The position numbers and the translations under genes are program-made. This document shows, piece by piece, positions 1 through 64,000 of a DNA stretch of 64,000 nt (the first letter of the stretch is position 1; each line of letters opens with the position of its first letter). The notes beneath the pieces were generated by a model. It was not told where the DNA came from. It did no database searches and worked only from the letters and a program-made list of their open reading frames with translations. This DNA is from Melioribacteraceae bacterium. Lineage in GTDB: Bacteria; Bacteroidota; Ignavibacteria; Ignavibacteriales; Melioribacteraceae. Where the stretch lies: contig JAEINS010000018.1 of assembly GCA_016342755.1 (NCBI GenBank), forward strand, positions 19,279 through 83,278, written 5' to 3'.

Positions 1-2
1 CT

Positions 3-143
3 GATTATGGTTGGGAGCAAAACAAAGGTTATCCTACAAAAATGCACCGCGAAACAATATTAAAAATTGGCACAACTCCGTTGCACAGAACAACATTTTT
101 AAGAAAACTGCTTCAAGAATTAGATGGGGATAAATTTCTCTAA
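3..143 (+). CDS. rnhB: Ribonuclease HII, C-terminal fragment (5' end lies outside the window)
   Basis: In-frame translation [40 protein letters not shown]... with stop at 141-143. It resembles the conserved GYP(S/T)..H....G....HR.(S/T)F C-terminal block of RNase HII. Confidence 0.7.
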
Positions 144-196
144 ATTTGAATTTAAGGTATCAAATATTTAACTTTTAGTTTATTAAAATTAATGGC

Positions 197-562
197 ATGA
201 TGGGCACAGTTGATAAAAATGATATTGGGAAATTAGGCGAAAATCTCGCTGCTATGTATCTTATACAAAAAGGATACAGTATTATTACCAGGAATTACAG
301 ACACGGTCATGGTGAGATTGATATAATCGCGCAATTTCAGAAATATATGATTTTCGTTGAAGTTAAAACACGTAAATCTCTTGAATACGGAACACCTGAA
401 GAGGCTGTTACTAAATCGAAACAAAAACAAATAAGAAAAGTTGCCGAAGCATTTATAAATGAACATGATCAGACAGATCTTGATTATAGATTGGATGTGA
501 TTGCGATACTTTTGCAGAAAAACGAGAAACCTAAAATAAATCATTACGAAAACGCTTTTTAG
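197..562 (+). CDS. yraN: YraN-family (UPF0102) endonuclease-like protein
   Basis: 121 aa. GE..A..YL...GY.I..RNYR...GEIDII... then VFVEVKTR motif typical of YraN/UPF0102. Confidence 0.8.
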   Translation: MMGTVDKNDIGKLGENLAAMYLIQKGYSIITRNYRHGHGEIDIIAQFQKYMIFVEVKTRKSLEYGTPEEAVTKSKQKQIRKVAEAFINEHDQTDLDYRLDVIAILLQKNEKPKINHYENAF

Positions 563-669
563 AAAGGGATTTATGCCCTTTAATTATTTCTAAAATTGAA
601 ATTGTGATCTATATCATTTCCAACTTAAAATAAGTTTGTTTATTTTTAAGATTCCGTTAACTAATAACA

Positions 670-1485
670 TTGAGTCTGGTGAAACTGCCCAAAACACGAT
701 ATAAAAAAAAATATACAGTTGATGATCTGATATATAACTTTTTTGCTAATATATCAGGGCTCACAATTTTTTCCTTTCAATTTATAAAGTCATTAATCGT
801 TCCCCCATATGAGATTAAAGAAATTAAGAAACACATGGATGAACTTGGCGTAAAAACCTTTCCAATTGTTAGCTTAACGGGAATTGTAATAGGGATTGTA
901 TTAACACTTCAAAGTATGCCGATAATGGAAAAATTTGGTGCATCCGATTTTTTACCCGGTATGGTGGCTATTTCGGTAATAAGAGAGTTAGGCCCTATGA
1001 TTACAGCATTAATATTTGCCGGTCGTGTAAGTTCCGGTATTGGTGCTGAGTTAGGTTCTATGCGAGTTACAGAACAAATTGACGCAATGGAAGTTTCGGC
1101 AATTAATCCCTTTAAGTATTTGGTTGTAACCCGTGTAACTGCGACAACTCTAATTTTGCCTATCCTTACAATTTATGTAATTTTTATAGCGTTATTCGGC
1201 AGTTATTTTTCACTTATTTTATCAGAGAATATGAGTTTTCAATATTTTACAGATACAGTATTAAAAGCTATTAAGTTTGGCGATTTTGTACCGGGTGTGG
1301 CAAAAACAATATTATTCGGATATATAATTGGTATAGTTGGCGCATATAAGGGTTACACTGCCGAAGGAGGAACCGAAGGTGTTGGTAAGGCTTCTACATC
1401 TTCTGTGGTTTACGCTTCGGTTCTATTACTGCTGGTTGATGTTGCATTAGTTAAAATTACATTGGTATTATGGCCAACGATCTAA
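670..1485 (+). CDS. mlaE: MlaE-family ABC transporter permease (TTG start in the ORF track)
   Basis: 271 aa, polytopic. MlaE-like GP..TA...AGR.GS...AE.GSM.V.EQIDA motif. Its stop overlaps the start of the downstream ATPase. Confidence 0.85.
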   Translation: MSLVKLPKTRYKKKYTVDDLIYNFFANISGLTIFSFQFIKSLIVPPYEIKEIKKHMDELGVKTFPIVSLTGIVIGIVLTLQSMPIMEKFGASDFLPGMVAISVIRELGPMITALIFAGRVSSGIGAELGSMRVTEQIDAMEVSAINPFKYLVVTRVTATTLILPILTIYVIFIALFGSYFSLILSENMSFQYFTDTVLKAIKFGDFVPGVAKTILFGYIIGIVGAYKGYTAEGGTEGVGKASTSSVVYASVLLLLVDVALVKITLVLWPTI

Positions 1486-2213
1486 TAAAAATATCTAATC
1501 TGTCAAAAAGATTTGACAAACTTGTTGTACTTGATGACGTTTCTTTAAGTGTTACTCAGGGCGAGAATCTTGTTGTATTTGGACAGAGCGGCACCGGTAA
1601 AAGTGTTTTGTTAAAATGTTTTATTGGATTACTGAAACCTGAAAAAGGTGAAATATTATATAAGAATCAAAAATTATTGGATCTTACTATAAAGGAACTT
1701 AACGAAATTAGAAAGAAATTAGGATTTCTATTTCAGGGCGCGGCTTTGTATGATTCCATGAGCGTGAGAGAAAATCTTGAATTCCCGTTAAAAAGACATT
1801 TTGATTTATCACAGACAGAAGTTGATGAAAAAGTAAGCTCTACTTTAAGTTTAGTTTCCTTAGAAGGTGCTATTGATAAAATGCCTTCGGAACTTTCCGG
1901 CGGAATGAAAAAAAGAATAGGACTGGCGAGAGCTATTATTACTGATCCTGAACTAATGCTTTATGATGAACCAACAACCGGACTTGATCCGATTACAGCA
2001 AAAGAAATTAGCAAACTGATACTTGATCTTCAAAAAAAGCTGAGCATGACCTCGATGGTAGTTACACATGATCTTATTTGCGCAAAAATAATTGCAGACA
2101 GAGCAATCTTTTTAAGTAACGGCAAAATTGTTTTTGAAGGAAATATTGAGGAATTATCAAAATCTAATGATCCGTTTTTAATGAACTTTTATAGTGACGA
2201 ACTGATTGATTAA
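1470..2213 (+). CDS. mlaF: MlaF-like ABC transporter ATP-binding protein
   Basis: Walker A GQSGTGKS, signature LSGGMKKR, Walker B LMLYDEPT. Operon position between mlaE and mlaD. Confidence 0.9.
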   Translation: MANDLIKISNLSKRFDKLVVLDDVSLSVTQGENLVVFGQSGTGKSVLLKCFIGLLKPEKGEILYKNQKLLDLTIKELNEIRKKLGFLFQGAALYDSMSVRENLEFPLKRHFDLSQTEVDEKVSSTLSLVSLEGAIDKMPSELSGGMKKRIGLARAIITDPELMLYDEPTTGLDPITAKEISKLILDLQKKLSMTSMVVTHDLICAKIIADRAIFLSNGKIVFEGNIEELSKSNDPFLMNFYSDELID

Positions 2214-2223
2214 GGAGAAATAA

Positions 2224-3264
2224 ATGTTAAAAAATTTAGAAGGCGCAAGACTAGGCTTATTTATATTTTTAGGAACAGTTCTATTGTTTGTTGCTATATT
2301 CTTAATCGGAAATAAAGAATCTTTATTTGTTGAAACTATAACTGTAAAAACTTATTTCTCTAATATTGAAGGTCTTAGAAGCGGAGCATCTGTAAGATTA
2401 AGCGGTCTTAATATTGGTAGCGTAAGCAGTATAAATCTTGTTGAAAATAAACAGGACAGAGTTGAAGTTATAATGCGGATAGAAAATGAGGTAACCAATT
2501 TTATTAGACTTGATAGTGAAGCTTCTATTGAAACCGAAGGATTAGTAGGGGCTAAGATAATAAGCATAACCCCGGGAACTCCTAATTATGAAATGGTTAA
2601 AGATGGCGGATTAATTAAATCTGAAAACCCCGTTAACATGGCCGAAATTATTAAAGAATCGAAAAGAGTTATAAATAATTTAGGCGATATTACTGAAAAT
2701 TTTGCGCTGATTGTTACTAAAGTTAATCAGGGTGAAGGTACTATTGGAAACCTTATAAACAACGATGAACTATATCATTCAGCCGTTTCAATTACAAACT
2801 CAGCCGATAAAAGTTTAAAACTAATGACACAAAGGATGGATGAAGTTTCTACTTTTATAATAGATCTGGGAACTGGTTTAGAAAGTATTATTGCTAATGT
2901 TGACAGCGGTGTAACTGATGTACGCCATTTTGTTGAATCAATAGAAAACGGTGATGGTACAATTGGCAAATTAATTTCTAAGGATGATGCCTACGATTCT
3001 TTGATGGTTGTTATGCATAACCTTACCGGAGCAACTGAAAATGCAAAAAGTGGTGCAGAAAGTTTAGCTGAAAATATGGAAGCTCTTAAACATAACTGGT
3101 TATTTAAAAGTTATTTTGAACAAAGAGGCTACTGGAGTAAATCTGAATATGACGAGCAAATTACTAAAAAACTTCAGAAGCTTGAAATTCAGCGTAAAGA
3201 ACTTGATGAAAAGATTAAAGAGTTGAGAGAACTTGAAGAAAAAACAAATGCCAGAGAGGATTAA
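2224..3264 (+). CDS. mlaD: MlaD/MCE-domain protein with a long C-terminal coiled-coil extension
   Basis: N-terminal TM helix, MCE-like block (F....GL..G..V...G..IG.V), charged heptad-like tail (LQKLEIQRKELDEKIKELRELEEK). SD AAGGAG lies upstream. Confidence 0.8.
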   Translation: MLKNLEGARLGLFIFLGTVLLFVAIFLIGNKESLFVETITVKTYFSNIEGLRSGASVRLSGLNIGSVSSINLVENKQDRVEVIMRIENEVTNFIRLDSEASIETEGLVGAKIISITPGTPNYEMVKDGGLIKSENPVNMAEIIKESKRVINNLGDITENFALIVTKVNQGEGTIGNLINNDELYHSAVSITNSADKSLKLMTQRMDEVSTFIIDLGTGLESIIANVDSGVTDVRHFVESIENGDGTIGKLISKDDAYDSLMVVMHNLTGATENAKSGAESLAENMEALKHNWLFKSYFEQRGYWSKSEYDEQITKKLQKLEIQRKELDEKIKELRELEEKTNARED

Positions 3265-5099
3265 CCAATTAATAATCCTCTCAATTTTTCAAGAATTGCG
3301 TGAACTTTAGATTCAGCCATTTCTTTTAGTTCACTAAATTTATGATCTCTTTCCCCGGTTAATCTTTTAATTTCGTCTTCGTTTCTTATAAGTTCGCCTC
3401 TATATATTTCATCAATTCCGCGTTCAGTTTCACCCATCCGTTTTTTCATTTTCTTAAGCTCATCCTCTTTATATCCCTTTAATATTTCAATTTTTTTTAT
3501 GAGCCTGTTTTTTTCTCTGTAACGTTCGTTTAACGAACTGCCAGAACTGAATACTGCCGCAATTGTTCCTATTAAAAATGTTACTCCGCCCCATTTTATA
3601 CCGGAAATTAATATCTGACTTATGATATTTCCAGATCCCTCCGAATCTAAAAACGCACCGCCAAATCCGCCAATTACAAAAATAATCAGCGAGATCATAA
3701 TATTATTTGCCATTGCATTATTAAAAGCTATACCGGGATTAAATTTGTCAGAAACCTCTAAACCTTCAAGTTTTCTTTCAAGAATTTTAATATTGGTATC
3801 AAATCTATCTTCAGCATCACTTAGTTCCAAGTCTAATTTTGTTTTCGAAGTCTCTTTTTCAAAATCAGCTTTAGTACGAAATCCATCCATATTTGCCCGC
3901 AAATCTTTAAGCTGCACTTCATAAACATTTAATCTAGAATTAATTTGCTCTAAATATGATCTTTCTATTAAATCAATTATTCCCTGTATAACAGAATTAA
4001 ATTTAGTTACTAATATTTTCCCGGCTAACAGAATTAGTGTATTTCTATTTTCCTGATATTCTTCAATAAACTCCTTAAAAAATTCAATCTGCGCTTCAAC
4101 TTCGGGTGTTAAATATTCATCAAATTCAATTCTGCGCATACTATCAAGTTTGTCGTGCAAATTAATTAGGATTGCTTTGTTACTGGCTATCAGATTTTGG
4201 AATATGTTCTCTAACTCCGCATCCAGATTCGAAAATTCTTCGAATGTAAAAATATAATAGAGCATTGCATTTTTTAAGAAATAATCAAATAACCTTTTTG
4301 ATCCATTATCAATTGCGTATTGAAAACACTGTGCGTCAAATTGAATAATCTTATTTAAATTTTCAATTGCTTTGTGTGTATTGCCATTTTTGCTTTCTTC
4401 AATAGCTTCATTATAGAGAGCAACAATTCCATTAGGTTTATTCTCTAAAGCATTTGCAAAATATTTGCCTGATTCATAATCCTGACCAGTTTTTATCTTT
4501 AGAAATCCTCTGTGCAGTTCTATTAAATAATACAACTCCTTTCTTGTTTCTCTATCAAGCCGGGCATGTTTAATTACTTCAACTGCTATGTCTAAACATC
4601 TTTCCGCTTCAGTTGGGTTAAATTGCGATTCTTCGTAAGTAAGAATTATTGATTTAAAGATGTGTTTCAAAAAGTTATGATTATTACTGTTTTTTTCAAT
4701 AATATTTAATGTTGAAACAGCAAAATATTTTTTTTCTTTTGGAACCTGCTGAACAATCCATTTGCCAAAAAACTTTTTCATTTCTGAAAAACTACTGGCT
4801 GCCGAACGAATTCCAGCACTGTCGGTAAATAAGGATTCAGCTTTTAAAAGTACAGTTGATGCTGAAATCCAGTAAAATGGGTATGTTTCCATTGTTAAGT
4901 AATAAGCCGCGTATTGCGGAGGTAACCTATACGATGAAATTGCTGCTACTTGATTAAGCAAATCCTGAGGTCTAAAATTGAACCTTATATAATTTGGAAA
5001 TTTTTCTTTTCCCAAATTTTTGAATTTTGAAAAAGATAATTTATCTACAACTGGTGCATGCTCTTCGTAACCTAGTATTTCAGAATTTTCACTCTTCAT
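3261..5099 (-). CDS. Hypothetical protein: N-terminal helical-repeat (TPR-like) region, coiled coil, two TM helices, C-terminal coiled coil
   Basis: 612-aa ORF. Hydrophobic pair IMISLIIFVIGGFGGAF / GGVTFLIGTIAAVF is flanked by highly charged heptad-like sequence. I recognised no family. Confidence 0.6.
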   Translation of the reverse strand: MKSENSEILGYEEHAPVVDKLSFSKFKNLGKEKFPNYIRFNFRPQDLLNQVAAISSYRLPPQYAAYYLTMETYPFYWISASTVLLKAESLFTDSAGIRSAASSFSEMKKFFGKWIVQQVPKEKKYFAVSTLNIIEKNSNNHNFLKHIFKSIILTYEESQFNPTEAERCLDIAVEVIKHARLDRETRKELYYLIELHRGFLKIKTGQDYESGKYFANALENKPNGIVALYNEAIEESKNGNTHKAIENLNKIIQFDAQCFQYAIDNGSKRLFDYFLKNAMLYYIFTFEEFSNLDAELENIFQNLIASNKAILINLHDKLDSMRRIEFDEYLTPEVEAQIEFFKEFIEEYQENRNTLILLAGKILVTKFNSVIQGIIDLIERSYLEQINSRLNVYEVQLKDLRANMDGFRTKADFEKETSKTKLDLELSDAEDRFDTNIKILERKLEGLEVSDKFNPGIAFNNAMANNIMISLIIFVIGGFGGAFLDSEGSGNIISQILISGIKWGGVTFLIGTIAAVFSSGSSLNERYREKNRLIKKIEILKGYKEDELKKMKKRMGETERGIDEIYRGELIRNEDEIKRLTGERDHKFSELKEMAESKVHAILEKLRGLLIG

Positions 5100-5177
5100 T
5101 AATAATCTGACTTTTTTTGTTTGTATATCGGTTTTATTATCGAATAGTCTGCGATTATTTTTAGTGAAAATATTTTT

Positions 5178-6317
5178 CTATTTATCTAAAACAGAACGGT
5201 CTTTATTTTTAGGACAAAATGATTCCATATTTTCTTCACTTGTAGAATTTAATGGAGCCAGTTCAATTCCCTTCATTTTAATACTGTATAGATTTAAGAT
5301 TCGTTTTTTACCTTTTAATCTAAATTCACCTATAAACTCTTCCTCAAAATCCGTCTTCCAATCCATAATAACTAAAAGATCTTCCGAAACCAGAAGTCTG
5401 CGGCCGACTTTATTACATGTATTTAGTATCCGATTGGTTGTATTTATAAGATCACCGTGGTATGCAATTTCTTTCTTTAGATATCCAACTTCAGTTATAA
5501 GTATTTCTCCATAATGTAATCCCGCCTTAAATTCAGGATAAATTCCATATTTCTTAAGATAAGAATTCCGCAATTCTATCATTATGTTTTCAACAAGAAA
5601 GAAAAATCTGAGAGCGTTATTATTCATCTTTCCCTTTTTAACGTTCCAGACAATAACAACTTCATCCCCGCAGTATTGAAAAATCTCTCCCCTGGCTTCT
5701 AAAATTGGTTCTGTTATATCATGAAAAAAGTCTTGTAGAAATGAACTATATCGCTCGTCGCCCAGTTTTTCGGCAATTGAGGTAGATGATTTCAAATCCA
5801 AAAAAAGAAAAATTCTTTCTTCCCTTGTTGGTTTATGGTATTTACCTGTTATGTATTTTAGCAGAACTCCTTTTCCTAAAAGCAGATTAATCTGCCATAT
5901 AACATTAATGACAAAACTGAGTCCTATAAGCACAAGAAAAATTATATGAAGATCGTTTTCCCAGAAGAACTGATTTAACTGATCATTGTTTATTACATCA
6001 ATTAGCGCGCATTTATTAGCAAATGAAAGCTTTATCATAACAATCATGAATATTGATGAAATTATGATTCCGGAGTAAACGATTGTTCTAATTGCAACCA
6101 GCAGATAAAACGGAAGTCTTCTAAATTTGGGGATTGTAATAAAGTTTTCAAATAGTCCGATTAAAAATCCAATCATTAGCCCAATAATGGATGATTCTAA
6201 TAAAAGTCCGGAGTGACTGGTTATTAAATCAGCAAGAATACTGATAATAAATCCGATCACTCCAAATTTAAAACTATTAAAAAATTTATTTTTCAATGTT
6301 AAGGAAGCAAATTTCAT
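5178..6317 (-). CDS. Membrane-anchored class III adenylate/guanylate cyclase
   Basis: About 5 N-terminal TM helices, then a cyclase homology domain (FLFLDLKSST...GDERY......GEIFQYCGDEVVIVW). Confidence 0.8.
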   Translation of the reverse strand: MKFASLTLKNKFFNSFKFGVIGFIISILADLITSHSGLLLESSIIGLMIGFLIGLFENFITIPKFRRLPFYLLVAIRTIVYSGIIISSIFMIVMIKLSFANKCALIDVINNDQLNQFFWENDLHIIFLVLIGLSFVINVIWQINLLLGKGVLLKYITGKYHKPTREERIFLFLDLKSSTSIAEKLGDERYSSFLQDFFHDITEPILEARGEIFQYCGDEVVIVWNVKKGKMNNNALRFFFLVENIMIELRNSYLKKYGIYPEFKAGLHYGEILITEVGYLKKEIAYHGDLINTTNRILNTCNKVGRRLLVSEDLLVIMDWKTDFEEEFIGEFRLKGKKRILNLYSIKMKGIELAPLNSTSEENMESFCPKNKDRSVLDK

Positions 6318-6319
6318 AT

Positions 6320-6514
6320 TTATTGTTGCAATTCAGTTGGAACAATTTTCTTCAGTATATCTTCCAGCAAACACCATTTTGTAATTGATGATTGAAGTAG
6401 ATTAACTCCGACAAATGCTGTAAATAAAAACCAATACGGACTTACATAATATCCCAGCGCAAGGCTTACCAAAATAAAAGTACCGGCTATTGCTCTAATT
6501 AGTCTTTGTATCAT
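6320..6514 (-). CDS. DUF2892 (YgaP-like) small membrane protein
   Basis: IRAIAG..ILVSLALGYY....WFLFTAFVGVNLLQSSITKWC motif. I prefer the ATG at 6514, preceded by AAGGAG, over the ORF-track TTG at 6538, which sits inside a terminator hairpin. Confidence 0.7.
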   Translation of the reverse strand: MIQRLIRAIAGTFILVSLALGYYVSPYWFLFTAFVGVNLLQSSITKWCLLEDILKKIVPTELQQ

Positions 6515-6537
6515 TTTATCTCCTTTTAACTTATTCA

Positions 6538-6570
6538 AAAGATGACATCTTTTTGAAAGATGTCATCTTT
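6538..6570 (-). terminator. Perfect 15-bp stem / 3-nt loop hairpin downstream of the P-II-like gene
   Basis: AAAGATGACATCTTT-ttg-AAAGATGTCATCTTT. On the minus strand the stem runs into a short T tract. An identical stem recurs at 47691-47723. Confidence 0.6.
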
Positions 6571-6583
6571 ATATATTATATCC

Positions 6584-6883
6584 TTAAATTACCTGCTCAA
6601 CATTTAACACAAAAGCATGAACAGGATTATCTTTTATCTCATGTTTACAAATTTCAACTGCCTGCATTATTTCATCTGCTTTTTTATCATCGCAAAGAGT
6701 AAAAACCATTTTGGAACTTGTAAAATGTTTTTTACTGCCAAACCAATTTGTGCTTTCGTCGTCGTTATCTTTTTTATAACCTTGAAGATCCGTTTCACTA
6801 AAAGCTTCAATTTTCAAATCATACAATAAATGTTTGGCTCTTTCAATATATTGTTCAACGCACATTATTGCTACTAGTTTCAT
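6584..6883 (-). CDS. Small P-II-like-fold protein (tentatively DUF3240-like), accessory gene of the RND operon
   Basis: MKLVAIMCVEQYIERAKHLLYDLKIEAFSETDLQGY parallels the beta-alpha-beta start of P-II proteins. The ATG at 6883, preceded by GAGGA, avoids overlap with the RND stop. The ORF track extends the ORF to 6913. Confidence 0.55.
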   Translation of the reverse strand: MKLVAIMCVEQYIERAKHLLYDLKIEAFSETDLQGYKKDNDDESTNWFGSKKHFTSSKMVFTLCDDKKADEIMQAVEICKHEIKDNPVHAFVLNVEQVI

Positions 6884-6887
6884 AACA

Positions 6888-9800
6888 TTATTCCTCATTA
6901 TCATTGTTTTCATGATTTTTTCTTTCAGACATATAATATATTAACGGAACCATAACTAATGTTAAAGCTGTTGATGCTAACGATCCGCCCATAAGGGATA
7001 ATGCTAATCCTTGGAAAATAGGATCGAATATTATTACAAACGCGCCTATTACAACAGTTCCCGCTGTTAATAATATTGGAGTTGTTCTAACAGCTCCAGA
7101 CTCAATAACAGCCTGTTTTAACGCTATTCCTTCGGCCAACCTCAGTTCTATAAAGTCGATTAACAATACTGAGTTTCTAACCATTATTCCGGCTAATGCA
7201 ATTACACCAATCATAGATGTTGCTGTAAAAAAAGCATCGAAGATTAAATGACCAACCAATACGCCAACCAATGATAACGGAATTGATATCATCATAATTA
7301 TTGGAACTTTGAAATCCTGGAACCAGCCAATTATAAGCATGTAAATAATTACTAATACAACTGCGAATGCTGCACCAAGATCTCTAAATACCTCATAGGT
7401 TATATGCCATTCGCCATCCCATTTTATTGCAAGTTTTTCTTCATCATCGGGCTGTGCGGTATAATATGTTTTTACATCCAGATTTTCACGTTCGTTTAAT
7501 TCAGCAATTTTTTCATCAATATCCATTATAGCATAAACAGGGCTTTCCAGTTCACCTGCAACATCGGCTGTTATATAAACGGCTCTTTTCTGGTTCTTGC
7601 GGTAAATCTCTTTATCCTGAATTTGTTCTTTCACTTTTACTAATTCAGCAACCGGAATTAAATTACCCGAACGCGACATAACTTTTATCTTTTTAAGATC
7701 ATCAATGCTAGAACGTCCTTCTTCCGATAATCTCAATCTTATATTCACTGGATCAACATCTTCAGGCTGGTATAGTGCGGATACATCCATTCCATACAAC
7801 GAAACACCAAGTACACCAACTATTTGTTCGGCACTAATACCGTTTAACATTGCTTTTTCTTTATTGATCTCAAATTTATATTCAACTTGATCATCAGGAA
7901 CTAACCAGTCAACATCAACAACACCGTCTGTTGTTTCAAAAATAGTTTTTATTTTTTTTGCATATTCAATCCGGCTGTCGAAATCGGGTCCATAAATCTC
8001 GGCTACTAAAGTAGACATTACCGGAGGACCGGGAGGAACTTCCGCAATTTTCACATTTGCGTTATATTGTTTCGCAATTTCCTGTACTGTTGGTCTAATA
8101 CGTTTTGCTATATCATGACTCTGATCTGAACGATCACCTTTATCTATAAGGTTTAATTGAATATCCGCTACGTTAGGACCTCTGCGTAAATCATAATGCC
8201 TTACAAGTCCGTTGAAATTTATAGGGGCTGCTGTTCCAATATAAGTTTGATAATTTTCTACTTCGGGAATTGTTCTTAAATAACTTGCCAGTTCTTTTGT
8301 AACCGCGGCAGTTCTTTCAAGAGTTGTACCTTCAGGCATATCTATAATTATCTGAATTTCATTTTTATTATCAAAAGGCAGCATTTTTACGGCTACTAAT
8401 TTGAAATAAAGTAAAAACATTGAAGCAAATAAAAGGAATGTAATACTGATAATTGTTATCCAGCGTATCTTAATACTAGCTATCAACGGATTCATTGTTT
8501 TTGCATATAACTTATAAATCATTGTCTCTTGAAGATTATACTCTTCTTTTTCAACTTCATCTGAGTCATCTTTTAAAAACTTAAAAGCAACATAAGGAGT
8601 TACTATTAGCGCGACAAATAGTGAGAATGTCATTGCCAACGCAGCACCAATAGGCATCGGAGCCATATACGGTCCCATTAAACCCGATACAAATGCCATT
8701 GGCAGTACTGATGCAACAACTGTGAATGTTGCAAGAATTGTAGGATTACCAACTTCATCTATTGAAGCTATAGCTGCTTGTTCCCGGGGCAGTTTACGCA
8801 TCTTAAAGTGACGATGCATGTTTTCAACAACAATGATTGAAGCATCAACCACAATACCGGTTACAAACACAAGCGCAAACAAAGTTATTCTATTAAGAGT
8901 ATATCCCATCATGTAATAAACAAATAATGTTAATGCAAAGGTTATTGGAACTGAAGCAAAAACTACCCAGCCTCCTCTCCAGCCAAGAGCAAGTGCAACT
9001 ACAATTGAAGCCGCTAATATTGATCCTAACAAATGGATTAAAAGTTCATTAACCTTTTCGGAGGCTGAATCACCGTAATTTCTTGTTATAGTTACTTCAA
9101 CATTCGAAGGGATTATTACACCGTCAAATTTATCGGTTATAGCGGTAATTTTATCAGCAATTAATTTAGCATCTGCGCCTTTTCTTTTTGAAACTGAAAT
9201 AGTAACTGATGGAAATTCAATTCCCTCTTCTCTATTTTTTTCAGATAACTCTTTTCCGCCAAATCCGTATGTTGTATAATTTTCAGCTTCTTCCGGTCCG
9301 TCAAAAACTTCAGAAACATTTTTAAGATAAACCGGACTTCCCATGTATACACCGATTACTAAATCACCAACTTCTTCTGCTGACTGTAAATAATTTCCAG
9401 TCTCAACTAAAAATTCCTGATCATTTGAACTAAAGCTGCCCGCACCGCTTTGTTTGTTAGATCCCTGTATTTGCTGCATAATCATTAGAGGATCAACATT
9501 GTGTGCGGCCATTTTCTCTTTATTTAATACAACTCTGATTTGTCTTTTTTTACCGCCTATAATTTGAGTCTGGGCAACATCATTAACTTTCTTAAATTCT
9601 TTCGCTAATTCCGATGCAACTCTTCTTATATCATAGTCGTCAGATGTTTTGCTCCACAGCGTTAAACTTAGTATCGGAACATCATCTATCGATTTAGTCT
9701 TTACAAACGGCATGGTAACGCCCTTAGGCATTTTATCCATGTTTTTCATTACTTCGTTGTAAAGCTTAACCATACTTCTTTCAGTATCTTCGCCTACAAA

Positions 9801-10100
9801 AAATCTTACTATTAACATCGACATTCCGGGCATTGATGTAGAATACACATATTCAACACCGTGAATGTTAGATATCAACTTTTCTAACGGGACTGAAATT
9901 CTTGCTTCAACTTCTTTTGCACTTGCACCAGGATACTGAACAAAAATATCTGCAATTGGTACATTTATTTGCGGTTCTTCTTCACTTGGAGTTAAATATG
10001 TACTGAATATTCCTATTGCCAGTGAGGCAATTATTAATAAAGGCGTTAGCTTCGATGTCATAAACGCCTTTGCTATTTTACCTGCAGCGCCTATCTTCAT
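6888..10100 (-). CDS. RND efflux transporter permease (AcrB/CzcA superfamily)
   Basis: 1070 aa with 12-TM topology and two large periplasmic loops. Conserved TM4-like block VVDASIIVVENM. Overlaps the upstream MFP gene by 4 nt. Confidence 0.9.
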   Translation of the reverse strand: MKIGAAGKIAKAFMTSKLTPLLIIASLAIGIFSTYLTPSEEEPQINVPIADIFVQYPGASAKEVEARISVPLEKLISNIHGVEYVYSTSMPGMSMLIVRFFVGEDTERSMVKLYNEVMKNMDKMPKGVTMPFVKTKSIDDVPILSLTLWSKTSDDYDIRRVASELAKEFKKVNDVAQTQIIGGKKRQIRVVLNKEKMAAHNVDPLMIMQQIQGSNKQSGAGSFSSNDQEFLVETGNYLQSAEEVGDLVIGVYMGSPVYLKNVSEVFDGPEEAENYTTYGFGGKELSEKNREEGIEFPSVTISVSKRKGADAKLIADKITAITDKFDGVIIPSNVEVTITRNYGDSASEKVNELLIHLLGSILAASIVVALALGWRGGWVVFASVPITFALTLFVYYMMGYTLNRITLFALVFVTGIVVDASIIVVENMHRHFKMRKLPREQAAIASIDEVGNPTILATFTVVASVLPMAFVSGLMGPYMAPMPIGAALAMTFSLFVALIVTPYVAFKFLKDDSDEVEKEEYNLQETMIYKLYAKTMNPLIASIKIRWITIISITFLLFASMFLLYFKLVAVKMLPFDNKNEIQIIIDMPEGTTLERTAAVTKELASYLRTIPEVENYQTYIGTAAPINFNGLVRHYDLRRGPNVADIQLNLIDKGDRSDQSHDIAKRIRPTVQEIAKQYNANVKIAEVPPGPPVMSTLVAEIYGPDFDSRIEYAKKIKTIFETTDGVVDVDWLVPDDQVEYKFEINKEKAMLNGISAEQIVGVLGVSLYGMDVSALYQPEDVDPVNIRLRLSEEGRSSIDDLKKIKVMSRSGNLIPVAELVKVKEQIQDKEIYRKNQKRAVYITADVAGELESPVYAIMDIDEKIAELNERENLDVKTYYTAQPDDEEKLAIKWDGEWHITYEVFRDLGAAFAVVLVIIYMLIIGWFQDFKVPIIMMISIPLSLVGVLVGHLIFDAFFTATSMIGVIALAGIMVRNSVLLIDFIELRLAEGIALKQAVIESGAVRTTPILLTAGTVVIGAFVIIFDPIFQGLALSLMGGSLASTALTLVMVPLIYYMSERKNHENNDNEE

Positions 10101-11176
10101 TTCACTACCTCTACTAATTGTCCTTCGCTAACTTTGTTTATATCTCTTATAACAGTTTCACCAGCCATTAAACCGGCCAATACAATAAATTTATCGTTAT
10201 ATTTTTTGCCAAGTCTTAACCATCTTAAACTTGCTTCATTATTACGATTTACAGTATAAACACCTTTTAGCTGACCTTTTGTTACTATTAAACTTTCATC
10301 CACAGCTATAACTTTTCTTGATGCTGTTTCTAAAATTATTTTTGCAAACATTCCCGATTTTATTTTTGAACTAATTTCTTCTTTGTTTAATTCAACTCTA
10401 ACACCAAACTGTCTGCTTGCAGGATGCCCGCTGGGATTTACTTCAAGTACTTTTGCTGAAACTGATAAATCATTTAGATCTGTTAATACAACCTTTACTT
10501 CCATACCTTTTTCAAATAAGTTAATATCACTTGCTGAGACACTTGCTACTGCTTCCAGTGTTGATAAATCTTCAACCATTAAAATCGGATATCCCGGAGC
10601 TGATATATCGCCAACTTCAAAAAACTTATTTGTTATAAAACCGTTAAATGGCGCTGTAACTGTCGCATAGCTTAAAACATCATCAAGCTCAGCTTCCATG
10701 GCCTCAACAGCGTTAACTTGTGCTTTAGCCATTGTATAATGCATCTCTATATCTTCAAATTCTTTTTTCGACGCACTGCCTTTATCAAATAGATCTTTTA
10801 ATCTTTCATAATTTACTTCTGTTGTTTTTAAAGCGGCTTCGGCTTGCACCATGTTCGCTTCAACCTGATTCTTTTTTGCTTTAAGATCTTTACTGCTAAT
10901 CTTTACTAAAACTTCCCCTTTTTTAACTGCCGCACCGGTTTCAAATGGCAGGTAAGTTATTTCTCCCATCAGCTTTGTGCTTAATTTAACCTGCTTACTT
11001 CCTTCAACATTTCCAGAAAACTCATATTGATTTGGAATTTCGAGTGTCGAAATTTTCTCAACATTTACCTTAACTGATTCACCTTTTGATTCATAAGTTT
11101 TTTCACTTCCGCATGCCGCAACAAACATTCCGGCAAGTGTTAATAAAAAGAATTTTAAATATTTTTTTGAAATCAT
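10097..11176 (-). CDS. RND efflux periplasmic adaptor (membrane fusion protein), lipoprotein
   Basis: Lipobox FVAACG, lipoyl-like V.KGEVLVKI, coiled-coil hairpin, ATVTAPFNGFI beta-barrel motif. I prefer the ATG at 11176, preceded by GGAGA, over the TTG at 11188. Confidence 0.85.
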   Translation of the reverse strand: MISKKYLKFFLLTLAGMFVAACGSEKTYESKGESVKVNVEKISTLEIPNQYEFSGNVEGSKQVKLSTKLMGEITYLPFETGAAVKKGEVLVKISSKDLKAKKNQVEANMVQAEAALKTTEVNYERLKDLFDKGSASKKEFEDIEMHYTMAKAQVNAVEAMEAELDDVLSYATVTAPFNGFITNKFFEVGDISAPGYPILMVEDLSTLEAVASVSASDINLFEKGMEVKVVLTDLNDLSVSAKVLEVNPSGHPASRQFGVRVELNKEEISSKIKSGMFAKIILETASRKVIAVDESLIVTKGQLKGVYTVNRNNEASLRWLRLGKKYNDKFIVLAGLMAGETVIRDINKVSEGQLVEVVK

Positions 11177-11202
11177 TTTGTTCTCCAATAATTATTAAAC
11201 TT

Positions 11203-12546
11203 TTATAATGTAATTTTTTTACCAAGCATTAATTCTGTTTTATAAACACTTACATTGTAGAAGAAAAGTGTTTTTAAATAATTTAGATTTGAGTTCGAGT
11301 TTTCAGCTTCCACTCTTAAAAGATCAGCAGTTTTCTCTAATCCTTTTTCAAATCTGTCTCTCATTATCCTTAAACTTTCATTCGATTGTTCAAGTGCTTT
11401 AGAAGCTAAAACAAGTTTCTTCTTTGCTGTTTCTAAATCTCCTATCGCTGATTCAACTTCAACTCTGTTTTGCGATTTTGCCTTATTAAAAGATACTCTG
11501 GCATTATCCAATTCAGCCTGCGATTTCTGAATACCAGCTATATTTTGAAATCCGTTAAAAACATTCCATTGCAGATTTAATCCAACCATCCAGCTATCAC
11601 CGCCGGTTCCGCCTAAATCTTTATCGTTATATTCATAACTTCCAAAAGCATTTAACCTTGGCACAAATTTTAGATAGTTCATTGTAGAAGCACTTTCTAA
11701 AGCCGCTATTCTGTGTTTCATCGCCATCATATCAGTTCTAACTTCATTTATTTCTTCAAACGAATAATCATATTCTGAAACTGAAGGTTTTGTAAGTTCA
11801 TCTGTTGGCTCTATTGTTTCTTCACCCTTTATATCCAATAAAAATTTAAGATTGTTGCTGGCGGTAAAGTATCCATTTAATGCTTCAAGTTTATTGCTTT
11901 CCATACTAGAGACATAAACTTCAGCCATCAGATAATCAGCTTTATTCATATATCCTTTATCAAAATAATCCTTAGCTGTGTTTCGTCCGTTTATAGCTGC
12001 CTTTAACGCTTTATCAACTACTTTAAGACTTCTCTTTGCCAATAGTACCTGATAATAACTTACTTTAACCTGAAACTCGATAAACTCTTTTGTTCTTTTT
12101 AATTTGTATTCCATTGCGTCTACCGCATTTGAAGCAGCCGATCTTCCATAAAATCCATCAAAGTTTAATAACGGCTGTTTAACTTCCAGCTTTGTAGTAT
12201 AATTGTTTATAATTGCCGGATCGTTTAATAACATAGGATTAAAATCCATAGCAGTTACAATTTCTTGTTTTAACTTAAAACCAAAAGAATTAAGCGGATC
12301 ATTTGTTCTTATAAATGTCTCCGATAAAGTTACCTGGGGTAAAAACACGGCAAGAGAACTATTTTTATCAGCTTGCATTCTATCAACATCAGTTTGTGCA
12401 AGTTTAATCTCAAAATTTTTCTCTTTGGCCATATCCAAGGCTTCTTTCAGCGATAGTTTCTTTTTGCTTTCTGACTGCGCATTGATAGAAACTGCCAGTA
12501 ACAGCAAAAGTAAAACACCCATAATTTGATTAAATCCTTTTTTCAT
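11203..12546 (-). CDS. TolC-family outer-membrane efflux protein
   Basis: Signal peptide, two-repeat OEP architecture, and operon position upstream of the MFP and RND genes. Confidence 0.85.
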   Translation of the reverse strand: MKKGFNQIMGVLLLLLLAVSINAQSESKKKLSLKEALDMAKEKNFEIKLAQTDVDRMQADKNSSLAVFLPQVTLSETFIRTNDPLNSFGFKLKQEIVTAMDFNPMLLNDPAIINNYTTKLEVKQPLLNFDGFYGRSAASNAVDAMEYKLKRTKEFIEFQVKVSYYQVLLAKRSLKVVDKALKAAINGRNTAKDYFDKGYMNKADYLMAEVYVSSMESNKLEALNGYFTASNNLKFLLDIKGEETIEPTDELTKPSVSEYDYSFEEINEVRTDMMAMKHRIAALESASTMNYLKFVPRLNAFGSYEYNDKDLGGTGGDSWMVGLNLQWNVFNGFQNIAGIQKSQAELDNARVSFNKAKSQNRVEVESAIGDLETAKKKLVLASKALEQSNESLRIMRDRFEKGLEKTADLLRVEAENSNSNLNYLKTLFFYNVSVYKTELMLGKKITL

Positions 12547-12564
12547 TGCTTCTCCATTAATTAA

Positions 12565-12864
12565 TTATAATTTTTTTGAACAGCAGCTTGTTACACAATC
12601 CACTATTTCTAATAACTTTAAATTTTTGAGTGAGTAAAAACAGTTTTTTCCTTCTTTAACTACATTTAATACTCCGCGACTTTTCATATTCCTTAAATGA
12701 TGTGAAACTAAAGATTGTTCAATTTCTAAATGATCAATAATTTCAGTAACACTTAATCTGTCTTTTCCTATTATGGCCAAGATATTTAGTCTGGCTGGAT
12801 GTGCTATTGCCTTTAGCATTTCAGCCGATTCGGTTAATACTGTTGAATTGATTTCTTGATGCAT
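12565..12864 (-). CDS. ArsR/SmtB-family metalloregulatory transcriptional repressor
   Basis: 99 aa. Winged HTH block LKAIAHPARLNIL......LSVTEI......EQSLVSHHLR.M...G, plus a C-terminal Cys cluster CVTSCC. Confidence 0.85.
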   Translation of the reverse strand: MHQEINSTVLTESAEMLKAIAHPARLNILAIIGKDRLSVTEIIDHLEIEQSLVSHHLRNMKSRGVLNVVKEGKNCFYSLKNLKLLEIVDCVTSCCSKKL

Positions 12865-12873
12865 TTTCGTCTC

Positions 12874-12901
12874 ACATGAATATATGTTAATATTTACATG
12901 T
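12874..12901. promoter_or_regulatory. Candidate ArsR operator: imperfect 12-4-12 inverted repeat 10 nt upstream of the arsR start
   Basis: ACATGAATATAT-gtta-ATATTTACATGT. 10 of 12 positions are complementary by hand alignment. Confidence 0.4.
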
Positions 12902-13039
12902 ATTGTGATGCAACAATCTTAAAGAGGATTCAGAGCCTTATGTTATAACTCAAAATTCAATTGATAAAGCATAAGTAAATTCAAATTATTAAAAAAGTCA
13001 ACTATTATCGGTTGTTAGTTTCTACTTTATAATTATTAC

Positions 13040-13333
13040 TTATTTGCTTTTTGAGATCTGGAATTTCCGGTTGATTAAAGGCCAGACTCTTTTATAAAGG
13101 AAATTGGATATACTAAAAACTGAAAAGGCATGCGCTATACCTTTTATTAGTACATATAGTTTAACTCCAAAAACTAAATACCCGGGAATTAAAGACTCAA
13201 TCCAAAGTGATAGTATTAATAAATGGAACATTATAACAAGCAGGAGATAATAGTTTTGGCGCTTTTTGTAAAAAAGTCCGCCAAATACAATAATATGTAT
13301 GGCAAATACAGCAGTTAAAAAATATATGAGCAT
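13040..13333 (-). CDS. Hypothetical small membrane protein (3 predicted TM helices)
   Basis: 97-aa ORF that is almost entirely hydrophobic. I recognised no family. Confidence 0.5.
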   Translation of the reverse strand: MLIYFLTAVFAIHIIVFGGLFYKKRQNYYLLLVIMFHLLILSLWIESLIPGYLVFGVKLYVLIKGIAHAFSVFSISNFLYKRVWPLINRKFQISKSK

Positions 13334-13557
13334 ATTTAATTTTCTTTCGGCAAATTTTAATTGTTTTGAAATGGTAATTTAAGATTTAATTTTGTTAAAC
13401 CAATGGTCTCTAATAAAAATTACACCTTTTGTCCTAATATATTTTTAAAATCATTATTGCATCAAAAATATTTTTTATATACTTTAAGATCACTCGTCCT
13501 CTTATAACCCTTTTCCTTCTAATAAATTATGAAAACTTTAATTAGCATGAGAATAAA

Positions 13558-14028
13558 ATGGAAATATTTGATGATAAAGGTTTGATGATATTCCCCAGAC
13601 CGGAACGGCTAAAAAATGTTACAAAGGAAAAAATAATTTTAATCAAAAATTGTTTCTGTCCTAATGGCCATAACTTAGTTAATAAACGGGCAATTTTTAA
13701 TGGTTATAATGGAGTTGTTCTAAAAGTTATAAAAGGACAGGATTTTGGAATAATTGCTCTAAGTCCGATATTTGGCGATAAAACCAGAATTTGTTTAGAC
13801 ATTACCCTGGAAGACAAAGAACTGCTAAAAATAGTTTGCCCAAGTTGTGACGCGCAAATACCGGTTTACTCTCAATGTGAATGCGGCGGCGATCTTTTAG
13901 CTTTATTTACGCAGCCTGATAAAAACTTTTCAAATTCAGTAGGATTCTGCAACAGAGTTAATTGTGCAAATGCTGAAATTATAAGTGGCGGAGAATTATT
14001 AAATCATTCAATGATTGAACTATTATAG
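13558..14028 (+). CDS. Hypothetical Cys-rich (zinc-ribbon-like) protein
   Basis: 156 aa with CFCPNGH, CPSC-x12-CEC and C-x4-C clusters. Confidence 0.6.
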   Translation: MEIFDDKGLMIFPRPERLKNVTKEKIILIKNCFCPNGHNLVNKRAIFNGYNGVVLKVIKGQDFGIIALSPIFGDKTRICLDITLEDKELLKIVCPSCDAQIPVYSQCECGGDLLALFTQPDKNFSNSVGFCNRVNCANAEIISGGELLNHSMIELL

Positions 14029-14147
14029 ATTCTTTTAGGCATCTGATATTTTTCTGTTTTTTCCGGGTGATTCATATTAATTAGCAGCCACACAAACAAT
14101 GATACAACTACAACGCCGGTTAAAAATAAAATAGCAAGTGCTTTCAT
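14004..14147 (-). CDS. Candidate small ORF (47 aa) encoding a single-TM peptide; below the ORF-track length cutoff
   Basis: Hand translation: MKALAILFLTGVVVVSLFVWLLINMNHPEKTEKYQMPKRIYNSSIIE*. GGAG lies 5 nt upstream of the ATG. The ORF sits directly after the hsp20 terminator, so an independent promoter is doubtful. Confidence 0.3.
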   Translation of the reverse strand: MKALAILFLTGVVVVSLFVWLLINMNHPEKTEKYQMPKRIYNSSIIE

Positions 14148-14168
14148 GAATTCTCCATTTAATAAAAA

Positions 14169-14186
14169 ATCCCGCTTCTGCGGGAT
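14169..14186. terminator. Bidirectional intrinsic terminator downstream of hsp20
   Basis: ATCCCGC-ttct-GCGGGAT, flanked by an A-run on the left and a T-run on the right. Confidence 0.7.
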
Positions 14187-14210
14187 TTTGAGTGCTAAGT
14201 GTTACTTAAA

Positions 14211-14513
14211 TTAGTTTATTGAGATTTCTTTTGTTAAAGATTCAATTTTAGGAAGATCGACTTTTAAAATTCCATTTTTCAATTCCGCATTAATCTTTTC
14301 AACATCAATCTTTTTTCCAAGTTCAAATGATCTGCTGAATTTATGCTCTTCAGTTTTTCCATCAATTATTAAATAACTCTCTTTAACCTGAAGATTAATG
14401 TTTTCTTTTTCGAATCCGGGAACCGGAACTTCTAAAATATATTTGTCGTTGTTATCTTTTACTCTAGTTGAATAAATTGAACTTCCATAAGCATTACATT
14501 GTGAATTATACAT
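14211..14513 (-). CDS. Hsp20/alpha-crystallin-family small heat-shock protein (short form)
   Basis: 100 aa. VPGF.KE.I.L.V....L.I.G......F.R.F.L.....E.I.A...NGIL.V.LPK pattern. Confidence 0.8.
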   Translation of the reverse strand: MYNSQCNAYGSSIYSTRVKDNNDKYILEVPVPGFEKENINLQVKESYLIIDGKTEEHKFSRSFELGKKIDVEKINAELKNGILKVDLPKIESLTKEISIN

Positions 14514-14561
14514 TTTGTTTCTCCTTATAAGTGTTAATTTTTAATTTCATGGCTATACTAC

Positions 14562-14577
14562 ATCAACTCGTGTGCCA
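14562..14577 (-). promoter_or_regulatory. Sigma-54-like -24/-12 element upstream of hsp20
   Basis: The minus strand reads TGGCAC-acgag-TTGAT. The consensus is TGGCAC-N5-TTGC, so there is one mismatch in the -12 box. It lies about 50 nt upstream of the ATG. Confidence 0.3.
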
Positions 14578-14919
14578 AAAGTTAAAAACACTTATTTTGA
14601 ACCATATTTAATCATTGTATTTTGTGGGTAAAAAACGGGTCGGAAATATAGTCAGACATTGTGAAATTTATGCTGCGTCATATTGACGTGCACTTGCACA
14701 TCTGGCAGAGAGGTTTTTGGAATACTGAAAAAGCACAAAAAAATAATTCGTCATACTGAGCTTTTCGAAGTGTGAAAATACAATTAGGGATATTTTTCCA
14801 ATCTCTTTTATTCAGAAATAGAATTATATAGATCAAGATTAAAAATAGAAAACTTATCTATAATAGTTTTTCTAAACAAATCCCATTTTGGAGTTCTTCC
14901 AATTCCGTAATAATCTTAG

Positions 14920-15057
14920 CTAAGATTGTTCATAAAAATCTTTTGCTAAAGGGGAAAAATTGGAATCGTCTATTTCAACTAATTGTGTTGTTGAACAACT
15001 AAATAAACCAATTAGGTGAAGTGAAATAAATATATTTTGTGCTATTAGTTTTAACAT
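14920..15057 (-). CDS. Candidate small ORF (45 aa), lipoprotein-like, 54 nt downstream of ispH
   Basis: Hand translation: MLKLIAQNIFISLHLIGLFSCSTTQLVEIDDSNFSPLAKDFYEQS*. GAGG lies 5 nt upstream of the ATG, and there is a lipobox-like LFSC. Confidence 0.3.
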   Translation of the reverse strand: MLKLIAQNIFISLHLIGLFSCSTTQLVEIDDSNFSPLAKDFYEQS

Positions 15058-15111
15058 CTCGCCCTCATCCAAGTTACAAGATTTCTCACTTTGTTCGAAA
15101 TGACATTAATA

Positions 15112-16326
15112 CTAAATTTTCCCTAAAACTTCTTTGATACTTTTTACATCTTCAAAGTTTTCTAGAAGTCTCATAATTACAGCATCAACAAGTGAATCGG
15201 GACAGGAGGCACCGCTTGTTAAAATAATTTTGACTTCCTTCTTATCAGGTAAAAATCCTTCCTTAACTACTGTTTGTTTTCTATTGATATCAAAATAGTC
15301 TATATGAGTTCCAGAAATATTTTCGTCAGAATTTATAAAGTATGTAGGGAATTTATCTTGAAGAAGCTCAACTAAATGAGTTGTGTTTGAACTATTATAA
15401 CCGCCAACCACAATCGCCAGATCAGCATCGGTTTCCATTAGTTCATAAGTCGCGTTCTGATTATCATTTGTCGCATAACAAAGTGTATCACGAGAATCTA
15501 TAAAATGTCCGGAAAGATGTTCTTCGCCAAATTTTTGCTTCATCACTTCTTTAAAATAATCCGCAATTTCCTGAGTTTCAGTTGCAAGCATAGTTGTCTG
15601 ATTTACAACTCCGGCACATTTAAAATGTTTTTTGAAATCAAAATTTTTGGAGAATCTTCCTTTAAACGTTTCGTAAAATTTGATGGATTCTTTTTCATTT
15701 AAAATCATTTCACCAAGTACTTTTGCTTCTTCAATATCCTTAATAATTATTGATGGAGAATTTTCTGAACTATGCGAAAAGGTTGCACGTGTTTCTTCAT
15801 GTTTAAATTTTCCGTGAATTATAACCGTTGCGCCTTTATCGCCAATAACTTTAGCCCGACTCCAAACTTTCTCTACAAATGGGCAAGTTGTGTTATATCT
15901 GTAAGGATCAATTCCAATTTCTTTTAAATGATTTTCAATTTCTATTGTTGTTCCAAATGCCGGAATCATTACAATATCATCTTTTGTTAAATCACTCCAA
16001 TCTACAATCTGATTTCCTTTTGTATCCATTAAGAACTTTACACCACGACTTATTAAATCTGCATTAACAGCCGGATTATGAATCATCTCACTTAACAGAA
16101 AAATTCTTTTCCCGCCATTCTCTTCAACAGTTTTATAAGCTATTTCTATTGCGTGTTCAACACCAAAACAGAATCCAAAATGGCGGGCAATAAAAAATTT
16201 CACTTTCCCAAAATCTAAAACGGACGGGCTATAATCCTTTTTACGCGGATCATCATTTTTACGTTTATCTTTAATTTTAGCAATTATAGAACTACTGTAA
16301 TGTGCAGGAATCTCAAATTTTTTCAT
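15112..16326 (-). CDS. ispH: 4-hydroxy-3-methylbut-2-enyl diphosphate reductase (long form)
   Basis: HFGFCFGVEHAI, TCPFV, NQTTM and GGYNSSNTTHL motifs of IspH/LytB. Confidence 0.9.
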   Translation of the reverse strand: MKKFEIPAHYSSSIIAKIKDKRKNDDPRKKDYSPSVLDFGKVKFFIARHFGFCFGVEHAIEIAYKTVEENGGKRIFLLSEMIHNPAVNADLISRGVKFLMDTKGNQIVDWSDLTKDDIVMIPAFGTTIEIENHLKEIGIDPYRYNTTCPFVEKVWSRAKVIGDKGATVIIHGKFKHEETRATFSHSSENSPSIIIKDIEEAKVLGEMILNEKESIKFYETFKGRFSKNFDFKKHFKCAGVVNQTTMLATETQEIADYFKEVMKQKFGEEHLSGHFIDSRDTLCYATNDNQNATYELMETDADLAIVVGGYNSSNTTHLVELLQDKFPTYFINSDENISGTHIDYFDINRKQTVVKEGFLPDKKEVKIILTSGASCPDSLVDAVIMRLLENFEDVKSIKEVLGKI

Positions 16327-16597
16327 AGACTTTCATCAATTATTATTTTTACTAAAGCTAAATTTAATAATATTTGGATAACTCATCCAATTTATTTCAA
16401 ATCAGTTTTAAACTTTTTAATTTAACATGTTAGCTATAATTTTTTAACTGATTTAAACGGTGCTGATTCACTTAGAACAAATTCAATTTGGGAAAACAAC
16501 TTTGAAAGAATTTGAATGTTCTTATATTCACCCGGATTTTGTGGTAAATGAATAAAAGTAATTAATTTCAAAAAATATTACAAATTTTCGAATAAGA

Positions 16598-16627
16598 GCG
16601 CAAGTTTTTATAAATTACATCGTCAAA
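16598..16627 (+). promoter_or_regulatory. ECF-type promoter motif, copy 1 (autoregulatory, upstream of the ECF sigma gene)
   Basis: GCGCAAGTTTTTATAAATTACATCGTCAAA. CAAGT and CGTC starts are exactly 20 nt apart. It lies 51 nt upstream of the ATG. Confidence 0.65.
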
Positions 16628-16671
16628 GTGATTAGACAGTAAAAATAGAATAATTTCGTGGAATATATTAA

Positions 16672-17211
16672 ATGCATCTAGATTTTCAGGCAATTGTTGA
16701 AACAAATCAGGATAGGGTACGCAATACCTGTTTCCGGTTTGTAAATAATTTGGAAGATGCAGAAGATATTGCTCAGGAAGTTTTTGTCCAGGTCTATGAA
16801 TCTTTTTCACATTTTCGGGAAGAAGCAGAGCTTTCCACATGGATTTATAGAATTGCCGTAAATAAATCGCTCGATTTCTTACGTAAATCAAAGCGTAAAA
16901 AAAGATTCGGGCAGATGGTATCTTTGTTTGGTTTTGGTGAAGAAGAGGAAGAAATTAGAATTCCTTCGAGTAGTAATCCGCAGCGTGAACTTGAAGATGA
17001 TGAACGAAAGCAGATTCTATATATGATAATCAGAAAGTTGCCGGAAAATCAGCAGACTGCTTTAACACTTAGTAAGCTTGAAGGATTTAACAATAAAGAA
17101 GTTTCAAAGATAATGGAGATGTCACTTTCAGCGGTTGAAGCTTTAATGTTCAGAGCAAAAAAAAATCTTGAAAAAAAATTAAGAAGTTATTTTGAAAAAG
17201 AAAAAACCTAA
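16672..17211 (+). CDS. ECF-subfamily RNA polymerase sigma-70 factor
   Basis: Region 2 (AEDIAQEVFVQVY...STWIYRIAVNKSLDFLR) and region 4 (LPENQQTALTLSKLEGFNNKEVSKIMEMSLSAVEALMFRAKKNL). Confidence 0.9.
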   Translation: MHLDFQAIVETNQDRVRNTCFRFVNNLEDAEDIAQEVFVQVYESFSHFREEAELSTWIYRIAVNKSLDFLRKSKRKKRFGQMVSLFGFGEEEEEIRIPSSSNPQRELEDDERKQILYMIIRKLPENQQTALTLSKLEGFNNKEVSKIMEMSLSAVEALMFRAKKNLEKKLRSYFEKEKT

Positions 17212-17259
17212 CACAAGTTTTTAGAAAATATATCGTCCAATAAAATAAGGACAAGAATT

Positions 17260-17583
17260 ATGAATAAAAAAAATACTATAGAAGAAGAAATTCAAAAAAC
17301 ATTAGCACAGTTTGATAATGCGGAAAGGCTTCCATCAAATCCTTATTTTTATACTCGTGTAAAACAAAGGATTGATGAGAGAAAAAAAACGCACAGAACT
17401 TTTTTTGCTGTTCTGAAACCAGCAACACTAGCTCTTCTATTATTAATAAACGTCAGCACAGTTACATGGTATCTTAATGGAAGTACCACTACCAGTGTTG
17501 ATACAAAATCAGAGTTAGCTGAAATTTTATCAGGTGATCTAAATTTAGAAGTTGAAGAAACAGATCTATTTAATATAGAGTAG
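17260..17583 (+). CDS. Putative single-pass anti-sigma factor
   Basis: 107 aa with one central TM helix. Assigned by position immediately downstream of the ECF sigma gene. No ZAS motif is present. Confidence 0.5.
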   Translation: MNKKNTIEEEIQKTLAQFDNAERLPSNPYFYTRVKQRIDERKKTHRTFFAVLKPATLALLLLINVSTVTWYLNGSTTTSVDTKSELAEILSGDLNLEVEETDLFNIE

Positions 17584-17591
17584 GAAAAATC

Positions 17592-18149
17592 ATGGATGTA
17601 TTTAAACGAAATCGAAATCTAATTATCACAATTATTGTTCTGGTACTGTTTAATCTTGTAACAGTTACGCTTTTGATAATTGGTAAACCGCCTCATCCCA
17701 TGGGGGAAGAAAATATGGGAGAAATAAAGGATAATAATAGACGTCTTGAACATCTTTTAAAGGTTGAGCTAAGTTTTACAAATGAACAGGCAAAGGAATA
17801 TATAAAACTCAGAAAAGAACATCGTGATGGAGCTATATCTATTAACGCTGAACTTAAGAGACTTAGAACACAAATGTTTGATGAAGTTTTAAGTACTAAT
17901 CTTTCACCAACTCTTTCAGATTCATTGCTAAACCTAACTTTAGAAAAACAAGCCGAAATTGAAAAATTAACCTTTAATCATTTTTTAGATTTGAAAAACT
18001 TATGTGATCCAGAACAGCGGAAAAAACTCAAATTATTAATGTTCCAAATAGAAGGTCCGCCTCCGGGTAGAAATTTAAAAGGATTACCTCTTGATGGAAA
18101 TCATGACAGACCTCCGCCACCGCCAAACGGTGAGAGACCTCCAAACTAA
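17592..18149 (+). CDS. Membrane-anchored Spy/CpxP-like (periplasmic heavy-metal-sensor family) protein with a Pro-rich tail
   Basis: N-terminal TM helix, LTxxQ-like motifs (FTNEQAKEY, DPEQRKKL), C-terminal GPPPGRN...DRPPPPPNGERPP. It is the third gene of the sigma operon. Confidence 0.6.
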   Translation: MDVFKRNRNLIITIIVLVLFNLVTVTLLIIGKPPHPMGEENMGEIKDNNRRLEHLLKVELSFTNEQAKEYIKLRKEHRDGAISINAELKRLRTQMFDEVLSTNLSPTLSDSLLNLTLEKQAEIEKLTFNHFLDLKNLCDPEQRKKLKLLMFQIEGPPPGRNLKGLPLDGNHDRPPPPPNGERPPN

Positions 18150-18170
18150 GATTAAGATTATAAAACTAAA

Positions 18171-18199
18171 CCCTTCCCAATTATGAGAAGGGTTTTTTT
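18171..18199 (+). terminator. Intrinsic terminator of the ECF sigma operon
   Basis: CCCTTC-(10-nt loop)-GAAGGG followed by TTTTTTT. Confidence 0.7.
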
Positions 18200-18216
18200 A
18201 TGAAAAATGCAGCACA

Positions 18217-18246
18217 CCGCAAGTTATTTTCAGAGATGCCGTCTAA
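18217..18246 (+). promoter_or_regulatory. ECF-type promoter motif, copy 2
   Basis: CCGCAAGTTATTTTCAGAGATGCCGTCTAA. Same 20-nt spacing. It lies 40 nt upstream of the 18286 ATG. Confidence 0.6.
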
Positions 18247-18285
18247 CTTATTAAACCACTTAAAATATATTATAAGGAGGTTGTT

Positions 18286-18468
18286 ATGAAATACGCTAAT
18301 TTGATGTGGAGTGCTTTTATTAAAGACTTAAAAGAATTTAGTTCTCAGTTAGAAGAATTTCAAAAAGAAGTAATGGATCAAAGAATAAAAGAGAATTTGA
18401 ATTTAGACAACACATATCTATTACTTGCGGAGGTTATTAAAAAAGAATATCGATTACAAAACAAGTAG
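18286..18468 (+). CDS. Hypothetical 60-aa helical protein
   Basis: Strong SD (AAGGAGG), and it sits downstream of motif copy 2. I recognised no family. Confidence 0.5.
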   Translation: MKYANLMWSAFIKDLKEFSSQLEEFQKEVMDQRIKENLNLDNTYLLLAEVIKKEYRLQNK

Positions 18469-18510
18469 ATATAACTAATAAAAAATCAAATAATACAATT
18501 GGAGAATAAA

Positions 18511-18927
18511 ATGAAAAGGACTCAAAAATTAACAGATAACATTCAACTACTTGTCATTTCACTATTAATAATTTCCAGCAATATTTTTGCTCAGCAAAGA
18601 GGACAGCAAAACGAACCTCCACGAACACCAGATATAACTGGATTAGTTGATGAATTGGGTTCAAAACTTTCATTATCAAGCGATCAAAAATCCACGGTTA
18701 AAGATTTGTTCATTTCTCATTTTGAAGAAGTTGAAGGTTTAATGAAATCAGACCGTGGAGAAAGAGATGCAATGCATACTAAAATGCAAAAACTTAAAAG
18801 TAATTTAGATAATGCTATAATTGCGCTGCTTAATGATGATCAAATTGAGGCATTCAAAGAACTTCAGAAAAATCAGAATAAACAAAGAAATAATAGACAA
18901 CCAAGAAATCAGAGACCACAAAGATAA
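18511..18927 (+). CDS. Hypothetical secreted protein with an LTxxQ-like motif and a basic Q/N/R/P-rich tail
   Basis: Signal peptide, LSSDQKSTVKDLF, DDQIEAFKELQ, tail NNRQPRNQRPQR. I prefer the ATG at 18511, preceded by GGAGA, over the ORF-track TTG at 18499. Confidence 0.6.
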   Translation: MKRTQKLTDNIQLLVISLLIISSNIFAQQRGQQNEPPRTPDITGLVDELGSKLSLSSDQKSTVKDLFISHFEEVEGLMKSDRGERDAMHTKMQKLKSNLDNAIIALLNDDQIEAFKELQKNQNKQRNNRQPRNQRPQR

Positions 18928-18943
18928 AATTGACGCACCCCGA

Positions 18944-18995
18944 CACTGCAATCCAAATCCCTCCCTTTTCTTTTAGGATTGTAGTGTTTTATTTT
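18944..18995 (+). terminator. Intrinsic terminator
   Basis: CACTGCAATCC ... GGATTGTAGTG (one G:U pair), followed by TTTTATTTT. Confidence 0.6.
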
Positions 18996-19050
18996 ACAAA
19001 TCAACTCACCAAATATTCCCCATAAACTCATGAATTAAATTTCACACTTA

Positions 19051-19080
19051 CCACAAGTAATTTCAAAAAACAGCGTCTTA
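19051..19080 (+). promoter_or_regulatory. ECF-type promoter motif, copy 3 (upstream of the ferredoxin operon)
   Basis: CCACAAGTAATTTCAAAAAACAGCGTCTTA. Same spacing. It lies 44 nt upstream of the ATG. Confidence 0.6.
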
Positions 19081-19117
19081 AAGAGTAGAGCAGATTATAA
19101 AATTGAGGATATGAAAA

Positions 19118-19333
19118 ATGTCAATTCAAAGTATTAACGGATGTATAGGTTGTGAAACATGCATAAAAATGTGCCCGACTGATGTAATTCGTTTAGATCC
19201 CAAAACAAAAAAAGCCGTTATAAAATATCCGGCTGATTGCCAAATTTGTCATTTGTGCAGAATGTATTGTCCGGTTGATGCAATCACAATTTCACCGGAA
19301 AAATCAATTCCAGTTATTGTATCGTGGGGATAA
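19118..19333 (+). CDS. 2x[4Fe-4S] ferredoxin
   Basis: 71 aa with two CxxCxxCxxxCP motifs (CIGCETCIKMCP, CQICHLCRMYCP). Confidence 0.9.
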   Translation: MSIQSINGCIGCETCIKMCPTDVIRLDPKTKKAVIKYPADCQICHLCRMYCPVDAITISPEKSIPVIVSWG

Positions 19334-19334
19334 T

Positions 19335-19955
19335 ATGAAAAAGTATAATCTAACTTTTATATCAATAGTTTTTTTAGTACTCCCAATATTCCTATTGCTG
19401 ATGGGAGATTTTAAAGAGAGAACATTACTAAAGGATTCAATCTCAATTTTAACAATTATTGCTTTCTGTTTAATGTCCGGACAATTATTTCTTAACCGGA
19501 ATTACAGAAAAATCAGACATGATATGAAGATGAGCAGCGTTGTTAAAATTCATAAGTTTATTGGATATTCCTTTTTAGTTGTTCTTTTAGTTCACCCTTT
19601 TCTGATTGTTGTTCCAAGATTTTTTGAATCGGGTGTTGAACCAATTGATGCATTTATGACTATTATAACTACGTTTAACAGTCTGGGTGTTATACTTGGA
19701 ATAATAGCCTGGTGTTTACTGCTGGTTTTAGGAATCACATCAATGTTTCGTAATAAACTTAAATTTAGTTATAAAACATGGCGTGTATTCCATGGAATCC
19801 TGGCATTTGCCTTTATAGTATTTGCTGTTTGGCATGTTATTGATCTTGGTCGTCATATAAATTTTTTAATGTCTGTATATCTAATTGCTATAGCTTTCTT
19901 CGGTATCGTACTCCTACTAAATACTTACTTATTTAATTCATCAACAAGGGTTTGA
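19335..19955 (+). CDS. Ferric-reductase-like (MsrQ/YedZ-type) transmembrane haem-binding protein
   Basis: About 6 TM helices with conserved His in the helices (HKFIGY...LLVHPF; VFHGILAF...VWHV). I prefer the ATG at 19335, 1 nt after the ferredoxin stop. The ORF-track start at 19275 would overlap the ferredoxin gene. Confidence 0.65.
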   Translation: MKKYNLTFISIVFLVLPIFLLLMGDFKERTLLKDSISILTIIAFCLMSGQLFLNRNYRKIRHDMKMSSVVKIHKFIGYSFLVVLLVHPFLIVVPRFFESGVEPIDAFMTIITTFNSLGVILGIIAWCLLLVLGITSMFRNKLKFSYKTWRVFHGILAFAFIVFAVWHVIDLGRHINFLMSVYLIAIAFFGIVLLLNTYLFNSSTRV

Positions 19956-19959
19956 GAAA

Positions 19960-21714
19960 ATGACTATACAAAGTGGAATTAATAAAATAACACGACGGAA
20001 TTTTTTAGCCTTGGCCGGAGGCACCGTAGGAATGGCGGCTCTAGCTTCAATGGGTGTTCCGGCAAGTTTTATAGAAAATAATCTGGAGATAGATTTAGAT
20101 AAGATAGATCATCAGGAAAATGAAGCTGATGTGTTAGTAATTGGCGGAGGAATGGCTGGTTTATTTGCGGCAGTAAAGGCACACGATGCCGGAGCAAAAG
20201 TTATGCTTGTTTCAAAAGGCAGTTTAGGTTCATCAGGGCAAACACCCTTTGCTAAAGGGATATTTGCGTATGATAAAGATTTAACCAACGTAAGTCTTGA
20301 TGAATTTGTTGATCAAGTATCAAGATCGGCAATAGGGACTAATAATCCGGTCTATACAAAACAAATGGCTGAACACTCACTGGCCAGAGTTACTGATCTT
20401 AGAGAATGGGGATTTTTTGATTCACCGCTTTATAACAATTCTTTCAACAAACCAATTAAAGAACGTAACATTCCGGTAATGGAACGAATTACAATTACAC
20501 ATCTCATTAAAGAAAATGATCGTATTGCTGGTGCAGCCGGATTTAGTGTTGATGAGGAGAAAGTACATTTTTTTAACGCTAAAAGTGTAATACTCTGTAC
20601 CGGAGCCGGCGGATTTAAACCAAACGGATTTCCAATTTGTGACTTAACACATGATGGAACTGTTATGGCTTATAACATAGGTGCAAAAGTAACCGGGAAA
20701 GAATGGAACGATGGTCATCCGGGACAATCGATAAATGCGGCCTCCTGCTTTGATGGCTGGCATGGGATGTTTGAAAGGAAGCCTGGTTTAACAAGTGTAG
20801 AGATACATCACGACTTAGGCGTAGATATGAATTATATGGCATACATGAATGGAAATCCTTTGCAGATGGGGCCTCCCGGGATGAATAATCAGAAAGGAAG
20901 TACTGGAGGACCTTATCGCCCAGAAGAGTTTAGTAGAAAAGAACCACCGGGAGGAGATAACAAACCACCAGGAAGAGAACAACCAAAAGAAGGCGGAGCG
21001 CCTCCTGGAATGGGCGGAACAGTAGTTGGCGGTTCTTCAGCCGGGATGTCAATTCATAAATCGGAAGGATTGGTTCCAATCAATGATAAATGTGAATCTA
21101 CAATTCCCGGACTATATGCAGCCGGTGATGCATTAGGTTCATATATGGCTGGGGCAATCTATACACAGATAGGTTCATCACTAGCCGGATCAGCAGTACA
21201 GGGAGCTGTTGCCGCAGAAGCCGCGGCGAAATATAGCAAGTATATTGAATTCCAAAATATTTCTAAAAATGTCATGAATAAAATTGAAGAAGAAATACTT
21301 GCACCATTAAAAAGAGATGCAGGTTATAGTCCGGCCTGGGTAACACAAACTTTGCAAGGGATTATGATTCCCAACTTTGTATTATATATAAAGAAAGAAA
21401 GCATGTTAAAGGCGGCATTAGCATATATCGAAGAATTGAGAGATCACCATATGCCTATGTTAAAAGCAGCTGATATGCACGAACTTAGATTAGCCCATGA
21501 AACTAGGAACATGATTTTAAGTGCGGAAATGAAATTAAAAGCTTCAATCATGCGTACAGAAAGCCGCTGTAGTCATTACCGCCTCGATTATCCAGATATG
21601 GATAATGAAAACTGGCAAGCATGGATAAACATTTATAAAGGATCTGATGAAACAATGCAATTTGAAAAACAACCTTTTGACTCATGGCCGAATGGTAAAA
21701 GGATTATTGTTTAA
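19960..21714 (+). CDS. Tat-exported FAD-dependent oxidoreductase (fumarate reductase/AprA-like flavoprotein fold)
   Basis: Twin-arginine signal TRRNFLALAGG, FAD dinucleotide motif DVLVIGGGMAGLFAA, late FAD motif GLYAAGDA, C-terminal ESRCSHYR block. Confidence 0.8.
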   Translation: MTIQSGINKITRRNFLALAGGTVGMAALASMGVPASFIENNLEIDLDKIDHQENEADVLVIGGGMAGLFAAVKAHDAGAKVMLVSKGSLGSSGQTPFAKGIFAYDKDLTNVSLDEFVDQVSRSAIGTNNPVYTKQMAEHSLARVTDLREWGFFDSPLYNNSFNKPIKERNIPVMERITITHLIKENDRIAGAAGFSVDEEKVHFFNAKSVILCTGAGGFKPNGFPICDLTHDGTVMAYNIGAKVTGKEWNDGHPGQSINAASCFDGWHGMFERKPGLTSVEIHHDLGVDMNYMAYMNGNPLQMGPPGMNNQKGSTGGPYRPEEFSRKEPPGGDNKPPGREQPKEGGAPPGMGGTVVGGSSAGMSIHKSEGLVPINDKCESTIPGLYAAGDALGSYMAGAIYTQIGSSLAGSAVQGAVAAEAAAKYSKYIEFQNISKNVMNKIEEEILAPLKRDAGYSPAWVTQTLQGIMIPNFVLYIKKESMLKAALAYIEELRDHHMPMLKAADMHELRLAHETRNMILSAEMKLKASIMRTESRCSHYRLDYPDMDNENWQAWINIYKGSDETMQFEKQPFDSWPNGKRIIV

Positions 21715-21727
21715 TATAAATGTTTTT

Positions 21728-21755
21728 GTGAGGAGCGGGCTAGCCCGTTCCCCAC
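21728..21755 (+). terminator. GC-rich stem-loop after the flavoprotein gene (no T tract)
   Basis: GTGAGGAGCGGGC-ta-GCCCGTTCCCCAC, 14 nt past the stop codon. Confidence 0.4.
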
Positions 21756-21858
21756 ATTACATACCTTTATCTAACCATATTTACTGCCGCTTCACTAATA
21801 AATAATCCCTTCCCGCGTTCATCGCAAAATCTACTACGCTTATAATTTTTACAATTCT

Positions 21859-21888
21859 GCACAAGTTATTCCTAAAAACATCGTCTTA
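21859..21888 (+). promoter_or_regulatory. ECF-type promoter motif, copy 4 (upstream of CotH-1)
   Basis: GCACAAGTTATTCCTAAAAACATCGTCTTA. Same spacing. It lies 50 nt upstream of the ATG. Confidence 0.6.
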
Positions 21889-21931
21889 GTATCTAGGAGA
21901 CAGTTAGAATCAATTATATATGAGGTAAACC

Positions 21932-23335
21932 ATGTTAAAATTAAAAAGCATTTTAGCACTTTTATTCTTCACATTTCTATTATTGAATTGCGAGGATACC
22001 GTAACGGATACCGGGGATGTATCTTCTAAAATTGAGTATACAACAGATCTCGATCTATCCGACTGGTCTGAAACAACACATGGCAAAGGTGCCGACCCTG
22101 ACTATGATATTGTATTTCCCCAAGACAAAGTAAATAGAATTGATATTGTAATTACTGAAAATAACTGGGATGTTATGCTTGAAGATATGACATCAAAATA
22201 CGGCAGTTTTGGAGGAAGCTCAGGAAGGCCTGCAATGCCTAGCGATTCAGATGAGAATCCTATTTATGTACCATGTTCATTCTACTTTAACAATGTACAA
22301 TGGTATCAGGTTGGGATTAGATTTAAAGGGAATTCGAGTTTAACAACTGCCTGGCAGCAGGGTATTTGGAAATTACCGTTCAGACTACATTTTGACAAAT
22401 TTGAAGATGATTATCCGGAAATAAATAACCAGAGATTTTACGGATTCAAGGAACTTGCTCTATCAAGTAATTATGATGATAACTCACTACTTCGAGAAAA
22501 AGTTGCTCCGGAAATATTTAGAGATTTTGGAGTTGCTGCCCCGCAGACAGCATTTTACAGAGTGTACATTGATAATGGTGATGGCCCCATCTACTTTGGT
22601 CTTTATACAATGGTTGAAAAAGTAGAGGATACAATGTTAGATGATCAGTTTTCTGATAACGATGGAAACCTTTATAAACCTGAAGGAACCGGAGCAAGCT
22701 TTGCAGTAAATTCTTTTAATACTGCCGACTTCGAAAAAAAGACAAATGAAGAAACAGATTGGTCGGATATAGAAAACTTATTTGATGTTTTGCATTCTTC
22801 TACAAGAACAAGCGATGCCTCAGTTTGGAGAAACAATCTGGAAGCAACATTTAATGTTGATGTATTTTTAAAATGGCTTGCTGTTAATAACACAATTCAG
22901 AATTGGGATACCTACGGCAGAATGACTCATAATTATTATCTGTACAATAATCCTAAAGACAATCGGTTAACCTGGATTCCATGGGATAATAATGAAGCTT
23001 TCCAAACTGGCAAACAAAGTGGTGCAATATCAATAACTTGCAATGATGTAAGCAATAGCTGGCCATTAATAAGATATTTAATAGATGATGAAGTATATCT
23101 AGCTAAATATAAAGCTAACTTAAAACAAGTTATAGAAATGGCTTTTGAACCATCGAATATGATTTCCAAGTATCAGGACTATTCAAATCTCATTCGTGAA
23201 CATGTTGTTGGTGAAAACGGAGAAAAAAACAACTACTCATTTTTAAACTCAGACTCTGAATTTGATTCAGCTGTAAATTATTTAATCTCGCATGTAAACA
23301 GTAGAAATAGTGTAGTTAAAAACTACGTGGACTAA
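21932..23335 (+). CDS. CotH-family (atypical protein kinase fold) lipoprotein
   Basis: Lipobox LLNCE. CotH-like blocks: VGIRFKGNSS, YGFKELALSSNYDDNSLLREK, FGLYTMVEKVEDTMLD, GNLYKPEG, NYYLYNNP......IPWD.N. Confidence 0.8.
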   Translation: MLKLKSILALLFFTFLLLNCEDTVTDTGDVSSKIEYTTDLDLSDWSETTHGKGADPDYDIVFPQDKVNRIDIVITENNWDVMLEDMTSKYGSFGGSSGRPAMPSDSDENPIYVPCSFYFNNVQWYQVGIRFKGNSSLTTAWQQGIWKLPFRLHFDKFEDDYPEINNQRFYGFKELALSSNYDDNSLLREKVAPEIFRDFGVAAPQTAFYRVYIDNGDGPIYFGLYTMVEKVEDTMLDDQFSDNDGNLYKPEGTGASFAVNSFNTADFEKKTNEETDWSDIENLFDVLHSSTRTSDASVWRNNLEATFNVDVFLKWLAVNNTIQNWDTYGRMTHNYYLYNNPKDNRLTWIPWDNNEAFQTGKQSGAISITCNDVSNSWPLIRYLIDDEVYLAKYKANLKQVIEMAFEPSNMISKYQDYSNLIREHVVGENGEKNNYSFLNSDSEFDSAVNYLISHVNSRNSVVKNYVD

Positions 23336-23368
23336 TTTCATCTAACTATAGATAATACAAAAAAGGAA

Positions 23369-23398
23369 GTGCAAGTTTTCTTAACAAATGTCGTCTTA
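23369..23398 (+). promoter_or_regulatory. ECF-type promoter motif, copy 5 (upstream of the MFP-like/VTC/DUF4956/beta-helix operon)
   Basis: GTGCAAGTTTTCTTAACAAATGTCGTCTTA. Same spacing. It lies 46 nt upstream of the TTG start. Confidence 0.6.
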
Positions 23399-23437
23399 TA
23401 ATTTAACGACAGAATGAAAAATTAAAAGGTTTACAAA

Positions 23438-24496
23438 TTGAATAAGAGAACCCAAATAATATTACTCATTGCAACTAGTTTTGCTTTACTGTGTTCATTC
23501 TATTTGCCAATTGAAGTTCCCTATACTATAAGCGGTATCGCGAAGATACTTCCTAATAAACAGTTAATATTATCGCGTGGCTCGGATGGTGACATTTTAA
23601 CAAATACAGTAAATCATATTAGCGGGGTCAACAATTCTTATCAGCTAACATCCTTTGAACGTGGTGAATCAATGTTGTTAAATCTAACTCCAACACTGCG
23701 CAATGGACAGATAGTTGAGAAAGGTGATACACTTGGTGTTATCTATTCAAGCAGACAACAGGAAGCATTAATTGAGCTTAATGGTGAACTAGGAATTTTA
23801 AAAGCTACTCTTAAATCAAATATGAGTGGTGAAAAGAAAACTGAAGTAAAAGAAGCAGAAGAAAGAATGGAGATGGCAAAATCTGAATATCATAAACAAT
23901 CACAAATTGTTGAAAGATTAAATGCTCTTATGCAAAGAGATTTAATTGCTAAAGAAGAGTACCAAACAGCTTCAGATGAGCTTATAGTTCTTTCGAAAGC
24001 AATAAACGTACGCAAAGCAGAGTTAGAATCATGTTTGAGCGGAGTAAAAGCTGAAGAAATAAATACACTTAAAAAGCAAATAAACGCTATTGAGAATAAG
24101 ATTTCTTTCTTGAACAAAAAGGCAGCAAAACAAAATTCAATTACTGCTCCTTTTAGCGGAAGAATAGATAGATCTTTTTCAAACGATACACTATTTACAT
24201 TATCAAACTTTGATAGCGGAATTGCTTTCATACCAGTTCCATTAAAAGAAGCTTCCTATATTGAAACTAATGAGTTAGTATCATTTGAGTTAACAAATAC
24301 TAATTCAGCTTTATCTGGAACTGTACAAACGAAACAGCCGGTAATGCAATTTATTGGCGGGAAACAATGTTTGATAATATTAGCTCAGATAGATAATTTA
24401 TCAAATAATTTTATTTCCGGAATAATAGCTCAAGCTCAAATTCAATGTGAGCCGGTTCAACTCGATACATTTATTATAAGAACTATTTTTAACTGA
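23438..24496 (+). CDS. HlyD/membrane-fusion-protein-like periplasmic adaptor (TTG start)
   Basis: N-terminal TM helix, lipoyl-like VEKGDTLGVIYS, long coiled-coil hairpin, ITAPFSGRI beta-barrel motif. Confidence 0.65.
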   Translation: MNKRTQIILLIATSFALLCSFYLPIEVPYTISGIAKILPNKQLILSRGSDGDILTNTVNHISGVNNSYQLTSFERGESMLLNLTPTLRNGQIVEKGDTLGVIYSSRQQEALIELNGELGILKATLKSNMSGEKKTEVKEAEERMEMAKSEYHKQSQIVERLNALMQRDLIAKEEYQTASDELIVLSKAINVRKAELESCLSGVKAEEINTLKKQINAIENKISFLNKKAAKQNSITAPFSGRIDRSFSNDTLFTLSNFDSGIAFIPVPLKEASYIETNELVSFELTNTNSALSGTVQTKQPVMQFIGGKQCLIILAQIDNLSNNFISGIIAQAQIQCEPVQLDTFIIRTIFN

Positions 24497-24505
24497 GGTG
24501 AGAAC

Positions 24506-25288
24506 ATGGCTTCAAGATACGAATACAAATATTTAGTGCCGAATGAATTAGCGGATGTACTGAGAGCAGAAATGGCTCCATTTGTTGAGTTAGATAATTT
24601 TGCAAAAAAACATGAAACTGGTCAATATACTGTAAGAAGCATCTACTTCGATTCTCCAAGGTTTACATGTTATAAAGAAAAATATGACGGAATTAAAATT
24701 AGAAATAAATATAGAATTAGAGGCTATGATACTTTAGCAGATGATAGCATAATATTTTTAGAAATAAAACATAAAGACACAAATTGCATTTCTAAAAGCC
24801 GGGCACCGCTTTACTATTCTGATGTATACAAAACATTAGATGCTAGAAGAATAGATGAGTTTATCCTTTCGTTTAGCGGTAATGGAATTGAAAAAAAAGA
24901 TGCTCAAAAATTTCTATATCATTATTATAAAAATAATTTACGTCCGGCTGTGCTGGTTATTTATGATCGTGAAGCTTTTTGGGGGAAATTTGATACTTCA
25001 CTCAGATTCACATTTGATAAAAATTTACGGAGTGTGATTTTCCCGAACTTACAAAATCTATATGATGAAGAAAGAGCAAAACAGACAATGGTAAACAACT
25101 TTGTCTTTGAAGTAAAGTTTTATGGAACTTTACCAGCATGGATAAAATCGATTATAAGTAAATATCGTTTAAACAGACAAGCGATTTCCAAGTATACATT
25201 ATCATTAGAAACTCATTCGGAATTTAACAACCAACGTTTTGCAACAAGTAACTTGATGATTAATCATCGGGAGTGTTCTTATGTTTAA
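24506..25288 (+). CDS. VTC-domain protein (polyphosphate polymerase / triphosphate-tunnel domain)
   Basis: 260 aa. N-terminal RYEYKYLV, then repeated basic/acidic beta-strand motifs (VRSIYFDS, KIRNKYRIRGY, FLEIKHK, FVFEVKF) typical of CYTH/VTC tunnel proteins. Confidence 0.7.
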   Translation: MASRYEYKYLVPNELADVLRAEMAPFVELDNFAKKHETGQYTVRSIYFDSPRFTCYKEKYDGIKIRNKYRIRGYDTLADDSIIFLEIKHKDTNCISKSRAPLYYSDVYKTLDARRIDEFILSFSGNGIEKKDAQKFLYHYYKNNLRPAVLVIYDREAFWGKFDTSLRFTFDKNLRSVIFPNLQNLYDEERAKQTMVNNFVFEVKFYGTLPAWIKSIISKYRLNRQAISKYTLSLETHSEFNNQRFATSNLMINHRECSYV

Positions 25289-25955
25289 TGAATTTCAAAG
25301 CTTTAACATGTTCCCAGTTACAATATCAGAAATTGTAACAAACGTAATTGTTGCATTGATATGCGGATTATTTATCGCCCACATATATAAAAAATCATAT
25401 CGCGGTGCTGGCTATTCCGCGGCATTTGTTAATTCTATGATTATACTTACTATAATAACCGCTATTGTAATAATGGTTATTGGTAATAACCTTGCGCGCG
25501 CGTTTGGTCTGGTTGGTGCAATGTCAATCATTCGTTTTAGAACTGCCGTTAAAGATACACAAGATATTGTATTTCTTTTCTTCGGATTAGCAATAGGAAT
25601 GGCAGCAGGTGTTGGTTATCATAAAATGGCAATCTTTGGATCTGTATTTGTCGGGATAATTATTTTAATACTTACAAAGTCTAACTTTACCTCTACCAGA
25701 CAAGATGAATACTTACTGCAATTTGCATACGCTGCAAAGGGAGATACATCTACTCCGTATCTACCAATTCTAAATAAATTTTGTAGACGGCATAATATTA
25801 TCAATGCAAAAACTATTGAGAACCAAGGTATTATGGAACTCTCATATTATGTCAAATTCAAAAATATATCACGTAATCCTGAGTTTATAAAAGCATTAGA
25901 TAATACACATGGCGTAAAAAATATAAATCTCTTTTTTGATGAAGAGCAAATCTAA
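25281..25955 (+). CDS. DUF4956-family membrane protein
   Basis: Four or five TM helices and the signature block ARAFGLVGAMSIIRFRTAVKDTQDIVFLFFGLAIGMAAG. Overlaps the VTC gene by 8 nt. Confidence 0.7.
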   Translation: MFNEFQSFNMFPVTISEIVTNVIVALICGLFIAHIYKKSYRGAGYSAAFVNSMIILTIITAIVIMVIGNNLARAFGLVGAMSIIRFRTAVKDTQDIVFLFFGLAIGMAAGVGYHKMAIFGSVFVGIIILILTKSNFTSTRQDEYLLQFAYAAKGDTSTPYLPILNKFCRRHNIINAKTIENQGIMELSYYVKFKNISRNPEFIKALDNTHGVKNINLFFDEEQI

Positions 25956-25966
25956 AGGAGGACAAA

Positions 25967-27652
25967 ATGTATAACAAAATATATTCGCTATTGATTCCGT
26001 TTCTAATGATAACTGTATTTGCCGCATGCGAAACCACAACAGAACCGGAAGAGGATACTACAGAAACCGCTGCTGAAATTGTTCAAGACGCTGAAAACCA
26101 TAACGATGAAGATGATTACACATGGAACGAAGGCGACGAAGTTAATGTTATTTTAGAAGACAACAATATTTTAATTACTGGGAATGGTGCTTCTGCGACT
26201 GATAATAGTGTTACAATAACTGCTGAAGGAACTTACAATTTCAGCGGCACTCTTAGTGACGGACAAATAATTGTTAATAGTGAAGATGATGAAATTGTAC
26301 GTCTTGTCTTAAATGGAGTAAATATCAATTGTGCAAACAGTGCGCCTATTTACTTTAAAAATGCTGATAAGGGAATGATTGTTCTAACCGAAAATACAGA
26401 AAATTATATATCTGATGGAACTTCCTATATCTTTGATGATTCTGAAAACAAGGAACCAAACGCAGCTATATTCTGCAAAACCGATCTAACAATTAGTGGG
26501 GAAGGTTCTTTAACTGTTAAAGGAAATTTCAATGATGGAATAGTTAGTAAAGATGGATTGATAATTACTTCTGGAACTATCAATGTAAATGCAGTGGATG
26601 ATGCTATTAGAGGAAAAGATTATCTGGTTATTTATAACGGGAATTTGACTCTTGATGCAGATGGTGTTGGGTTAAAATCAGATAATACTAATGATGCGTC
26701 ACTCGGATACATTACAATTGAAAATGGTGTTATAAATATTTCATCTGGCGGTGAAGGAATAGAAGCTGAAAAAGATGTTGCGATAAGTTCTGGAGAAATT
26801 ACAATATCCTCATCTGGAAAAGGAATAAACGGAATTGTTAATACAGAAATTGGCGGTGGTAATATAAATATTACATCTGTTGATGATGCAATCCATTCTA
26901 ATGGAACTGTAACTATAAATAACGGTACTATTACTATCTCATCAAATGATGACGCGATTCATGCTGATTATGACTTGGTTATCAACGATGGTTATATAAA
27001 CATTACCAAATCGTATGAAGGTATTGAAAGCAGCAACGGAAATATCACAATAAATGGCGGAGAAATTCATCTTATATCAAGTGATGATGGATTTAATCTA
27101 GCTGCTAGCGGCAGTGTGGAACCCGGCTCTTCAGCAGGCAACTACTATTTAAATATTAATGGTGGTTATATTGCAGTAAATGCCAGTGGTGACGGTGTTG
27201 ACGCAAATGCTTCGGTTGTTATGTCAGACGGCTATTTAATAGTAAGCGGATCAACAGCGAGTAATAATAGTGCTTTAGATTATGATGGTTCATTTGCTAT
27301 GAATGGCGGATTCATGGTAGCAACCGGAACTTCCAGAATGGCTGAAGCACCTAGCACCAGTTCAAGTCAGAATTCTATTCTTATAAATTTCAATACAACT
27401 TTAAGTGCAGGTTCAATTATATATATTGAAACTGAATCTGGAGAAGAAATAGTTGCTTTAAGTCCTGTGAAATCTTATCAATCAATAGCCTTGTCTTCCC
27501 CATTGCTTGAAAAAAACAAATCCTATACTGTTTACACCGGAGGCAGTTACTCAGGTACAATAACTGATGGAGTTTATTCTGGCGGATCCTATACATCCGG
27601 TACAAACTATACTAGTTTTACAATTTCCAGCACTGTAACATCAATTAACTAA
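25967..27652 (+). CDS. Cthe_2159/DUF4353-like right-handed beta-helix lipoprotein ('carbohydrate-binding domain' family)
   Basis: Lipobox VFAACE, an acidic linker, then repeated coils (DDAIRGKD, DDAIHSNGTVTINNGTITISSNDDAIHADYDLVINDGYINITKSYEGIES, GGEIHLISSDDGFN). Confidence 0.7.
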   Translation: MYNKIYSLLIPFLMITVFAACETTTEPEEDTTETAAEIVQDAENHNDEDDYTWNEGDEVNVILEDNNILITGNGASATDNSVTITAEGTYNFSGTLSDGQIIVNSEDDEIVRLVLNGVNINCANSAPIYFKNADKGMIVLTENTENYISDGTSYIFDDSENKEPNAAIFCKTDLTISGEGSLTVKGNFNDGIVSKDGLIITSGTINVNAVDDAIRGKDYLVIYNGNLTLDADGVGLKSDNTNDASLGYITIENGVINISSGGEGIEAEKDVAISSGEITISSSGKGINGIVNTEIGGGNINITSVDDAIHSNGTVTINNGTITISSNDDAIHADYDLVINDGYINITKSYEGIESSNGNITINGGEIHLISSDDGFNLAASGSVEPGSSAGNYYLNINGGYIAVNASGDGVDANASVVMSDGYLIVSGSTASNNSALDYDGSFAMNGGFMVATGTSRMAEAPSTSSSQNSILINFNTTLSAGSIIYIETESGEEIVALSPVKSYQSIALSSPLLEKNKSYTVYTGGSYSGTITDGVYSGGSYTSGTNYTSFTISSTVTSIN

Positions 27653-27847
27653 ATATTTTTTTGCGGACTAAAAAAGATAATGATCTTAAAATAAGACCAT
27701 CCTCGTATTGGTAAAAATATTATTAAAGATTATTAAAGATCTAGCTTAAATACCTAGCCTTTTTTTTTATTTGAAATAAAGAGATCAGAATAATTGTCTA
27801 AAGTTATAAAGTGATAATACGATTATATTTTTTACATGGAGTTGGAA

Positions 27848-29335
27848 ATGAAATCAGAAAGAAAAAACAAAATAATTAAAACTATTATAATGCTGTTTTT
27901 TAGTTGTGTAACACTTTATGCACAATCTTATAAAATAGTTGATACGGGACAAAAAACTTTTTACAGTGATAAAAACATTATCAGTGAACCTTCTTCTGAA
28001 GATGATTTCTTTGGTCAGGATGCAAACTATAATGGAAACCAGCCATCATACACCGATAACGGCGTCGGAACTGTTACAGATAATGTTACTGGATTAATAT
28101 GGCAGAAATCAATGGATGAAAAAATATCTTTCGATGAAGCCTTTATTAAAGCAGATTCTTTAAGTCTGGCTAATTATACTGATTGGAGAGTTCCGACACT
28201 TAAAGAGCTCTATTCCCTTATTCAGTTTACAGGGCAAGTTTCTGGCGCAACTGCTATATCAATGTTTATTGATACTAATTATTTTATTCAACCATTAGGA
28301 AACACCAATATTGGTGAGCGCGAAATTGATGCACAGACATGGTCTTCTACAGAATATGTTGGAAGAACTATGAATAATGATGAAACTGTATTTGGTGTAA
28401 ACTTTGTTGATGGTAGAATTAAAGGATATCCACCAGGTACAGGCTCTTCAAATACAATGTATTTCCGAATGGTTAGAGGAAATATTGACTATGGGAAAAA
28501 CAACTTTGTTGATAATGAAGACAATACAATTAGTGATCTTGCTACTGGTTTAATGTGGCAAAAAGCTGATGATGGCATAGCTAGGAATTGGAATGAATCA
28601 CTTACCTATGCAGAAACTTCTGAACTAGCCGAATACGATGACTGGCGCTTGCCAAATGCTAAAGAATTACAAAGTATTGTTGATTATACCAGATCTCCTC
28701 AAACAACAAATTCACCGGCAATCGATCCCATTTTTGAAACAACTGAGATAAATGATCCTGATGGAAATTCCGGACATTATCCATTTTTCTGGACGAGCAC
28801 AACTCATCTTGATGGTGTGAATCCATATTCAGGAGCTGCATATATTGCTTTTGGTGAAGGACAAGGAGAAATGAACGGAAATCTATTGGATGTTCATGGA
28901 GCCGGTTGCCAAAGAAGTGATCCTAAAAGTGGAAATATCAATGATTACCCGCAATTCTTTGGACCTCAGGGAGATGTAAGGTATGTTTACAATTATGTTC
29001 GACTAGTTCGAAATATAGATAACACATCAACTGATATTAAAGATGATCAATCAAATACTTCCGAAGTTCCCAAAAAATTTGAGTTGAAACAAAACTATCC
29101 TAATCCGTTTAACCCAAGTACTCAAATAACTGTAAGTATTCCAGAGAGCGGAAACTATACTCTTAAAGTTTATAACGTTTTAGGTCAGGAAGTTGCAAAG
29201 TTATTAAGTGATGAAATTTCAGCAGGAATTCATAATTTCAATTTTGATGCAGCAAAACTTACTTCAGAAATTTATTTTTACAACTTTAGAGGAAGTGATT
29301 TTAATCAGACAAAAAAGATGATGCTGATAAAATAA
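27848..29335 (+). CDS. DUF1566 (Lcl C-terminal-like) repeat protein with a T9SS C-terminal sorting domain
   Basis: Two DWR(V/L)P..KEL motifs and C-terminal NYPNPFNPST...KKMMLIK. I prefer the ATG at 27848, preceded by GGAG, over 27836. Confidence 0.75.
   Translation: MKSERKNKIIKTIIMLFFSCVTLYAQSYKIVDTGQKTFYSDKNIISEPSSEDDFFGQDANYNGNQPSYTDNGVGTVTDNVTGLIWQKSMDEKISFDEAFIKADSLSLANYTDWRVPTLKELYSLIQFTGQVSGATAISMFIDTNYFIQPLGNTNIGEREIDAQTWSSTEYVGRTMNNDETVFGVNFVDGRIKGYPPGTGSSNTMYFRMVRGNIDYGKNNFVDNEDNTISDLATGLMWQKADDGIARNWNESLTYAETSELAEYDDWRLPNAKELQSIVDYTRSPQTTNSPAIDPIFETTEINDPDGNSGHYPFFWTSTTHLDGVNPYSGAAYIAFGEGQGEMNGNLLDVHGAGCQRSDPKSGNINDYPQFFGPQGDVRYVYNYVRLVRNIDNTSTDIKDDQSNTSEVPKKFELKQNYPNPFNPSTQITVSIPESGNYTLKVYNVLGQEVAKLLSDEISAGIHNFNFDAAKLTSEIYFYNFRGSDFNQTKKMMLIK
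29069..29335 (+). repeat. T9SS CTD-coding repeat, copy A
   Basis: Closely matches 33006-33272 at the nucleotide level, including an identical 32-nt run caaaactatcctaatccgtttaacccaagtac. Confidence 0.8.
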
Positions 29336-29362
29336 TAGCACACAGGTGTTAATTAAACTATA

Positions 29363-29399
29363 ATATACAGCCAGTTGTTTTTAACAACCGGCTGTATAT
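29363..29399. terminator. Bidirectional terminator hairpin between convergent genes
   Basis: 17-bp stem with one mismatch and a 3-nt loop: ATATACAGCCAGTTGTT-ttt-AACAACCGGCTGTATAT. Confidence 0.65.
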
Positions 29400-29406
29400 A
29401 AATTAA

Positions 29407-30594
29407 TTATAAAGCCAATTTGTAGATATTAATCATATCATTTACACTGGTTGGTATAATGCTGGCAATTTTATCTTCTTCCGGATTGCCAAACATACGC
29501 ATTACATCTTCAGCCATACGTTCAAATTTTTCATCAGTAACATTCATATCGGATAATTTGTAATACATTCCAACTCTTTCGAACCATTCAATTACTTTTG
29601 GAGCAAGCAATTTTGCCGCCGCTAAATCATCTTCTTCTTTAACGTCAAAAATCCTGCGGGCTAATTTTGCCCATCTGCCCGGTAAATTTTCAGCAAAATA
29701 CTCTAGATATGGCGGAATAACAATGGCCATACCACGCCCGTGCGCAATATCATAGTGTCCGCTTAACGGCATTTCAATTGAGTGCATCGGAATTGTTCCC
29801 ATTCTGCCTAAAGCCTGAATACCCTGCCAGCCAAATATTGAACATAATGCAAGAGTTCCTCTGGCTTCAATATCTTTTGGGTTTATAATAAGTTGATCGA
29901 GAGTATCTCTTAAAGTTAAAATCATACCTTCAGTTAATCTATCAGCAAATTCTGATAAATCAGGCGATGACAAATATCTTTCAATTAGATGTGAAAAGAT
30001 ATCAATAGCACTATCTTTTGTAATTGATAATGGCAATGTTGCCAATACTTCAGGATCAATTATCGCAACTTTTGGAATTCTGTATTCTGACCGGCTAAAA
30101 CTTTTTTCTTTAGTTTCCCAATTTGTAAGAACTCCGCCTGCGTTAACTTCGGAACCTGCAGCAGAAACTGTAGGAATAGCGACAATTGGATACGCGCCTG
30201 AATATTCTTTTGGTTTTCTATCGCCTAATACAACATAATCCCAGCAAGATCCACCACTGAAAGCTGTTGCGGCAATATATTTAGAACCGTCAATTACACT
30301 TCCGCCGCCAAGAGCAACAATACAGTCACAGCCAGATTCTTTAAAAAGTTTAATTCCTTCATCAATAGTTGTCACACGCGGATTTGGTTCAATCGCTTCG
30401 TAAATCACATAATCAATATTATTAGATTTAAGGATATCGATAGTTTTGTCGATTAAAGGTGCAAAAGCTTCATTCCTTTCGTAAGTAGCCAAAAATACTT
30501 TTTTTCCGTATGGTTTAACAAGATCACCTAATTCGGATAATCTACCAGGACCATAAACTAAATTTGTCGTAAAGTTCCATTCAAAATTGTTCAT
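29407..30594 (-). CDS. Iron-containing (group III) alcohol dehydrogenase
   Basis: GGGSVIDGSKYIA motif and a His-rich metal site (H..ERY, H....H.....HG). Confidence 0.85.
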   Translation of the reverse strand: MNNFEWNFTTNLVYGPGRLSELGDLVKPYGKKVFLATYERNEAFAPLIDKTIDILKSNNIDYVIYEAIEPNPRVTTIDEGIKLFKESGCDCIVALGGGSVIDGSKYIAATAFSGGSCWDYVVLGDRKPKEYSGAYPIVAIPTVSAAGSEVNAGGVLTNWETKEKSFSRSEYRIPKVAIIDPEVLATLPLSITKDSAIDIFSHLIERYLSSPDLSEFADRLTEGMILTLRDTLDQLIINPKDIEARGTLALCSIFGWQGIQALGRMGTIPMHSIEMPLSGHYDIAHGRGMAIVIPPYLEYFAENLPGRWAKLARRIFDVKEEDDLAAAKLLAPKVIEWFERVGMYYKLSDMNVTDEKFERMAEDVMRMFGNPEEDKIASIIPTSVNDMINIYKLAL

Positions 30595-30856
30595 AATACC
30601 ATCTCTTTATATTATTTTTTAATAATTACTTTTAGTTAGTAGTTCTTAAAACGCTGTTTTAATACTACTAGCTCTATACAAGTTTTGGAAATAACTCTAA
30701 ACGAAACTTAGAATCCAAAACTCCGCTTTTCAAAAATAATTAAAATTTTGATAAAATAATACATCTGTCTTCAGATATATGTTATCATACATGTTTGTTT
30801 GGAGCAAATATGTTAAAACAAAGTGACTTCTTTCTTATTAATTATTTTTATTTCGG

Positions 30857-30886
30857 GCACAAGTTTTATTATAAAAGATCGTCTTA
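30857..30886 (+). promoter_or_regulatory. ECF-type promoter motif, copy 6 (upstream of CotH-2)
   Basis: GCACAAGTTTTATTATAAAAGATCGTCTTA. Same spacing. It lies 68-80 nt upstream of the start. Confidence 0.6.
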
Positions 30887-30959
30887 CTTAAAAAGCATGA
30901 ATCTAATGACTGTTACTTTCATTAGCAATTAAACTATTATGAACTAAGTGAGAATTAAA

Positions 30960-33272
30960 ATGACGAAAAAAAAATCAACCATATTATTATTTATAATTTT
31001 TCTTACATCTAATATATTTGGACAAAATTTTTATGATATAAACACCATTAATAGTGTAGAAATAACATTTTCAGAATCAAACTGGGATTACTTATTGGAT
31101 AACCTGGTTTCAGAAGGTAATGAGGAACGCTTGTTAGGAACGGCTGTAGTAAATGGAATTACCTACGATAGTGTTGGCGTAAGATATAAAGGGAACAGCA
31201 GTTATCAGCCTAATCAAGTAAAAAACCCCTTAAATATTAAACTTGATTATACAATTGACGGTCAGGAACATGAGGATTACGGAACTTTAAAACTGGCGAA
31301 TGTTTACAAGGATCCAAGTTTTGTTAGAGAAACTTTAAGTTATGAAATTGCCCGAAAGTATATGCCGGCTAGTTTAGCAAATTATACTAAGGTTTATATA
31401 AACGGTACTTATTTAGGAATATACACTAATGTTCAGGATGTTGATAAAAACTTTATACGAAGTAATTATTTTAGCTCAGATAATTCTTTTTTTAAAGGTG
31501 AGCTAGTAAACGATAGTCCGCAATCAAATACAAAAGTTTGGGGCTACTTTGGTGAAGATTCATCAAGCTATACCAACTATTTTGAAATTGAATCAGATAA
31601 TGGCTGGGCAGATTTAGTAAACTTTCTTGATGTACTAAACAATGATCCGGAATCAGTTGAAGAGGTTCTTAATGTTGACCGCCATTTATGGATGCTTGCA
31701 TTTGACATTTTATTGGTAAACTTAGATGCACCGGTAAACTTTGGACACAATTATTATTTATATAAAGATGATGCCGGAAAATTTAATCCGATTATTTGGG
31801 ATCTTAACGAAAGCTTCGGAATCTTCTCTTCACTTCTTGGCGGAAATTCCTTAAATACTTCGGGAAAGCAGCAGCTAACTCCTTACTTAAATTCAACAAA
31901 TAGTAATTACCCTATAATTAATAAAATTCTAAATGACCCAACTTACAAGAAAATGTATGTTGCGCATATGAAAACAATTATGTCTGATTATTTTGAAAGC
32001 GGATTGTATAGAACAAGAGCTTTGGAAATTCAGAATATAATTGCTTCAGAAGTAGAAAAAGATCCAAATAAATTTTATACATATACAGATTTTAGAAATA
32101 ATATTGAAAACGGGATTTCAAGCGGCGGAGGTGGTGCCCCGGGAAGAAATGAATCAATTATTGGTATCGCTGAATTAATGGATGCCAGAGTTACATACTT
32201 AAACTCACTGGCAGATTTTCAGGCAACAAGTCCGGTTATCTCTAATCTGGGACAAAATCCGGCTAATCCTTCTCCTAATACAGATGTATGGATAACTGTT
32301 GAAATTACCAATGCTACATCAGTAAAATTGGCTTACAGAAATAGCCTTACTGAAGCTTTTAAAAAAATTGAAATGTTAGATGACGGCAGCAATAACGATA
32401 CATCCGCAAGCGATGGAATCTACGGAGTTTCTGTACCAGCCGGAACTAGCGGATTTCAATATTACATTTACGCTGATAATGACGACGCGGCAGCTTTTTT
32501 ACCGGCACGCGCGGCATACGAGTTTTATACACTTACGGTTTCAGGAAATCTGGTAATAAACGAGTTTATGGCTAGTAATGAAGTTACTGAAACAGATGCA
32601 GACGGAGAATATGAAGACTGGATTGAACTTTACAATAATACTGATGAAGATATAGAACTAAATGGATATTTTTTATCGGATGATAGTGACAATCTATCTC
32701 AGTGGGCATTCCCGGATACATTTATTACCGCTAACAGTTTTTTAATTGTCTGGGCAGATAAAGATGAAGACCAACAAGGATTACACGCAAGTTTTAAACT
32801 TTCGGGCTCTGGGGAAACAATTTATTTATCTGATACTGATACAACCATAATTGATGAAATAAGTTACAGTGAGCAGACTGATGATATTTCATATGGCCGT
32901 TATCCAAACGGAACTGGAGCATTCCAACAAATGAATCCATCTTTTGAACTAGAGAATAATAATGATGTAACGGCAATTGGAAATTCAGACGAAGATTCAA
33001 CAATTCCCAAAGAGTTTGTTTTACAGCAAAACTATCCTAATCCGTTTAACCCAAGTACACAAATAGCTGTTAGTATTCCAAAAAGTGGGAATTATACTCT
33101 AAAGGTTTATAATCTATTAGGTCAGGAAGTTGCGACACTTTTAAATGATCAGGTTTCAGCCAGAACCCACAAGTTTAATTTTGATGCTTCAAATTTAACT
33201 ACCGGAATTTATTTTTACAGCTTTAGAGGAAATAATTTTAGTCAGACTAAAAAAATGATGCTGGTCAAATAG
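30960..33272 (+). CDS. CotH-family protein with a lamin-tail domain and a T9SS C-terminal sorting domain
   Basis: CotH blocks (VGVRYKGNSS, GTLKLAN...DPSFVRE, NYYLYKD......IIWDLNES), LTD (LVINEFMASN...DWIELYNNTDEDIELNGYFLSDD) and the CTD. An alternative GTG start lies at 30948. Confidence 0.8.
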   Translation: MTKKKSTILLFIIFLTSNIFGQNFYDINTINSVEITFSESNWDYLLDNLVSEGNEERLLGTAVVNGITYDSVGVRYKGNSSYQPNQVKNPLNIKLDYTIDGQEHEDYGTLKLANVYKDPSFVRETLSYEIARKYMPASLANYTKVYINGTYLGIYTNVQDVDKNFIRSNYFSSDNSFFKGELVNDSPQSNTKVWGYFGEDSSSYTNYFEIESDNGWADLVNFLDVLNNDPESVEEVLNVDRHLWMLAFDILLVNLDAPVNFGHNYYLYKDDAGKFNPIIWDLNESFGIFSSLLGGNSLNTSGKQQLTPYLNSTNSNYPIINKILNDPTYKKMYVAHMKTIMSDYFESGLYRTRALEIQNIIASEVEKDPNKFYTYTDFRNNIENGISSGGGGAPGRNESIIGIAELMDARVTYLNSLADFQATSPVISNLGQNPANPSPNTDVWITVEITNATSVKLAYRNSLTEAFKKIEMLDDGSNNDTSASDGIYGVSVPAGTSGFQYYIYADNDDAAAFLPARAAYEFYTLTVSGNLVINEFMASNEVTETDADGEYEDWIELYNNTDEDIELNGYFLSDDSDNLSQWAFPDTFITANSFLIVWADKDEDQQGLHASFKLSGSGETIYLSDTDTTIIDEISYSEQTDDISYGRYPNGTGAFQQMNPSFELENNNDVTAIGNSDEDSTIPKEFVLQQNYPNPFNPSTQIAVSIPKSGNYTLKVYNLLGQEVATLLNDQVSARTHKFNFDASNLTTGIYFYSFRGNNFSQTKKMMLVK
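33006..33272 (+). repeat. T9SS CTD-coding repeat, copy B
   Basis: See copy A at 29069-29335. Confidence 0.8.
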
Positions 33273-33295
33273 ACTAATTACTAAATAGTTTAAAC

Positions 33296-33329
33296 CCCCG
33301 AAGGATTTAAAAACCTTCGAGGTTTTTTT
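33296..33329 (+). terminator. Intrinsic terminator after CotH-2
   Basis: CCCCGAAGG ... CCTTCGAGG followed by TTTTTTT. Confidence 0.7.
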
Positions 33330-33373
33330 ATTGAAATAAATCACTGTAAATGCCTGTCTGAAATTTAATATAC

Positions 33374-34324
33374 ATGAAAGCACAAGTTAAATTAAAATAT
33401 GTCGTCAAAGATTATATGATAGAAAACAATTCCCAAAATACTGCGATCAAAAAACCTATTACCGGGAACTATTTCCCTTTTCAAAAAAATATTCTTTTAA
33501 TGGAATTGCATGAATATATAAAACTTACAGGAGAGTCTTTTTTTGAGGGGCATAATACTAACATCAATAGAATATTATTTATCTGTAAGGGTAATGGAAC
33601 CTTTTGTATAGAAAAGACCGAATACAAATTTAATTCTAAATCCGTTATAACAATTGCAAAAGGTGATTTGCATAAACTCAATTTCACCGGAGAAACTACC
33701 GGTTACGTATTACTTTTCCCGGATAACCAGACAACTGATGCTAATAATTATTTCCATGCATTTTTAGATTTTACTTTTTTTTATTATTCACTTAAACCGG
33801 CTCCATTAAACTTAACCAATGAAAAATTCACAAAATTTTTAAGTATTATAGAATCAATTAAAAATACTGTGAATAATATTACGGATATAGCTAAGGTTAG
33901 TATTTCGTATAGCTTAGTAAAAAAACTATTGCTTGAGATACAATATTCTAAAATGAACATTCAAAATCTTTTAGAATCATTTGATTTGATATTACTAAAT
34001 AATTTCAATCAACTTTTAATATCAAAAATCAACATTTCTAGAAAAGCAGAATATTATACCAAACAATTAAATGTTTCTTCAACAAAATTAAATTCCACAA
34101 CAAAACTTTATTTAGACAAAAAGATTAAAGAAATAATTAATGCCAGAATTATATTCGATTCTAAAAAAATGCTTTCTGATACAAACTTTTCCATTAAAGA
34201 AATTAGTTACAATATGGGCTTTACTGATCCAACAAATTTTAATAAGTTTTTCAAAAAAATAACTTTAAGTACTCCTAAAGAATTTAGGAATAAATGTTAC
34301 ACTGAACATTTTAACCATAATTAG
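33374..34324 (+). CDS. AraC-family transcriptional regulator
   Basis: N-terminal cupin-like domain and C-terminal double HTH (....SIKEISYNMGFTDPTNFNKFFKK). The start codon is uncertain. Confidence 0.75.
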   Translation: MKAQVKLKYVVKDYMIENNSQNTAIKKPITGNYFPFQKNILLMELHEYIKLTGESFFEGHNTNINRILFICKGNGTFCIEKTEYKFNSKSVITIAKGDLHKLNFTGETTGYVLLFPDNQTTDANNYFHAFLDFTFFYYSLKPAPLNLTNEKFTKFLSIIESIKNTVNNITDIAKVSISYSLVKKLLLEIQYSKMNIQNLLESFDLILLNNFNQLLISKINISRKAEYYTKQLNVSSTKLNSTTKLYLDKKIKEIINARIIFDSKKMLSDTNFSIKEISYNMGFTDPTNFNKFFKKITLSTPKEFRNKCYTEHFNHN

Positions 34325-34411
34325 CAATCTTTTAACCATGTAGCAAAAATTATTTTAGCCGATTATTAAGAGTAAATAAAAATCTTTCTCTCAATAATAT
34401 ATGGAGTTATA

Positions 34412-34819
34412 ATGATTAGCAGCGTAAGTAATAATGGTATGCAGCCTCCGCCGCCAAAACAAAGTCAGCCGTTATCTGATGAACAAAAAACCAGCCTGAA
34501 TGATATTGTATCTAAGTATGATCCCTCATCTATTTCCAAATCTGATTTTGAAACAATGATGACTGAAATTAAGGAAGCAGGAATCACTCCTTCGAAAGAA
34601 TTAAAAGGCTTTATGGAAGAAGCGGGATTTGAAATGCCTGAAGGTGGACCAAGGGGAGCAAAAGGCAGTGGAAGACCAGAACCACCACAATTTATGAAAG
34701 ATTTAATTAAGCAATTAGAAACCGGTGATATTTCTGAAGATGAACTAAAATCGTTTATTGAAAGTTTTAAAAACGGAAACGATGATCCAGAAGGGACATT
34801 AGTTGATAAATATGTATGA
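34412..34819 (+). CDS. Hypothetical acidic protein with a Pro-rich N-terminus and an LSDEQ motif
   Basis: 135 aa with a good SD. I recognised no family. Confidence 0.5.
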   Translation: MISSVSNNGMQPPPPKQSQPLSDEQKTSLNDIVSKYDPSSISKSDFETMMTEIKEAGITPSKELKGFMEEAGFEMPEGGPRGAKGSGRPEPPQFMKDLIKQLETGDISEDELKSFIESFKNGNDDPEGTLVDKYV

Positions 34820-34959
34820 AAACTACAATATTATAATTATCCGGATATAGGGATATATGTCCGGATAACTATTAAATATCAAAAAAAAAATTTAACTTGT
34901 AAGGGTAAACTGTAACAAAAGTTTATTAGAGTTATACAATAAATAAAGCTGGAGATAAA

Positions 34960-35604
34960 ATGTGTCGTTCAAATTTATTATTTGTATTTTTTATAATAAA
35001 CATCTGTTTATGCAGCAGTATAAGTGCACAATTGGATGACGAGGGAAAAGAAACAGACGAATATCCTAAGCACGGAATTGATCTAAGAATATCGATGTGG
35101 AAAAGTTCGTCACAGACGGCGGTTTCTGTTGGTCTGCGTGGAGTTACCGTTGATGCCGGAACGGGAAATATGGGCGGAGGAATAATGTACAATTTTTATC
35201 CAAACGCTGACTATGCTTTCACTTTTAGCGCGGGCTTGTTATCGGCTGAAGTTAAGGTAGAAACATTTAGCAACTATACCAGCTCACTTATTCCAATAAT
35301 GATGGGAGTAAAATATTTTATAATACCCGCAAATAATGATCAGCCGTTTAGACCTTACATTGCCGGAATGGCCGGGGCGTTAATGGGATCACAATCGGGT
35401 GTAAGCCTTTTATCGGTTGAATCGCGTACAGAAACAGCTATGGGCGGATATTTAGGTTTTGGAGCGGATATGGTATTGGGAAGATTAATTAAAGTTCATG
35501 CCGAGCTGGGTTATAATTTGTTCACAGAATTTGAGCAGCCTATTGGCAGTAAAGATGATTATAGCGGTCCGGAATTTACATTCGGGATAGGTTTTATTTT
35601 TTAA
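34960..35604 (+). CDS. Small outer-membrane beta-barrel protein
   Basis: Signal peptide, alternating hydrophobic strands, and a C-terminal FTFGIGFIF ending in Phe. Confidence 0.6.
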   Translation: MCRSNLLFVFFIINICLCSSISAQLDDEGKETDEYPKHGIDLRISMWKSSSQTAVSVGLRGVTVDAGTGNMGGGIMYNFYPNADYAFTFSAGLLSAEVKVETFSNYTSSLIPIMMGVKYFIIPANNDQPFRPYIAGMAGALMGSQSGVSLLSVESRTETAMGGYLGFGADMVLGRLIKVHAELGYNLFTEFEQPIGSKDDYSGPEFTFGIGFIF

Positions 35605-35818
35605 GCCGATTGTTTTTATGGAGTGAAATTGATTTTATTAATTGAGTTAATTCTGAATTGAAAATTTTTAATTTGATGATATAACCACATTCTTTATGCT
35701 TATTAAAATCAATTACCACTGTTTTGGTAATATAATTGAACTGGCTTGAACCTTACCGGCTTTGTTGTGTTCAACTATTTAATTATTTTTAGCTTCATAT
35801 TATTTTACAATTGATCAA

Positions 35819-37849
35819 ATGAAAAAATACTTTAGTCTATTAATTATAATTATAGCTTTGCAGAATCCGGTTTTAGCTTACTTTGAATATCAGGTTAAAC
35901 CTGATTCCACAATTATAGCTGATTCGCTTCTAACAAATGATTCCTTAAAAACTGAAATGGAAAAGCAGGATCATATTCCCAACAAGGGCTTTATAACTCA
36001 TTCAGATTATCAGACAATTATCACAAAAAAAGAAATTCAGCAAATGGATTATAAAAACGCCGGGAATCTTTTTTCAAATTCTTCATTTGCTTTTTTGCGC
36101 GATCTTGGCTCTTTTGGTAAACCGGATGAACTTCTTTTTAACGGATACGGCTACAATAATATTTCCTACCTGGAAAACGGAATTTCAATTAATACCAGAT
36201 TAAATAATTCCCTTTATCTAAACACGATTCAGACGGAAAGTATTGATTCACTTGAATATATCCCGCTTTCAAGAGGATTTCTTTATGGAACTGTCGGGAA
36301 TCCGGTAAGCGTAAATTTTATTACGCGTGATAACATTCAGAAGATGCCTTATACACGGCTAAGAATACTGCAGGGACCCGATGAAGAAGGCTATATAGAT
36401 GTTATATATAATGCGCGCATTTATAAAAAATTTAATCTTACATTCCAGGCTACAAACAGTGCTATAGAAGAAGATTTTGCGAATAGTAAATATTCATCGT
36501 GGAAAGTTTCTACTCGTTTAAGATATTTATATTCCTCAAAATTGAACATTGTTGGAAGTTTTAATTATTTTGACGGGACGACACATTTAAATGGCGGAAA
36601 TGATATAACTGCCGGAGATATTTATGATAATTTCAGTCCGAATATTGTATTATTTAGAAATAGATATCAAAAAAACACCAGGCACAATTATAACCTAAAA
36701 CTTCAGACAAAGTTTATAAAAAACGCACCGTTGGATATATCGTTCTATTATAATTATGACGAAGCAATTCATAAACAAAATACCGGCAGCAGCAGACAAG
36801 CTAATGTTCCTCAGATTTTCAATAACAATAAATCCACATTATGGGGAAGTTTTATCAGACAGAATTTGAATATCAGGAACTTCAATCTTGATCTGATTGC
36901 CAACTATGAAAGTATTGATACTAAAACAGATCTGGCTGGTATAAATTCTTCAAAGTCATATTTATCGCTATCCGGCAAAGCAGATATAACCTTGATAGAT
37001 TCAACAATTCATCCAACCGTTTTTGCAAAATACTTAAAACATTCTGTAAATAATTATATAGGATTTGGCGCTGACGGAATTATAAACTTCACAAATAAAA
37101 TTTCTCTGTTTGGAGGAGTTTCATATTTTGAAAGACCAGTTAATATTCTTGAAGAAACTTTGGCTTTTGAAGATGGATTTGAGAATAAACAAAAGTTTAA
37201 TAATATAGAACTCGGTGGAAAAATAGGATTCGAAAATTTAGATATTAAAGGATCGTTCTTCTACACAAGAAATAATAATGAACTATATCCAATTATTTAT
37301 CAATCTGCCGATTCACTTTTAAGTTCTGAAATTGGTGAGTACAGATCGGCAAATGTTGAACGTTCCGGAATTAATCTTGATCTGAAATTTAGCTTCTGGA
37401 AAATTATCACTCAAATTAATTCTAGCTATTATTTTAATTCTGATAACGATAAAACAAATCTACCGGAATATACTTTTTTTGGCGGGCTATATTTTATGGG
37501 CAGATTATTTAATGATAATCTTGATCTTAAAGCCGGGATTAACTTTTACAGCAGCGGATCACAAAACTACTATTCTTACGATTTTCAGCAAAGCAGAGCC
37601 GTTGCCCACTATTTTGATCCGCTAACTTTATCGCAGAAAAACTTAAACAAAACTCCGTCGCATATAAGTTCCGATAAAGCGGGGCAGAATTATTCACTCG
37701 ATTTATTTGTTGCCGGAAGATTCCAGGAATTAGCTATTGTTTACTTAACTCTGGAAAATGTTTTGAACCGCCAATATTATATTGTTCCCTACTATCCTAA
37801 AAGATCAATGACTTTCAGATTTGGCATTTCCTGGGAATTCTATAATTAG
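35819..37849 (+). CDS. TonB-dependent-receptor-like outer-membrane protein (divergent)
   Basis: Signal peptide, plug-like N-terminal region, about 550 aa of Y/N/S/F-rich beta-strand sequence, C-terminal RFGISWEFYN. Confidence 0.6.
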   Translation: MKKYFSLLIIIIALQNPVLAYFEYQVKPDSTIIADSLLTNDSLKTEMEKQDHIPNKGFITHSDYQTIITKKEIQQMDYKNAGNLFSNSSFAFLRDLGSFGKPDELLFNGYGYNNISYLENGISINTRLNNSLYLNTIQTESIDSLEYIPLSRGFLYGTVGNPVSVNFITRDNIQKMPYTRLRILQGPDEEGYIDVIYNARIYKKFNLTFQATNSAIEEDFANSKYSSWKVSTRLRYLYSSKLNIVGSFNYFDGTTHLNGGNDITAGDIYDNFSPNIVLFRNRYQKNTRHNYNLKLQTKFIKNAPLDISFYYNYDEAIHKQNTGSSRQANVPQIFNNNKSTLWGSFIRQNLNIRNFNLDLIANYESIDTKTDLAGINSSKSYLSLSGKADITLIDSTIHPTVFAKYLKHSVNNYIGFGADGIINFTNKISLFGGVSYFERPVNILEETLAFEDGFENKQKFNNIELGGKIGFENLDIKGSFFYTRNNNELYPIIYQSADSLLSSEIGEYRSANVERSGINLDLKFSFWKIITQINSSYYFNSDNDKTNLPEYTFFGGLYFMGRLFNDNLDLKAGINFYSSGSQNYYSYDFQQSRAVAHYFDPLTLSQKNLNKTPSHISSDKAGQNYSLDLFVAGRFQELAIVYLTLENVLNRQYYIVPYYPKRSMTFRFGISWEFYN

Positions 37850-38037
37850 TTTATTGCTTAATTACTAATTCGCAAAAATAATTAGAGACATATTTTCTCG
37901 TCCTTTTGGGCGAAATGTTCGCCTATCTGGAAGATTATCAATTACACAACTCCTTTTTTCAGCCATAATCGCTACTTTTTTCTTGGCACAATTGTTTATT
38001 AAGTTGATTATTACTAAATAAATTTTGCGAGGTTAAA

Positions 38038-38739
38038 ATGAAAAATTCAATTTTTATATTATTGATTGGCTTCTTATTTGTCGGCTGTCAAAACAGTTCT
38101 TCACCCGACGATGGAATTACGGAATCAAAATTAACATCTGATATTGAAGTAACTGAACTTGATTTTGTAGCGTTAAAGAGTACTCTTTCCGGCGATACGG
38201 AAATTTCGGATGCCGAAAAAGAGGGTCTGCTGCACATGAGAGAAGAAGAAAAACTTGCCAGAGATGTCTATAAATTCTATTCGGAAAAATGGGATTTAAG
38301 AGTTTTTGCTAATATTACCAAAAGTGAAGAAACCCATATGAGTGCCGTTAAAATTTTAATTGATCAGTTTGAACTGGAAGATCCAATAAAAGAAGAAGGT
38401 GTTTTTGAAAATGAAACACTTCAGCAATTATATAACGAACTTACAAATTTAACTGCTGATGATATTGATAAGGCAATATACAACGGACTTTTAATTGAAG
38501 ATCTTGATATAAATGATTTACAAAAGCTTATTGATGAAACTTTGAATGAAGATATTAAAATTGTTTATGGAAATTTACTCCGTGGTTCTGAAAATCATTT
38601 AAGAGCTTTTTATAGCCAGGCTCTTAAATATGAGGTTGAATATTCAGCTCAATACATTTCTCAGGAAAATTTTGACGAGATTATTTCTGCTTCCGCGCAA
38701 GGAGGCAATGGCCGGAGATGGAAAGGCGGAAGAAAATAA
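38038..38739 (+). CDS. DUF2202 ferritin-like lipoprotein
   Basis: Lipobox FVGCQ and a duplicated E..L..MREEEKLARDVY / E..H motif. Confidence 0.7.
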   Translation: MKNSIFILLIGFLFVGCQNSSSPDDGITESKLTSDIEVTELDFVALKSTLSGDTEISDAEKEGLLHMREEEKLARDVYKFYSEKWDLRVFANITKSEETHMSAVKILIDQFELEDPIKEEGVFENETLQQLYNELTNLTADDIDKAIYNGLLIEDLDINDLQKLIDETLNEDIKIVYGNLLRGSENHLRAFYSQALKYEVEYSAQYISQENFDEIISASAQGGNGRRWKGGRK

Positions 38740-38758
38740 AACTAAGTTCCCACTAAAA

Positions 38759-38795
38759 AATCAGCATAATATAAAAAATATATTGTGCTGATTTT
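38759..38795 (+). terminator. Intrinsic terminator
   Basis: 15-bp stem AATCAGCATAATATA / TATATTGTGCTGATT (one G:U pair), followed by a short T run. Confidence 0.6.
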
Positions 38796-38997
38796 CAATT
38801 AATACAATCCCGAACCATCCATAAATATACATTTCATAACTTATTGTAAGTATTTGTAAAACTTATTAAACTTAATAAGCATAACTTATTATTTTCAATA
38901 AAGTTGCAGATATAAAACCGCCCAAATCATTTAGGAATATTCATTTTTAACTGGCATCATTTTGGTGCGGTTTATTTGTTTAGGAAAATTAATATTC

Positions 38998-41832
38998 ATG
39001 AGGAATTTAATGAAATTCAAAATTTTGATTTTTACACTTTTATTGCCAATTATATTTTCTGCCCAGGTTATAACATGGAACCCGGTTTACTTAACTGAAG
39101 ATGATTCGGTTACAATTATTTTTAATGCTGCCGAAGGAAATAAAGGTTTAGAAAATTATAATACAGATGATGTTTACGCGCATGCCGGAGTTATTACGGA
39201 TGCAAGTACAGGTCCAAGCGACTGGCAGCACGCCCCGGCATGGGGAGATAATAGTCCCAAATATAAATTAAAATTTATAGGCAACAATTTATACGAACTC
39301 AAAATAACACCGAGTATAAAAGAATTTTACGGATTAAACGAGAGTGAACAGGCTATTAACCTTGCGTTTGTTTTTAGAAATGCGGCTCCTGACAGAGAAG
39401 GTAAGGATGTTAATAATGCTGATATTTTTCTTCCGCTTAGATCTGGATTTTCTGTTTTATCGCCTGCAAAAGAAGTTACATTTCTTAATCCAAATCAGAC
39501 TATAAATATTAAAATCTCCAAATCCGAAATAATTGATTCGCTTCAATTAATTATCAATAATACAAAAGCTTTTTCAACTTCTGAAGACACTTTGAGTTAT
39601 GACTATAAAACTATTGAGTTTGGAATTAAAAATTTTAAAGTAATAGGGTTTTCAAATAACGATACTCTTCAGGTTAAAACATTTCAGATTGTGCTAAACC
39701 AGGCAAATGTTGTTGAAGAACTTCCGGCAGGAATTACACATGGTATTAATTACAATACAGATAACTCGGTAACCCTGGCATTAATGGCTCCATCCAAAAA
39801 TTTTGTTTACCTTATTGGCGATTTTAATGACTGGCAGCTTGAGTCGGGTTATAGAATGAAAAAAACTCCGGATGATTCAACTTATTGGATAACACTAAAC
39901 AATATTGATCCGGATACAGAATATGGTTTTCAATATTTAGTTGACGGCAATTTAAGAATTGCGGATCCTTATACTGAAAAGGTACTTGACCAGAATAATG
40001 ACAAGTGGATTTCCGAAGCCACTTATCCAAACTTAAAAAAATTCCCACAGGGAAAAACAACCGGCATTGTTTCTACATTTCTTGTAAATGAATATGAATA
40101 TAATTTTGAAGTTAAAACTTTCGAGAAACCCAAAATTGAAGATCTTGTTGTTTATGAATTACTTGTCAGAGATTTTGTTTCAACACATAGCTATAGAACA
40201 TTGATAGATACTTTAAGTTATTTAGAAAAGTTAGGTATTAACGCCATTGAGTTGATGCCTATAAATGAATTTGAAGGAAATGAAAGCTGGGGATACAATC
40301 CTTCGTTTTATTTTGCGGCTGATAAATATTATGGAACACGAAACGATTTAAAAGAATTTATTGATGAATGTCATAAACGCGGCATAGCCGTTATAATTGA
40401 TATGGTACTTAATCATTCATATGACCAGTCCCCATTTGCCCAGTTATACTGGGATACGCAAAACAGCAGACCGGCAGCAAATAATCCATGGTACAATACA
40501 GTATCTCCAAATCAATCCTATTCATGGGGAAATGATTTTAACCACGAAAGTCCATATACAAAAAAACTAGTTGATCGTGTAAATTCTTATTGGATAAACG
40601 AATTTATGGTAGATGGTTTCCGTTTCGATTTTACAAAAGGTTTCACACAAAAGCCCGGCGATGGCTGGTCATACGATGCATCGAGGATTTCAATTCTTAA
40701 AAGAATGGCGGATAAAATCTGGGAAGAAGATCCTAATTCCTATATAATATTAGAACACTTAGCGGAAAATAGCGAAGAGAACGAACTTTCCAATTATGGA
40801 ATAATGCTTTGGGGAAATTTAAATCATAATTATAATGAAGCAACAATGGGCTACAATACTGGCAGCGGTTCTAACTTTAACGGTGTTTCGTATAAATCAC
40901 GCGGATGGAGTTATCCTAATTTAGTTGGATATATGGAAAGTCATGATGAAGAAAGATTAATGTTTAAAAATCTTGAATATGGTAATTCTAATGGCGCATA
41001 CGATATTCAAACTCTAAACATAGCATTGCAAAGGATTAAATTAGCATCCGCGTTTTTCTTTACAATCCCGGGTCCAAAAATGATTTGGCAGTTTGGTGAA
41101 CTTGGTTATGATTATTCAATTGATTATAATGGACGAATAGGGAATAAGCCGATTAAATGGGACTATTTAGAAGATATAAACCGTAAACGACTGTATCAGA
41201 CAATGTCCGCTTTAATAAAACTTAAAACAGAAAACGAAGTTTTTACTACTGATAATTTCGAACTGTCATTAAGCGGTGAGACAAAGAAAATTTCGTTAAG
41301 TCATTCGAGTATGGCACTTCTGGTATTAGGTAATTTTGGGGTTACCGAAAATACAATTGATCCCGGCTTTAGATATGGCGGAACCTGGTATGATTTTTTT
41401 GCTAATGACAGCATCAGTGTATCAGACACACATGGACTAATAACACTTGCCGCCGGTGAATTTAAAATTTACACAACTAAAAAATTAGCGGCTACTGATC
41501 CCGATATAATTTTGGATGTTGAAGAAATCGAAAACTCAGAGCTGCCGGACAATTATTCACTAAAACAGAACTATCCAAATCCGTTTAACCCTGCTACAGT
41601 TATAGAATATTCAATTCCATCTGCGGCAACACGCGGCGGAGAATCAGTTCAGTTAAAAGTTTACGATATACTTGGAAATGAAATTGCCATGTTAGTAAAC
41701 AAAGTACAGAGTGCCGGTTCTTACAAAGTAGAATTTGATACATCCCGGTATAACTTAGCATCCGGAATTTATTTTTACCAAATACAATGCGGAAGTTTTG
41801 TAAATACTAAAAAAATGATGCTCCTAAAATAG
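38998..41832 (+). CDS. GH13 alpha-amylase-family glycoside hydrolase with N-terminal beta-sandwich modules and a T9SS CTD
   Basis: GH13 regions I-IV (VIIDMVLNHS, GFRFDFTKG, ILEHL, YMESHDE) and the CTD NYPNPFNPAT...KKMMLLK. I prefer the ATG at 38998 over the ORF-track start at 38962. Confidence 0.85.
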   Translation: MRNLMKFKILIFTLLLPIIFSAQVITWNPVYLTEDDSVTIIFNAAEGNKGLENYNTDDVYAHAGVITDASTGPSDWQHAPAWGDNSPKYKLKFIGNNLYELKITPSIKEFYGLNESEQAINLAFVFRNAAPDREGKDVNNADIFLPLRSGFSVLSPAKEVTFLNPNQTINIKISKSEIIDSLQLIINNTKAFSTSEDTLSYDYKTIEFGIKNFKVIGFSNNDTLQVKTFQIVLNQANVVEELPAGITHGINYNTDNSVTLALMAPSKNFVYLIGDFNDWQLESGYRMKKTPDDSTYWITLNNIDPDTEYGFQYLVDGNLRIADPYTEKVLDQNNDKWISEATYPNLKKFPQGKTTGIVSTFLVNEYEYNFEVKTFEKPKIEDLVVYELLVRDFVSTHSYRTLIDTLSYLEKLGINAIELMPINEFEGNESWGYNPSFYFAADKYYGTRNDLKEFIDECHKRGIAVIIDMVLNHSYDQSPFAQLYWDTQNSRPAANNPWYNTVSPNQSYSWGNDFNHESPYTKKLVDRVNSYWINEFMVDGFRFDFTKGFTQKPGDGWSYDASRISILKRMADKIWEEDPNSYIILEHLAENSEENELSNYGIMLWGNLNHNYNEATMGYNTGSGSNFNGVSYKSRGWSYPNLVGYMESHDEERLMFKNLEYGNSNGAYDIQTLNIALQRIKLASAFFFTIPGPKMIWQFGELGYDYSIDYNGRIGNKPIKWDYLEDINRKRLYQTMSALIKLKTENEVFTTDNFELSLSGETKKISLSHSSMALLVLGNFGVTENTIDPGFRYGGTWYDFFANDSISVSDTHGLITLAAGEFKIYTTKKLAATDPDIILDVEEIENSELPDNYSLKQNYPNPFNPATVIEYSIPSAATRGGESVQLKVYDILGNEIAMLVNKVQSAGSYKVEFDTSRYNLASGIYFYQIQCGSFVNTKKMMLLK
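41542..41832 (+). repeat. T9SS CTD-coding repeat, copy C (more diverged)
   Basis: Shares the aactatcc.aatccgtttaaccc core and the aaaaaaatgatgct terminus with copies A and B. Confidence 0.6.
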
Positions 41833-41840
41833 TATTAAAA

Positions 41841-41873
41841 AGGAACCCAATATTTTTAAAATATTGGGTTCCT
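41841..41873. terminator. Perfect 15-bp stem / 3-nt loop hairpin after the amylase gene (no T tract on the plus strand)
   Basis: AGGAACCCAATATTT-tta-AAATATTGGGTTCCT. Confidence 0.5.
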
Positions 41874-41938
41874 GATAACACACGGAACATCTGTTAAAAT
41901 TTCTTTTTCTGCTGTAAAACTTTTCTTATTATTCATTC

Positions 41939-42406
41939 ATGAAAAACTGGATACTTTCACAAATCGATTTTAACTGTCGGGCAAATAAAAAAATCATTGA
42001 TGTTCTTAAGTTAAATGATATAAGACCAAAACGATGTATAAAACTTTTGAGTCATTTAATAGCTTACCAGGATATGTGGTACGAAAAATTAAAAAAACAT
42101 ATAGAGTTTAACATTGCGGTCTGGGATACTTATACGCTTGTAGAGTGTGAGATACTAAATAAACAGAGTTGGAGCCATTGGCAAAATTTAATAAAGTATA
42201 AAAAAAGGGACGCGCTCTTCGAAAACTTCACTTATCGTAATTCCGCGGGTATTCCTTCTGAGATGATGCTGATTGATATTACAAAGAATATATTTGAACA
42301 TTCGGCGCATCACCGGGGGCAGATAGCTTTATTACTGAAGCAAAACAAGATTGAGCCGCCTGATCTTTCTTATTTCTCATTTACAAATGAAGACCCGGTT
42401 ACTTAG
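41939..42406 (+). CDS. DinB-family (DUF664-like) four-helix-bundle protein
   Basis: 155 aa. C-terminal H.AHHRGQI motif and an N-terminal His-containing helix. Confidence 0.65.
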   Translation: MKNWILSQIDFNCRANKKIIDVLKLNDIRPKRCIKLLSHLIAYQDMWYEKLKKHIEFNIAVWDTYTLVECEILNKQSWSHWQNLIKYKKRDALFENFTYRNSAGIPSEMMLIDITKNIFEHSAHHRGQIALLLKQNKIEPPDLSYFSFTNEDPVT

Positions 42407-43151
42407 TAAGCTCAGCCAGTAAAACAGCCGATGCAGAAGCTACATTTAAGGATTCTACGCTGCCAAGTTTTGGAATTGTTAATTTAGTATTAGTAATTTC
42501 AAGAAGTTCTTTGGATGGACCATTAGCTTCGTTACACATCACTAAAATACTTTTTTCATTTATTGAACTTTCGTAAAGATTCTGCCCGTTCATATCAGCG
42601 GTTAAAATATTATAATCTTTGTATAACTCACGCAGATCAAAAACAAACCGCGAAGACTCAATTATATTAAGATGAAACACAGCTCCCATTGATGAACGCA
42701 ATACCTTCGGGTTAAAAACTTCGGCACAGTTCTCACTAAGAATTATTGTTTTAATCCCGAACCAGTCGCTGTTTCTTAAAATTGTACCAAGGTTGCCCGG
42801 ATCAGAAATACTTTCCAAAGCAACAATAAGTTTTTCTTCAATTGTGGTTTTAGTATTCAAAAAACTTTTAACCACCGCAACTATGCCCTGTGGCGATAAA
42901 GTATCACATAGTTTTTTGAAATCTTTTTCTTTTACAATTTCACTTTTAATTTTAGAGCCTTTAATCAGTCTAATAAATTCAGCGTTATTCATCTCAAAAT
43001 TTTCGGTAAAAAAAACAATCTCAATTTCATAAGATGAATTCAATAATTCCGAAACAAGCCTTTTCCCTTCCGCAAGAAATTTATTTTCAAGCTTTCTAAA
43101 CTTTTTTGAGTTAAGCGATGAATAATATTTTAGTTCGTTATTTGTGAGCAT
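42399..43151 (-). CDS. TrmH/SpoU-family RNA 2'-O-methyltransferase
   Basis: SpoU motifs (DPGNLGTI.R, N.ANGPS, LNVASASAVLL) and an N-terminal substrate-binding domain. Confidence 0.85.
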   Translation of the reverse strand: MLTNNELKYYSSLNSKKFRKLENKFLAEGKRLVSELLNSSYEIEIVFFTENFEMNNAEFIRLIKGSKIKSEIVKEKDFKKLCDTLSPQGIVAVVKSFLNTKTTIEEKLIVALESISDPGNLGTILRNSDWFGIKTIILSENCAEVFNPKVLRSSMGAVFHLNIIESSRFVFDLRELYKDYNILTADMNGQNLYESSINEKSILVMCNEANGPSKELLEITNTKLTIPKLGSVESLNVASASAVLLAELTK

Positions 43152-43310
43152 AAATTATTATTGAATAAGAAAAAGGAAAGATAAATTATTATGATCAAAT
43201 TTTAAAACTGTGAAACATAAATTAGATCACTATTAATTAATTTTATTGAATTAGATATAGAATTTACCGGTTCATGTAATAGATTGAATTAAAAAACAAG
43301 TCGGCTAATT

Positions 43311-43736
43311 TTAAGAAAACGCTACGGGATATTTTTCAAGATAAGGTTTCATTAAAAGATCTTCATCAATAATGTGATTAATTAACCAGTTTCTCAAAAA
43401 TATTATTATATTATCGGCTTTTTCAGTTAGTTCCTCTAAAGATTTTTCCCCGCTTATATCTTTTTTCAGAGTTTCTAATTCATTTAAAAGTTTAGTATGC
43501 GAATGTTTCTGCTGTAAACTCTTGTTATATTCAATTTTTCTTTGAATTGATTCTTCTCTTCTAAAATGATTAACAGAATATTCATGGAGCTGATTAAATA
43601 CCTCTAATAAAAAACTTATATTTTCTTTGCATAACAGCAAAAGTTCTACCGTATTTATAAGGTTTATCAGGAACTGATGATCATGATCAATTAGTTCGTT
43701 CGAAACACTTAATTTTTTATTCCATATAATTGGCAT
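43311..43736 (-). CDS. Hemerythrin-like metal-binding protein
   Basis: ID.DH..L..L, H..EE and WL..HI...D motifs. Confidence 0.75.
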   Translation of the reverse strand: MPIIWNKKLSVSNELIDHDHQFLINLINTVELLLLCKENISFLLEVFNQLHEYSVNHFRREESIQRKIEYNKSLQQKHSHTKLLNELETLKKDISGEKSLEELTEKADNIIIFLRNWLINHIIDEDLLMKPYLEKYPVAFS

Positions 43737-43954
43737 TTTTTTATCTCCTTAATTGTTGCTTAATCCAAATTGACAAAAAACAAAATATAATTCGCTTTAT
43801 AATAAACCGAATTTATGGTTAATACTAGTTAAAATATCAGTTTATTTGGAGCAATAAAAAGGCAAAAGTGCAGAGCTAATCCATACTAGTAATTCCTGCA
43901 AAATAAGATAATAATTCTTATTTTAGTGAATCGAAAAAATTATCCAGAATAAGA

Positions 43955-44713
43955 ATGAAAGTATACGAAAAAATAGAATCTATAATTGAAGCAAAAGGTG
44001 CCGCATATTTTATTTTAATAGATCCGGATGATATTGATCTGGAATCGCTAAGCATGTTTGTAAAGCATTGTGAAGATTCCGGGGTTGATGGATTTTTAGT
44101 CGGCGGAAGCCTAATGATAAACGGATACTTTAATAAATTTATTGAAACAATTAAAAATAATTGTTCTCTTCCGGTTGTTTTATTTCCCGGTAATGTAAAT
44201 CAGCTTTCGCCTTCTGTTGATGCACTTCTCTACATTTCCCTTATCAGCGGAAGAAATCCCGAGTACTTAATTGGTCAGCATGTTTTAGCAGCGCCAATTA
44301 TTAAACAGTATAAAATGGAAGCTATTTCAACAGGATACATTTTAATCAATTCAGGAAAAACAACAACAGTTGAGTATATCAGCGATACAAAACCAATCCC
44401 GGCAAATAAGCCTTCTATAGCTTTGGCAACAGCTTTGGCCGGAAAGTATATGGGAATGAAGATGTTATATCTCGAAGCCGGTTCCGGTGCCGCTGAAGCT
44501 GTGCCAAATGATACAATTAAATTAATTTCGGATGAGTGCGGAATTCCTCTAATTGTTGGCGGCGGAATAAAAGATAGTTATACTGCCCGCGAAAAAGTTT
44601 TAAATGGCGCAAGTGTTGTTATAACGGGCAATTATTTTGAAAATAAATCGAATTGGAATAAGATAAAAGAATTTGCAGATGCTGTTCATATTAATGAATC
44701 GAAATTAGTATAA
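43955..44713 (+). CDS. Geranylgeranylglyceryl-/heptaprenylglyceryl-phosphate synthase family (PcrB/GGGPS) protein
   Basis: 252 aa TIM-barrel. LIDPD, GVDGFLVGGS, YLEAGSGA and LIVGGGI motifs. Confidence 0.75.
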   Translation: MKVYEKIESIIEAKGAAYFILIDPDDIDLESLSMFVKHCEDSGVDGFLVGGSLMINGYFNKFIETIKNNCSLPVVLFPGNVNQLSPSVDALLYISLISGRNPEYLIGQHVLAAPIIKQYKMEAISTGYILINSGKTTTVEYISDTKPIPANKPSIALATALAGKYMGMKMLYLEAGSGAAEAVPNDTIKLISDECGIPLIVGGGIKDSYTAREKVLNGASVVITGNYFENKSNWNKIKEFADAVHINESKLV

Positions 44714-44741
44714 GAGCATCTTATTTTTTTAAGGAAAAACT

Positions 44742-45326
44742 ATGAATGAAAATTTTATAAAAGAATCATTAGAAGAAAGCGCAAAGGTAAAGCTTGATAT
44801 CATTGAACATTGTTCGGAGGGTATTATTTCTGCGGTTAACCTTCTAACCGATGCAATCGTGAACGGGAAAAAACTTCTGCTTTGCGGAAATGGCGGCAGT
44901 GCTGCTGATTGTCAGCATATTGCTACAGAATTTATGATTCGTCTCTCGCACGATTTAGACAGACCCGCGATAGCCGCGATAGCTTTAACTACTGATTCTT
45001 CAAATCTTACTGCTGGCGGAAACGATATTGGATACGAAAATATTTTTGCCAGAAATGTTGAAGGTCTTGGCAACAATGGTGATGTTTTAATCAGTATTTC
45101 TACAAGCGGAAACTCAGGTAACATTATAAAGGCTATAGCAAAAGCAAAAACAAAAGGATTAAAAACTGTAGCGTTACTTGGAGGAACCGGTGGAAAAATT
45201 GATGGCACTGTTGATCAGGCTATTATAGTTCCCTCTGCCAATACTCAAAGAATTCAGGAAGGACATATAACCATTGCGCATATTATTTGTGAGATGGTAG
45301 AAAATAAATTATATGGGAATAAATAA
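44742..45326 (+). CDS. gmhA: D-sedoheptulose-7-phosphate isomerase (SIS domain)
   Basis: CGNGGSAADCQHIATEF, ISTSGNS and QE.H motifs. Confidence 0.85.
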   Translation: MNENFIKESLEESAKVKLDIIEHCSEGIISAVNLLTDAIVNGKKLLLCGNGGSAADCQHIATEFMIRLSHDLDRPAIAAIALTTDSSNLTAGGNDIGYENIFARNVEGLGNNGDVLISISTSGNSGNIIKAIAKAKTKGLKTVALLGGTGGKIDGTVDQAIIVPSANTQRIQEGHITIAHIICEMVENKLYGNK

Positions 45327-45422
45327 AAAGAATCAAAATAATTTTACACTTTTACTCCGCTAAGTGTAATTGTAAAAGTTCATTTATTCAGTTCCCGATA
45401 AATCTAAAATGAGAGGAAGAAA

Positions 45423-47684
45423 ATGACAGCTAACATTGATATGATAAAAAAAGTGTATGCGGAATTTAAAACAAAACAAGGTGCCGCGCGAACATTACTT
45501 GGCAAACCACTAACATTCGCGGAAAAAATATTATACTCTCACCTTTGGACATCAGCAAACTCGCCTTTTGAAAGAGGAAAAGATTATGTAGAATTGGCAC
45601 CGGACAGAGTTGCAATGCAGGATGCAACAGCACAGATGGCTCTTCTTCAATTTCTGCATGCTGAAAGAGAGACTGCCGCGGTTCCTTCAACAATTCATTG
45701 CGATCATTTAATTCAGGCAAAAGTCGGATCGGATGAAGACCTTAACCGCGCCAAAGATGAAAATAAAGAAGTTTATGATTTTTTAGAAAGTGTAGCAAAA
45801 AAACATGACCTGGGTTTTTGGAAACCGGGAGCAGGAATTATACATCAGGTAGTTTTAGAAAATTATGCGTTCCCCGGCGGAATGATGATTGGAACTGATT
45901 CTCACACTCCTAATGCCGGCGGATTAGGAATGATTGCTATTGGTGTTGGCGGCGCGGATGCTGTTGATGTAATGGCCGGAATGCCATGGGAACTTAAATG
46001 GCCTAAATTAATTGGAATTAAATTAACCGGAAAACTTTCCGGCTGGACTTCCCCTAAAGATGTTATTCTTAAAGTTGCCGGAATTCTTACTGTTAAGGGC
46101 GGAACCGGAGCTATTGTTGAATACTTTGGTGATGGCGCTAACTCAATTTCATGTACCGGTAAAGGAACAATCTGTAACATGGGTGCGGAAATTGGTGCTA
46201 CGACTTCACTTTTTGGATACGATGAAAAAATGGCGGCTTATTTAAGAAGTACTGATAGAAATGATGTTGCTGATTTAGCAAATGAAGTTAAAGATTATTT
46301 AACAGCCGATCCTGAAGTTTATTCTGAACCGGAAAAATATTTTGATGAAGTATTTGAAATAAACTTAGATGAACTGGAACCTCACTTAAACGGTCCTTTT
46401 ACTCCGGATAAAGCATGGCCTGTTTCTAAAATGAAAGAAGCCGCTAAGGAAAACAATTTCCCGGAAACTTTAAGTGTTGGTTTAATCGGGAGCTGTACAA
46501 ATTCAAGCTACGAGGATATTGACAGAGCGGCAAATATTGCTAAACAGGCAATGGAAAAAGGATTGACCGCTAAAGCTTTATATAATATTACTCCGGGTTC
46601 AGAACAAGTACGGGCTACTATTGAACGTGACGGACAACTAAAAACACTTACCGATTTTGGCGGAACAGTTATGGCAAACGCCTGCGGACCATGTATTGGT
46701 ATGTGGAAACGTCTGGATAACGAATCTGGTGACAGGAACTCTATTGTAACTTCATTTAATAGAAACTTTGCAAAACGTAATGACGGTAATCCAAATACTT
46801 TAGCGTTTGTTGCTAGTCCGGAAATGGTTACAGCACTTACTATTGCCGGTACAATCACTTTTAATCCCGATACAGACAAGCTTATAAATGATAAAGGTGA
46901 AGAAGTTAAATTGAATTCACCTTATGGTGATGAACTTCCCGCGGATGGATTCTTAAAAGATATTGAAGGATTTATACCACAGCAGGGTTATAATGCTGAT
47001 GTTAATATACAAGTAAGTGCGGACAGCAAACGTTTACAGCTTCTGGAAAAATTTAAAGCATGGGACGGTTCAGATTACGAAGGTTTACCTTTGCTGATTA
47101 AAGCTAAAGGCAAGTGTACAACTGATCATATTTCGATGGCTGGTCCCTGGTTAAAATTCCGTGGACATCTGGATAATATTTCCGACAATATGCTGATGGG
47201 TGCAACTAACTCATTTTATGAAGAAAACGGTCAGACAAAAAATCTGTTCACCGGAGAATATTCTGATGTAAACAAGGTTGCGAGAGATTATAAAGCCCGC
47301 GGACTTGGCTGGATTGTAGTTGGTGACGAAAATTACGGCGAAGGTTCGTCACGTGAACATGCTGCAATGGAACCTAGACACTTAGGAGGCAAAGCTGTAA
47401 TAGTAAAAAGCTTTGCGCGTATTCATGAAACTAACCTTAAAAAGCAGGGGATGCTTCCATTAACTTTTGATAATCCATCTGATTATGATAAAATTAGAGA
47501 AGATGATAAGCTAAGTATAATTGGCTTAACTGACTTTACTCCTGGAAAACCACTAACTTTAGTAATTAAACATTCTGATGATACTTCTGAAGAAGTTGTT
47601 GTAAATCATACTTTTAATAAAAATCAGATTGAGTGGTTTAAGGCCGGTAGTGCGTTGAATTTAATTGCAAGTCAAAACAAATAA
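45423..47684 (+). CDS. Aconitate hydratase (about 750-aa mitochondrial-type aconitase)
   Basis: [34 protein letters not shown] and [11 protein letters not shown] motifs. Confidence 0.9.
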
Positions 47685-47690
47685 AATCTT

Positions 47691-47728
47691 AAAGATGACA
47701 TCTTTTTAAAAGATGTCATCTTTTTTTT
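47691..47728. terminator. Bidirectional terminator between aconitase and FTCD, with the same 15-bp stem as 6538-6570
   Basis: AAAGATGACATCTTT-tta-AAAGATGTCATCTTT followed by TTTTT. Confidence 0.75.
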
Positions 47729-47733
47729 GCAAA

Positions 47734-49566
47734 CTAACCTAACTTAGCTTCAACTTTTTCTAATACAGAATCTAAAAGTCTTTTAGCTTTCAACTTAAGT
47801 TCAGAACATGTATTTCTCATTTCACTATTAAATTTTTCATCTTTAATATCTTTTAAATTTATCAGCACATTATAAATTCCGCCAATAACACCGGTAAAAG
47901 CTATATGCGCACCAACACCCACATCTGTTATAGAATTAGGATTACCATACTCAACAACTAATGACGCGGCTTCAATAGCCTCGTAACTTAATTTAGCGGT
48001 ATTCAGCGGAACCATTACAGCTTCTTTTAATCCATCAAGCATAGCCGCTTCTCTAACTGTTTTTTCTTCGGCAGTTTTATTTGGAAGTCTGCGCGCGTCC
48101 ATATATGAGTTAAAAGCATTTGTATCATCATCCACAGCTTTAACTAATATATGTTTTATATTCTGGCATTTATCCGCAGCTTTATTAAGAATATCATCAG
48201 CCTTTTCACTTCCTCTGTTATTAGACGATAAATTGCTTACCATTGATGATAACGACGCACCCAGAGCACCGGCTAATGCGGCAATTGATCCGCCGCCGGG
48301 AGCTGGAGATTCGCGTGAAACTTCATCACAAAAATCAGTGACTTTCATTTCTACCAATGCATTATCCTGATTTTTAGGAAGCCCTAAAACACGTTCTTCC
48401 AAAATAAAATCAGCAACATCTGTCAGACCTAAAGACTGCAAAGCTGTATTTAGAATATCTCTAATCGGGATTCCGACAGAACGGCCTTGTTTTCTTAAAT
48501 AATATTTTCCCGTTTTCATCAATGCGGGAAACGGAACCATCCCTACAATTTCACTTCCAGTTACAACTAATCCTCTTTTGGCTGCAAGTTCTCTTGTTGT
48601 TTCTATAACATGGTGCATCGATGTAACATTATAATTTGTTAAGTTTATTGAAATCTGTGCTCTGTCATAATTAGGAACCATCCAGCCAATGGCTTTACAG
48701 TTTTTATAAATACCAGGTTTCTTAACTGATTCACTATCAATTTTTTTTATATCTATTCCATTCTCTTTTAACAAATCTACTAAATCATATCCGTGTTCTT
48801 TTTTACAGTGCTCAATTGTTTCTTCTATTGTCGTTCCGTCAAAATCGCATGAACCGCATGGATAATTGCCTTCAGTATATTTTAAAATTTTTGTTCCTTT
48901 GTAATAATAAGGCTCAATATTTCCTCTTCTGGCTGAACGGCCTTTTTCTCTTAGCTCAAATGCTATATCAGTTGCATGAAGTTTTTCTCTTGTATTTAAA
49001 CTGATGTTATAGGCAATTAGAAATTCTCTTACACCAATAACTGTAGCACCGGCAGAAGCATTAAATTCGGCGGGACCAAAATCCGGTTTCCATTCTTCTT
49101 TTTTTAATTTCTCCGGTAAAGCTTCATATTCACCCTGGCGGATCTTTGCCAGATTTTCCCGTTCCGGAATCCGGGCAGATTTTTCATACAGATAGACCGG
49201 GATTTTTAATTCTTCTCCAACCCGCTTAGCAACTTCTTTAGAAAGTTCAACACAATCATCAACAGTTACTCCGCTAACCGGAATAAACGGACAAACGTCA
49301 GTAGCGCCCATTCTTGGATGTGAACCCTGATGTTTCCTCATATCAATTAATTCCGCGGCCTTTTTTATAGCTTGGAAAGCTGCTTCTTTAACACCTTTTG
49401 GAGAGCCTACAAATGTTACTACTGTTCTATTCATATCTGGTCCGGGATCAACATCAAGCAGTTTTACATCATCAATTTTTTCAATTTCGTCAGTTATCTG
49501 TTTTATTACAGAAAGGTCTTTTCCTTCAGAAAAATTTGGTACACATTCAATTAATTTTTCGTGCAT
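47734..49566 (-). CDS. ftcD: Bifunctional glutamate formimidoyltransferase / formimidoyl-THF cyclodeaminase, carrying an internal insertion
   Basis: N-terminal CVPNFSEG, HPRMGA.D and IGW...Y..AQIS.NL blocks. The C-terminal helical cyclodeaminase domain has PAPGGGS.AAL.GALGA. Confidence 0.85.
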   Translation of the reverse strand: MHEKLIECVPNFSEGKDLSVIKQITDEIEKIDDVKLLDVDPGPDMNRTVVTFVGSPKGVKEAAFQAIKKAAELIDMRKHQGSHPRMGATDVCPFIPVSGVTVDDCVELSKEVAKRVGEELKIPVYLYEKSARIPERENLAKIRQGEYEALPEKLKKEEWKPDFGPAEFNASAGATVIGVREFLIAYNISLNTREKLHATDIAFELREKGRSARRGNIEPYYYKGTKILKYTEGNYPCGSCDFDGTTIEETIEHCKKEHGYDLVDLLKENGIDIKKIDSESVKKPGIYKNCKAIGWMVPNYDRAQISINLTNYNVTSMHHVIETTRELAAKRGLVVTGSEIVGMVPFPALMKTGKYYLRKQGRSVGIPIRDILNTALQSLGLTDVADFILEERVLGLPKNQDNALVEMKVTDFCDEVSRESPAPGGGSIAALAGALGASLSSMVSNLSSNNRGSEKADDILNKAADKCQNIKHILVKAVDDDTNAFNSYMDARRLPNKTAEEKTVREAAMLDGLKEAVMVPLNTAKLSYEAIEAASLVVEYGNPNSITDVGVGAHIAFTGVIGGIYNVLINLKDIKDEKFNSEMRNTCSELKLKAKRLLDSVLEKVEAKLG

Positions 49567-49591
49567 TATTTCCTCAATTTATATTAGTCAA

Positions 49592-50689
49592 TCACCTGTT
49601 ATCATTAAAATTAGAACTTAAATTATAATATTTGGGAAGCATATTAGCAACGCCTTGTTTAGCCCAGTATCCGTGCACTTCGTACGGATAAGTGTCTTGC
49701 GCTATTCCATAATTATCAATTATCACTTCGTCCGATAAAATTTTTATATATGAAGTAAGATCTTCATCATCATCTATTTTTACGCATAGATAATTTTTAA
49801 ACTTTAGTAGTTTTTCATTTTTAATTCCGCCTGAAAAAAAGATAGAATCAGCATCTGTTATTTCATCTATAAAATATTCTCTATCCATAACACGATTACT
49901 TAATTCTTGAATAATACTTAGCTGATAATTTTCTTCTTCAAAATTATTTCTCCATAAAGAATTCAAAAAGTTTTCTTGTGAAAGTTTATAAGTATTATTT
50001 CTTTCTTCTATCCATTCTTCTTTTCTTTCTGGAAAATCTTTAATAAGATCAACAAATTGAGGATTTATCAAATACCTGAGCTTTTTTGTGTATTTGTTAT
50101 ATTCAAAATATTTTAGATAACAATTTATTTTATAACCTAAAGCAAAGTTTTTAATAACAATCGGTTTGCTAGTTTTAGCTTCAAGTGTTGACAGTGCTTT
50201 CCAGTTAAAATCAATATAAAGCTCATTCTCTAATTCACATTCATCAGAGTAATCTGAAAAACCTAGAAACAGTTTTCTAAAAATTTTGAATGAATCTTGC
50301 CAATCCTCATCCTTTTTTGCTTCCACATTAATTTCATCAAGATCATAAATTCTCTCTTCAAGTTTAACATCCAGTTTTTTTTCAGAATCAGATTTAACAA
50401 AAACCGTTTTAGAAATTTGTTTATATCCAATAATCGAAAATACAATTTCATGATCGCCGGGAGGAATATTCTTGATTTTATAAATTCCGTGTTCATCTGT
50501 TGTAGTTCCCCAAAGTGTACCCGAGATAAAAATATTTACACCAATTATTGGTTTATTTGCTGATTTTTCCAGAACTGATCCGCTAATTAAAGATTTACTA
50601 TTTTGAGCAATTAAAGAAGTGCTGTAAAAAGATAAAACCACTAAAATTTTTAGAATAAAATATCTTTTCATTGTTTCCCCAAAAAACAA
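49592..50689 (-). CDS. Carboxypeptidase-regulatory-like (CarbopepD_reg) domain protein
   Basis: Signal peptide, then SGSVLEKSANKPIIGVNIFISGT.WGTTTDEHGIYKIKNIPPGDHEIVFS.IGY. Confidence 0.65.
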   Translation of the reverse strand: MFFGETMKRYFILKILVVLSFYSTSLIAQNSKSLISGSVLEKSANKPIIGVNIFISGTLWGTTTDEHGIYKIKNIPPGDHEIVFSIIGYKQISKTVFVKSDSEKKLDVKLEERIYDLDEINVEAKKDEDWQDSFKIFRKLFLGFSDYSDECELENELYIDFNWKALSTLEAKTSKPIVIKNFALGYKINCYLKYFEYNKYTKKLRYLINPQFVDLIKDFPERKEEWIEERNNTYKLSQENFLNSLWRNNFEEENYQLSIIQELSNRVMDREYFIDEITDADSIFFSGGIKNEKLLKFKNYLCVKIDDDEDLTSYIKILSDEVIIDNYGIAQDTYPYEVHGYWAKQGVANMLPKYYNLSSNFNDNR

Positions 50690-50776
50690 GAATTAATAAA
50701 ACAGATTACTTGAAAAATACAATAATTTTCCGATAATAACGCATTACAACTTTCTAATATTTTACTGAGTTTTTTT

Positions 50777-51163
50777 ATGGGTTCACAACAATTAGTAATT
50801 TATACAATTGTTATAATAATGGTAGTAATATTTATAACCCAGGGTTATTCTTATTATTTAAGTTATGAACAAAACAGTAACCGCGATCAGCTTTTATCGC
50901 AGATTAATATTCTTATTAATTCAGCTAAAGAATTTCAAAAAAAACATTCTGATTTAGGCGGAGGAAGCGGAGTTTATGAATCATGGCAACCTAATTCTAA
51001 ATTACAATTAGCTGAAATTGGAACAATCCGTTATAAAATATACAGCAACAGAATAAATTTTTTAGGTGTTGGTGTTATTAAAGGGCAAAACACAGATGAA
51101 AAAGTTATAGTACATGTAAAATTAAGAGATGATAAAAAAACCTTTGTGAATATTTTAAATTAG
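50777..51163 (+). CDS. Hypothetical membrane-anchored protein
   Basis: 128 aa with a single N-terminal TM helix. I recognised no family. Confidence 0.45.
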   Translation: MGSQQLVIYTIVIIMVVIFITQGYSYYLSYEQNSNRDQLLSQINILINSAKEFQKKHSDLGGGSGVYESWQPNSKLQLAEIGTIRYKIYSNRINFLGVGVIKGQNTDEKVIVHVKLRDDKKTFVNILN

Positions 51164-51174
51164 TAGAGGATCTT

Positions 51175-52854
51175 TTGGCTCAGAATGATAATTATCTTTT
51201 GTTTTTAATTGCTCAGGCAAAAGACGGAAACAAAAACAAATATCTTGAATTTTGTGAACTCTATTATGATGAGATTTTCAAAATAATATTGCAGCTTATA
51301 CCTAGTGATGAACTGGCAGGCGAGCTAACCACAGAAGTATTTATATCTGCTTTTGATAGTTTAAAATATGTTCAGGAAGATACTCCTTTTACCGACTGGC
51401 TAAAAAGTATTGCAATCCGTAATTCATTAAACCTCTTAAAAACGCTGGAAACTGAGGTAGATTTCTCTGCCAATATTCATAATCAGGAATACTTAGAAAA
51501 TAGTTCATCTGATTTTAACGATGTATTAATCAACTTTTTAAGATTATCAGCTAAACTTAGAATTTCATATGTACTCTATTATTTTGATGAATACAACGAA
51601 AATGAAGTTATTGAATTAGTAGCAAAACTATTTGATGATAAAGATGAAAATATTTTAAAAGACGCTCATGAAAAGCTGGTCGCAAATACAAATTATCAAT
51701 TAATTACAGATCCAAATCTTGGCTGGAAAGCTATTGAAAATATTGAAGGTGAATTGCCTGAAAACCTTGCGCAGATTAAAGAGTTAATTGATGATTTAAA
51801 AGACAGATTCAATATTTACTTTAGAAGCATAGATTCCTCGGCTGAAATTATATCTGATATACGCGCAATTTTATTGGAAACTTCTTTACAAAAGGCTGAC
51901 GAAGAGAAAGCTAAAAGGACTAAGATAAGAGAAGCTCTTATTAGCAGGGCAAAAAAAGAAACGAAGGAAAAACTTACTCCAAAACCGGAAATTATAGAAG
52001 AGAAAAAAGAATCAGTTCCCAAAAAACCAAAACTGGTTCCAATTATAAAATGGGCTGCTTTTTTTATCGCTCTTTTCTTTTGTTATTATGTTTTTGTAAT
52101 GCCAAAATCCGGCGATGGCTGGCAAATTGCAGAAACTACCGGTACAATTTATAGTGACGGAAAACCGTTCACAGATAATGAAATTGTAGAATCGCATAAA
52201 TACTCCACTGACGATGATTCGCAGTTTGAACTTTCTAAAAGTGATTTAGGAAAAATAAGGTTGTTCGAAAATACGTCTATAATTATTAATGAGAATAGAT
52301 ACAAAAAAAATTCCATTAAATTTATTGAAGGTAAACTGCAAATTACATCACTAGGAAAAACTTTTGACAGATACGATATAATTGAATTACCAGAAGGTTA
52401 CATAATTGATAAAGGCGGAAATTATATAATTGAAATTAATAAGTATGGAAATGGAAACTTAACCATAGATGACGGATATTTAATTATAAAATCAGAAAAC
52501 ATTGAAACAATTTTAACCACAGAAAGTACATTGCAAATTTTTAATAACAAAATCGGACTTCCGGTACATATAAATTCCAGCGAAAAACTTAAACTTGCTG
52601 TCGGAAGTTATGATAAAAGTAAAAATTTGAATTCAGTACTGTTTCTATTAAAAAAGGAAAACATTGATCTTCAGGGAATTACAATTTGGAATCTGTTCGC
52701 GGGATTGGAAAACGGAAAAGAGAGAGAAGAATTATTTGAAATGTTAAAAGAAAGATTTAATCTATTAGATGAACTGAAAGATTTTAGCTCAATTAAAAAT
52801 AACGATGAAAATTTTAGAAAACTGCGTGATGAAATTTACTGGCAGCTTTATTAA
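51175..52854 (+). CDS. Sigma-70 region2/region4-like domain fused through a TM helix to a FecR-like extracytoplasmic domain (TTG start)
   Basis: N-terminal ...ELTTEVFISAF......FTDWLKSIAIRNSLNLLK, a charged linker, TM helix WAAFFIALFFCYYVFV, then a FecR-like beta-rich region. Confidence 0.6.
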   Translation: MAQNDNYLLFLIAQAKDGNKNKYLEFCELYYDEIFKIILQLIPSDELAGELTTEVFISAFDSLKYVQEDTPFTDWLKSIAIRNSLNLLKTLETEVDFSANIHNQEYLENSSSDFNDVLINFLRLSAKLRISYVLYYFDEYNENEVIELVAKLFDDKDENILKDAHEKLVANTNYQLITDPNLGWKAIENIEGELPENLAQIKELIDDLKDRFNIYFRSIDSSAEIISDIRAILLETSLQKADEEKAKRTKIREALISRAKKETKEKLTPKPEIIEEKKESVPKKPKLVPIIKWAAFFIALFFCYYVFVMPKSGDGWQIAETTGTIYSDGKPFTDNEIVESHKYSTDDDSQFELSKSDLGKIRLFENTSIIINENRYKKNSIKFIEGKLQITSLGKTFDRYDIIELPEGYIIDKGGNYIIEINKYGNGNLTIDDGYLIIKSENIETILTTESTLQIFNNKIGLPVHINSSEKLKLAVGSYDKSKNLNSVLFLLKKENIDLQGITIWNLFAGLENGKEREELFEMLKERFNLLDELKDFSSIKNNDENFRKLRDEIYWQLY

Positions 52855-55800
52855 TCACTGGAAAACTTAGTAAAAAGGTAGTTCCTTCACCCTTTTTGCT
52901 TTTAACACTGATATCAATTTCATTTAGTTCACAATAGTTTTTAACAAGTGCCAGGCCTAATCCATTCCCTTCAAATTTTCTTGAATAGCCCTGCTCTTCT
53001 TGCGAAAACGCGCTAAAAATACTTGGAAGGAAATCATCTGCTATGCCAATTCCGGTATCTGAAACCATCACAACTAATTGGTCTTTCCCATTATTGAGAA
53101 CTTTAATTTTAACATTTCCGGTCTTAGTATATTTAATAGCGTTATCAATTAAGTTTTGAAATATTTGATTGACCGTATATTCATCAGCCCTTATTAAACT
53201 ATTTTTAGAATTCACTTCTAATTGAAGTACCAGCCCTTTGCCTTTAGCTTTCTGCTTAAACTCTATATACATACGGGATAATACACTTTTTACCAGGTCA
53301 AATTCCTTAATTATAGGATCATAAGTGTTTGTCTGAAATTGTGACATATCCAATATTAAATTAATTGTTCTGACAATTCTTTCGCCTGCACCGTCTATTA
53401 TCTTAAAATATTCAGTTAAACTTTTACCAATTCTAAAACCAATATCAGTTTTAATAAGAAATACAAAATTTAGAATAGTATTAATAGGAGTTCTAATTTC
53501 GTGAGACATTTGCGCAAGGAATTCAGTTTTTAATTTATCAGCTCTTTTAAGAGCGGTAATTTCCTTTTCCTTCTGAATATTATTGTATCTGACAATACCG
53601 TAAATTAAAAGCGAGATTAAAATAAAATATGTTGAAATTGCCCACACGGTTCTATACGGGGGTGTTTCTACCGAAATAGCTAAAACCGTTTTTTCATCAG
53701 ACCAGATGCCATCACTATTTGAGCATTTAACTAAAAGTGAAAATTCACCTGGAGGAAGATCAGTATAAACAATATAACGTCTGTTATTTATATTATGCCA
53801 GTCTTTATCAAAGCCTTCCAGATAGTAAGAATATTTATTCCCGGTGGATTTTGTATAATGAAGAGCGGCAACCTTAACGGTTAATATTCTGTTATTATGA
53901 TCTAGATTGATCTTTGAAATATTATTTTCCAAATCACCATTAGTTATAATTTTGGTTTTGCCTATCAATTTCCCGTCAACTTCAATATCGCTAATTACAA
54001 TGTCCGGAGGATTTCCATTTATTTTTACCTGATCAGGATAAAAAGAATTATATCCATTTATACCGCCAAAATAAACCTTACCGGTTTTATCCTTATAATA
54101 AGAACCCGAAACATATTGTAAGCCCTGCACTTCTCCTTTATTATTATAACGCTGCGATTCACCCGATTGTATATTCAGGTAAATTAGACCATTGTTAGTA
54201 CTTATCCATAACTTCTTTTCCCCAACCTCTACGATACCAAGTATTGCATCGCCAGCCAGATAATTCTCTTTAAACTTTTCATTTGCTGAATCGAAACAAT
54301 TTAATCCGTTGTTAGTACCAATCCAGATTTTACCATCTAATGTTTTTTGAAGGGATAATATAAAATCATCTTTTAATCCGGCGGAATTTCCCTTTTTAAA
54401 ACTTTTAATTTTATTTGTTCTTTTGTTTAATACTTTAAGACCGTCTCCGTAAGTACCAAATATTAAATTATCATTGTCATCTTCACAAATTGCTGAAACA
54501 TAATTGTAATTCTGATTTACAGAGGTGTTTATTTCATAATTAATGAAACAATTTTTTTCTTCGTCAAATTTGCTTAATCCCCTTGCAGAACCAATCCAGA
54601 GGTTATCTTCTGAATCATTGAATAATGATAATACTCTTCGTGACAGCAGACTTTTATTATCGCCAGGAACCGGATAATAGTGTTTAAACTTTCCATTTTT
54701 AAGATTCATTAAGTCTAATCCGCCAGAAGTCCCAATCCAAAGCTCATGTTCTCTTTTAATAAGTAGGGCTCTAACATCGTTATTACTAATAGAATTTTTG
54801 CCTGAATTATGTTTTAGAGTATTAAATGACTGTAAGGAATTATTGTAGATATTTAGTCCGTTTGCAGAACCAATAAATACATCGTTATTCTTTCCTATAG
54901 CAAAAGAATTAATCTGGCTATTAGAAAGGTTTGTGTTATTTAGTTTTGTTGTAACGTCGTACGTATTAAACTTATTACGACTTTTATCATATTTACTGAT
55001 GCCAATATTAGTTCCAATCCAGATTATATCGGTATCATCTTTATATATATCATAAATCTGATTGTGGGATAAACTTTTTCTGTCAAATTCAGAATGGGTA
55101 TACAGCTTTACATTGCGATTGTTTTTATTGAATAAAACCAATCCGGATCTTGTTCCCAACAAAAGATTGTTTTCATCAAATTCTGATATAAAAAACGTAT
55201 TATTTGTTGAGCCGGGTTCTGCCCCGGGTTTTAGAATAATTTGTTCAAACTTATTTTTCTTAACATCATATCTTGTTAAACCTAAATAACTGCCCAGCCA
55301 TAATACAGATTCATTTTCTACGAAAATTGTCCATGTGTAATTATGTATCGGTGAATTTTTATCATTTATTTTGTTATTAAATCTTATAAATTTATTTGAG
55401 TTCCTGTTCCATTTATAAAGTCCACCATAAGTGCCGCAGTAATATATTGAATCATTCAACTGTTCAATTGCCCAGACATAGTTATGCAGATTATCAGTTT
55501 TGTCAATATCAAAGCGGGTAAAATCTTCCGTTTCATAATTAAAAATATTGAAGCCGTTATCAGTACCAATTATAAGATCACCCTTACGATCTTCAAAAAT
55601 TACTCTTACATCATTTCCCGAAATTGAACGATCATTATTCTTATCATTTTTATACACTTTAAACTTTTCAGTTTCTGAATCAAATAGATTTAATCCCCCT
55701 CCAAGAGTCCCGACCCAGATATTATTTTTGCTATCCTCAAATACTTCTACAACAACCTTTGAGCTTAAACTTGCATCATCACCGGGTATTGTTTTATAAA

Positions 55801-55939
55801 CTTCAAATTCGTAGCCGTTATATTTATTAAGTCCGTCAGCGGTGCCAAACCACATATAACCATGATGATCTTTAACAATGCTAAAAACACTGCTTTGCGA
55901 TAAACCGTCTTCATTAGAAATGTTATCGAATTTTAACAA
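52814..55939 (-). CDS. Sensor histidine kinase with a large periplasmic beta-propeller-repeat + Y_Y_Y-type region (no receiver domain)
   Basis: Repeated ..W.GT..GL..(Y/F) blades, TM helix VWAISTYFILISLLIYGIV, H-box FLAQMSHEIRTP, and N/G boxes (NLIDNAIKYT, DTGIGI, GNGLGLA). The reading frame stays open upstream to 56047 and encodes a signal peptide (see findings). Confidence 0.85.
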   Translation of the reverse strand: MLKFDNISNEDGLSQSSVFSIVKDHHGYMWFGTADGLNKYNGYEFEVYKTIPGDDASLSSKVVVEVFEDSKNNIWVGTLGGGLNLFDSETEKFKVYKNDKNNDRSISGNDVRVIFEDRKGDLIIGTDNGFNIFNYETEDFTRFDIDKTDNLHNYVWAIEQLNDSIYYCGTYGGLYKWNRNSNKFIRFNNKINDKNSPIHNYTWTIFVENESVLWLGSYLGLTRYDVKKNKFEQIILKPGAEPGSTNNTFFISEFDENNLLLGTRSGLVLFNKNNRNVKLYTHSEFDRKSLSHNQIYDIYKDDTDIIWIGTNIGISKYDKSRNKFNTYDVTTKLNNTNLSNSQINSFAIGKNNDVFIGSANGLNIYNNSLQSFNTLKHNSGKNSISNNDVRALLIKREHELWIGTSGGLDLMNLKNGKFKHYYPVPGDNKSLLSRRVLSLFNDSEDNLWIGSARGLSKFDEEKNCFINYEINTSVNQNYNYVSAICEDDNDNLIFGTYGDGLKVLNKRTNKIKSFKKGNSAGLKDDFILSLQKTLDGKIWIGTNNGLNCFDSANEKFKENYLAGDAILGIVEVGEKKLWISTNNGLIYLNIQSGESQRYNNKGEVQGLQYVSGSYYKDKTGKVYFGGINGYNSFYPDQVKINGNPPDIVISDIEVDGKLIGKTKIITNGDLENNISKINLDHNNRILTVKVAALHYTKSTGNKYSYYLEGFDKDWHNINNRRYIVYTDLPPGEFSLLVKCSNSDGIWSDEKTVLAISVETPPYRTVWAISTYFILISLLIYGIVRYNNIQKEKEITALKRADKLKTEFLAQMSHEIRTPINTILNFVFLIKTDIGFRIGKSLTEYFKIIDGAGERIVRTINLILDMSQFQTNTYDPIIKEFDLVKSVLSRMYIEFKQKAKGKGLVLQLEVNSKNSLIRADEYTVNQIFQNLIDNAIKYTKTGNVKIKVLNNGKDQLVVMVSDTGIGIADDFLPSIFSAFSQEEQGYSRKFEGNGLGLALVKNYCELNEIDISVKSKKGEGTTFLLSFPVINKAASKFHHAVF

Positions 55940-56184
55940 TTCCGGCTGGCTAAATAAACTTGTTCTTAAACATATAATTAAAACAAATTGAAATGTATAT
56001 TTGCTTAGCTTAATAATAGATCTCCGGGTACTATTAGTTTTTCTGTTTTAATATAAAAAAAATAATCTTTTTTTTCCTGGAAACAAAACCCGGCTATTCT
56101 TTTTGTATAAAAATATAGATAAATATAAATTGTTTTAATACATTCAAATTGTCCAATTAAAAATATATTGAGAAGAGATTCTAA

Positions 56185-57354
56185 ATGAGCGAACAACAGA
56201 CTAATACATATTTTGCGCCCGCCGAAAGAAGTTCAGAAGAAAAGCTAAAAGATCAGATTAATAGCTTTAACACTTCTGCAATTCTTAGATCGCTAATGGA
56301 GGGAATTCCTGATCTTGTTTTAGTTCTGAATCAAAACAGACAAATTATAGCTGTTAATGAGAACGCCAGTTTTGTTTTTTTTGGCGTTGAATCTAAACAG
56401 GTTCTGGGTTTACGTGTCGGTGAAGCTTTAAAATGTCAATATTCAAATGTTATGGCAGGCGGATGCGGAACTTCTAAATTTTGCACGGTTTGCGGAGCTG
56501 TAATTGCAATGGAAAAAACCCGGGTTTCATCGGCTCCGGCAGAAGAAGAATGCAGAATTACAAGAGAACTTGACGGGAAAAACATCTCTCTCGATTTAAG
56601 AGTCAACTCAAAAATAGTCTCAGTAAACCAGGAAGAATTTATTCTTTTTCATATTAAAGATATTTCTAGTGAAAAAAGGAAAGATGTTCTTGAGCGTACG
56701 TTTTTCCACGATATTTTAAATACTGGAAGTGCAATTAAAGGTCTCGCAGAAATTCTTCCAAGTGTTGAAGATGTAAATGATATTGAAGAAATAGAAGAAG
56801 CTTTAATTACATCCGCTGATCAGTTGATTAGTGAAATACTGATGCAGCGCGAACTTACTTTAGCTGAAGACGGAAGATTAAAATTGAAGTTTGGATTATG
56901 CTCTGTTAACGAGATGCTTAAAAAATCTGAAAATGTATTTACAAATCATGAACTGGCAAAAAATAAAACTCTAATAGTTAGCTACTTAGAAAATGATATA
57001 AGTTTAATTTTAGATCAGACTGCAATTATAAGAAGCCTGATTAACTTAATTAAAAACGCTTTTGAAGCTTCTAACGAAGGACAAACAGTTTCAGTTATGT
57101 TTACTAAAGAAAACGATACTTTATTATTCAAAGTAAAAAATGAAACAGTTATTCCCGATAAAGTAAAGCTTCAGATTTTCCAGCGGTCTTTTTCAACAAA
57201 ACAAGGAAAAGGACGCGGAATTGGTACTTATAGTGTTAAATTAATGATAGAAAAATATCTTGAGGGTGATGTTAGTTTTATTTCGGATGATGAGCATAAA
57301 ACTATATTTACAATCAGTTTACCTGACAAATACGAGTTTAAGAAGCTGGACTAA
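56185..57354 (+). CDS. Cytoplasmic sensor histidine kinase with a PAS-like domain carrying a four-Cys motif
   Basis: PAS-like N-terminus with C-x9-C-x5-C-x2-C, H-box FFHDILN, and a GHKL ATPase (NLIKNAFEAS, GKGRGIGTYS). Confidence 0.8.
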   Translation: MSEQQTNTYFAPAERSSEEKLKDQINSFNTSAILRSLMEGIPDLVLVLNQNRQIIAVNENASFVFFGVESKQVLGLRVGEALKCQYSNVMAGGCGTSKFCTVCGAVIAMEKTRVSSAPAEEECRITRELDGKNISLDLRVNSKIVSVNQEEFILFHIKDISSEKRKDVLERTFFHDILNTGSAIKGLAEILPSVEDVNDIEEIEEALITSADQLISEILMQRELTLAEDGRLKLKFGLCSVNEMLKKSENVFTNHELAKNKTLIVSYLENDISLILDQTAIIRSLINLIKNAFEASNEGQTVSVMFTKENDTLLFKVKNETVIPDKVKLQIFQRSFSTKQGKGRGIGTYSVKLMIEKYLEGDVSFISDDEHKTIFTISLPDKYEFKKLD

Positions 57355-57449
57355 ATATGTTTACGTTTATAAAGCAACCATATTTGTTAAGTGCTTTAAT
57401 AAACTTTTATTATAATCTTTATTAATACTTTTTCAAATTTTGGTTATTT

Positions 57450-60400
57450 ATGAAACAAGCTGTACTTTTATTTTTATTCGTTTTACTGCTAAATACATAT
57501 TCTCAGGAATTGTTAGTAAAAGATTATTATGAACGCTCCGGACTTCCTTCACTTGCAACTTACGATATAGAACAAACAGCAGATAAATTTATCTGGATTT
57601 CTACGCCAACAGGAATCTACAAATATGACGGTTTTTTATGGAATAACCAGACCAACTCTTTAAACTTAAAATCAACTTCGTTTTTTAGAATCGGTCTCGA
57701 TAATAAAGGTTGTTTGTGGGGTCTTCCTATAATAACAAATTCTGAACTGGTTTTCTTTGACGGCAAAAAATGGAATAAATTTGATTCTCCGAATTTAAAA
57801 CTGTACGCAAATGAGTTCTCTGTAATAAATGATGAAAATGGAATTGAAATATTAATTTCAACTGTTGATAGTAAACTTTTGCATTTTAAGTCGGGTACCT
57901 GGGAACAAATAGATCTCCCAAGATTAAATTCAATAATTACTTCAAATATTATTCAGACTGATAAAGAATTTATGCTGTCGTTAAACGACGGAATTTATAA
58001 ACTTGTAAATTCTAAATTAGTTGCCCAGACAGAACTGAACGCAATTTTGCCTCATGATCCAATAATCCATTTAAAACAAATCTATAACAAAAAAGGTGAA
58101 CTGGAACTTTGGACTTTATCGGGAACCCGGATTGGAAAAATATCTAATAATAAATTTGATCTGATTAGTAACGATATAATGATACCGGAGAACCAGCCTC
58201 TTATTACCTCTTTTATTGAACCCGATAACTTAGGCAATGTTTATTTTGGAAATGCCAACGGACTTTATTCTTATCAATTAAATTCAGATACTCTTCGTAA
58301 AATTAGTTTCTCTGAAGAAGATCAGAGTAAAGGCGGCACTAGTTTAATAGTAGATCATGAAAAAAACATTTGGATTATTAATCTAAGAGAAATAAAAAAA
58401 TTCAGAGTATCCCCGTTTACTAATTATAATAGTGAAATTGGATTGCCTTCTAATGAAGTGGCTTCTATTTGCGTTTTAAAAGACGGAAGTAAAATACTTG
58501 GTCAAAACGGAAGTTTAAGTTTTATAGATGAATCGGGTATTGAAACAGTTTATTTTAAAAATGCCGGGAATAAAGTTGATATATCTACACGAATGATGGA
58601 TTATGCTTACGATTCTAATAATGACGCATGGATTTGTGTTACTGGTGTTGGAATTGCGAAAGTAAACGGTCAAACACCGGACTGGAAATTTCTTCACAAA
58701 GGAGAACATATACAGACAATTGCTATTGATACTAGTGATAACGTTTTTGTTGGAACTGAAAAAGGAGTAAGAATTCTTAGAGATAACAACCTGATACCCA
58801 TTACTCCTGACATTAAAAATATGGTTAGAAAAATTAAAATCCTTCCGGATAATTCACTTGCGGTCTGTACTGCCGGCAATGGATTATACATTTGGAAAAA
58901 CAATAGTTACGTACAATATAAAAGCAAAAATTTGTTAGGAAACAGCCTATATAATTTTTCCTATTCAAAAAAATATGGTTCACTTATAGCCGCAAAAGAT
59001 GGCATTTATCAGATACAAGATTCATTATTAACAAGATTTCCTTTAGACTATGTAGGAAATAGAGAACCGGTATATTCTATTAATATTGAAAAAGATTCCA
59101 TATTGTGGATTGGAACACACAAAGGTGTGGTTAAATATAACGGTAATTCTTTAAGATACTACAATCAATACAACGGTTTAGCCGGAGATGAAATAAATAG
59201 AAACGGGTTTGCCATTGATGATGACGGAAGTATATGGATTGGTACTCATAAAGGTGCTTCAAAATATTCCGCTAAGTACGATATAAACGACGATTACGCT
59301 CCTACTATTTTTATTTCATCTATAGAAAGCTCGAACGGCACTTTTGCAGATAATTTTGATAGTCTTGAATTTAACAAAAACGATGTGATTATTTTTAATT
59401 ATAGATGCCTTAGTTATATAGACGAAAGAAATAACAAGTTTATAGTTAATTTGTTAAACTCCGATGGATCTTTAGTTAATTCGGATACTACTTATAATAA
59501 TTCAGTAAAATTTGTCGCGTTAGCGGCTGGTAATTACAGACTGGAAATAGAATCCTTAAATCCGTTACATGTAAAAAGCAAAACTATAGCGTCGGTAAAT
59601 TTTTCAATAGAACAGCCATATTATTTAACCTGGTGGTTTATTCTAGCTTCTATAATTCTTTTTATAACGTTTGTATATTTAACGCAGGAATATTTTAATC
59701 AGAAAAAATATACTATTAAATTACAAAAAGAAGTTGCCCGGCAAACCAAAGAAATAAAGGAAAGTGAAAACAGACTTCATATTCTTTCGGAAACAACATT
59801 TGAAGGGATTGCAATTCTTAAAGCTGATGAAATTATACATGTTACCAGACAGTTAGCCGCAATGCTTAATTACAATACCGATGAACTTATTGGCAGCAAC
59901 ATTAGCAAAGTTTTAGCCGTTGATGCTATTAAGTTTATTAACAATGGCAGCTTAGATGGCGCAAAATCGGAACATATTGCCTGCCGGAAAGATAATAAAG
60001 AATTTGAAGTTGAACTTAGAAGACGAAATATTGTTTTTAACGGTCTTGATGCAAAGGCTGTTGTATTTAGGGATATCTCAGAAATTAAATCTATTCAAAA
60101 ATCATTAATTGAAGCAAAAAACAGAGCTGAAAGATCGGAAGAATTAAAGACCGAATTCCTGGCACAAATGTCGCACGAAATCAGAAGTCCTATGAATACG
60201 GTTCTAAACTTTGCCAATCTGCTTAAAGAAGAAATTAATAAAAAGGAATATGATGATTATTTCGAGTCGATGTCAATTGCCGGTAAAAGAATTGTAAGAA
60301 CAATTAATCTTATACTCGATATGTCGCAGATTCAGACTGGTACTTATGAACCAATTTATAAGAAGTTCGATATCTTTGAAAGAGTTATAGAACATTTATA

Positions 60401-60809
60401 CAGAGAATATAAATTAACAGCCACTAACAAAGGGCTTCAGTTAATTCTTATAAAAAAATCTGATAATAATATTATTTATGCCGATCAATATACAATTGAG
60501 CAGGTTATTCAAAATCTGCTGGATAATGCCATAAAATATACTTTAAAAGGAAAGATAGAAATTATACTTTCGAGAACTAAAGAAGATAATTTACAACTAG
60601 AAATAACTGATACAGGAATTGGAATAGCGAAAGAATATATTCCAACATTATTTGATCCTTTTACACAGGAAGAACAGGGCTATTCCAGAAGTTTTGAAGG
60701 TAACGGACTTGGACTTGCACTGGTAAAAAACTACTGTAATCTTAATAAAGCTGATATTTCTGTTAAAAGTAAAAAGGATAAGGGAACTACTTTTACAATA
60801 AAATTTTAG
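57450..60809 (+). CDS. Sensor histidine kinase: periplasmic beta-propeller repeats + Y_Y_Y-type domain, TM helix, PAS, HisKA/HATPase (paralog of 52814-55939)
   Basis: Signal peptide, propeller blades, TM helix WWFILASIILFITFVYL, a PAS domain, H-box FLAQMSHEIRSP, and N/G boxes. Confidence 0.85.
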   Translation: MKQAVLLFLFVLLLNTYSQELLVKDYYERSGLPSLATYDIEQTADKFIWISTPTGIYKYDGFLWNNQTNSLNLKSTSFFRIGLDNKGCLWGLPIITNSELVFFDGKKWNKFDSPNLKLYANEFSVINDENGIEILISTVDSKLLHFKSGTWEQIDLPRLNSIITSNIIQTDKEFMLSLNDGIYKLVNSKLVAQTELNAILPHDPIIHLKQIYNKKGELELWTLSGTRIGKISNNKFDLISNDIMIPENQPLITSFIEPDNLGNVYFGNANGLYSYQLNSDTLRKISFSEEDQSKGGTSLIVDHEKNIWIINLREIKKFRVSPFTNYNSEIGLPSNEVASICVLKDGSKILGQNGSLSFIDESGIETVYFKNAGNKVDISTRMMDYAYDSNNDAWICVTGVGIAKVNGQTPDWKFLHKGEHIQTIAIDTSDNVFVGTEKGVRILRDNNLIPITPDIKNMVRKIKILPDNSLAVCTAGNGLYIWKNNSYVQYKSKNLLGNSLYNFSYSKKYGSLIAAKDGIYQIQDSLLTRFPLDYVGNREPVYSINIEKDSILWIGTHKGVVKYNGNSLRYYNQYNGLAGDEINRNGFAIDDDGSIWIGTHKGASKYSAKYDINDDYAPTIFISSIESSNGTFADNFDSLEFNKNDVIIFNYRCLSYIDERNNKFIVNLLNSDGSLVNSDTTYNNSVKFVALAAGNYRLEIESLNPLHVKSKTIASVNFSIEQPYYLTWWFILASIILFITFVYLTQEYFNQKKYTIKLQKEVARQTKEIKESENRLHILSETTFEGIAILKADEIIHVTRQLAAMLNYNTDELIGSNISKVLAVDAIKFINNGSLDGAKSEHIACRKDNKEFEVELRRRNIVFNGLDAKAVVFRDISEIKSIQKSLIEAKNRAERSEELKTEFLAQMSHEIRSPMNTVLNFANLLKEEINKKEYDDYFESMSIAGKRIVRTINLILDMSQIQTGTYEPIYKKFDIFERVIEHLYREYKLTATNKGLQLILIKKSDNNIIYADQYTIEQVIQNLLDNAIKYTLKGKIEIILSRTKEDNLQLEITDTGIGIAKEYIPTLFDPFTQEEQGYSRSFEGNGLGLALVKNYCNLNKADISVKSKKDKGTTFTIKF

Positions 60810-61049
60810 TTATATTACCTGGCAATTGCAGTACATTTCCGAATATCTATATGTTCTAATATAGACTATTAACACCCTGAAATATTGTATCCGGCAACTC
60901 TCCTCTTTCAGAGAATAACTTAACTTAGCCTGGAGGCAGATATTAAAAAAATCATTCTATTTTCATTTTTATTCTCTTTTTTAACAATTTCCATAAATGG
61001 TCAGGAAACTATTCAAAAACAATTATTTGATGAAGCTGACCTGCTGCTT

Positions 61050-62390
61050 ATGGAAGCCCAAAACGCCGAAGCGGAATTATACTCGCCACAAACTTTTAAA
61101 AAGGCGTTTCAATTTTATACAACATCAAAAAACAAATTAAAAGAAGGGGGAAATCTTACAGACATACGCGATGAGATTGATCAATCGGAAAAACTATTTC
61201 TTGAAGCGATAAAATTTACAAAACTTGCAAAAGTATCGTTTAAAGATTTAATACAAAACAGAGCCGATGCAATAAGTGTAGTTTCTGAAACCCACGCAAA
61301 AGAAAAATGGTCCGCGGCAGAAGAGAAGTTTACCGAAGCAATGACGGAAATGGAAAATTATGAACTTGAAGATGCTAAAGAAACTGCCGGTGAAGCGGAA
61401 ACGGCTTATAGAACTGCTGAATTGAATGCAATTGAAGTCAGTTTAATTGGTCCGGCCGAAAAGTATCTGCAGACTGCAATTGAAATGGACGCGGCTGATA
61501 ATGTACCTAAAACATTAGCCAAGGCACAAAGAAGCATTGATGAAGTTACAAAACTGTTAAGCGAAAACAGATACGATAGCGGCAACAGTGTTACACTGGC
61601 GCGAAATGCCATTATAAACGCAAAACATGCACTTAACCTTACAAAACTAATAAACTCGCTTAAAGAAAATGATACTCCTATTGAGGACGTACTTCTTGAA
61701 AATGAAAAACAACTCTGGATAATTGCAAATAAAATGGATCTTAATGTAAACTTTGCTGAAGGAAGTCAGGTACCAAGAGAACAGATTTTAGCCGGAATTA
61801 CCAATTTACAATCCTTAAATTCTGAACAATCGGAATTAATTAAAACTAAAAACACCGAAATGCTGGGAATGCAGGGTAAGCTTCAGCAAATGAAAAACAC
61901 TATTGAAGAATACTCAACAGAACAACTATCGCTTCAGAAAAAAATTGAAGCCAAAAGAGACTTCGAAAATAAAATTTTGATGATTGGCAATAGATTTAAT
62001 AAAGATGAAGGCGAGGTTTTCCGCAGCGAAGAAAATGTGATTATAAGACTTTACGGATTAACTTTCCCGTCCGGTAAATCTGAAATTAAACCGGAGTTCT
62101 TTGGTTTGCTTAGAAAAGTTAAAAGCGGAATAAATGAATTTGATAATTGTAACGTTATAATTGAAGGTCATACTGATTCCAGAGGTAGCGATAAAATCAA
62201 CCAGCAATTATCAGAAAAAAGAGCAAATGCTGTTAGAGAGTATCTTTTAGCAAATACAAATTTAAGTGGAAGTGAAGTTACCGCAACAGGATTTGGAAAA
62301 ACTAAACCGGTAGCTAATAATGAAACTGAAGAAGGACGGGCAAAAAATAGAAGAATTGATGTAGTAATTAAACCAATTATTACAGAATAA
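61050..62390 (+). CDS. OmpA-family (peptidoglycan-binding) protein with a long helical N-terminal region
   Basis: C-terminal OmpA_C block NVIIEGHTDS.GS...N..LS.KRA.AV..YL........GFG...P.A.N.T.EGRA.NRR. The frame is open upstream to 60924, with an SD plus ATT at 60942 and a signal peptide (see findings). Confidence 0.85.
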   Translation: MEAQNAEAELYSPQTFKKAFQFYTTSKNKLKEGGNLTDIRDEIDQSEKLFLEAIKFTKLAKVSFKDLIQNRADAISVVSETHAKEKWSAAEEKFTEAMTEMENYELEDAKETAGEAETAYRTAELNAIEVSLIGPAEKYLQTAIEMDAADNVPKTLAKAQRSIDEVTKLLSENRYDSGNSVTLARNAIINAKHALNLTKLINSLKENDTPIEDVLLENEKQLWIIANKMDLNVNFAEGSQVPREQILAGITNLQSLNSEQSELIKTKNTEMLGMQGKLQQMKNTIEEYSTEQLSLQKKIEAKRDFENKILMIGNRFNKDEGEVFRSEENVIIRLYGLTFPSGKSEIKPEFFGLLRKVKSGINEFDNCNVIIEGHTDSRGSDKINQQLSEKRANAVREYLLANTNLSGSEVTATGFGKTKPVANNETEEGRAKNRRIDVVIKPIITE

Positions 62391-62403
62391 TTTTTATAAA
62401 AAA

Positions 62404-62426
62404 GGCATCAGACTGATGCCTTTTTT
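62404..62426 (+). terminator. Intrinsic terminator after the OmpA-family gene
   Basis: GGCATC-agact-GATGCC followed by TTTTTT. Confidence 0.7.
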
Positions 62427-62716
62427 ATTTTATAATACCGATTAATCATCCCTTAAACATTTTCACAATTCTAAAAAAAATACCGTTTTCTGATCAATAA
62501 CTTTATAACTGCCATCTTAAAAACCCCCGGATAACTCCCTGTGTAATTGAGTAACTTATAAAGTTTAAAAATGTTTTTTAAACTTTATTTCGTAAATTTT
62601 TCTGGCACAAACAGTTTTTTTTTTTTATAAATTTACACTAGCAAAAATAATGGGTAAATAATTGTACTCTTGGCAAGTGCTAATAAACTAACAACTTTTA
62701 CAGATACGAGGGTTTC

Positions 62717-63742
62717 ATGACTTCAAAAAAAACATTAATTATATTTTTAACTCTGATATTCACATCTCTTTTTCTTTTTAATTGTGAGGATAACCCTACT
62801 GAACCAGTTCCCGATCCTGGTAGAAGAGATTATGTATGGCAGGCAGATACCATACAAGTACCATTCTTTTATATTTACAGAATGTGGGGCAGCAGCCCAG
62901 AAGATGTTTGGGCAGTTGGACCTGGCGGAGCTCTTAGCACAACAATCTGGCATTATGATGGTGAAAGCTGGACAACCGATAATATAAGCAGAGGTGTAAT
63001 GCCAAGATGCATTTGGGGTACAGACAAAGACAATGTATGGATTGGCAGTAGCGAAAACAAAATATGGAATTATAACGGAACCAACTGGAGTGAGAATATT
63101 AAATTTGATGTAAGCAACGGAAACGGAATTTCTTTTGGAGATATCTGGGGAACTTCTGAAAATAATATATATGCAGTTGGCAGTTCTGGATATGGGGAAA
63201 ACCGAATAGCAACAATTGCCCATTACAATGGTAAAGAATGGGCTTTAATGGAATTCCCTGAAATTCATTATAATTTTGTTTTAATAAGAAAGGAGGATAA
63301 AACAAGTAGTAGTTATTTCTTATTAGGACATAGTGAACATAAAATGGCGCTATTTGAATTTGACGGAAAAGCTTTGAAACTAATTATTGAAAAAAATCAA
63401 ACATCAAATAGTGCTCTTGGTTTTGAAGAAATAAATGATGAACTGTTTTTTGTAATTGATAATACAATAAACAAATACCAAAACGGAGAATTTACATCAA
63501 TTATTGAAATTGAGAGTGAACATTTTTATGGCAGAATATTTGGTCGAAATAAAAAAGACATATTCTTAAGTATGAATAATGGGTTTGCTCATTTTAACGG
63601 CTCTGAAATAGAATATATTTGCAATTTTCGAAATGATATGTCAAGTGATATGATAGTATTTGACAAAGAAATATTTATTCTCTCAAATGATCTTTCAAAA
63701 GATTTAAATATAATATTTAGAGGTAAATACTTTAAAAATTAA
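62717..63742 (+). CDS. Hypothetical lipoprotein with beta-propeller-like repeats
   Basis: Lipobox LFNCE. Repeated (V/I)WAVG....I.HY(D/N)G..W-type blades. Confidence 0.6.
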   Translation: MTSKKTLIIFLTLIFTSLFLFNCEDNPTEPVPDPGRRDYVWQADTIQVPFFYIYRMWGSSPEDVWAVGPGGALSTTIWHYDGESWTTDNISRGVMPRCIWGTDKDNVWIGSSENKIWNYNGTNWSENIKFDVSNGNGISFGDIWGTSENNIYAVGSSGYGENRIATIAHYNGKEWALMEFPEIHYNFVLIRKEDKTSSSYFLLGHSEHKMALFEFDGKALKLIIEKNQTSNSALGFEEINDELFFVIDNTINKYQNGEFTSIIEIESEHFYGRIFGRNKKDIFLSMNNGFAHFNGSEIEYICNFRNDMSSDMIVFDKEIFILSNDLSKDLNIIFRGKYFKN

Positions 63743-63880
63743 AGGATAGTGCGGCAACACTATCCCAAGTTTATAAATAGACCAAGGCTGGTAACCTATA
63801 GAGATCGTTTTTAACGAACTAGGGCTATTTATGTTTAAAAATAAAGACAATTTTTTTTACAAAATCAATTCGGAGAAATT

Positions 63881-64000
63881 ATGAAACTTAAAATTTTTGT
63901 TTTATGCTTTATTTGTATATCAATGTTGTTTGCACAAAGGGAAGCCGATCCGTCTTCATTATCCCAAACAAATGCTTATTATAAAACAATCTTTTCGGAT
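63881..64000 (+). CDS. Secreted hypothetical protein, N-terminal fragment (continues beyond the window)
   Basis: GGAG lies 5 nt upstream of the ATG. Signal peptide MKLKIFVLCFICISMLFAQ. Confidence 0.5.
   Translation, partial: MKLKIFVLCFICISMLFAQREADPSSLSQTNAYYKTIFSD

Follow-up and report, generated by a model that had tools for sequence, protein, structure and literature searches.

A probable sigmaE-like promoter motif and a predicted ECF sigma regulon spanning CotH, VTC and DUF4956 genes in a Melioribacteraceae bacterium

RESULTS

Eight copies of one bipartite motif precede genes in a 64-kb stretch of DNA (the window) from an uncultured Melioribacteraceae MAG. Judged from sequence comparison, these sites are very probably sigmaE-like ECF promoters, at which RNA polymerase initiates with the sigma factor that the gene at 16672-17211 specifies. 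They would place two CotH-family proteins and a VTC/DUF4956 operon under the same regulator as its own gene and those of its putative anti-sigma factor and sensor.

An exact search of the whole window for CAAGT-N15-CGTC returned eight matches, against 0.19 expected by chance. They start at 16601, 17214, 18220, 19054, 21862, 23372, 30860, and 33383, all on the plus strand and confined to 16.6-33.4 kb, and none of 100 dinucleotide shuffles of the window contained eight. When one mismatch was tolerated, just six additional matches appeared, scattered over the window, versus ~5 expected. The sequence-only reading had listed six of the sites as 30-mers in which CAAGT and CGTC start exactly 20 nt apart. 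All six are real and have this spacing, but the total is eight, as 17214 and 33383 had been missed, and the description of the regulon as local applies only to the 64 kb seen. Leave-one-out position weight matrices, run on both strands of the window, give each of the eight sites 21-31.5 bits and the best non-site on either strand 10.7-13.1 bits. An independent repeat search also recovers the motif, as families D2 and D3.

The consensus is sCrCAAGTTTTt-N10-CGTCwwA. Compared pairwise, the eight sites show identities of 0.78 (-35 block) and 0.79 (-10 block); the A/T-rich spacer reaches 0.53 and the 40-nt flanks 0.33-0.36, where random sequence would give 0.28. As conservation is limited to two blocks with near-random flanks, this is a bipartite motif and not a longer dispersed repeat. 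Each site is co-oriented with its downstream gene, and CGTC and the start codon are separated by 22-64 nt at seven sites and by 9 nt at the eighth, a rough fit to the 40-80 nt given earlier. Of the ECF promoter hallmarks invoked at that stage, the CGTC -10 block is present in 8/8 sites and the sigma gene has a site of its own, but the -35 core is AAG in 8/8, not the canonical, near-universal ECF AAC, and this counts against the sigma-promoter reading.

ECF (group 4) sigma-70 factors contain only sigma regions 2 and 4 and comprise about 180-200 aa. The 179-aa protein encoded at 16672..17211 (plus strand) has this two-region architecture, with Sigma70_r2 at residues 8-75 (Pfam, 6e-19) and Sigma70_r4_2 at residues 114-166 (5e-14), and scores 102.8 bits with TIGR02937 (sigma70-ECF; cut-off 42.9). 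A protein of a Melioribacteraceae MAG has the same sequence (100% identity), AlgU, RpoE, and SigW come closest among proteins of solved structure, and the window encodes no other ECF-type sigma. Motif 1 (16598..16627, plus strand; GCGCAAGTT-N14-CGTCAAA) lies 5' of this gene, 47 nt ahead of the ATG, so that the first site does precede the sigma gene, as had been read. By this arrangement the sigma gene appears to carry its own cognate promoter, with positive autoregulation predicted.

Motif 2 (17211..17240, plus strand) lies within the 48 nt that separate the sigma gene from the putative anti-sigma gene, 3 nt after the stop codon of the former and 22 nt before the latter, and is a predicted negative-feedback promoter. 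The sequence-only reading had treated the sigma, anti-sigma, and CpxP-like genes as one unit; with the 17214 site, the anti-sigma and sensor genes would also have a sigma-type promoter of their own. A hairpin followed by a T-run (18168..18195, no strand assigned) is the predicted terminator closing the sigma/anti-sigma/sensor unit.

The gene at position +1 (17260..17583, plus strand) encodes a 107-aa protein with a ~46-aa cytoplasmic N terminus, one transmembrane (TM) helix, and a ~35-aa outer tail, which is kept at this position in all close relatives with 47-53% identity. Its position and topology suggest a putative anti-sigma factor. Searches of Pfam and NCBIfam gave no match, including none to an anti-sigma domain, RskA, or zf-HC2, and the lack of a detectable anti-sigma domain counts against the reading. 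With zero Cys, a single His, and no HxxxCxxC, the protein cannot form a zinc finger.

At position +2 (17592..18149, plus strand) is a gene for a 185-aa membrane-anchored periplasmic CnrX/CpxP/Spy-like protein (PF13801) with a Pro-rich tail, a putative sensor that NCBI names 'periplasmic heavy metal sensor'. All five family members (5/5) match Metal_resist (PF13801; best 2.4e-6). The AF2 model (pLDDT 81.6) consists of an N-terminal TM helix and a four-helix domain, and its top Foldseek matches in the PDB are CnrXs, NccX, Spy, CpxP, and ZraP, with target-normalised TM of 0.70-0.78 and probability 1.0 for the CnrXs/NccX group, at a weak E of ~0.07. The model points to a membrane-anchored periplasmic CnrX-fold protein, so that the earlier label 'CpxP-like' is more exactly a membrane-anchored CnrX/NccX-like PF13801 member, and the input module would resemble CnrYXH. 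The sensor family has no invariant His, which argues against a CnrX-type Ni/Co site (His/Glu/His/Met) and makes Ni/Co sensing unlikely.

Beyond the regulatory genes, the motif precedes six units, all on the plus strand. Motif 3 (18217..18246) stands before the genes for a 60-aa protein (18286-18468) and a secreted 138-aa DUF4890/LTXXQ-related protein (18511-18927). The latter itself has no Pfam match but is 31-38% identical to the products of motif-bearing genes preceding Lcl_C in four relatives (L001, L081, L083, and L086), which match DUF4890/LTXXQ weakly. Motif 5 (21859..21888) precedes a 467-aa CotH-family lipoprotein (CotH-1; 21932..23335; Pfam CotH 5e-70; lipoprotein-type signal LLNC). 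Motif 6 (23369..23398) heads a predicted operon (23438..29335; Pfam assignments) encoding an HlyD-type membrane-fusion protein (MFP; 23438-24496), a VTC polyphosphate-polymerase-like domain protein (24506-25288) distantly similar to the yeast Vtc2/Vtc4 catalytic domains (E ~1e-3), a DUF4956 membrane protein (25281-25955), a Cthe_2159 beta-helix lipoprotein (25967-27652), and possibly an Lcl_C and T9SS-tail protein (27836-29335). The 184-nt gap 5' of the Lcl_C gene holds no motif, and a strong hairpin lies at 29363-29399. Motif 7 (30857..30886) precedes CotH-2 (30948..33272), in which Pfam identifies CotH, lamin-tail, and T9SS C-terminal sorting domains and whose real start is probably the ATG at 30960. 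Signal peptides, lipoboxes, Tat or T9SS signals are found on most targets, which fits an envelope response.

Motif 4 (19051..19080) precedes a predicted operon (19118..21714) assigned by Pfam, NCBIfam, and the Tat motif, which encodes a 2x[4Fe-4S] ferredoxin (19118-19333), a Ferric_reduct/MsrQ-like haem-b membrane protein (19335-19955), and a Tat-exported FAD flavoprotein of the fumarate-reductase/AprA superfamily (19960-21714; Tat motif TRRNFL); a palindrome (I22, 21727-21756) lies 3' of it. Motif 8 (33380..33409) precedes the gene for a 302-aa AraC-family HTH regulator (33416..34324; Pfam HTH_18). The site at 33383 is the one 9 nt ahead of the annotated gene start, and the deposited protein (MBI9072652.1) also starts at 33416, so that the transcript would be leaderless. 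Among the relatives examined, neither the ferredoxin/flavoprotein operon nor the AraC gene was found beside the sigma gene, and the evidence for both targets therefore comes from the window. Possibly, then, only the core units (sigma, anti-sigma/sensor, DUF4890-like, CotH, and VTC) are real and 19054 and 33383 are recent or non-functional look-alikes, as the missing counterparts and the leaderless mRNA would suggest. Yet in the leave-one-out analysis these two sites equal the rest in score (24.9 and 31.1 bits, respectively), and both are intergenic and correctly oriented; we consider this explanation unlikely.

To establish how far the motif is shared, a matrix built from the window sites was applied, with a cut-off of at least 16 bits, to loci of relatives picked solely for a sigma homologue (1.93 Mb in total). 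This gave 51 sites, 48 on the sigma strand (binomial p = 2e-11), while the other 3 of 51 are divergent and just upstream of sigma. The sites lie before the sigma gene, directly past its stop codon, and before homologues of the targets, namely CotH, DUF4890/Lcl_C, MFP-VTC-DUF4956, and MacAB-like genes, in Ignavibacteriota and Calditrichota. Because the matrix was trained on the window sites, the consensus of the related sites is partly circular, as for the G at the AAG position of the -35 core in 43/43 of them; this does not affect the strand bias or the enrichment by position.

A motif adjoining the sigma gene, upstream or directly downstream, is far commoner than background. With falling sigma identity, it is found beside sigma in 8/12 loci (at least 55% identity), then in 19/39 and 22/41, 16/67 and 24/69, and 8/42 and 6/43; below 38% identity the frequency is about 15-19%, compared to 1% for background windows. 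A site 5' of the sigma homologue is also present in L003, L083, L086, L002, L091, and L107. The motif-2 position, 3' of sigma, is the most conserved (L001, L007-L010, L012, L016, L081, L083, L086, L087, L089, and L092), which hints that anti-sigma/sensor feedback is the ancestral core of the circuit. Finally, the -10 core varies by clade (CGTC, TGTC, or CATC), as expected if the -10 element co-evolves with its sigma.

Orthologous targets on Calditrichia and Ignavibacteriae contigs carry the motif as well. CotH homologues are preceded by it in L081, L085, and L086, 49 nt upstream in the case of the L086 CotH1 homologue, and the genes in L081 and L085 are orthologous CotH+LTD+T9SS genes. CotH-2 orthologues 60-68% identical to the window protein adjoin sigma in L081, L085, and L087; the motif before CotH reaches only 12.8 bits in L087 and was not detected in L093. 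DUF4890/Lcl_C genes with the motif occur in L001, L081, L083, and L086, and MacAB-like genes with it in L083 and L085, while the orthologous MFP-VTC-DUF4956 operon of L085 has it 68 nt upstream. The strand bias, the scaling with sigma identity, and the orthologous targets lend in silico support to the proposal of the sequence-only reading that the 16672 sigma drives these units, although there are eight of them and not six.

The motif could instead be an ECF-type promoter read by a paralogous ECF sigma encoded elsewhere, with the 16672 sigma merely a target. ECF-rich genomes have many paralogues, 64 kb of this genome is visible, and our first sigma search returned 2468 homologues. However, across three phyla the motif accompanies orthologues of the 16672 sigma and lies immediately beside the gene; it becomes rarer as sigma identity drops, its -10 variant tracks the sigma clade, and the window contains no other ECF sigma. 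A paralogue as the reader is thus quite improbable. Even less probable is an operator for a DNA-binding regulator, such as the AraC-type protein at 33416, whose gene lies at the cluster end and is itself preceded by the motif: the motif contains no direct or inverted repetition, it always has the orientation of the downstream gene and lies at promoter distance from start codons, its two blocks match ECF -35/-10 geometry, and related loci retain it without an AraC gene. A chance product of A/T-rich composition (the spacer is A/T-rich and intergenic DNA of the window is ~30% G+C) or a functionless dispersed-repeat remnant is effectively refuted by the expectation of 0.19 matches and the shuffles, the strand-biased matrix hits, the unrelated flanks, the absence of a matching Rfam family, and sigma-linked conservation at orthologous positions in other phyla.

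DISCUSSION

If the eight sites are promoters for the 16672 sigma, a circuit can be proposed. In the resting state, the 107-aa single-pass +1 protein would keep the sigma at the membrane, and the +2 CnrX/CpxP-like protein would sense a periplasmic cue and relay it as in CnrX-CnrY-CnrH. The freed sigma would then transcribe eight units: its own gene, which would close a positive loop; from the separate internal promoter, the anti-sigma and sensor genes (a negative loop for shut-off); the small-protein/DUF4890-like pair; the ferredoxin/MsrQ-like/Tat-flavoprotein electron chain; the lipoprotein CotH-1 and, as cargo of the T9SS, CotH-2; the MFP-VTC-DUF4956-beta-helix(-Lcl_C) operon; and the AraC-type regulator, which could extend the response.

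In the Cnr system, sigma-dependent promoters drive the regulatory genes and the effector operon, as predicted here from the placement of the motifs. CnrYXH of Cupriavidus metallidurans is ECF291 (Casas-Pastor et al. 2021, PMC7826278), and three parts are alike: the ECF sigma factor, a short anti-sigma (putative here) that crosses the membrane once and has a small cytoplasmic domain, and a four-helix protein of CnrX type, periplasmic and anchored in the membrane. The Cnr anti-sigma is short (an about 45-aa cytosolic peptide plus one TM helix), and the 107-aa +1 protein fits it in topology and size, with no sequence similarity detected. The two systems differ in gene order (cnrY-cnrX-cnrH versus sigma, anti-sigma, sensor), in the lack of an invariant His here, in targets that are not a metal efflux pump, and in phylum. 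ECF281 and ECF290 have a 'heavy-metal resistance protein' at +2, with a zinc-finger anti-sigma in ECF281 and an RskA-like one in ECF290 (PMC7826278). Both share with the window PF13801 at +2 and a membrane protein at +1, whereas the +1 protein here has no zinc finger and no RskA match.

Regulons of ECF sigma factors are well known and the mechanism is therefore unsurprising; the interest lies in the content. CotH-family, VTC-domain, and DUF4956 proteins co-occur widely, and in the literature searched no function is assigned to the cassette. The shared promoter would tie it to one sigma/anti-sigma/sensor module in Ignavibacteriota and Calditrichota, providing a conserved regulatory handle on this uncharacterised cassette. 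A cotH/polyphosphate-polymerase (VTC)/DUF4956 accessory cassette lies beside Gram-positive pel loci (Whitfield et al. 2020, PMC7112168). The same three families cluster here, but in a diderm FCB-group bacterium without pel genes, with an HlyD-type adaptor, a Cthe_2159 beta-helix protein, Lcl_C, and a T9SS-sorted CotH added, and apparently under a dedicated ECF sigma. Speculatively, and with considerable doubt on our part, the module conserved across two phyla could be the dedicated switch of an inducible extracytoplasmic machine in which the VTC polymerase, its DUF4956 partner, and the HlyD-type adaptor supply the envelope with polyphosphate (or phosphoryl groups), which CotH kinases, as lipoproteins or secreted by the T9SS, then use. 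In that case, the orphan CotH-VTC-DUF4956 cassette, including that by Gram-positive pel loci, would be an envelope/matrix phosphorylation system with a defined on-switch.

Among known promoters, the functional E. coli rpoE promoter, GGAACTT-N16-TCTAA (Pecf02_2817, PMC3817407), has the same spacing as GCAAGTT-N16-TCTAA in the window. The motif shares with E. coli sigmaE and P. aeruginosa AlgU promoters the geometry xxAAxTT, 16 nt, and TCTAA/TCAAA with a preceding G, and both of these sigmas are autoregulated with envelope-protein targets, as predicted here. In contrast, the window has a -35 AAG instead of AAC and a 107-aa anti-sigma candidate without an RseA domain. RseB and a DegS/RseP context are missing, a further sigma-type promoter separates the anti-sigma gene from the sigma gene, and the regulon content is unrelated (CotH and VTC). 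A sigma/promoter pair with the unusual AAG -35 core would be portable, for use in synthetic-biology toolkits. Within the FCB group, the promoter of a Bacteroidetes ECF03 sigma, B. thetaiotaomicron ECF03_1198, is TTAACTT-N13-CGTTCTAA (Rhodius et al. 2013, PMC3817407). It looks similar to the window motif, with a -35 AAC and a -10 CGTTC versus CGTC here, and ECF03_1198 is 30% identical to the 16672 sigma.

Eight copies of a promoter-like motif in one gene cluster

To establish how often the putative ECF promoter motif CAAGT-N15-CGTC occurs, the 64-kb window was searched for exact matches. Eight were found, all on the plus strand (16601, 17214, 18220, 19054, 21862, 23372, 30860, and 33383), against an expectation of 0.19, and 0 of 100 shuffles gave eight. 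The sequence-only reading had listed six copies; all six were recovered exactly as described, but its total fell short, two sites having been overlooked. One of these (17214) lies 3 nt 3' of the sigma stop codon and 22 nt 5' of the next gene, and the other (33383) is immediately 5' of an AraC-type gene. These two sites, together with conservation across phyla, are useful additions to that reading. Allowing one mismatch yields extra matches elsewhere in the window at background level only. In leave-one-out analysis, a matrix of any seven sites gives the eighth 21 to 31.5 bits, and the top-scoring non-site position on either strand of the window reaches at most 13.1 bits.

Sites share an identity of 0.78 across the -35 block and 0.79 across the -10 block, compared to 0.33 to 0.36 in the 40-nt flanks. 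As identity is high in these two blocks only, the motif is a bipartite signal and not a repeat element; an origin as a dispersed repeat or MITE was rejected, since the flanks are unrelated. A repeat search of the window recovers the motif independently (direct-repeat families D2 and D3). An Rfam search of 16 to 35 kb returned no match, and a generic sigma-70 promoter scan of the region was uninformative, staying at background (96 found versus 94.7 expected). Two further candidates were rejected: an AraC operator, because the AraC gene is not conserved in the relatives' loci examined, and a SigP/T9SS regulon, because no NCBIfam equivalog was matched at its cut-off.

Organization of the motif-bearing units

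In the window, which is part of a Melioribacteraceae (Ignavibacteriota) MAG, the gene at 16672 to 17211 encodes a 179-aa two-domain ECF sigma factor, the sole ECF sigma present. Downstream of it are genes for a 107-aa single-pass membrane protein and a 185-aa PF13801 protein (17592 to 18149), followed by a pair encoding 60- and 138-aa proteins. Next come a unit for a ferredoxin, a Ferric_reduct-type membrane protein, and a Tat-exported flavoprotein (19118 to 21714), a CotH lipoprotein gene (21932 to 23335), and genes for an HlyD-type adaptor (MFP), a VTC-domain protein, DUF4956, a Cthe_2159 beta-helix protein, and an Lcl_C/T9SS protein. After an Fe-alcohol dehydrogenase gene on the minus strand, the cluster ends with a gene for a CotH, lamin-tail (LTD), and T9SS protein (CotH-2; 30948 to 33272) and one for an AraC-family regulator. 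One motif copy heads every plus-strand unit, with the exception of Lcl_C. Beyond 16.6 to 34.3 kb, the window contains unrelated genes for housekeeping, efflux, and two-component functions (e.g., IspH, AcrB, and aconitase), none of which carries the motif.

Several units are closed by hairpins (18168 to 18195, 21727 to 21756, and 29363 to 29399). The last has a perfect 17-bp stem and a 3-nt loop, lies between the convergent Lcl_C (plus) and Fe-alcohol dehydrogenase (minus) genes, and is probably a bidirectional terminator at the end of the VTC unit. A 268-nt direct repeat with 81% nucleotide identity (D1; 29067 to 29334 and 33004 to 33271) coincides with the stretches encoding the T9SS C-terminal sorting domain in the Lcl_C protein and in CotH-2; the rest of both genes is far less alike, which suggests that this domain was recently exchanged or converted. 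The unit at 19118 to 21714, with its cytoplasmic ferredoxin, MsrQ/YedZ-like Ferric_reduct membrane protein, and Tat-exported FAD flavoprotein, resembles MsrPQ-type periplasmic repair chains in layout, but has a flavoprotein where MsrPQ has a molybdoenzyme. Straight after the predicted regulon (34412 to 37849), three plus-strand genes lack the CAAGT-N15-CGTC motif: one encodes a 135-aa protein that contains the LTXXQ-like sequence LSDEQ, and the others encode an OMP beta-barrel protein and a Plug/Porin_10 outer-membrane protein. Pfam and NCBIfam, at relaxed thresholds included, assign no family to the 107-, 60-, 138-, and 135-aa proteins.

Probable assignment of the motif to the sigma factor

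Written as GCAAGTT-N16-TCTAA, the motif superimposes on the functional Escherichia coli rpoE promoter GGAACTT-N16-TCTAA and is similar to the ECF03 promoter of Bacteroides thetaiotaomicron (PMC3817407 supplement). Judged by sequence, it has the layout of a sigmaE-type promoter; the nearest solved relatives of the sigma factor are AlgU, RpoE, and SigW.

We scanned both strands of 167 sigma-homologue loci among the matches listed (1.93 Mb) with the window matrix. These loci come mostly from distant Bacteroidota and Verrucomicrobiota, with few close relatives, which were added individually. Among the matches listed, 48 of 51 matrix matches of at least 16 bits lie on the sigma strand (p = 2e-11). 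The other three, on the minus strand (L099:118, L100:212, and L112:324, all in short metagenome contigs), are ~150 nt 5' of sigma and directed away from it, a placement that indicates a putative divergent sigma-dependent unit in each. With motif presence set at the 99th percentile of 210-nt background windows, 8/12 listed loci with a sigma identity of at least 55% have the motif upstream of sigma, and 8/12 have it in the gap that follows the sigma gene. The corresponding fractions among the matches listed are 19/39 and 22/41 at 45 to 55% identity, 16/67 and 24/69 at 38 to 45%, and 8/42 and 6/43 below 38%. The biases in strand and position and the decay with sigma identity are independent of matrix training, and they lend good in silico support to the earlier proposal that the sigma factor at 16672 reads the motif-bearing units.

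The -10 core differs by clade, being CGTC in Ignavibacteriota and Calditrichota, TGTC in several Bacteroidales, and CATC in Cytophagales/Cyclobacteriaceae, a possible natural specificity-swap series for sigma region 2. The -35 sequence CAAGTTT stays constant while the -10 core varies (L005, L009, L010, L012, L016, L040, L106, L124, L125, and L149).

Predicted circuit and sensor

The predicted mechanism is that of a standard ECF regulon. The promoter 5' of the sigma gene would provide positive autoregulation, and the second, between the sigma and putative anti-sigma genes, would supply more anti-sigma and sensor once the system fires; this boost would act as negative feedback, allowing rapid shut-off. 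Among the matches listed, this internal promoter is the most conserved motif position in the sigma family. One Calditrichia locus, L081, has only the internal site of the two, because its sigma gene starts 31 nt after an MFS gene. The confirmed annotated start of the AraC-type gene (ATG 33416, MBI9072652.1) is 9 nt past the CGTC of its own motif, and thus an ECF-driven AraC transcript would be leaderless; a mechanical ORF start (33374) and a later ATG (33500) differ from this annotation. The AraC-type regulator could form a second regulatory tier.

The 185-aa protein, named periplasmic heavy metal sensor by NCBI, matches PF13801 weakly yet consistently, as do its relatives (5/5; best E, 2.4e-6). 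Its AlphaFold model (pLDDT, 81.6) combines a transmembrane helix and a four-helix domain with a Pro-rich tail that is disordered. A fold search with the model gave CnrXs, NccX, Spy, CpxP, and ZraP as best PDB matches, with target-normalized TM scores of 0.70 to 0.78 and weak E-values, whereas sequence searches of the PDB with a single sequence and two profiles returned noise only, so that the CnrX/Spy/CpxP likeness comes from the fold search alone. The 107-aa protein, the putative anti-sigma factor, has a conserved ~46-aa cytoplasmic part, one transmembrane helix, and a short outer tail. CnrX-CnrY-CnrH forms a sensor/anti-sigma/sigma relay, and by analogy we infer a relay from sensor through anti-sigma to sigma in this module. 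ECF281 and ECF290 also have a PF13801 protein at position +2, but their anti-sigma factors are zinc-finger and RskA-like, respectively (PMC7826278), and the 107-aa protein fits neither type.

The sensor family alignment (A4) contains no invariant His, which makes Ni/Co an improbable cue. Within the part predicted to be periplasmic, the polar residues Q66, S109, E124, C138, and Q142 are invariant. C138, in the context K-x-L-C-x-P-E-Q, is the single invariant Cys there, which hints at a thiol/redox cue or protein contact as opposed to CnrX-like metal binding.

Conservation of predicted targets in relatives

The order of sigma, a 108-aa protein, and a PF13801 protein of ~175 to 191 aa is kept at sigma-homologue loci of Calditrichia (L081 and L085) and Ignavibacteriae (L001, L083, L086, and L087). 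On these contigs, the trio is followed by CotH+LTD+T9SS, DUF4890, Lcl_C, MacAB-like, and MFP-VTC-DUF4956 genes. The motif is found 5' of CotH in L081, L085, and L086, and weakly in L087; 5' of a DUF4890-like gene, of which the 138-aa window protein is a homologue, in L001, L081, L083, and L086; 5' of Lcl_C in L086; 5' of a MacAB-like operon in L083 and L085; and 5' of MFP-VTC-DUF4956 in L085. Near sigma in the relatives' loci examined, neither the ferredoxin/flavoprotein operon nor the AraC gene has a counterpart, and these two predicted targets are therefore supported by this genome alone. Among the loci listed, Bacteroidota retain the trio and its motif, with no true CotH or VTC homologue within 10 kb.

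A cotH/polyphosphate-polymerase/DUF4956 trio adjoins Gram-positive pel loci, without assigned function (PMC7112168). In our literature search, no paper tied CotH, VTC, or DUF4956 to an ECF sigma or dealt with this system in Ignavibacteria or Calditrichia; seeming matches proved to be author names or neuroscience acronyms.

In L086, a 480-kb contig, the sensor gene is broken into two ORFs of 99 and 83 aa (10947 to 11472) and a CotH gene into two of 137 and 189 aa (14796 to 15741); these splits are frameshifts that reflect either pseudogenization or long-read assembly errors.

Follow-up and report, generated by a model that had tools for sequence, protein, structure and literature searches.

In yeast, the VTC complex (Vtc4/Vtc3/Vtc1; PDB 8I6V, 7YTJ) ties a catalytic tunnel domain to a membrane protein and delivers polyphosphate (polyP) to the vacuole under the control of inositol pyrophosphates, and it is the source of the idea that synthesis can be coupled to membrane transit. 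Vtc4 residues K200, R264, R266, K281, Y359, R361, and E426 are needed for polyP synthesis in yeast, and the S457/K458 position distinguishes active Vtc4 from inactive Vtc2/3. No report of polyP synthesis by any bacterial VTC-domain protein was found in the searchable literature.

Bacterial VTC genes have been described within a CotH-'PPP'(VTC)-DUF4956 triad beside Gram-positive pel operons (Whitfield et al., bioRxiv 10.1101/768473; SIR_1592-1594, PMC12345266). According to the accessible parts of these sources, the three genes are tightly arranged, secretion is predicted for CotH, the S. intermedius authors did not find the triad outside Pel loci, and deletion of the DUF4956 or CotH gene in S. 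intermedius lowers Pel-dependent aggregation. The same parts give no phenotype for the VTC gene, and they supply the sole genetic evidence tying DUF4956 and CotH genes to a surface phenotype. The earlier note on this DNA held that no function had been demonstrated for the gene set, a statement that the published triad and its deletion phenotypes qualify.

Secretion of alginate (Alg8/Alg44/AlgG/AlgE) and of Pel offers a further parallel, with a polymerase at the cytoplasmic face of a membrane platform, an MFP-like periplasmic partner (Alg44 for alginate), polymer-handling beta-helix proteins, and an outer-membrane exit. The module described here would differ in using a phosphate polymerase rather than a glycosyltransferase, and the window (the whole 64-kb stretch of DNA analysed) contains no gene for a c-di-GMP receptor, TPR scaffold, or porin.

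Layout and conservation of the module

The earlier note had described a CotH gene followed by four tightly packed genes (Table 1), and an ORF check reproduces that layout and its spacing. The CotH1 and MFP-like genes are 102 nt apart, 9 nt separate the MFP-like and VTC genes, the VTC and DUF4956 genes overlap by 8 nt, and 11 nt precede the Cthe_2159 gene. A Pfam profile search likewise confirms the CotH, VTC, DUF4956, and Cthe_2159 assignments, with all four scores well over the gathering cut-offs.

Table 1. Features of the module and its surroundings in the 64-kb window.
Feature	Coordinates	Strand	Description
ECF-type promoter motif CAAGTT-N13-TCGTC	16601-16624	+	upstream of ECF sigma gene (autoregulation)
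ECF sigma factor gene	16672-17211	+	Pfam Sigma70_r2 E=6e-19, r4_2 E=5e-14
ECF motif, second copy	17214-17237	+	upstream of 107-aa gene
107-aa single-pass membrane protein gene	17260-17583	+	central hydrophobic segment; no Pfam match
Spy/CpxP-like periplasmic protein gene	17592-18149	+	weak Metal_resist match (PF13801 E=6e-4, below cut-off)
Second Spy-like secreted protein gene	18499-18927	+	Lcl_C genes accompany its homologues in L007-L010, L059
Ferredoxin, ferric-reductase-like TM protein, Tat-signal FAD flavoprotein	19118-21714	+	part of conserved island
ECF motif	21862-21885	+	upstream of CotH1
CotH1 gene	21932-23335	+	CotH-family kinase-fold lipoprotein; ORF, Pfam CotH E=5e-70
ECF motif	23372-23395	+	upstream of four-gene operon
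MFP-like gene	23438-24496	+	TTG start; periplasmic adaptor; AlphaFold2 fold match
VTC gene	24506-25288	+	stand-alone triphosphate-tunnel domain; Pfam VTC E=4e-40
DUF4956 gene	25281-25955	+	MgtC-like membrane protein; Pfam DUF4956 E=1e-14
Cthe_2159 gene	25967-27652	+	beta-helix lipoprotein, variable accessory; Pfam Cthe_2159 E=1e-91
Lcl_C (DUF1566) repeat protein gene	27836-29335	+	T9SS sorting tail; in the island shared with Calditrichia
Terminator-like hairpin	29363-29399		bidirectional
ECF motif	30860-30883	+	upstream of CotH2
CotH2 gene	30948-33272	+	signal peptide, CotH domain, lamin-tail domain, T9SS tail
ECF motif, sixth copy	33383-33406	+	at start of AraC-family ORF (33374-34324)

Conservation was assessed in 83 independent VTC loci. 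A DUF4956 gene lies directly 3ˊ of the VTC gene in at least 77 of 80 loci, and the two genes either overlap or are separated by a short gap. VTC and DUF4956 are translationally coupled and almost obligate partners. A GT2-synthase::VTC fusion also has DUF4956 and then CotH behind it, and it connects the module with exopolysaccharide synthesis. The MFP-like gene is directly 5ˊ of VTC in 63-64 of 79 loci (~80% of diderm loci), mostly at distances of -4 to +15 nt, and is absent from the Firmicutes examples and the Anaerolineae loci of the module. This gene order is kept in Ignavibacteriota, Calditrichota, Bacteroidota, Zixibacteria, KSB1, Latescibacteria, WOR-3, and Gammaproteobacteria. The module core is thus MFP-like, VTC, and DUF4956, in this order. 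CotH occurs in about half of the loci (40/83; within 430 nt of the module in 29 of these 40), and Cthe_2159 was found in only 5 related loci. The five genes therefore do not form a single conserved system, and CotH and Cthe_2159 are variable accessories.

The recurrent neighbours of the module nearly all encode secreted or surface proteins, including phytase-like propellers (14 loci) and ASST-like propellers (13 loci). In 6 loci the gene run that holds the module also includes a PPK2 gene, and a gene for a TolC-like outer-membrane protein is located directly 3ˊ of DUF4956 in four Cytophagales loci. These links to PPK2 and TolC, and those to exopolysaccharide synthases considered below, had been missed by the earlier note.

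The three core proteins

The VTC protein is a stand-alone domain without a signal peptide and scores 138 bits against a Pfam cut-off of 23. Its similarity to Vtc4 is distant (about E=1e-11, profile). Profile alignment places K8, R70, R72, K88, Y153, R155, and E202 opposite the seven Vtc4 residues listed above, and all seven are invariant or nearly so across the family. S228/K229 probably match Vtc4 S457/K458, as judged by the motif alone and with a one-residue offset. Judging from these alignments, the triphosphate- and Mn-binding set of Vtc4 is conserved, which makes the protein a candidate polyphosphate polymerase. Unlike its yeast counterpart, it lacks an SPX sensor domain and DUF202 three-helix channel subunits, and its membrane partner is an unrelated MgtC-like protein.

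This partner, DUF4956, has five predicted TM helices, a C-terminal ACT-like domain, and the invariant motif GNNLARAFGLVGAMSIIRFRTAVKDTQD. Its domain plan of a hydrophobic N-terminal region and an ACT-like C-terminus is that of the MgtC/YhiD/SapB family, whose MgtC members are regulators rather than known transporters. However, its profile matches are weak (MgtC PF02308 E=0.0065, below the cut-off; PRK09977 E=3e-5), and it forms a distinct family of its own that is very highly conserved (79% identity between phyla) and locked to VTC. A structure search with its model, which is of only moderate quality (pLDDT 71), matched the TM region to no solved transporter or channel. Because DUF4956 is MgtC-like and has no relation to the yeast DUF202 channel, the suggestion that it threads the polymer through the membrane is unsupported.

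The adaptor has no Pfam match, and its NCBIfam HlyD/RND_mfp matches (E 3e-9 to 1e-7) are far under the cut-off, so that its similarity to known MFP families falls below every curated threshold. The HlyD/MFP assignment nevertheless holds at the fold level because the AlphaFold2 model (pLDDT 83) matches MacA, EmrA, AcrA, and MexA over ~330 columns (Foldseek E=2e-15, probability 1.0). The model has an N-terminal TM helix, beta domains, a long alpha-helical hairpin (residues 105-232), and a beta-barrel, and it superposes on MacA and EmrA in their TM anchor, lipoyl and beta-barrel domains, and hairpin. The TTG start is consistent with, and supported by, the length of its homologues (350-353 aa). 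In contrast to MacAB-TolC and EmrAB-TolC, the operon encodes no ABC, MFS, or RND transporter, as the earlier note had observed, and DUF4956 is its sole membrane protein. The operon also lacks a TolC gene, but the TolC-like genes of the four Cytophagales loci and the missing adaptor in monoderms favour the proposed envelope-spanning role with a bridge to the outer membrane.

Surface accessories and an ECF-sigma regulon

CotH1 and the Cthe_2159 protein have lipoprotein-type N-termini (...FLLLNC-EDTVTD, Cys20, and ...VFAAC-ETTTEPEE, Cys21, respectively). CotH1 matches the B. cereus CotH structure 5jd9 (E=2e-18), and its D326 and D352 are equivalent to the catalytic Asp residues of B. subtilis CotH, D228 and D251, both of them essential (PMC7821199). 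The architecture of CotH2 is the commonest among CotH neighbours of the module, most of which bear a T9SS tail. A secreted location for CotH, as had been proposed, is therefore common.

The motif CAAGTT-N13-TCGTC occurs six times in the window, where 0.17 occurrences would be expected, and each time on the + strand. The gene for the 107-aa membrane protein, a probable anti-sigma factor, keeps its place behind the sigma gene in Calditrichia loci, where the position of the Spy/CpxP-like gene is also conserved. In three of these loci (L001, L008, and L009), the sigma/anti-sigma/Spy trio likewise adjoins the module, and a related motif, CAAGTTTT-N12-ACGTC, precedes the orthologous operon. The region is thus an ECF-sigma-controlled envelope regulon centred on the adaptor-VTC-DUF4956 module, a feature that the earlier note had overlooked. 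Next to the module in L007 and L009 are ORFs of 219 aa and 589 aa, and their sizes and three phmmer matches per query among the loci suggest homology to the ferric-reductase-like and flavoprotein genes of the window. The sixth motif copy falls at the start of the AraC-family ORF, whose true start may be the ATG at 33416.

Possible functions of the module

We favour, with a probability of roughly 0.4, a surface polyP-delivery machine composed of the adaptor, the VTC polymerase, and DUF4956, with CotH among its surface accessories. The cytoplasmic VTC tunnel enzyme would polymerise phosphate from ATP while docked through the ACT domain on the cytoplasmic face of DUF4956, and the chain would cross the inner membrane. 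The MacA/EmrA-like adaptor, with its long hairpin, would then take polyP through the periplasm to a TolC-type duct, whose gene some relatives carry in the operon and this genome would carry at another location. Gene context makes polyP export plausible, and a VTC-DUF4956-adaptor complex may underlie it. At the surface, lipoprotein or T9SS-secreted accessories such as CotH kinases and the Cthe_2159 beta-helix would bind, trim, or use polyP, and the phytase-like and ASST-like propellers would act on it in other genomes. The most attractive role would be that of phosphoryl donor for CotH, since CotH has no ATP outside the cell; we know of no kinase-fold enzyme with polyP as donor. If this reading is true, a stress-regulated bacterial VTC cluster delivers polyP to the cell surface, its destination being the exterior rather than a vacuole.

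Monoderm triads always lie in polysaccharide clusters, and a glycan rather than free polyP could therefore be the real substrate. Planococcus and C. perfringens have the order VTC-DUF4956-CotH-X-HEAT-chitin-synthase-like GT2, the Pseudobutyrivibrio triad lies inside a GT2/GT4/acyltransferase cluster, and a GT2-synthase::VTC fusion, followed by DUF4956 and CotH, adjoins a DUF2334 deacetylase-like gene. A secreted polysaccharide might then be the target of VTC, DUF4956, and CotH, which would modify or regulate it by phosphorylation, by priming, or by ionic cross-links between cationic deacetylated glycans. In this reading the partners that handle the glycan would be the beta-helix, chondroitinase-B-like, and propeller proteins, and the adaptor would be an Alg44-like co-polymerase. 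The Pel phenotypes and the Pfam name of Cthe_2159, a carbohydrate-binding family, agree with this. However, no glycosyltransferase, deacetylase, or pel gene is present in the window or recurs across the 80 FCB-group loci, and the PPK2 and phytase-like neighbours suggest phosphate-polymer chemistry. We consider this alternative somewhat unlikely, but it overlaps with export because polyP could be secreted together with a glycan as its partner. The module also differs from the pel-locus triad in its diderm host, added adaptor (and TolC in relatives), T9SS- or lipoprotein-targeted partners, and ECF-sigma control, and it occurs outside Pel loci in more than 80 loci. No description of this diderm version with adaptor and TolC, or of the GT2::VTC fusion, was found in the accessible literature.

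The resemblance of DUF4956 to MgtC/YhiD (E=3e-5; JGI names) allows for polyP that stays in the cytoplasm, with DUF4956 acting as a regulator or anchor and sensing a metabolite through its ACT domain, and with the adaptor, CotH, and beta-helix sharing a stress regulon without handling polymer. That PPK2 enzymes are cytoplasmic, that about half of the loci lack CotH, and that the regulon includes Spy-like stress proteins fit such an arrangement. It is unlikely, as it leaves unexplained the VTC-coupled adaptor of diderms, the TolC genes after DUF4956, and the near-exclusively surface neighbours. Still less probable is a different tunnel enzyme (a tripolyphosphatase, polyP-binding protein, or cyclase) in a cluster whose role would be to sense or degrade phosphate compounds. 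Members of the TTM superfamily have diverse functions (PMC9582702, accessible part), and the remote Vtc4 match and missing SPX and DUF202 domains are compatible with this, whereas the Pfam score and the retained Vtc4 binding set, including the conserved S-K pair, argue for a polymerase. Chance juxtaposition of unrelated genes, for which only the variability of the accessories speaks, is exceedingly improbable and is rejected by the comparative data, namely gene order conserved across phyla, a shared promoter motif, and fusion proteins.

Gene content and domain assignments

The window derives from a Melioribacteraceae (Ignavibacteriota) metagenome-assembled genome (MAG), and NCBI entries of Melioribacteraceae MAG origin are 100% identical to each of its VTC, MFP-like and DUF4956 proteins. 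The ORF positions proposed in an earlier note, made from the sequence alone, agree exactly with the ORFs found here, as does the tight packing it described for the last four genes of the set (a 9-nt gap, an 8-nt overlap and an 11-nt gap). Pfam searches upheld its assignments of CotH (5e-70), VTC (4e-40), DUF4956 (1e-14) and Cthe_2159 (1e-91), and the N-termini of CotH1 and the beta-helix protein are of the lipoprotein type it had predicted. We consider the domain identities of the module proteins to be nearly certain.

Features of the module and its surroundings (positions in the window)
Feature	Position	Strand	Basis or context
ECF motif	16601	+	Upstream of ECF sigma gene (16672)
ECF motif	17214	+	Upstream of 107-aa single-pass membrane protein (17260), candidate anti-sigma factor
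2x[4Fe-4S] ferredoxin, ferric-reductase-like (YedZ/MsrQ-type) membrane protein and Tat-signal FAD flavoprotein	19118-21714		Between sigma genes and CotH1
ECF motif	21862	+	Upstream of CotH1
CotH1	21932-23335	+	Pfam
ECF motif	23372	+	Upstream of adaptor–VTC–DUF4956–Cthe_2159 operon
Adaptor, 352 aa	23438-24496	+	Fold match
VTC, 260 aa	24506-25288	+	Pfam
DUF4956	25281-25955	+	Pfam
Cthe_2159	25967-27652	+	Pfam
Lcl_C (DUF1566) repeat protein with T9SS tail	27836-29335		After operon
ECF motif	30860	+	Upstream of CotH2
CotH2	30948-33272	+	Pfam
ECF motif	33383	+	Within first 33 nt of annotated AraC-family ORF (33374-34324)
DUF2202 protein	38038-38739
Alpha-amylase-family protein with T9SS sorting tail	38962-41832

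The VTC protein scores 138.4 bits against PF09359 (gathering score 23), with profile positions 2-231 of 235 covered. It is a single-domain protein in which Pfam detects neither an SPX domain nor a C-terminal DUF202 transmembrane channel, and it carries no signal sequence. When aligned to yeast Vtc4 by means of a profile built from 23 homologues, its residues K8, R70, R72, K88, Y153, R155 and E202 correspond to Vtc4 K200, R264, R266, K281, Y359, R361 and E426, and each of the seven is either invariant or conserved in no fewer than 90% of those homologues. In Vtc4, these residues bind triphosphate and Mn2+ and are required for polyphosphate synthesis (bioRxiv 10.1101/2023.01.27.525886). An additional residue, K458, distinguishes active Vtc4 from the inactive Vtc2 and Vtc3. 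For the C-terminus that would contain the equivalent of Vtc4 S457/K458, phmmer gave no match and the profile alignment ended at Vtc4 E451. A conserved S228-K229-Y230 lies 6-7 residues past the last aligned position, compared with 7-8 for S457/K458 in Vtc4. Because the alignment ends just before the pair and the offset differs by one residue, S228-K229 is graded as the probable counterpart of S457-K458. An exhaustive search with a stand-alone bacterial VTC profile yielded 10,493 clusters at 50% identity, a number that may take in eukaryotic VTC proteins at its weak end, and 823 clusters at E≤1e-30.

The adaptor had been described as HlyD/MFP-like, a claim that holds for its fold and fails for membership in the curated sequence families. 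There are no Pfam matches, NCBIfam HlyD/RND_mfp models give 31-37 bits against cutoffs of 95-393, and some homologues carry weak precomputed HH_YBHG matches and nothing stronger. In contrast, an AlphaFold2 model based on 31 homologues (pLDDT 83) combines an N-terminal transmembrane helix and beta domains with four long helices (residues 105-232) and a beta-barrel, and its top 50 Foldseek matches are all adaptor or membrane-fusion proteins of efflux systems (E down to 2e-15). Because these matches include MacA, EmrA, AcrA and MexA, as well as ZneB and Spr0693, the modelled 352-aa protein is a genuine periplasmic adaptor at the level of fold. As had been noted from the sequence, the operon supplies it with no ABC, RND or MFS partner, since its other genes encode only VTC, DUF4956 and Cthe_2159. 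Likewise, the operon contains no gene for a TolC-type outer-membrane factor. An RND efflux operon with all its parts (OEP, HlyD-type adaptor and AcrB-type pump) is located 10 kb upstream at 6888-12546 on the minus strand; it has its own adaptor and lacks the ECF motif described below. It is possible that this operon supplies a shared TolC-like duct.

The DUF4956 protein scores 55 bits against PF16316 (cutoff 30.6), is 79% identical to its Calditrichia relatives and contains the invariant motif GNNLARAFGLVGAMSIIRFRTAVKDTQD. Its model (pLDDT 71) comprises five helices, in line with the polytopic membrane protein anticipated earlier, followed by a C-terminal beta-alpha-beta-beta-alpha-beta domain that matches the ACT domains 3ibw, 2ko1 and 6lxg. 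This ACT-like domain alone found matches in the fold search, where the transmembrane part resembled no solved structure. Matches to MgtC models fall below their cutoffs (PF02308, 17 bits versus 31.4; PRK09977, 24 bits versus 214), and would fit an MgtC-like architecture. Based on the positive-inside rule, the ACT domain and a basic RFRTAVK loop are expected to face the cytoplasm, on the same side as VTC.

Both CotH proteins match PF08757 (CotH1, 237 bits; CotH2, 165 bits), and CotH1 resembles the solved structure of Bacillus cereus CotH (5jd9, E=2e-18). The catalytic aspartates are present in CotH1 as NWD(326)...HN...PWD(352) and in CotH2 as NLD(260)...HN...IWD(285); in B. subtilis CotH, D228 and D251 are essential (PMC7821199). 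In CotH2, a signal peptide is combined with a lamin-tail domain and a T9SS sorting tail, whereas the lipoprotein-type N-termini of CotH1 and Cthe_2159 are followed by acidic stretches. Thus, both CotH proteins are predicted to be extracytoplasmic, one as a lipoprotein and the other by its signal peptide and T9SS tail. The Cthe_2159 protein matches PF14262 in two stretches (307 bits).

Conservation and genomic context

To place the module in a broader context, we collected 86 loci carrying VTC relatives, of which 83 are independent once duplicate look-ups are removed, and annotated them using HMMs made from the window proteins with Pfam spot-checks. DUF4956 is the gene immediately after VTC in at least 77 of the 80 loci with room for it, and in 63-64 of 79 the gene immediately before VTC encodes the adaptor, usually with gaps of -4 to +15 nt. 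CotH is present in 40 of 83 loci, a share that becomes 26 of 45 when only loci with 8 kb or more on each side are counted. In 29 of the 40 it lies no more than 430 nt from the module, and its usual form is a CotH–LTD protein with a T9SS tail. Cthe_2159 occurs in only five loci at variable positions. The earlier proposal that the five genes form one set therefore stands for the adaptor–VTC–DUF4956 core with CotH as a frequent partner, and Cthe_2159 is incidental.

Several additional genes recur near the core. SdiA-regulated or phytase-like propellers directly follow DUF4956 in 14 loci, and ASST-like propellers with T9SS tails are found upstream of VTC in 13, mostly at a distance of 1-5 kb. In WOR-3, Stahlbacteria and related genomes that lack the adaptor gene (L020, L022, L026, L027, L030, L032, L043, L056, L073 and others), one to three such ASST-like genes lie between a CotH–LTD gene and VTC. 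Polyphosphate kinase 2 (PPK2) is encoded in the same-strand run 0.75-5.5 kb downstream in six loci from Ignavibacteriales and Melioribacteraceae (L033, L036, L042, L048, L051 and L058). In four Cytophagales loci from Sporocytophaga and Cytophagaceae (L029, L034, L040 and L062), a TolC-like OEP gene directly follows DUF4956, approximately 680 nt past the VTC stop codon. A conserved 318-aa lipoprotein is encoded upstream of the adaptor in these same four loci.

The adaptor is absent from WOR-3/Stahlbacteria loci, where arylsulfotransferase-like propellers with T9SS tails take its place, from Anaerolineae loci, and from two Firmicutes plasmids that carry the triad of CotH, VTC and DUF4956 within glycan clusters. 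In Planococcus the gene order is VTC–DUF4956–CotH–X–HEAT–chitin-synthase-like GT2, and in Pseudobutyrivibrio the triad lies within a GT2/GT4 cluster. A 308-aa Planococcus protein encoded upstream of VTC was considered as a cryptic adaptor and ruled out (hhalign probability of 1%). The Firmicutes plasmid contexts agree with Clostridium perfringens NELoc-2 and with the accessory genes of Gram-positive pel loci. Two further loci (L087, 3251-5407; L088, 607-2763) encode a fusion of VTC to a processive synthase-type family-2 glycosyltransferase (GT2::VTC, protein P0413), flanked by a DUF2334 deacetylase-like gene before it and by DUF4956 and then LTD–ILEI–CotH after it. This is the sole fusion seen among the top 150 representatives, with no VTC::DUF4956 or CotH::VTC fusion present. 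It is a Rosetta-stone link that physically ties VTC to exopolysaccharide synthases.

The window VTC protein is 70% identical to its Calditrichia counterpart and approximately 45% identical to those of other Melioribacteraceae. One Melioribacteraceae MAG (CAYXXW01) contains two modules, L010 and L048, whose VTC proteins are 70% and 45% identical to that of the window. The window module stands nearer to Calditrichia than to most Ignavibacteriota. The two levels of identity, together with the occurrence of both types in a single MAG, suggest that there are two paralogous module types and that the whole island may have been laterally transferred.

An ECF promoter motif in the surrounding island

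The sequence CAAGTT-N13-TCGTC, first seen by eye in upstream regions, has six matches in the window against 0.17 expected, and none of 100 shuffled sequences reaches six. All six lie on the plus strand within 16601-33406. ECF promoters typically carry a CGTC element as their −10 signature. The sigma factor encoded here belongs to Group 4, and the motif is repeated before its own gene and those of its putative targets and is conserved in relatives. On this basis, the motif defines a putative regulon that centres on the ECF sigma gene and has five or more transcription units. The Spy, ferredoxin and flavoprotein genes may also belong to it, given a weaker variant, AAGTT...GCCGTC, at 18221. The AraC-family gene might in fact begin at the ATG at 33416. 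With only about 9 nt separating this codon from the motif, the transcript would be leaderless or nearly so. A sigma-70 promoter scan of the 16.3-34.5 kb region produced 87 sites versus 84.5 expected and is thus uninformative.

The exact motif occurs in only three of the other loci, and a relaxed pattern is needed for Calditrichia. There, CAAGTTTT-N12-ACGTC lies 25-69 nt ahead of the adaptor–VTC operon orthologous to that of the window, and it is also found before a MacAB-like operon and before Spy–Lcl operons, in loci with the same sigma/anti-sigma/Spy trio as the window. Spy-like proteins and an Lcl_C protein are common to both islands. In relatives, Lcl_C is always paired with a Spy-like gene bearing the motif, whereas no motif was found upstream of the Lcl_C gene of the window. 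The ferric-reductase-like transmembrane protein and the Tat-signal flavoprotein appear to be shared as well, judging from ORF size and a few phmmer matches; ORFs of similar size (219 aa and 589 aa) adjoin the module in the Calditrichia loci L007 and L009. The region encoding these redox proteins has the highest GC content of the window (0.395).

A candidate route for polyphosphate into the envelope

The best-supported reading is that the module would form a polyphosphate polymerase docked at the membrane, which would send its product into the envelope; to this reading as a whole we assign a probability of about 0.4. Its enzymatic part is the firmer one: polymerase activity of the candidate VTC protein seems rather likely, and the retained catalytic residues and PPK2 neighbours point to polyphosphate as the product. 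A rival possibility is that VTC is a non-polymerase tunnel enzyme, against which the retained catalytic residues speak. Synthesis might also be purely cytoplasmic and under MgtC-like control, in keeping with the features of DUF4956. An envelope destination is favoured over this by the coupling of an adaptor to a small membrane protein and a cytoplasmic enzyme in the absence of any conventional transporter, by TolC after DUF4956 in some loci, and by the lack of the adaptor in monoderm examples. Moreover, almost all of the recurrent neighbours are secreted or bound to the surface, and many of them are members of families that act on phosphate esters or polyanions.

A role in glycan modification or in the matrix, with which the GT2::VTC fusion and the glycan-cluster contexts are consistent, overlaps in part with the model of envelope-directed polyphosphate. 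Within that model, export through DUF4956 and the adaptor is a tentative proposal with somewhat less than even odds. Surface CotH kinases, which would have no ATP there, could conceivably use the exported polymer. The fullest version, in which a Vtc4-like polymerase, an MgtC-like conduit, a MacA-like adaptor and TolC constitute a new envelope-spanning machine that makes and extrudes polyphosphate, and in which the surface polymer serves as phosphoryl donor or substrate for CotH and as an anionic matrix component, we regard as unlikely. If true, it would provide the first case of a polyphosphate exporter in bacteria and of an extracellular kinase system independent of ATP.

The module may work like a hybrid of the yeast VTC complex and a tripartite pump. 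Unlike the former, it lacks SPX and DUF202 domains and has DUF4956 as a partner; unlike canonical examples of the latter, it has no ABC, RND or MFS transporter. Its proposed logic also parallels synthase-dependent exopolysaccharide secretion. In alginate secretion, for example, Alg44 is an MFP-like partner and AlgG is a beta-helix protein. Reviews still assign VTC to eukaryotes and PPK to prokaryotes as their respective types of polyphosphate polymerase (PMC12526157, PMC10657179).

The earlier statement that no function had been demonstrated for the gene set requires revision, because CotH–VTC–DUF4956 has already been described among the accessory genes of Gram-positive pel loci (bioRxiv 10.1101/768473), and a Streptococcus intermedius study (PMC12345266) reports that deletions of the DUF4956 and CotH genes reduce Pel-dependent aggregation. 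The searchable literature yielded no account of a demonstrated function for either bacterial VTC or DUF4956. The S. intermedius study states that the triad was not found outside Pel loci; our collection establishes that it is widespread outside them. The Gram-positive triad adjoins pelDEADAFG, whereas no pel, glycosyltransferase or MacB genes are present among the window ORFs scanned. We found no description in the literature of the diderm arrangement in which an adaptor, and in some loci TolC, is present, of the ECF regulon, of the PPK2, phytase-like and ASST-like neighbours, or of the GT2::VTC fusion.

The three-gene core can be tested by heterologous expression. If the module makes and exports polyphosphate, several questions become testable: the release route of bacterial extracellular polyphosphate, the donor used by secreted CotH kinases without ATP, the influence of CotH, VTC and DUF4956 on streptococcal Pel-dependent aggregation, and their presence in the clostridial NELoc-2 locus associated with necrotic enteritis. 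Relatives of the module are plentiful in phyla of sediment and wastewater that matter for phosphorus cycling.

Elsewhere in the window, three ORFs have no Pfam match at E≤1e-4 (3261-5099, minus strand, 612 aa; 51175-52854, plus strand, 559 aa; 62717-63742, plus strand, 341 aa). T9SS cargo is frequent, with at least four such genes in the window.
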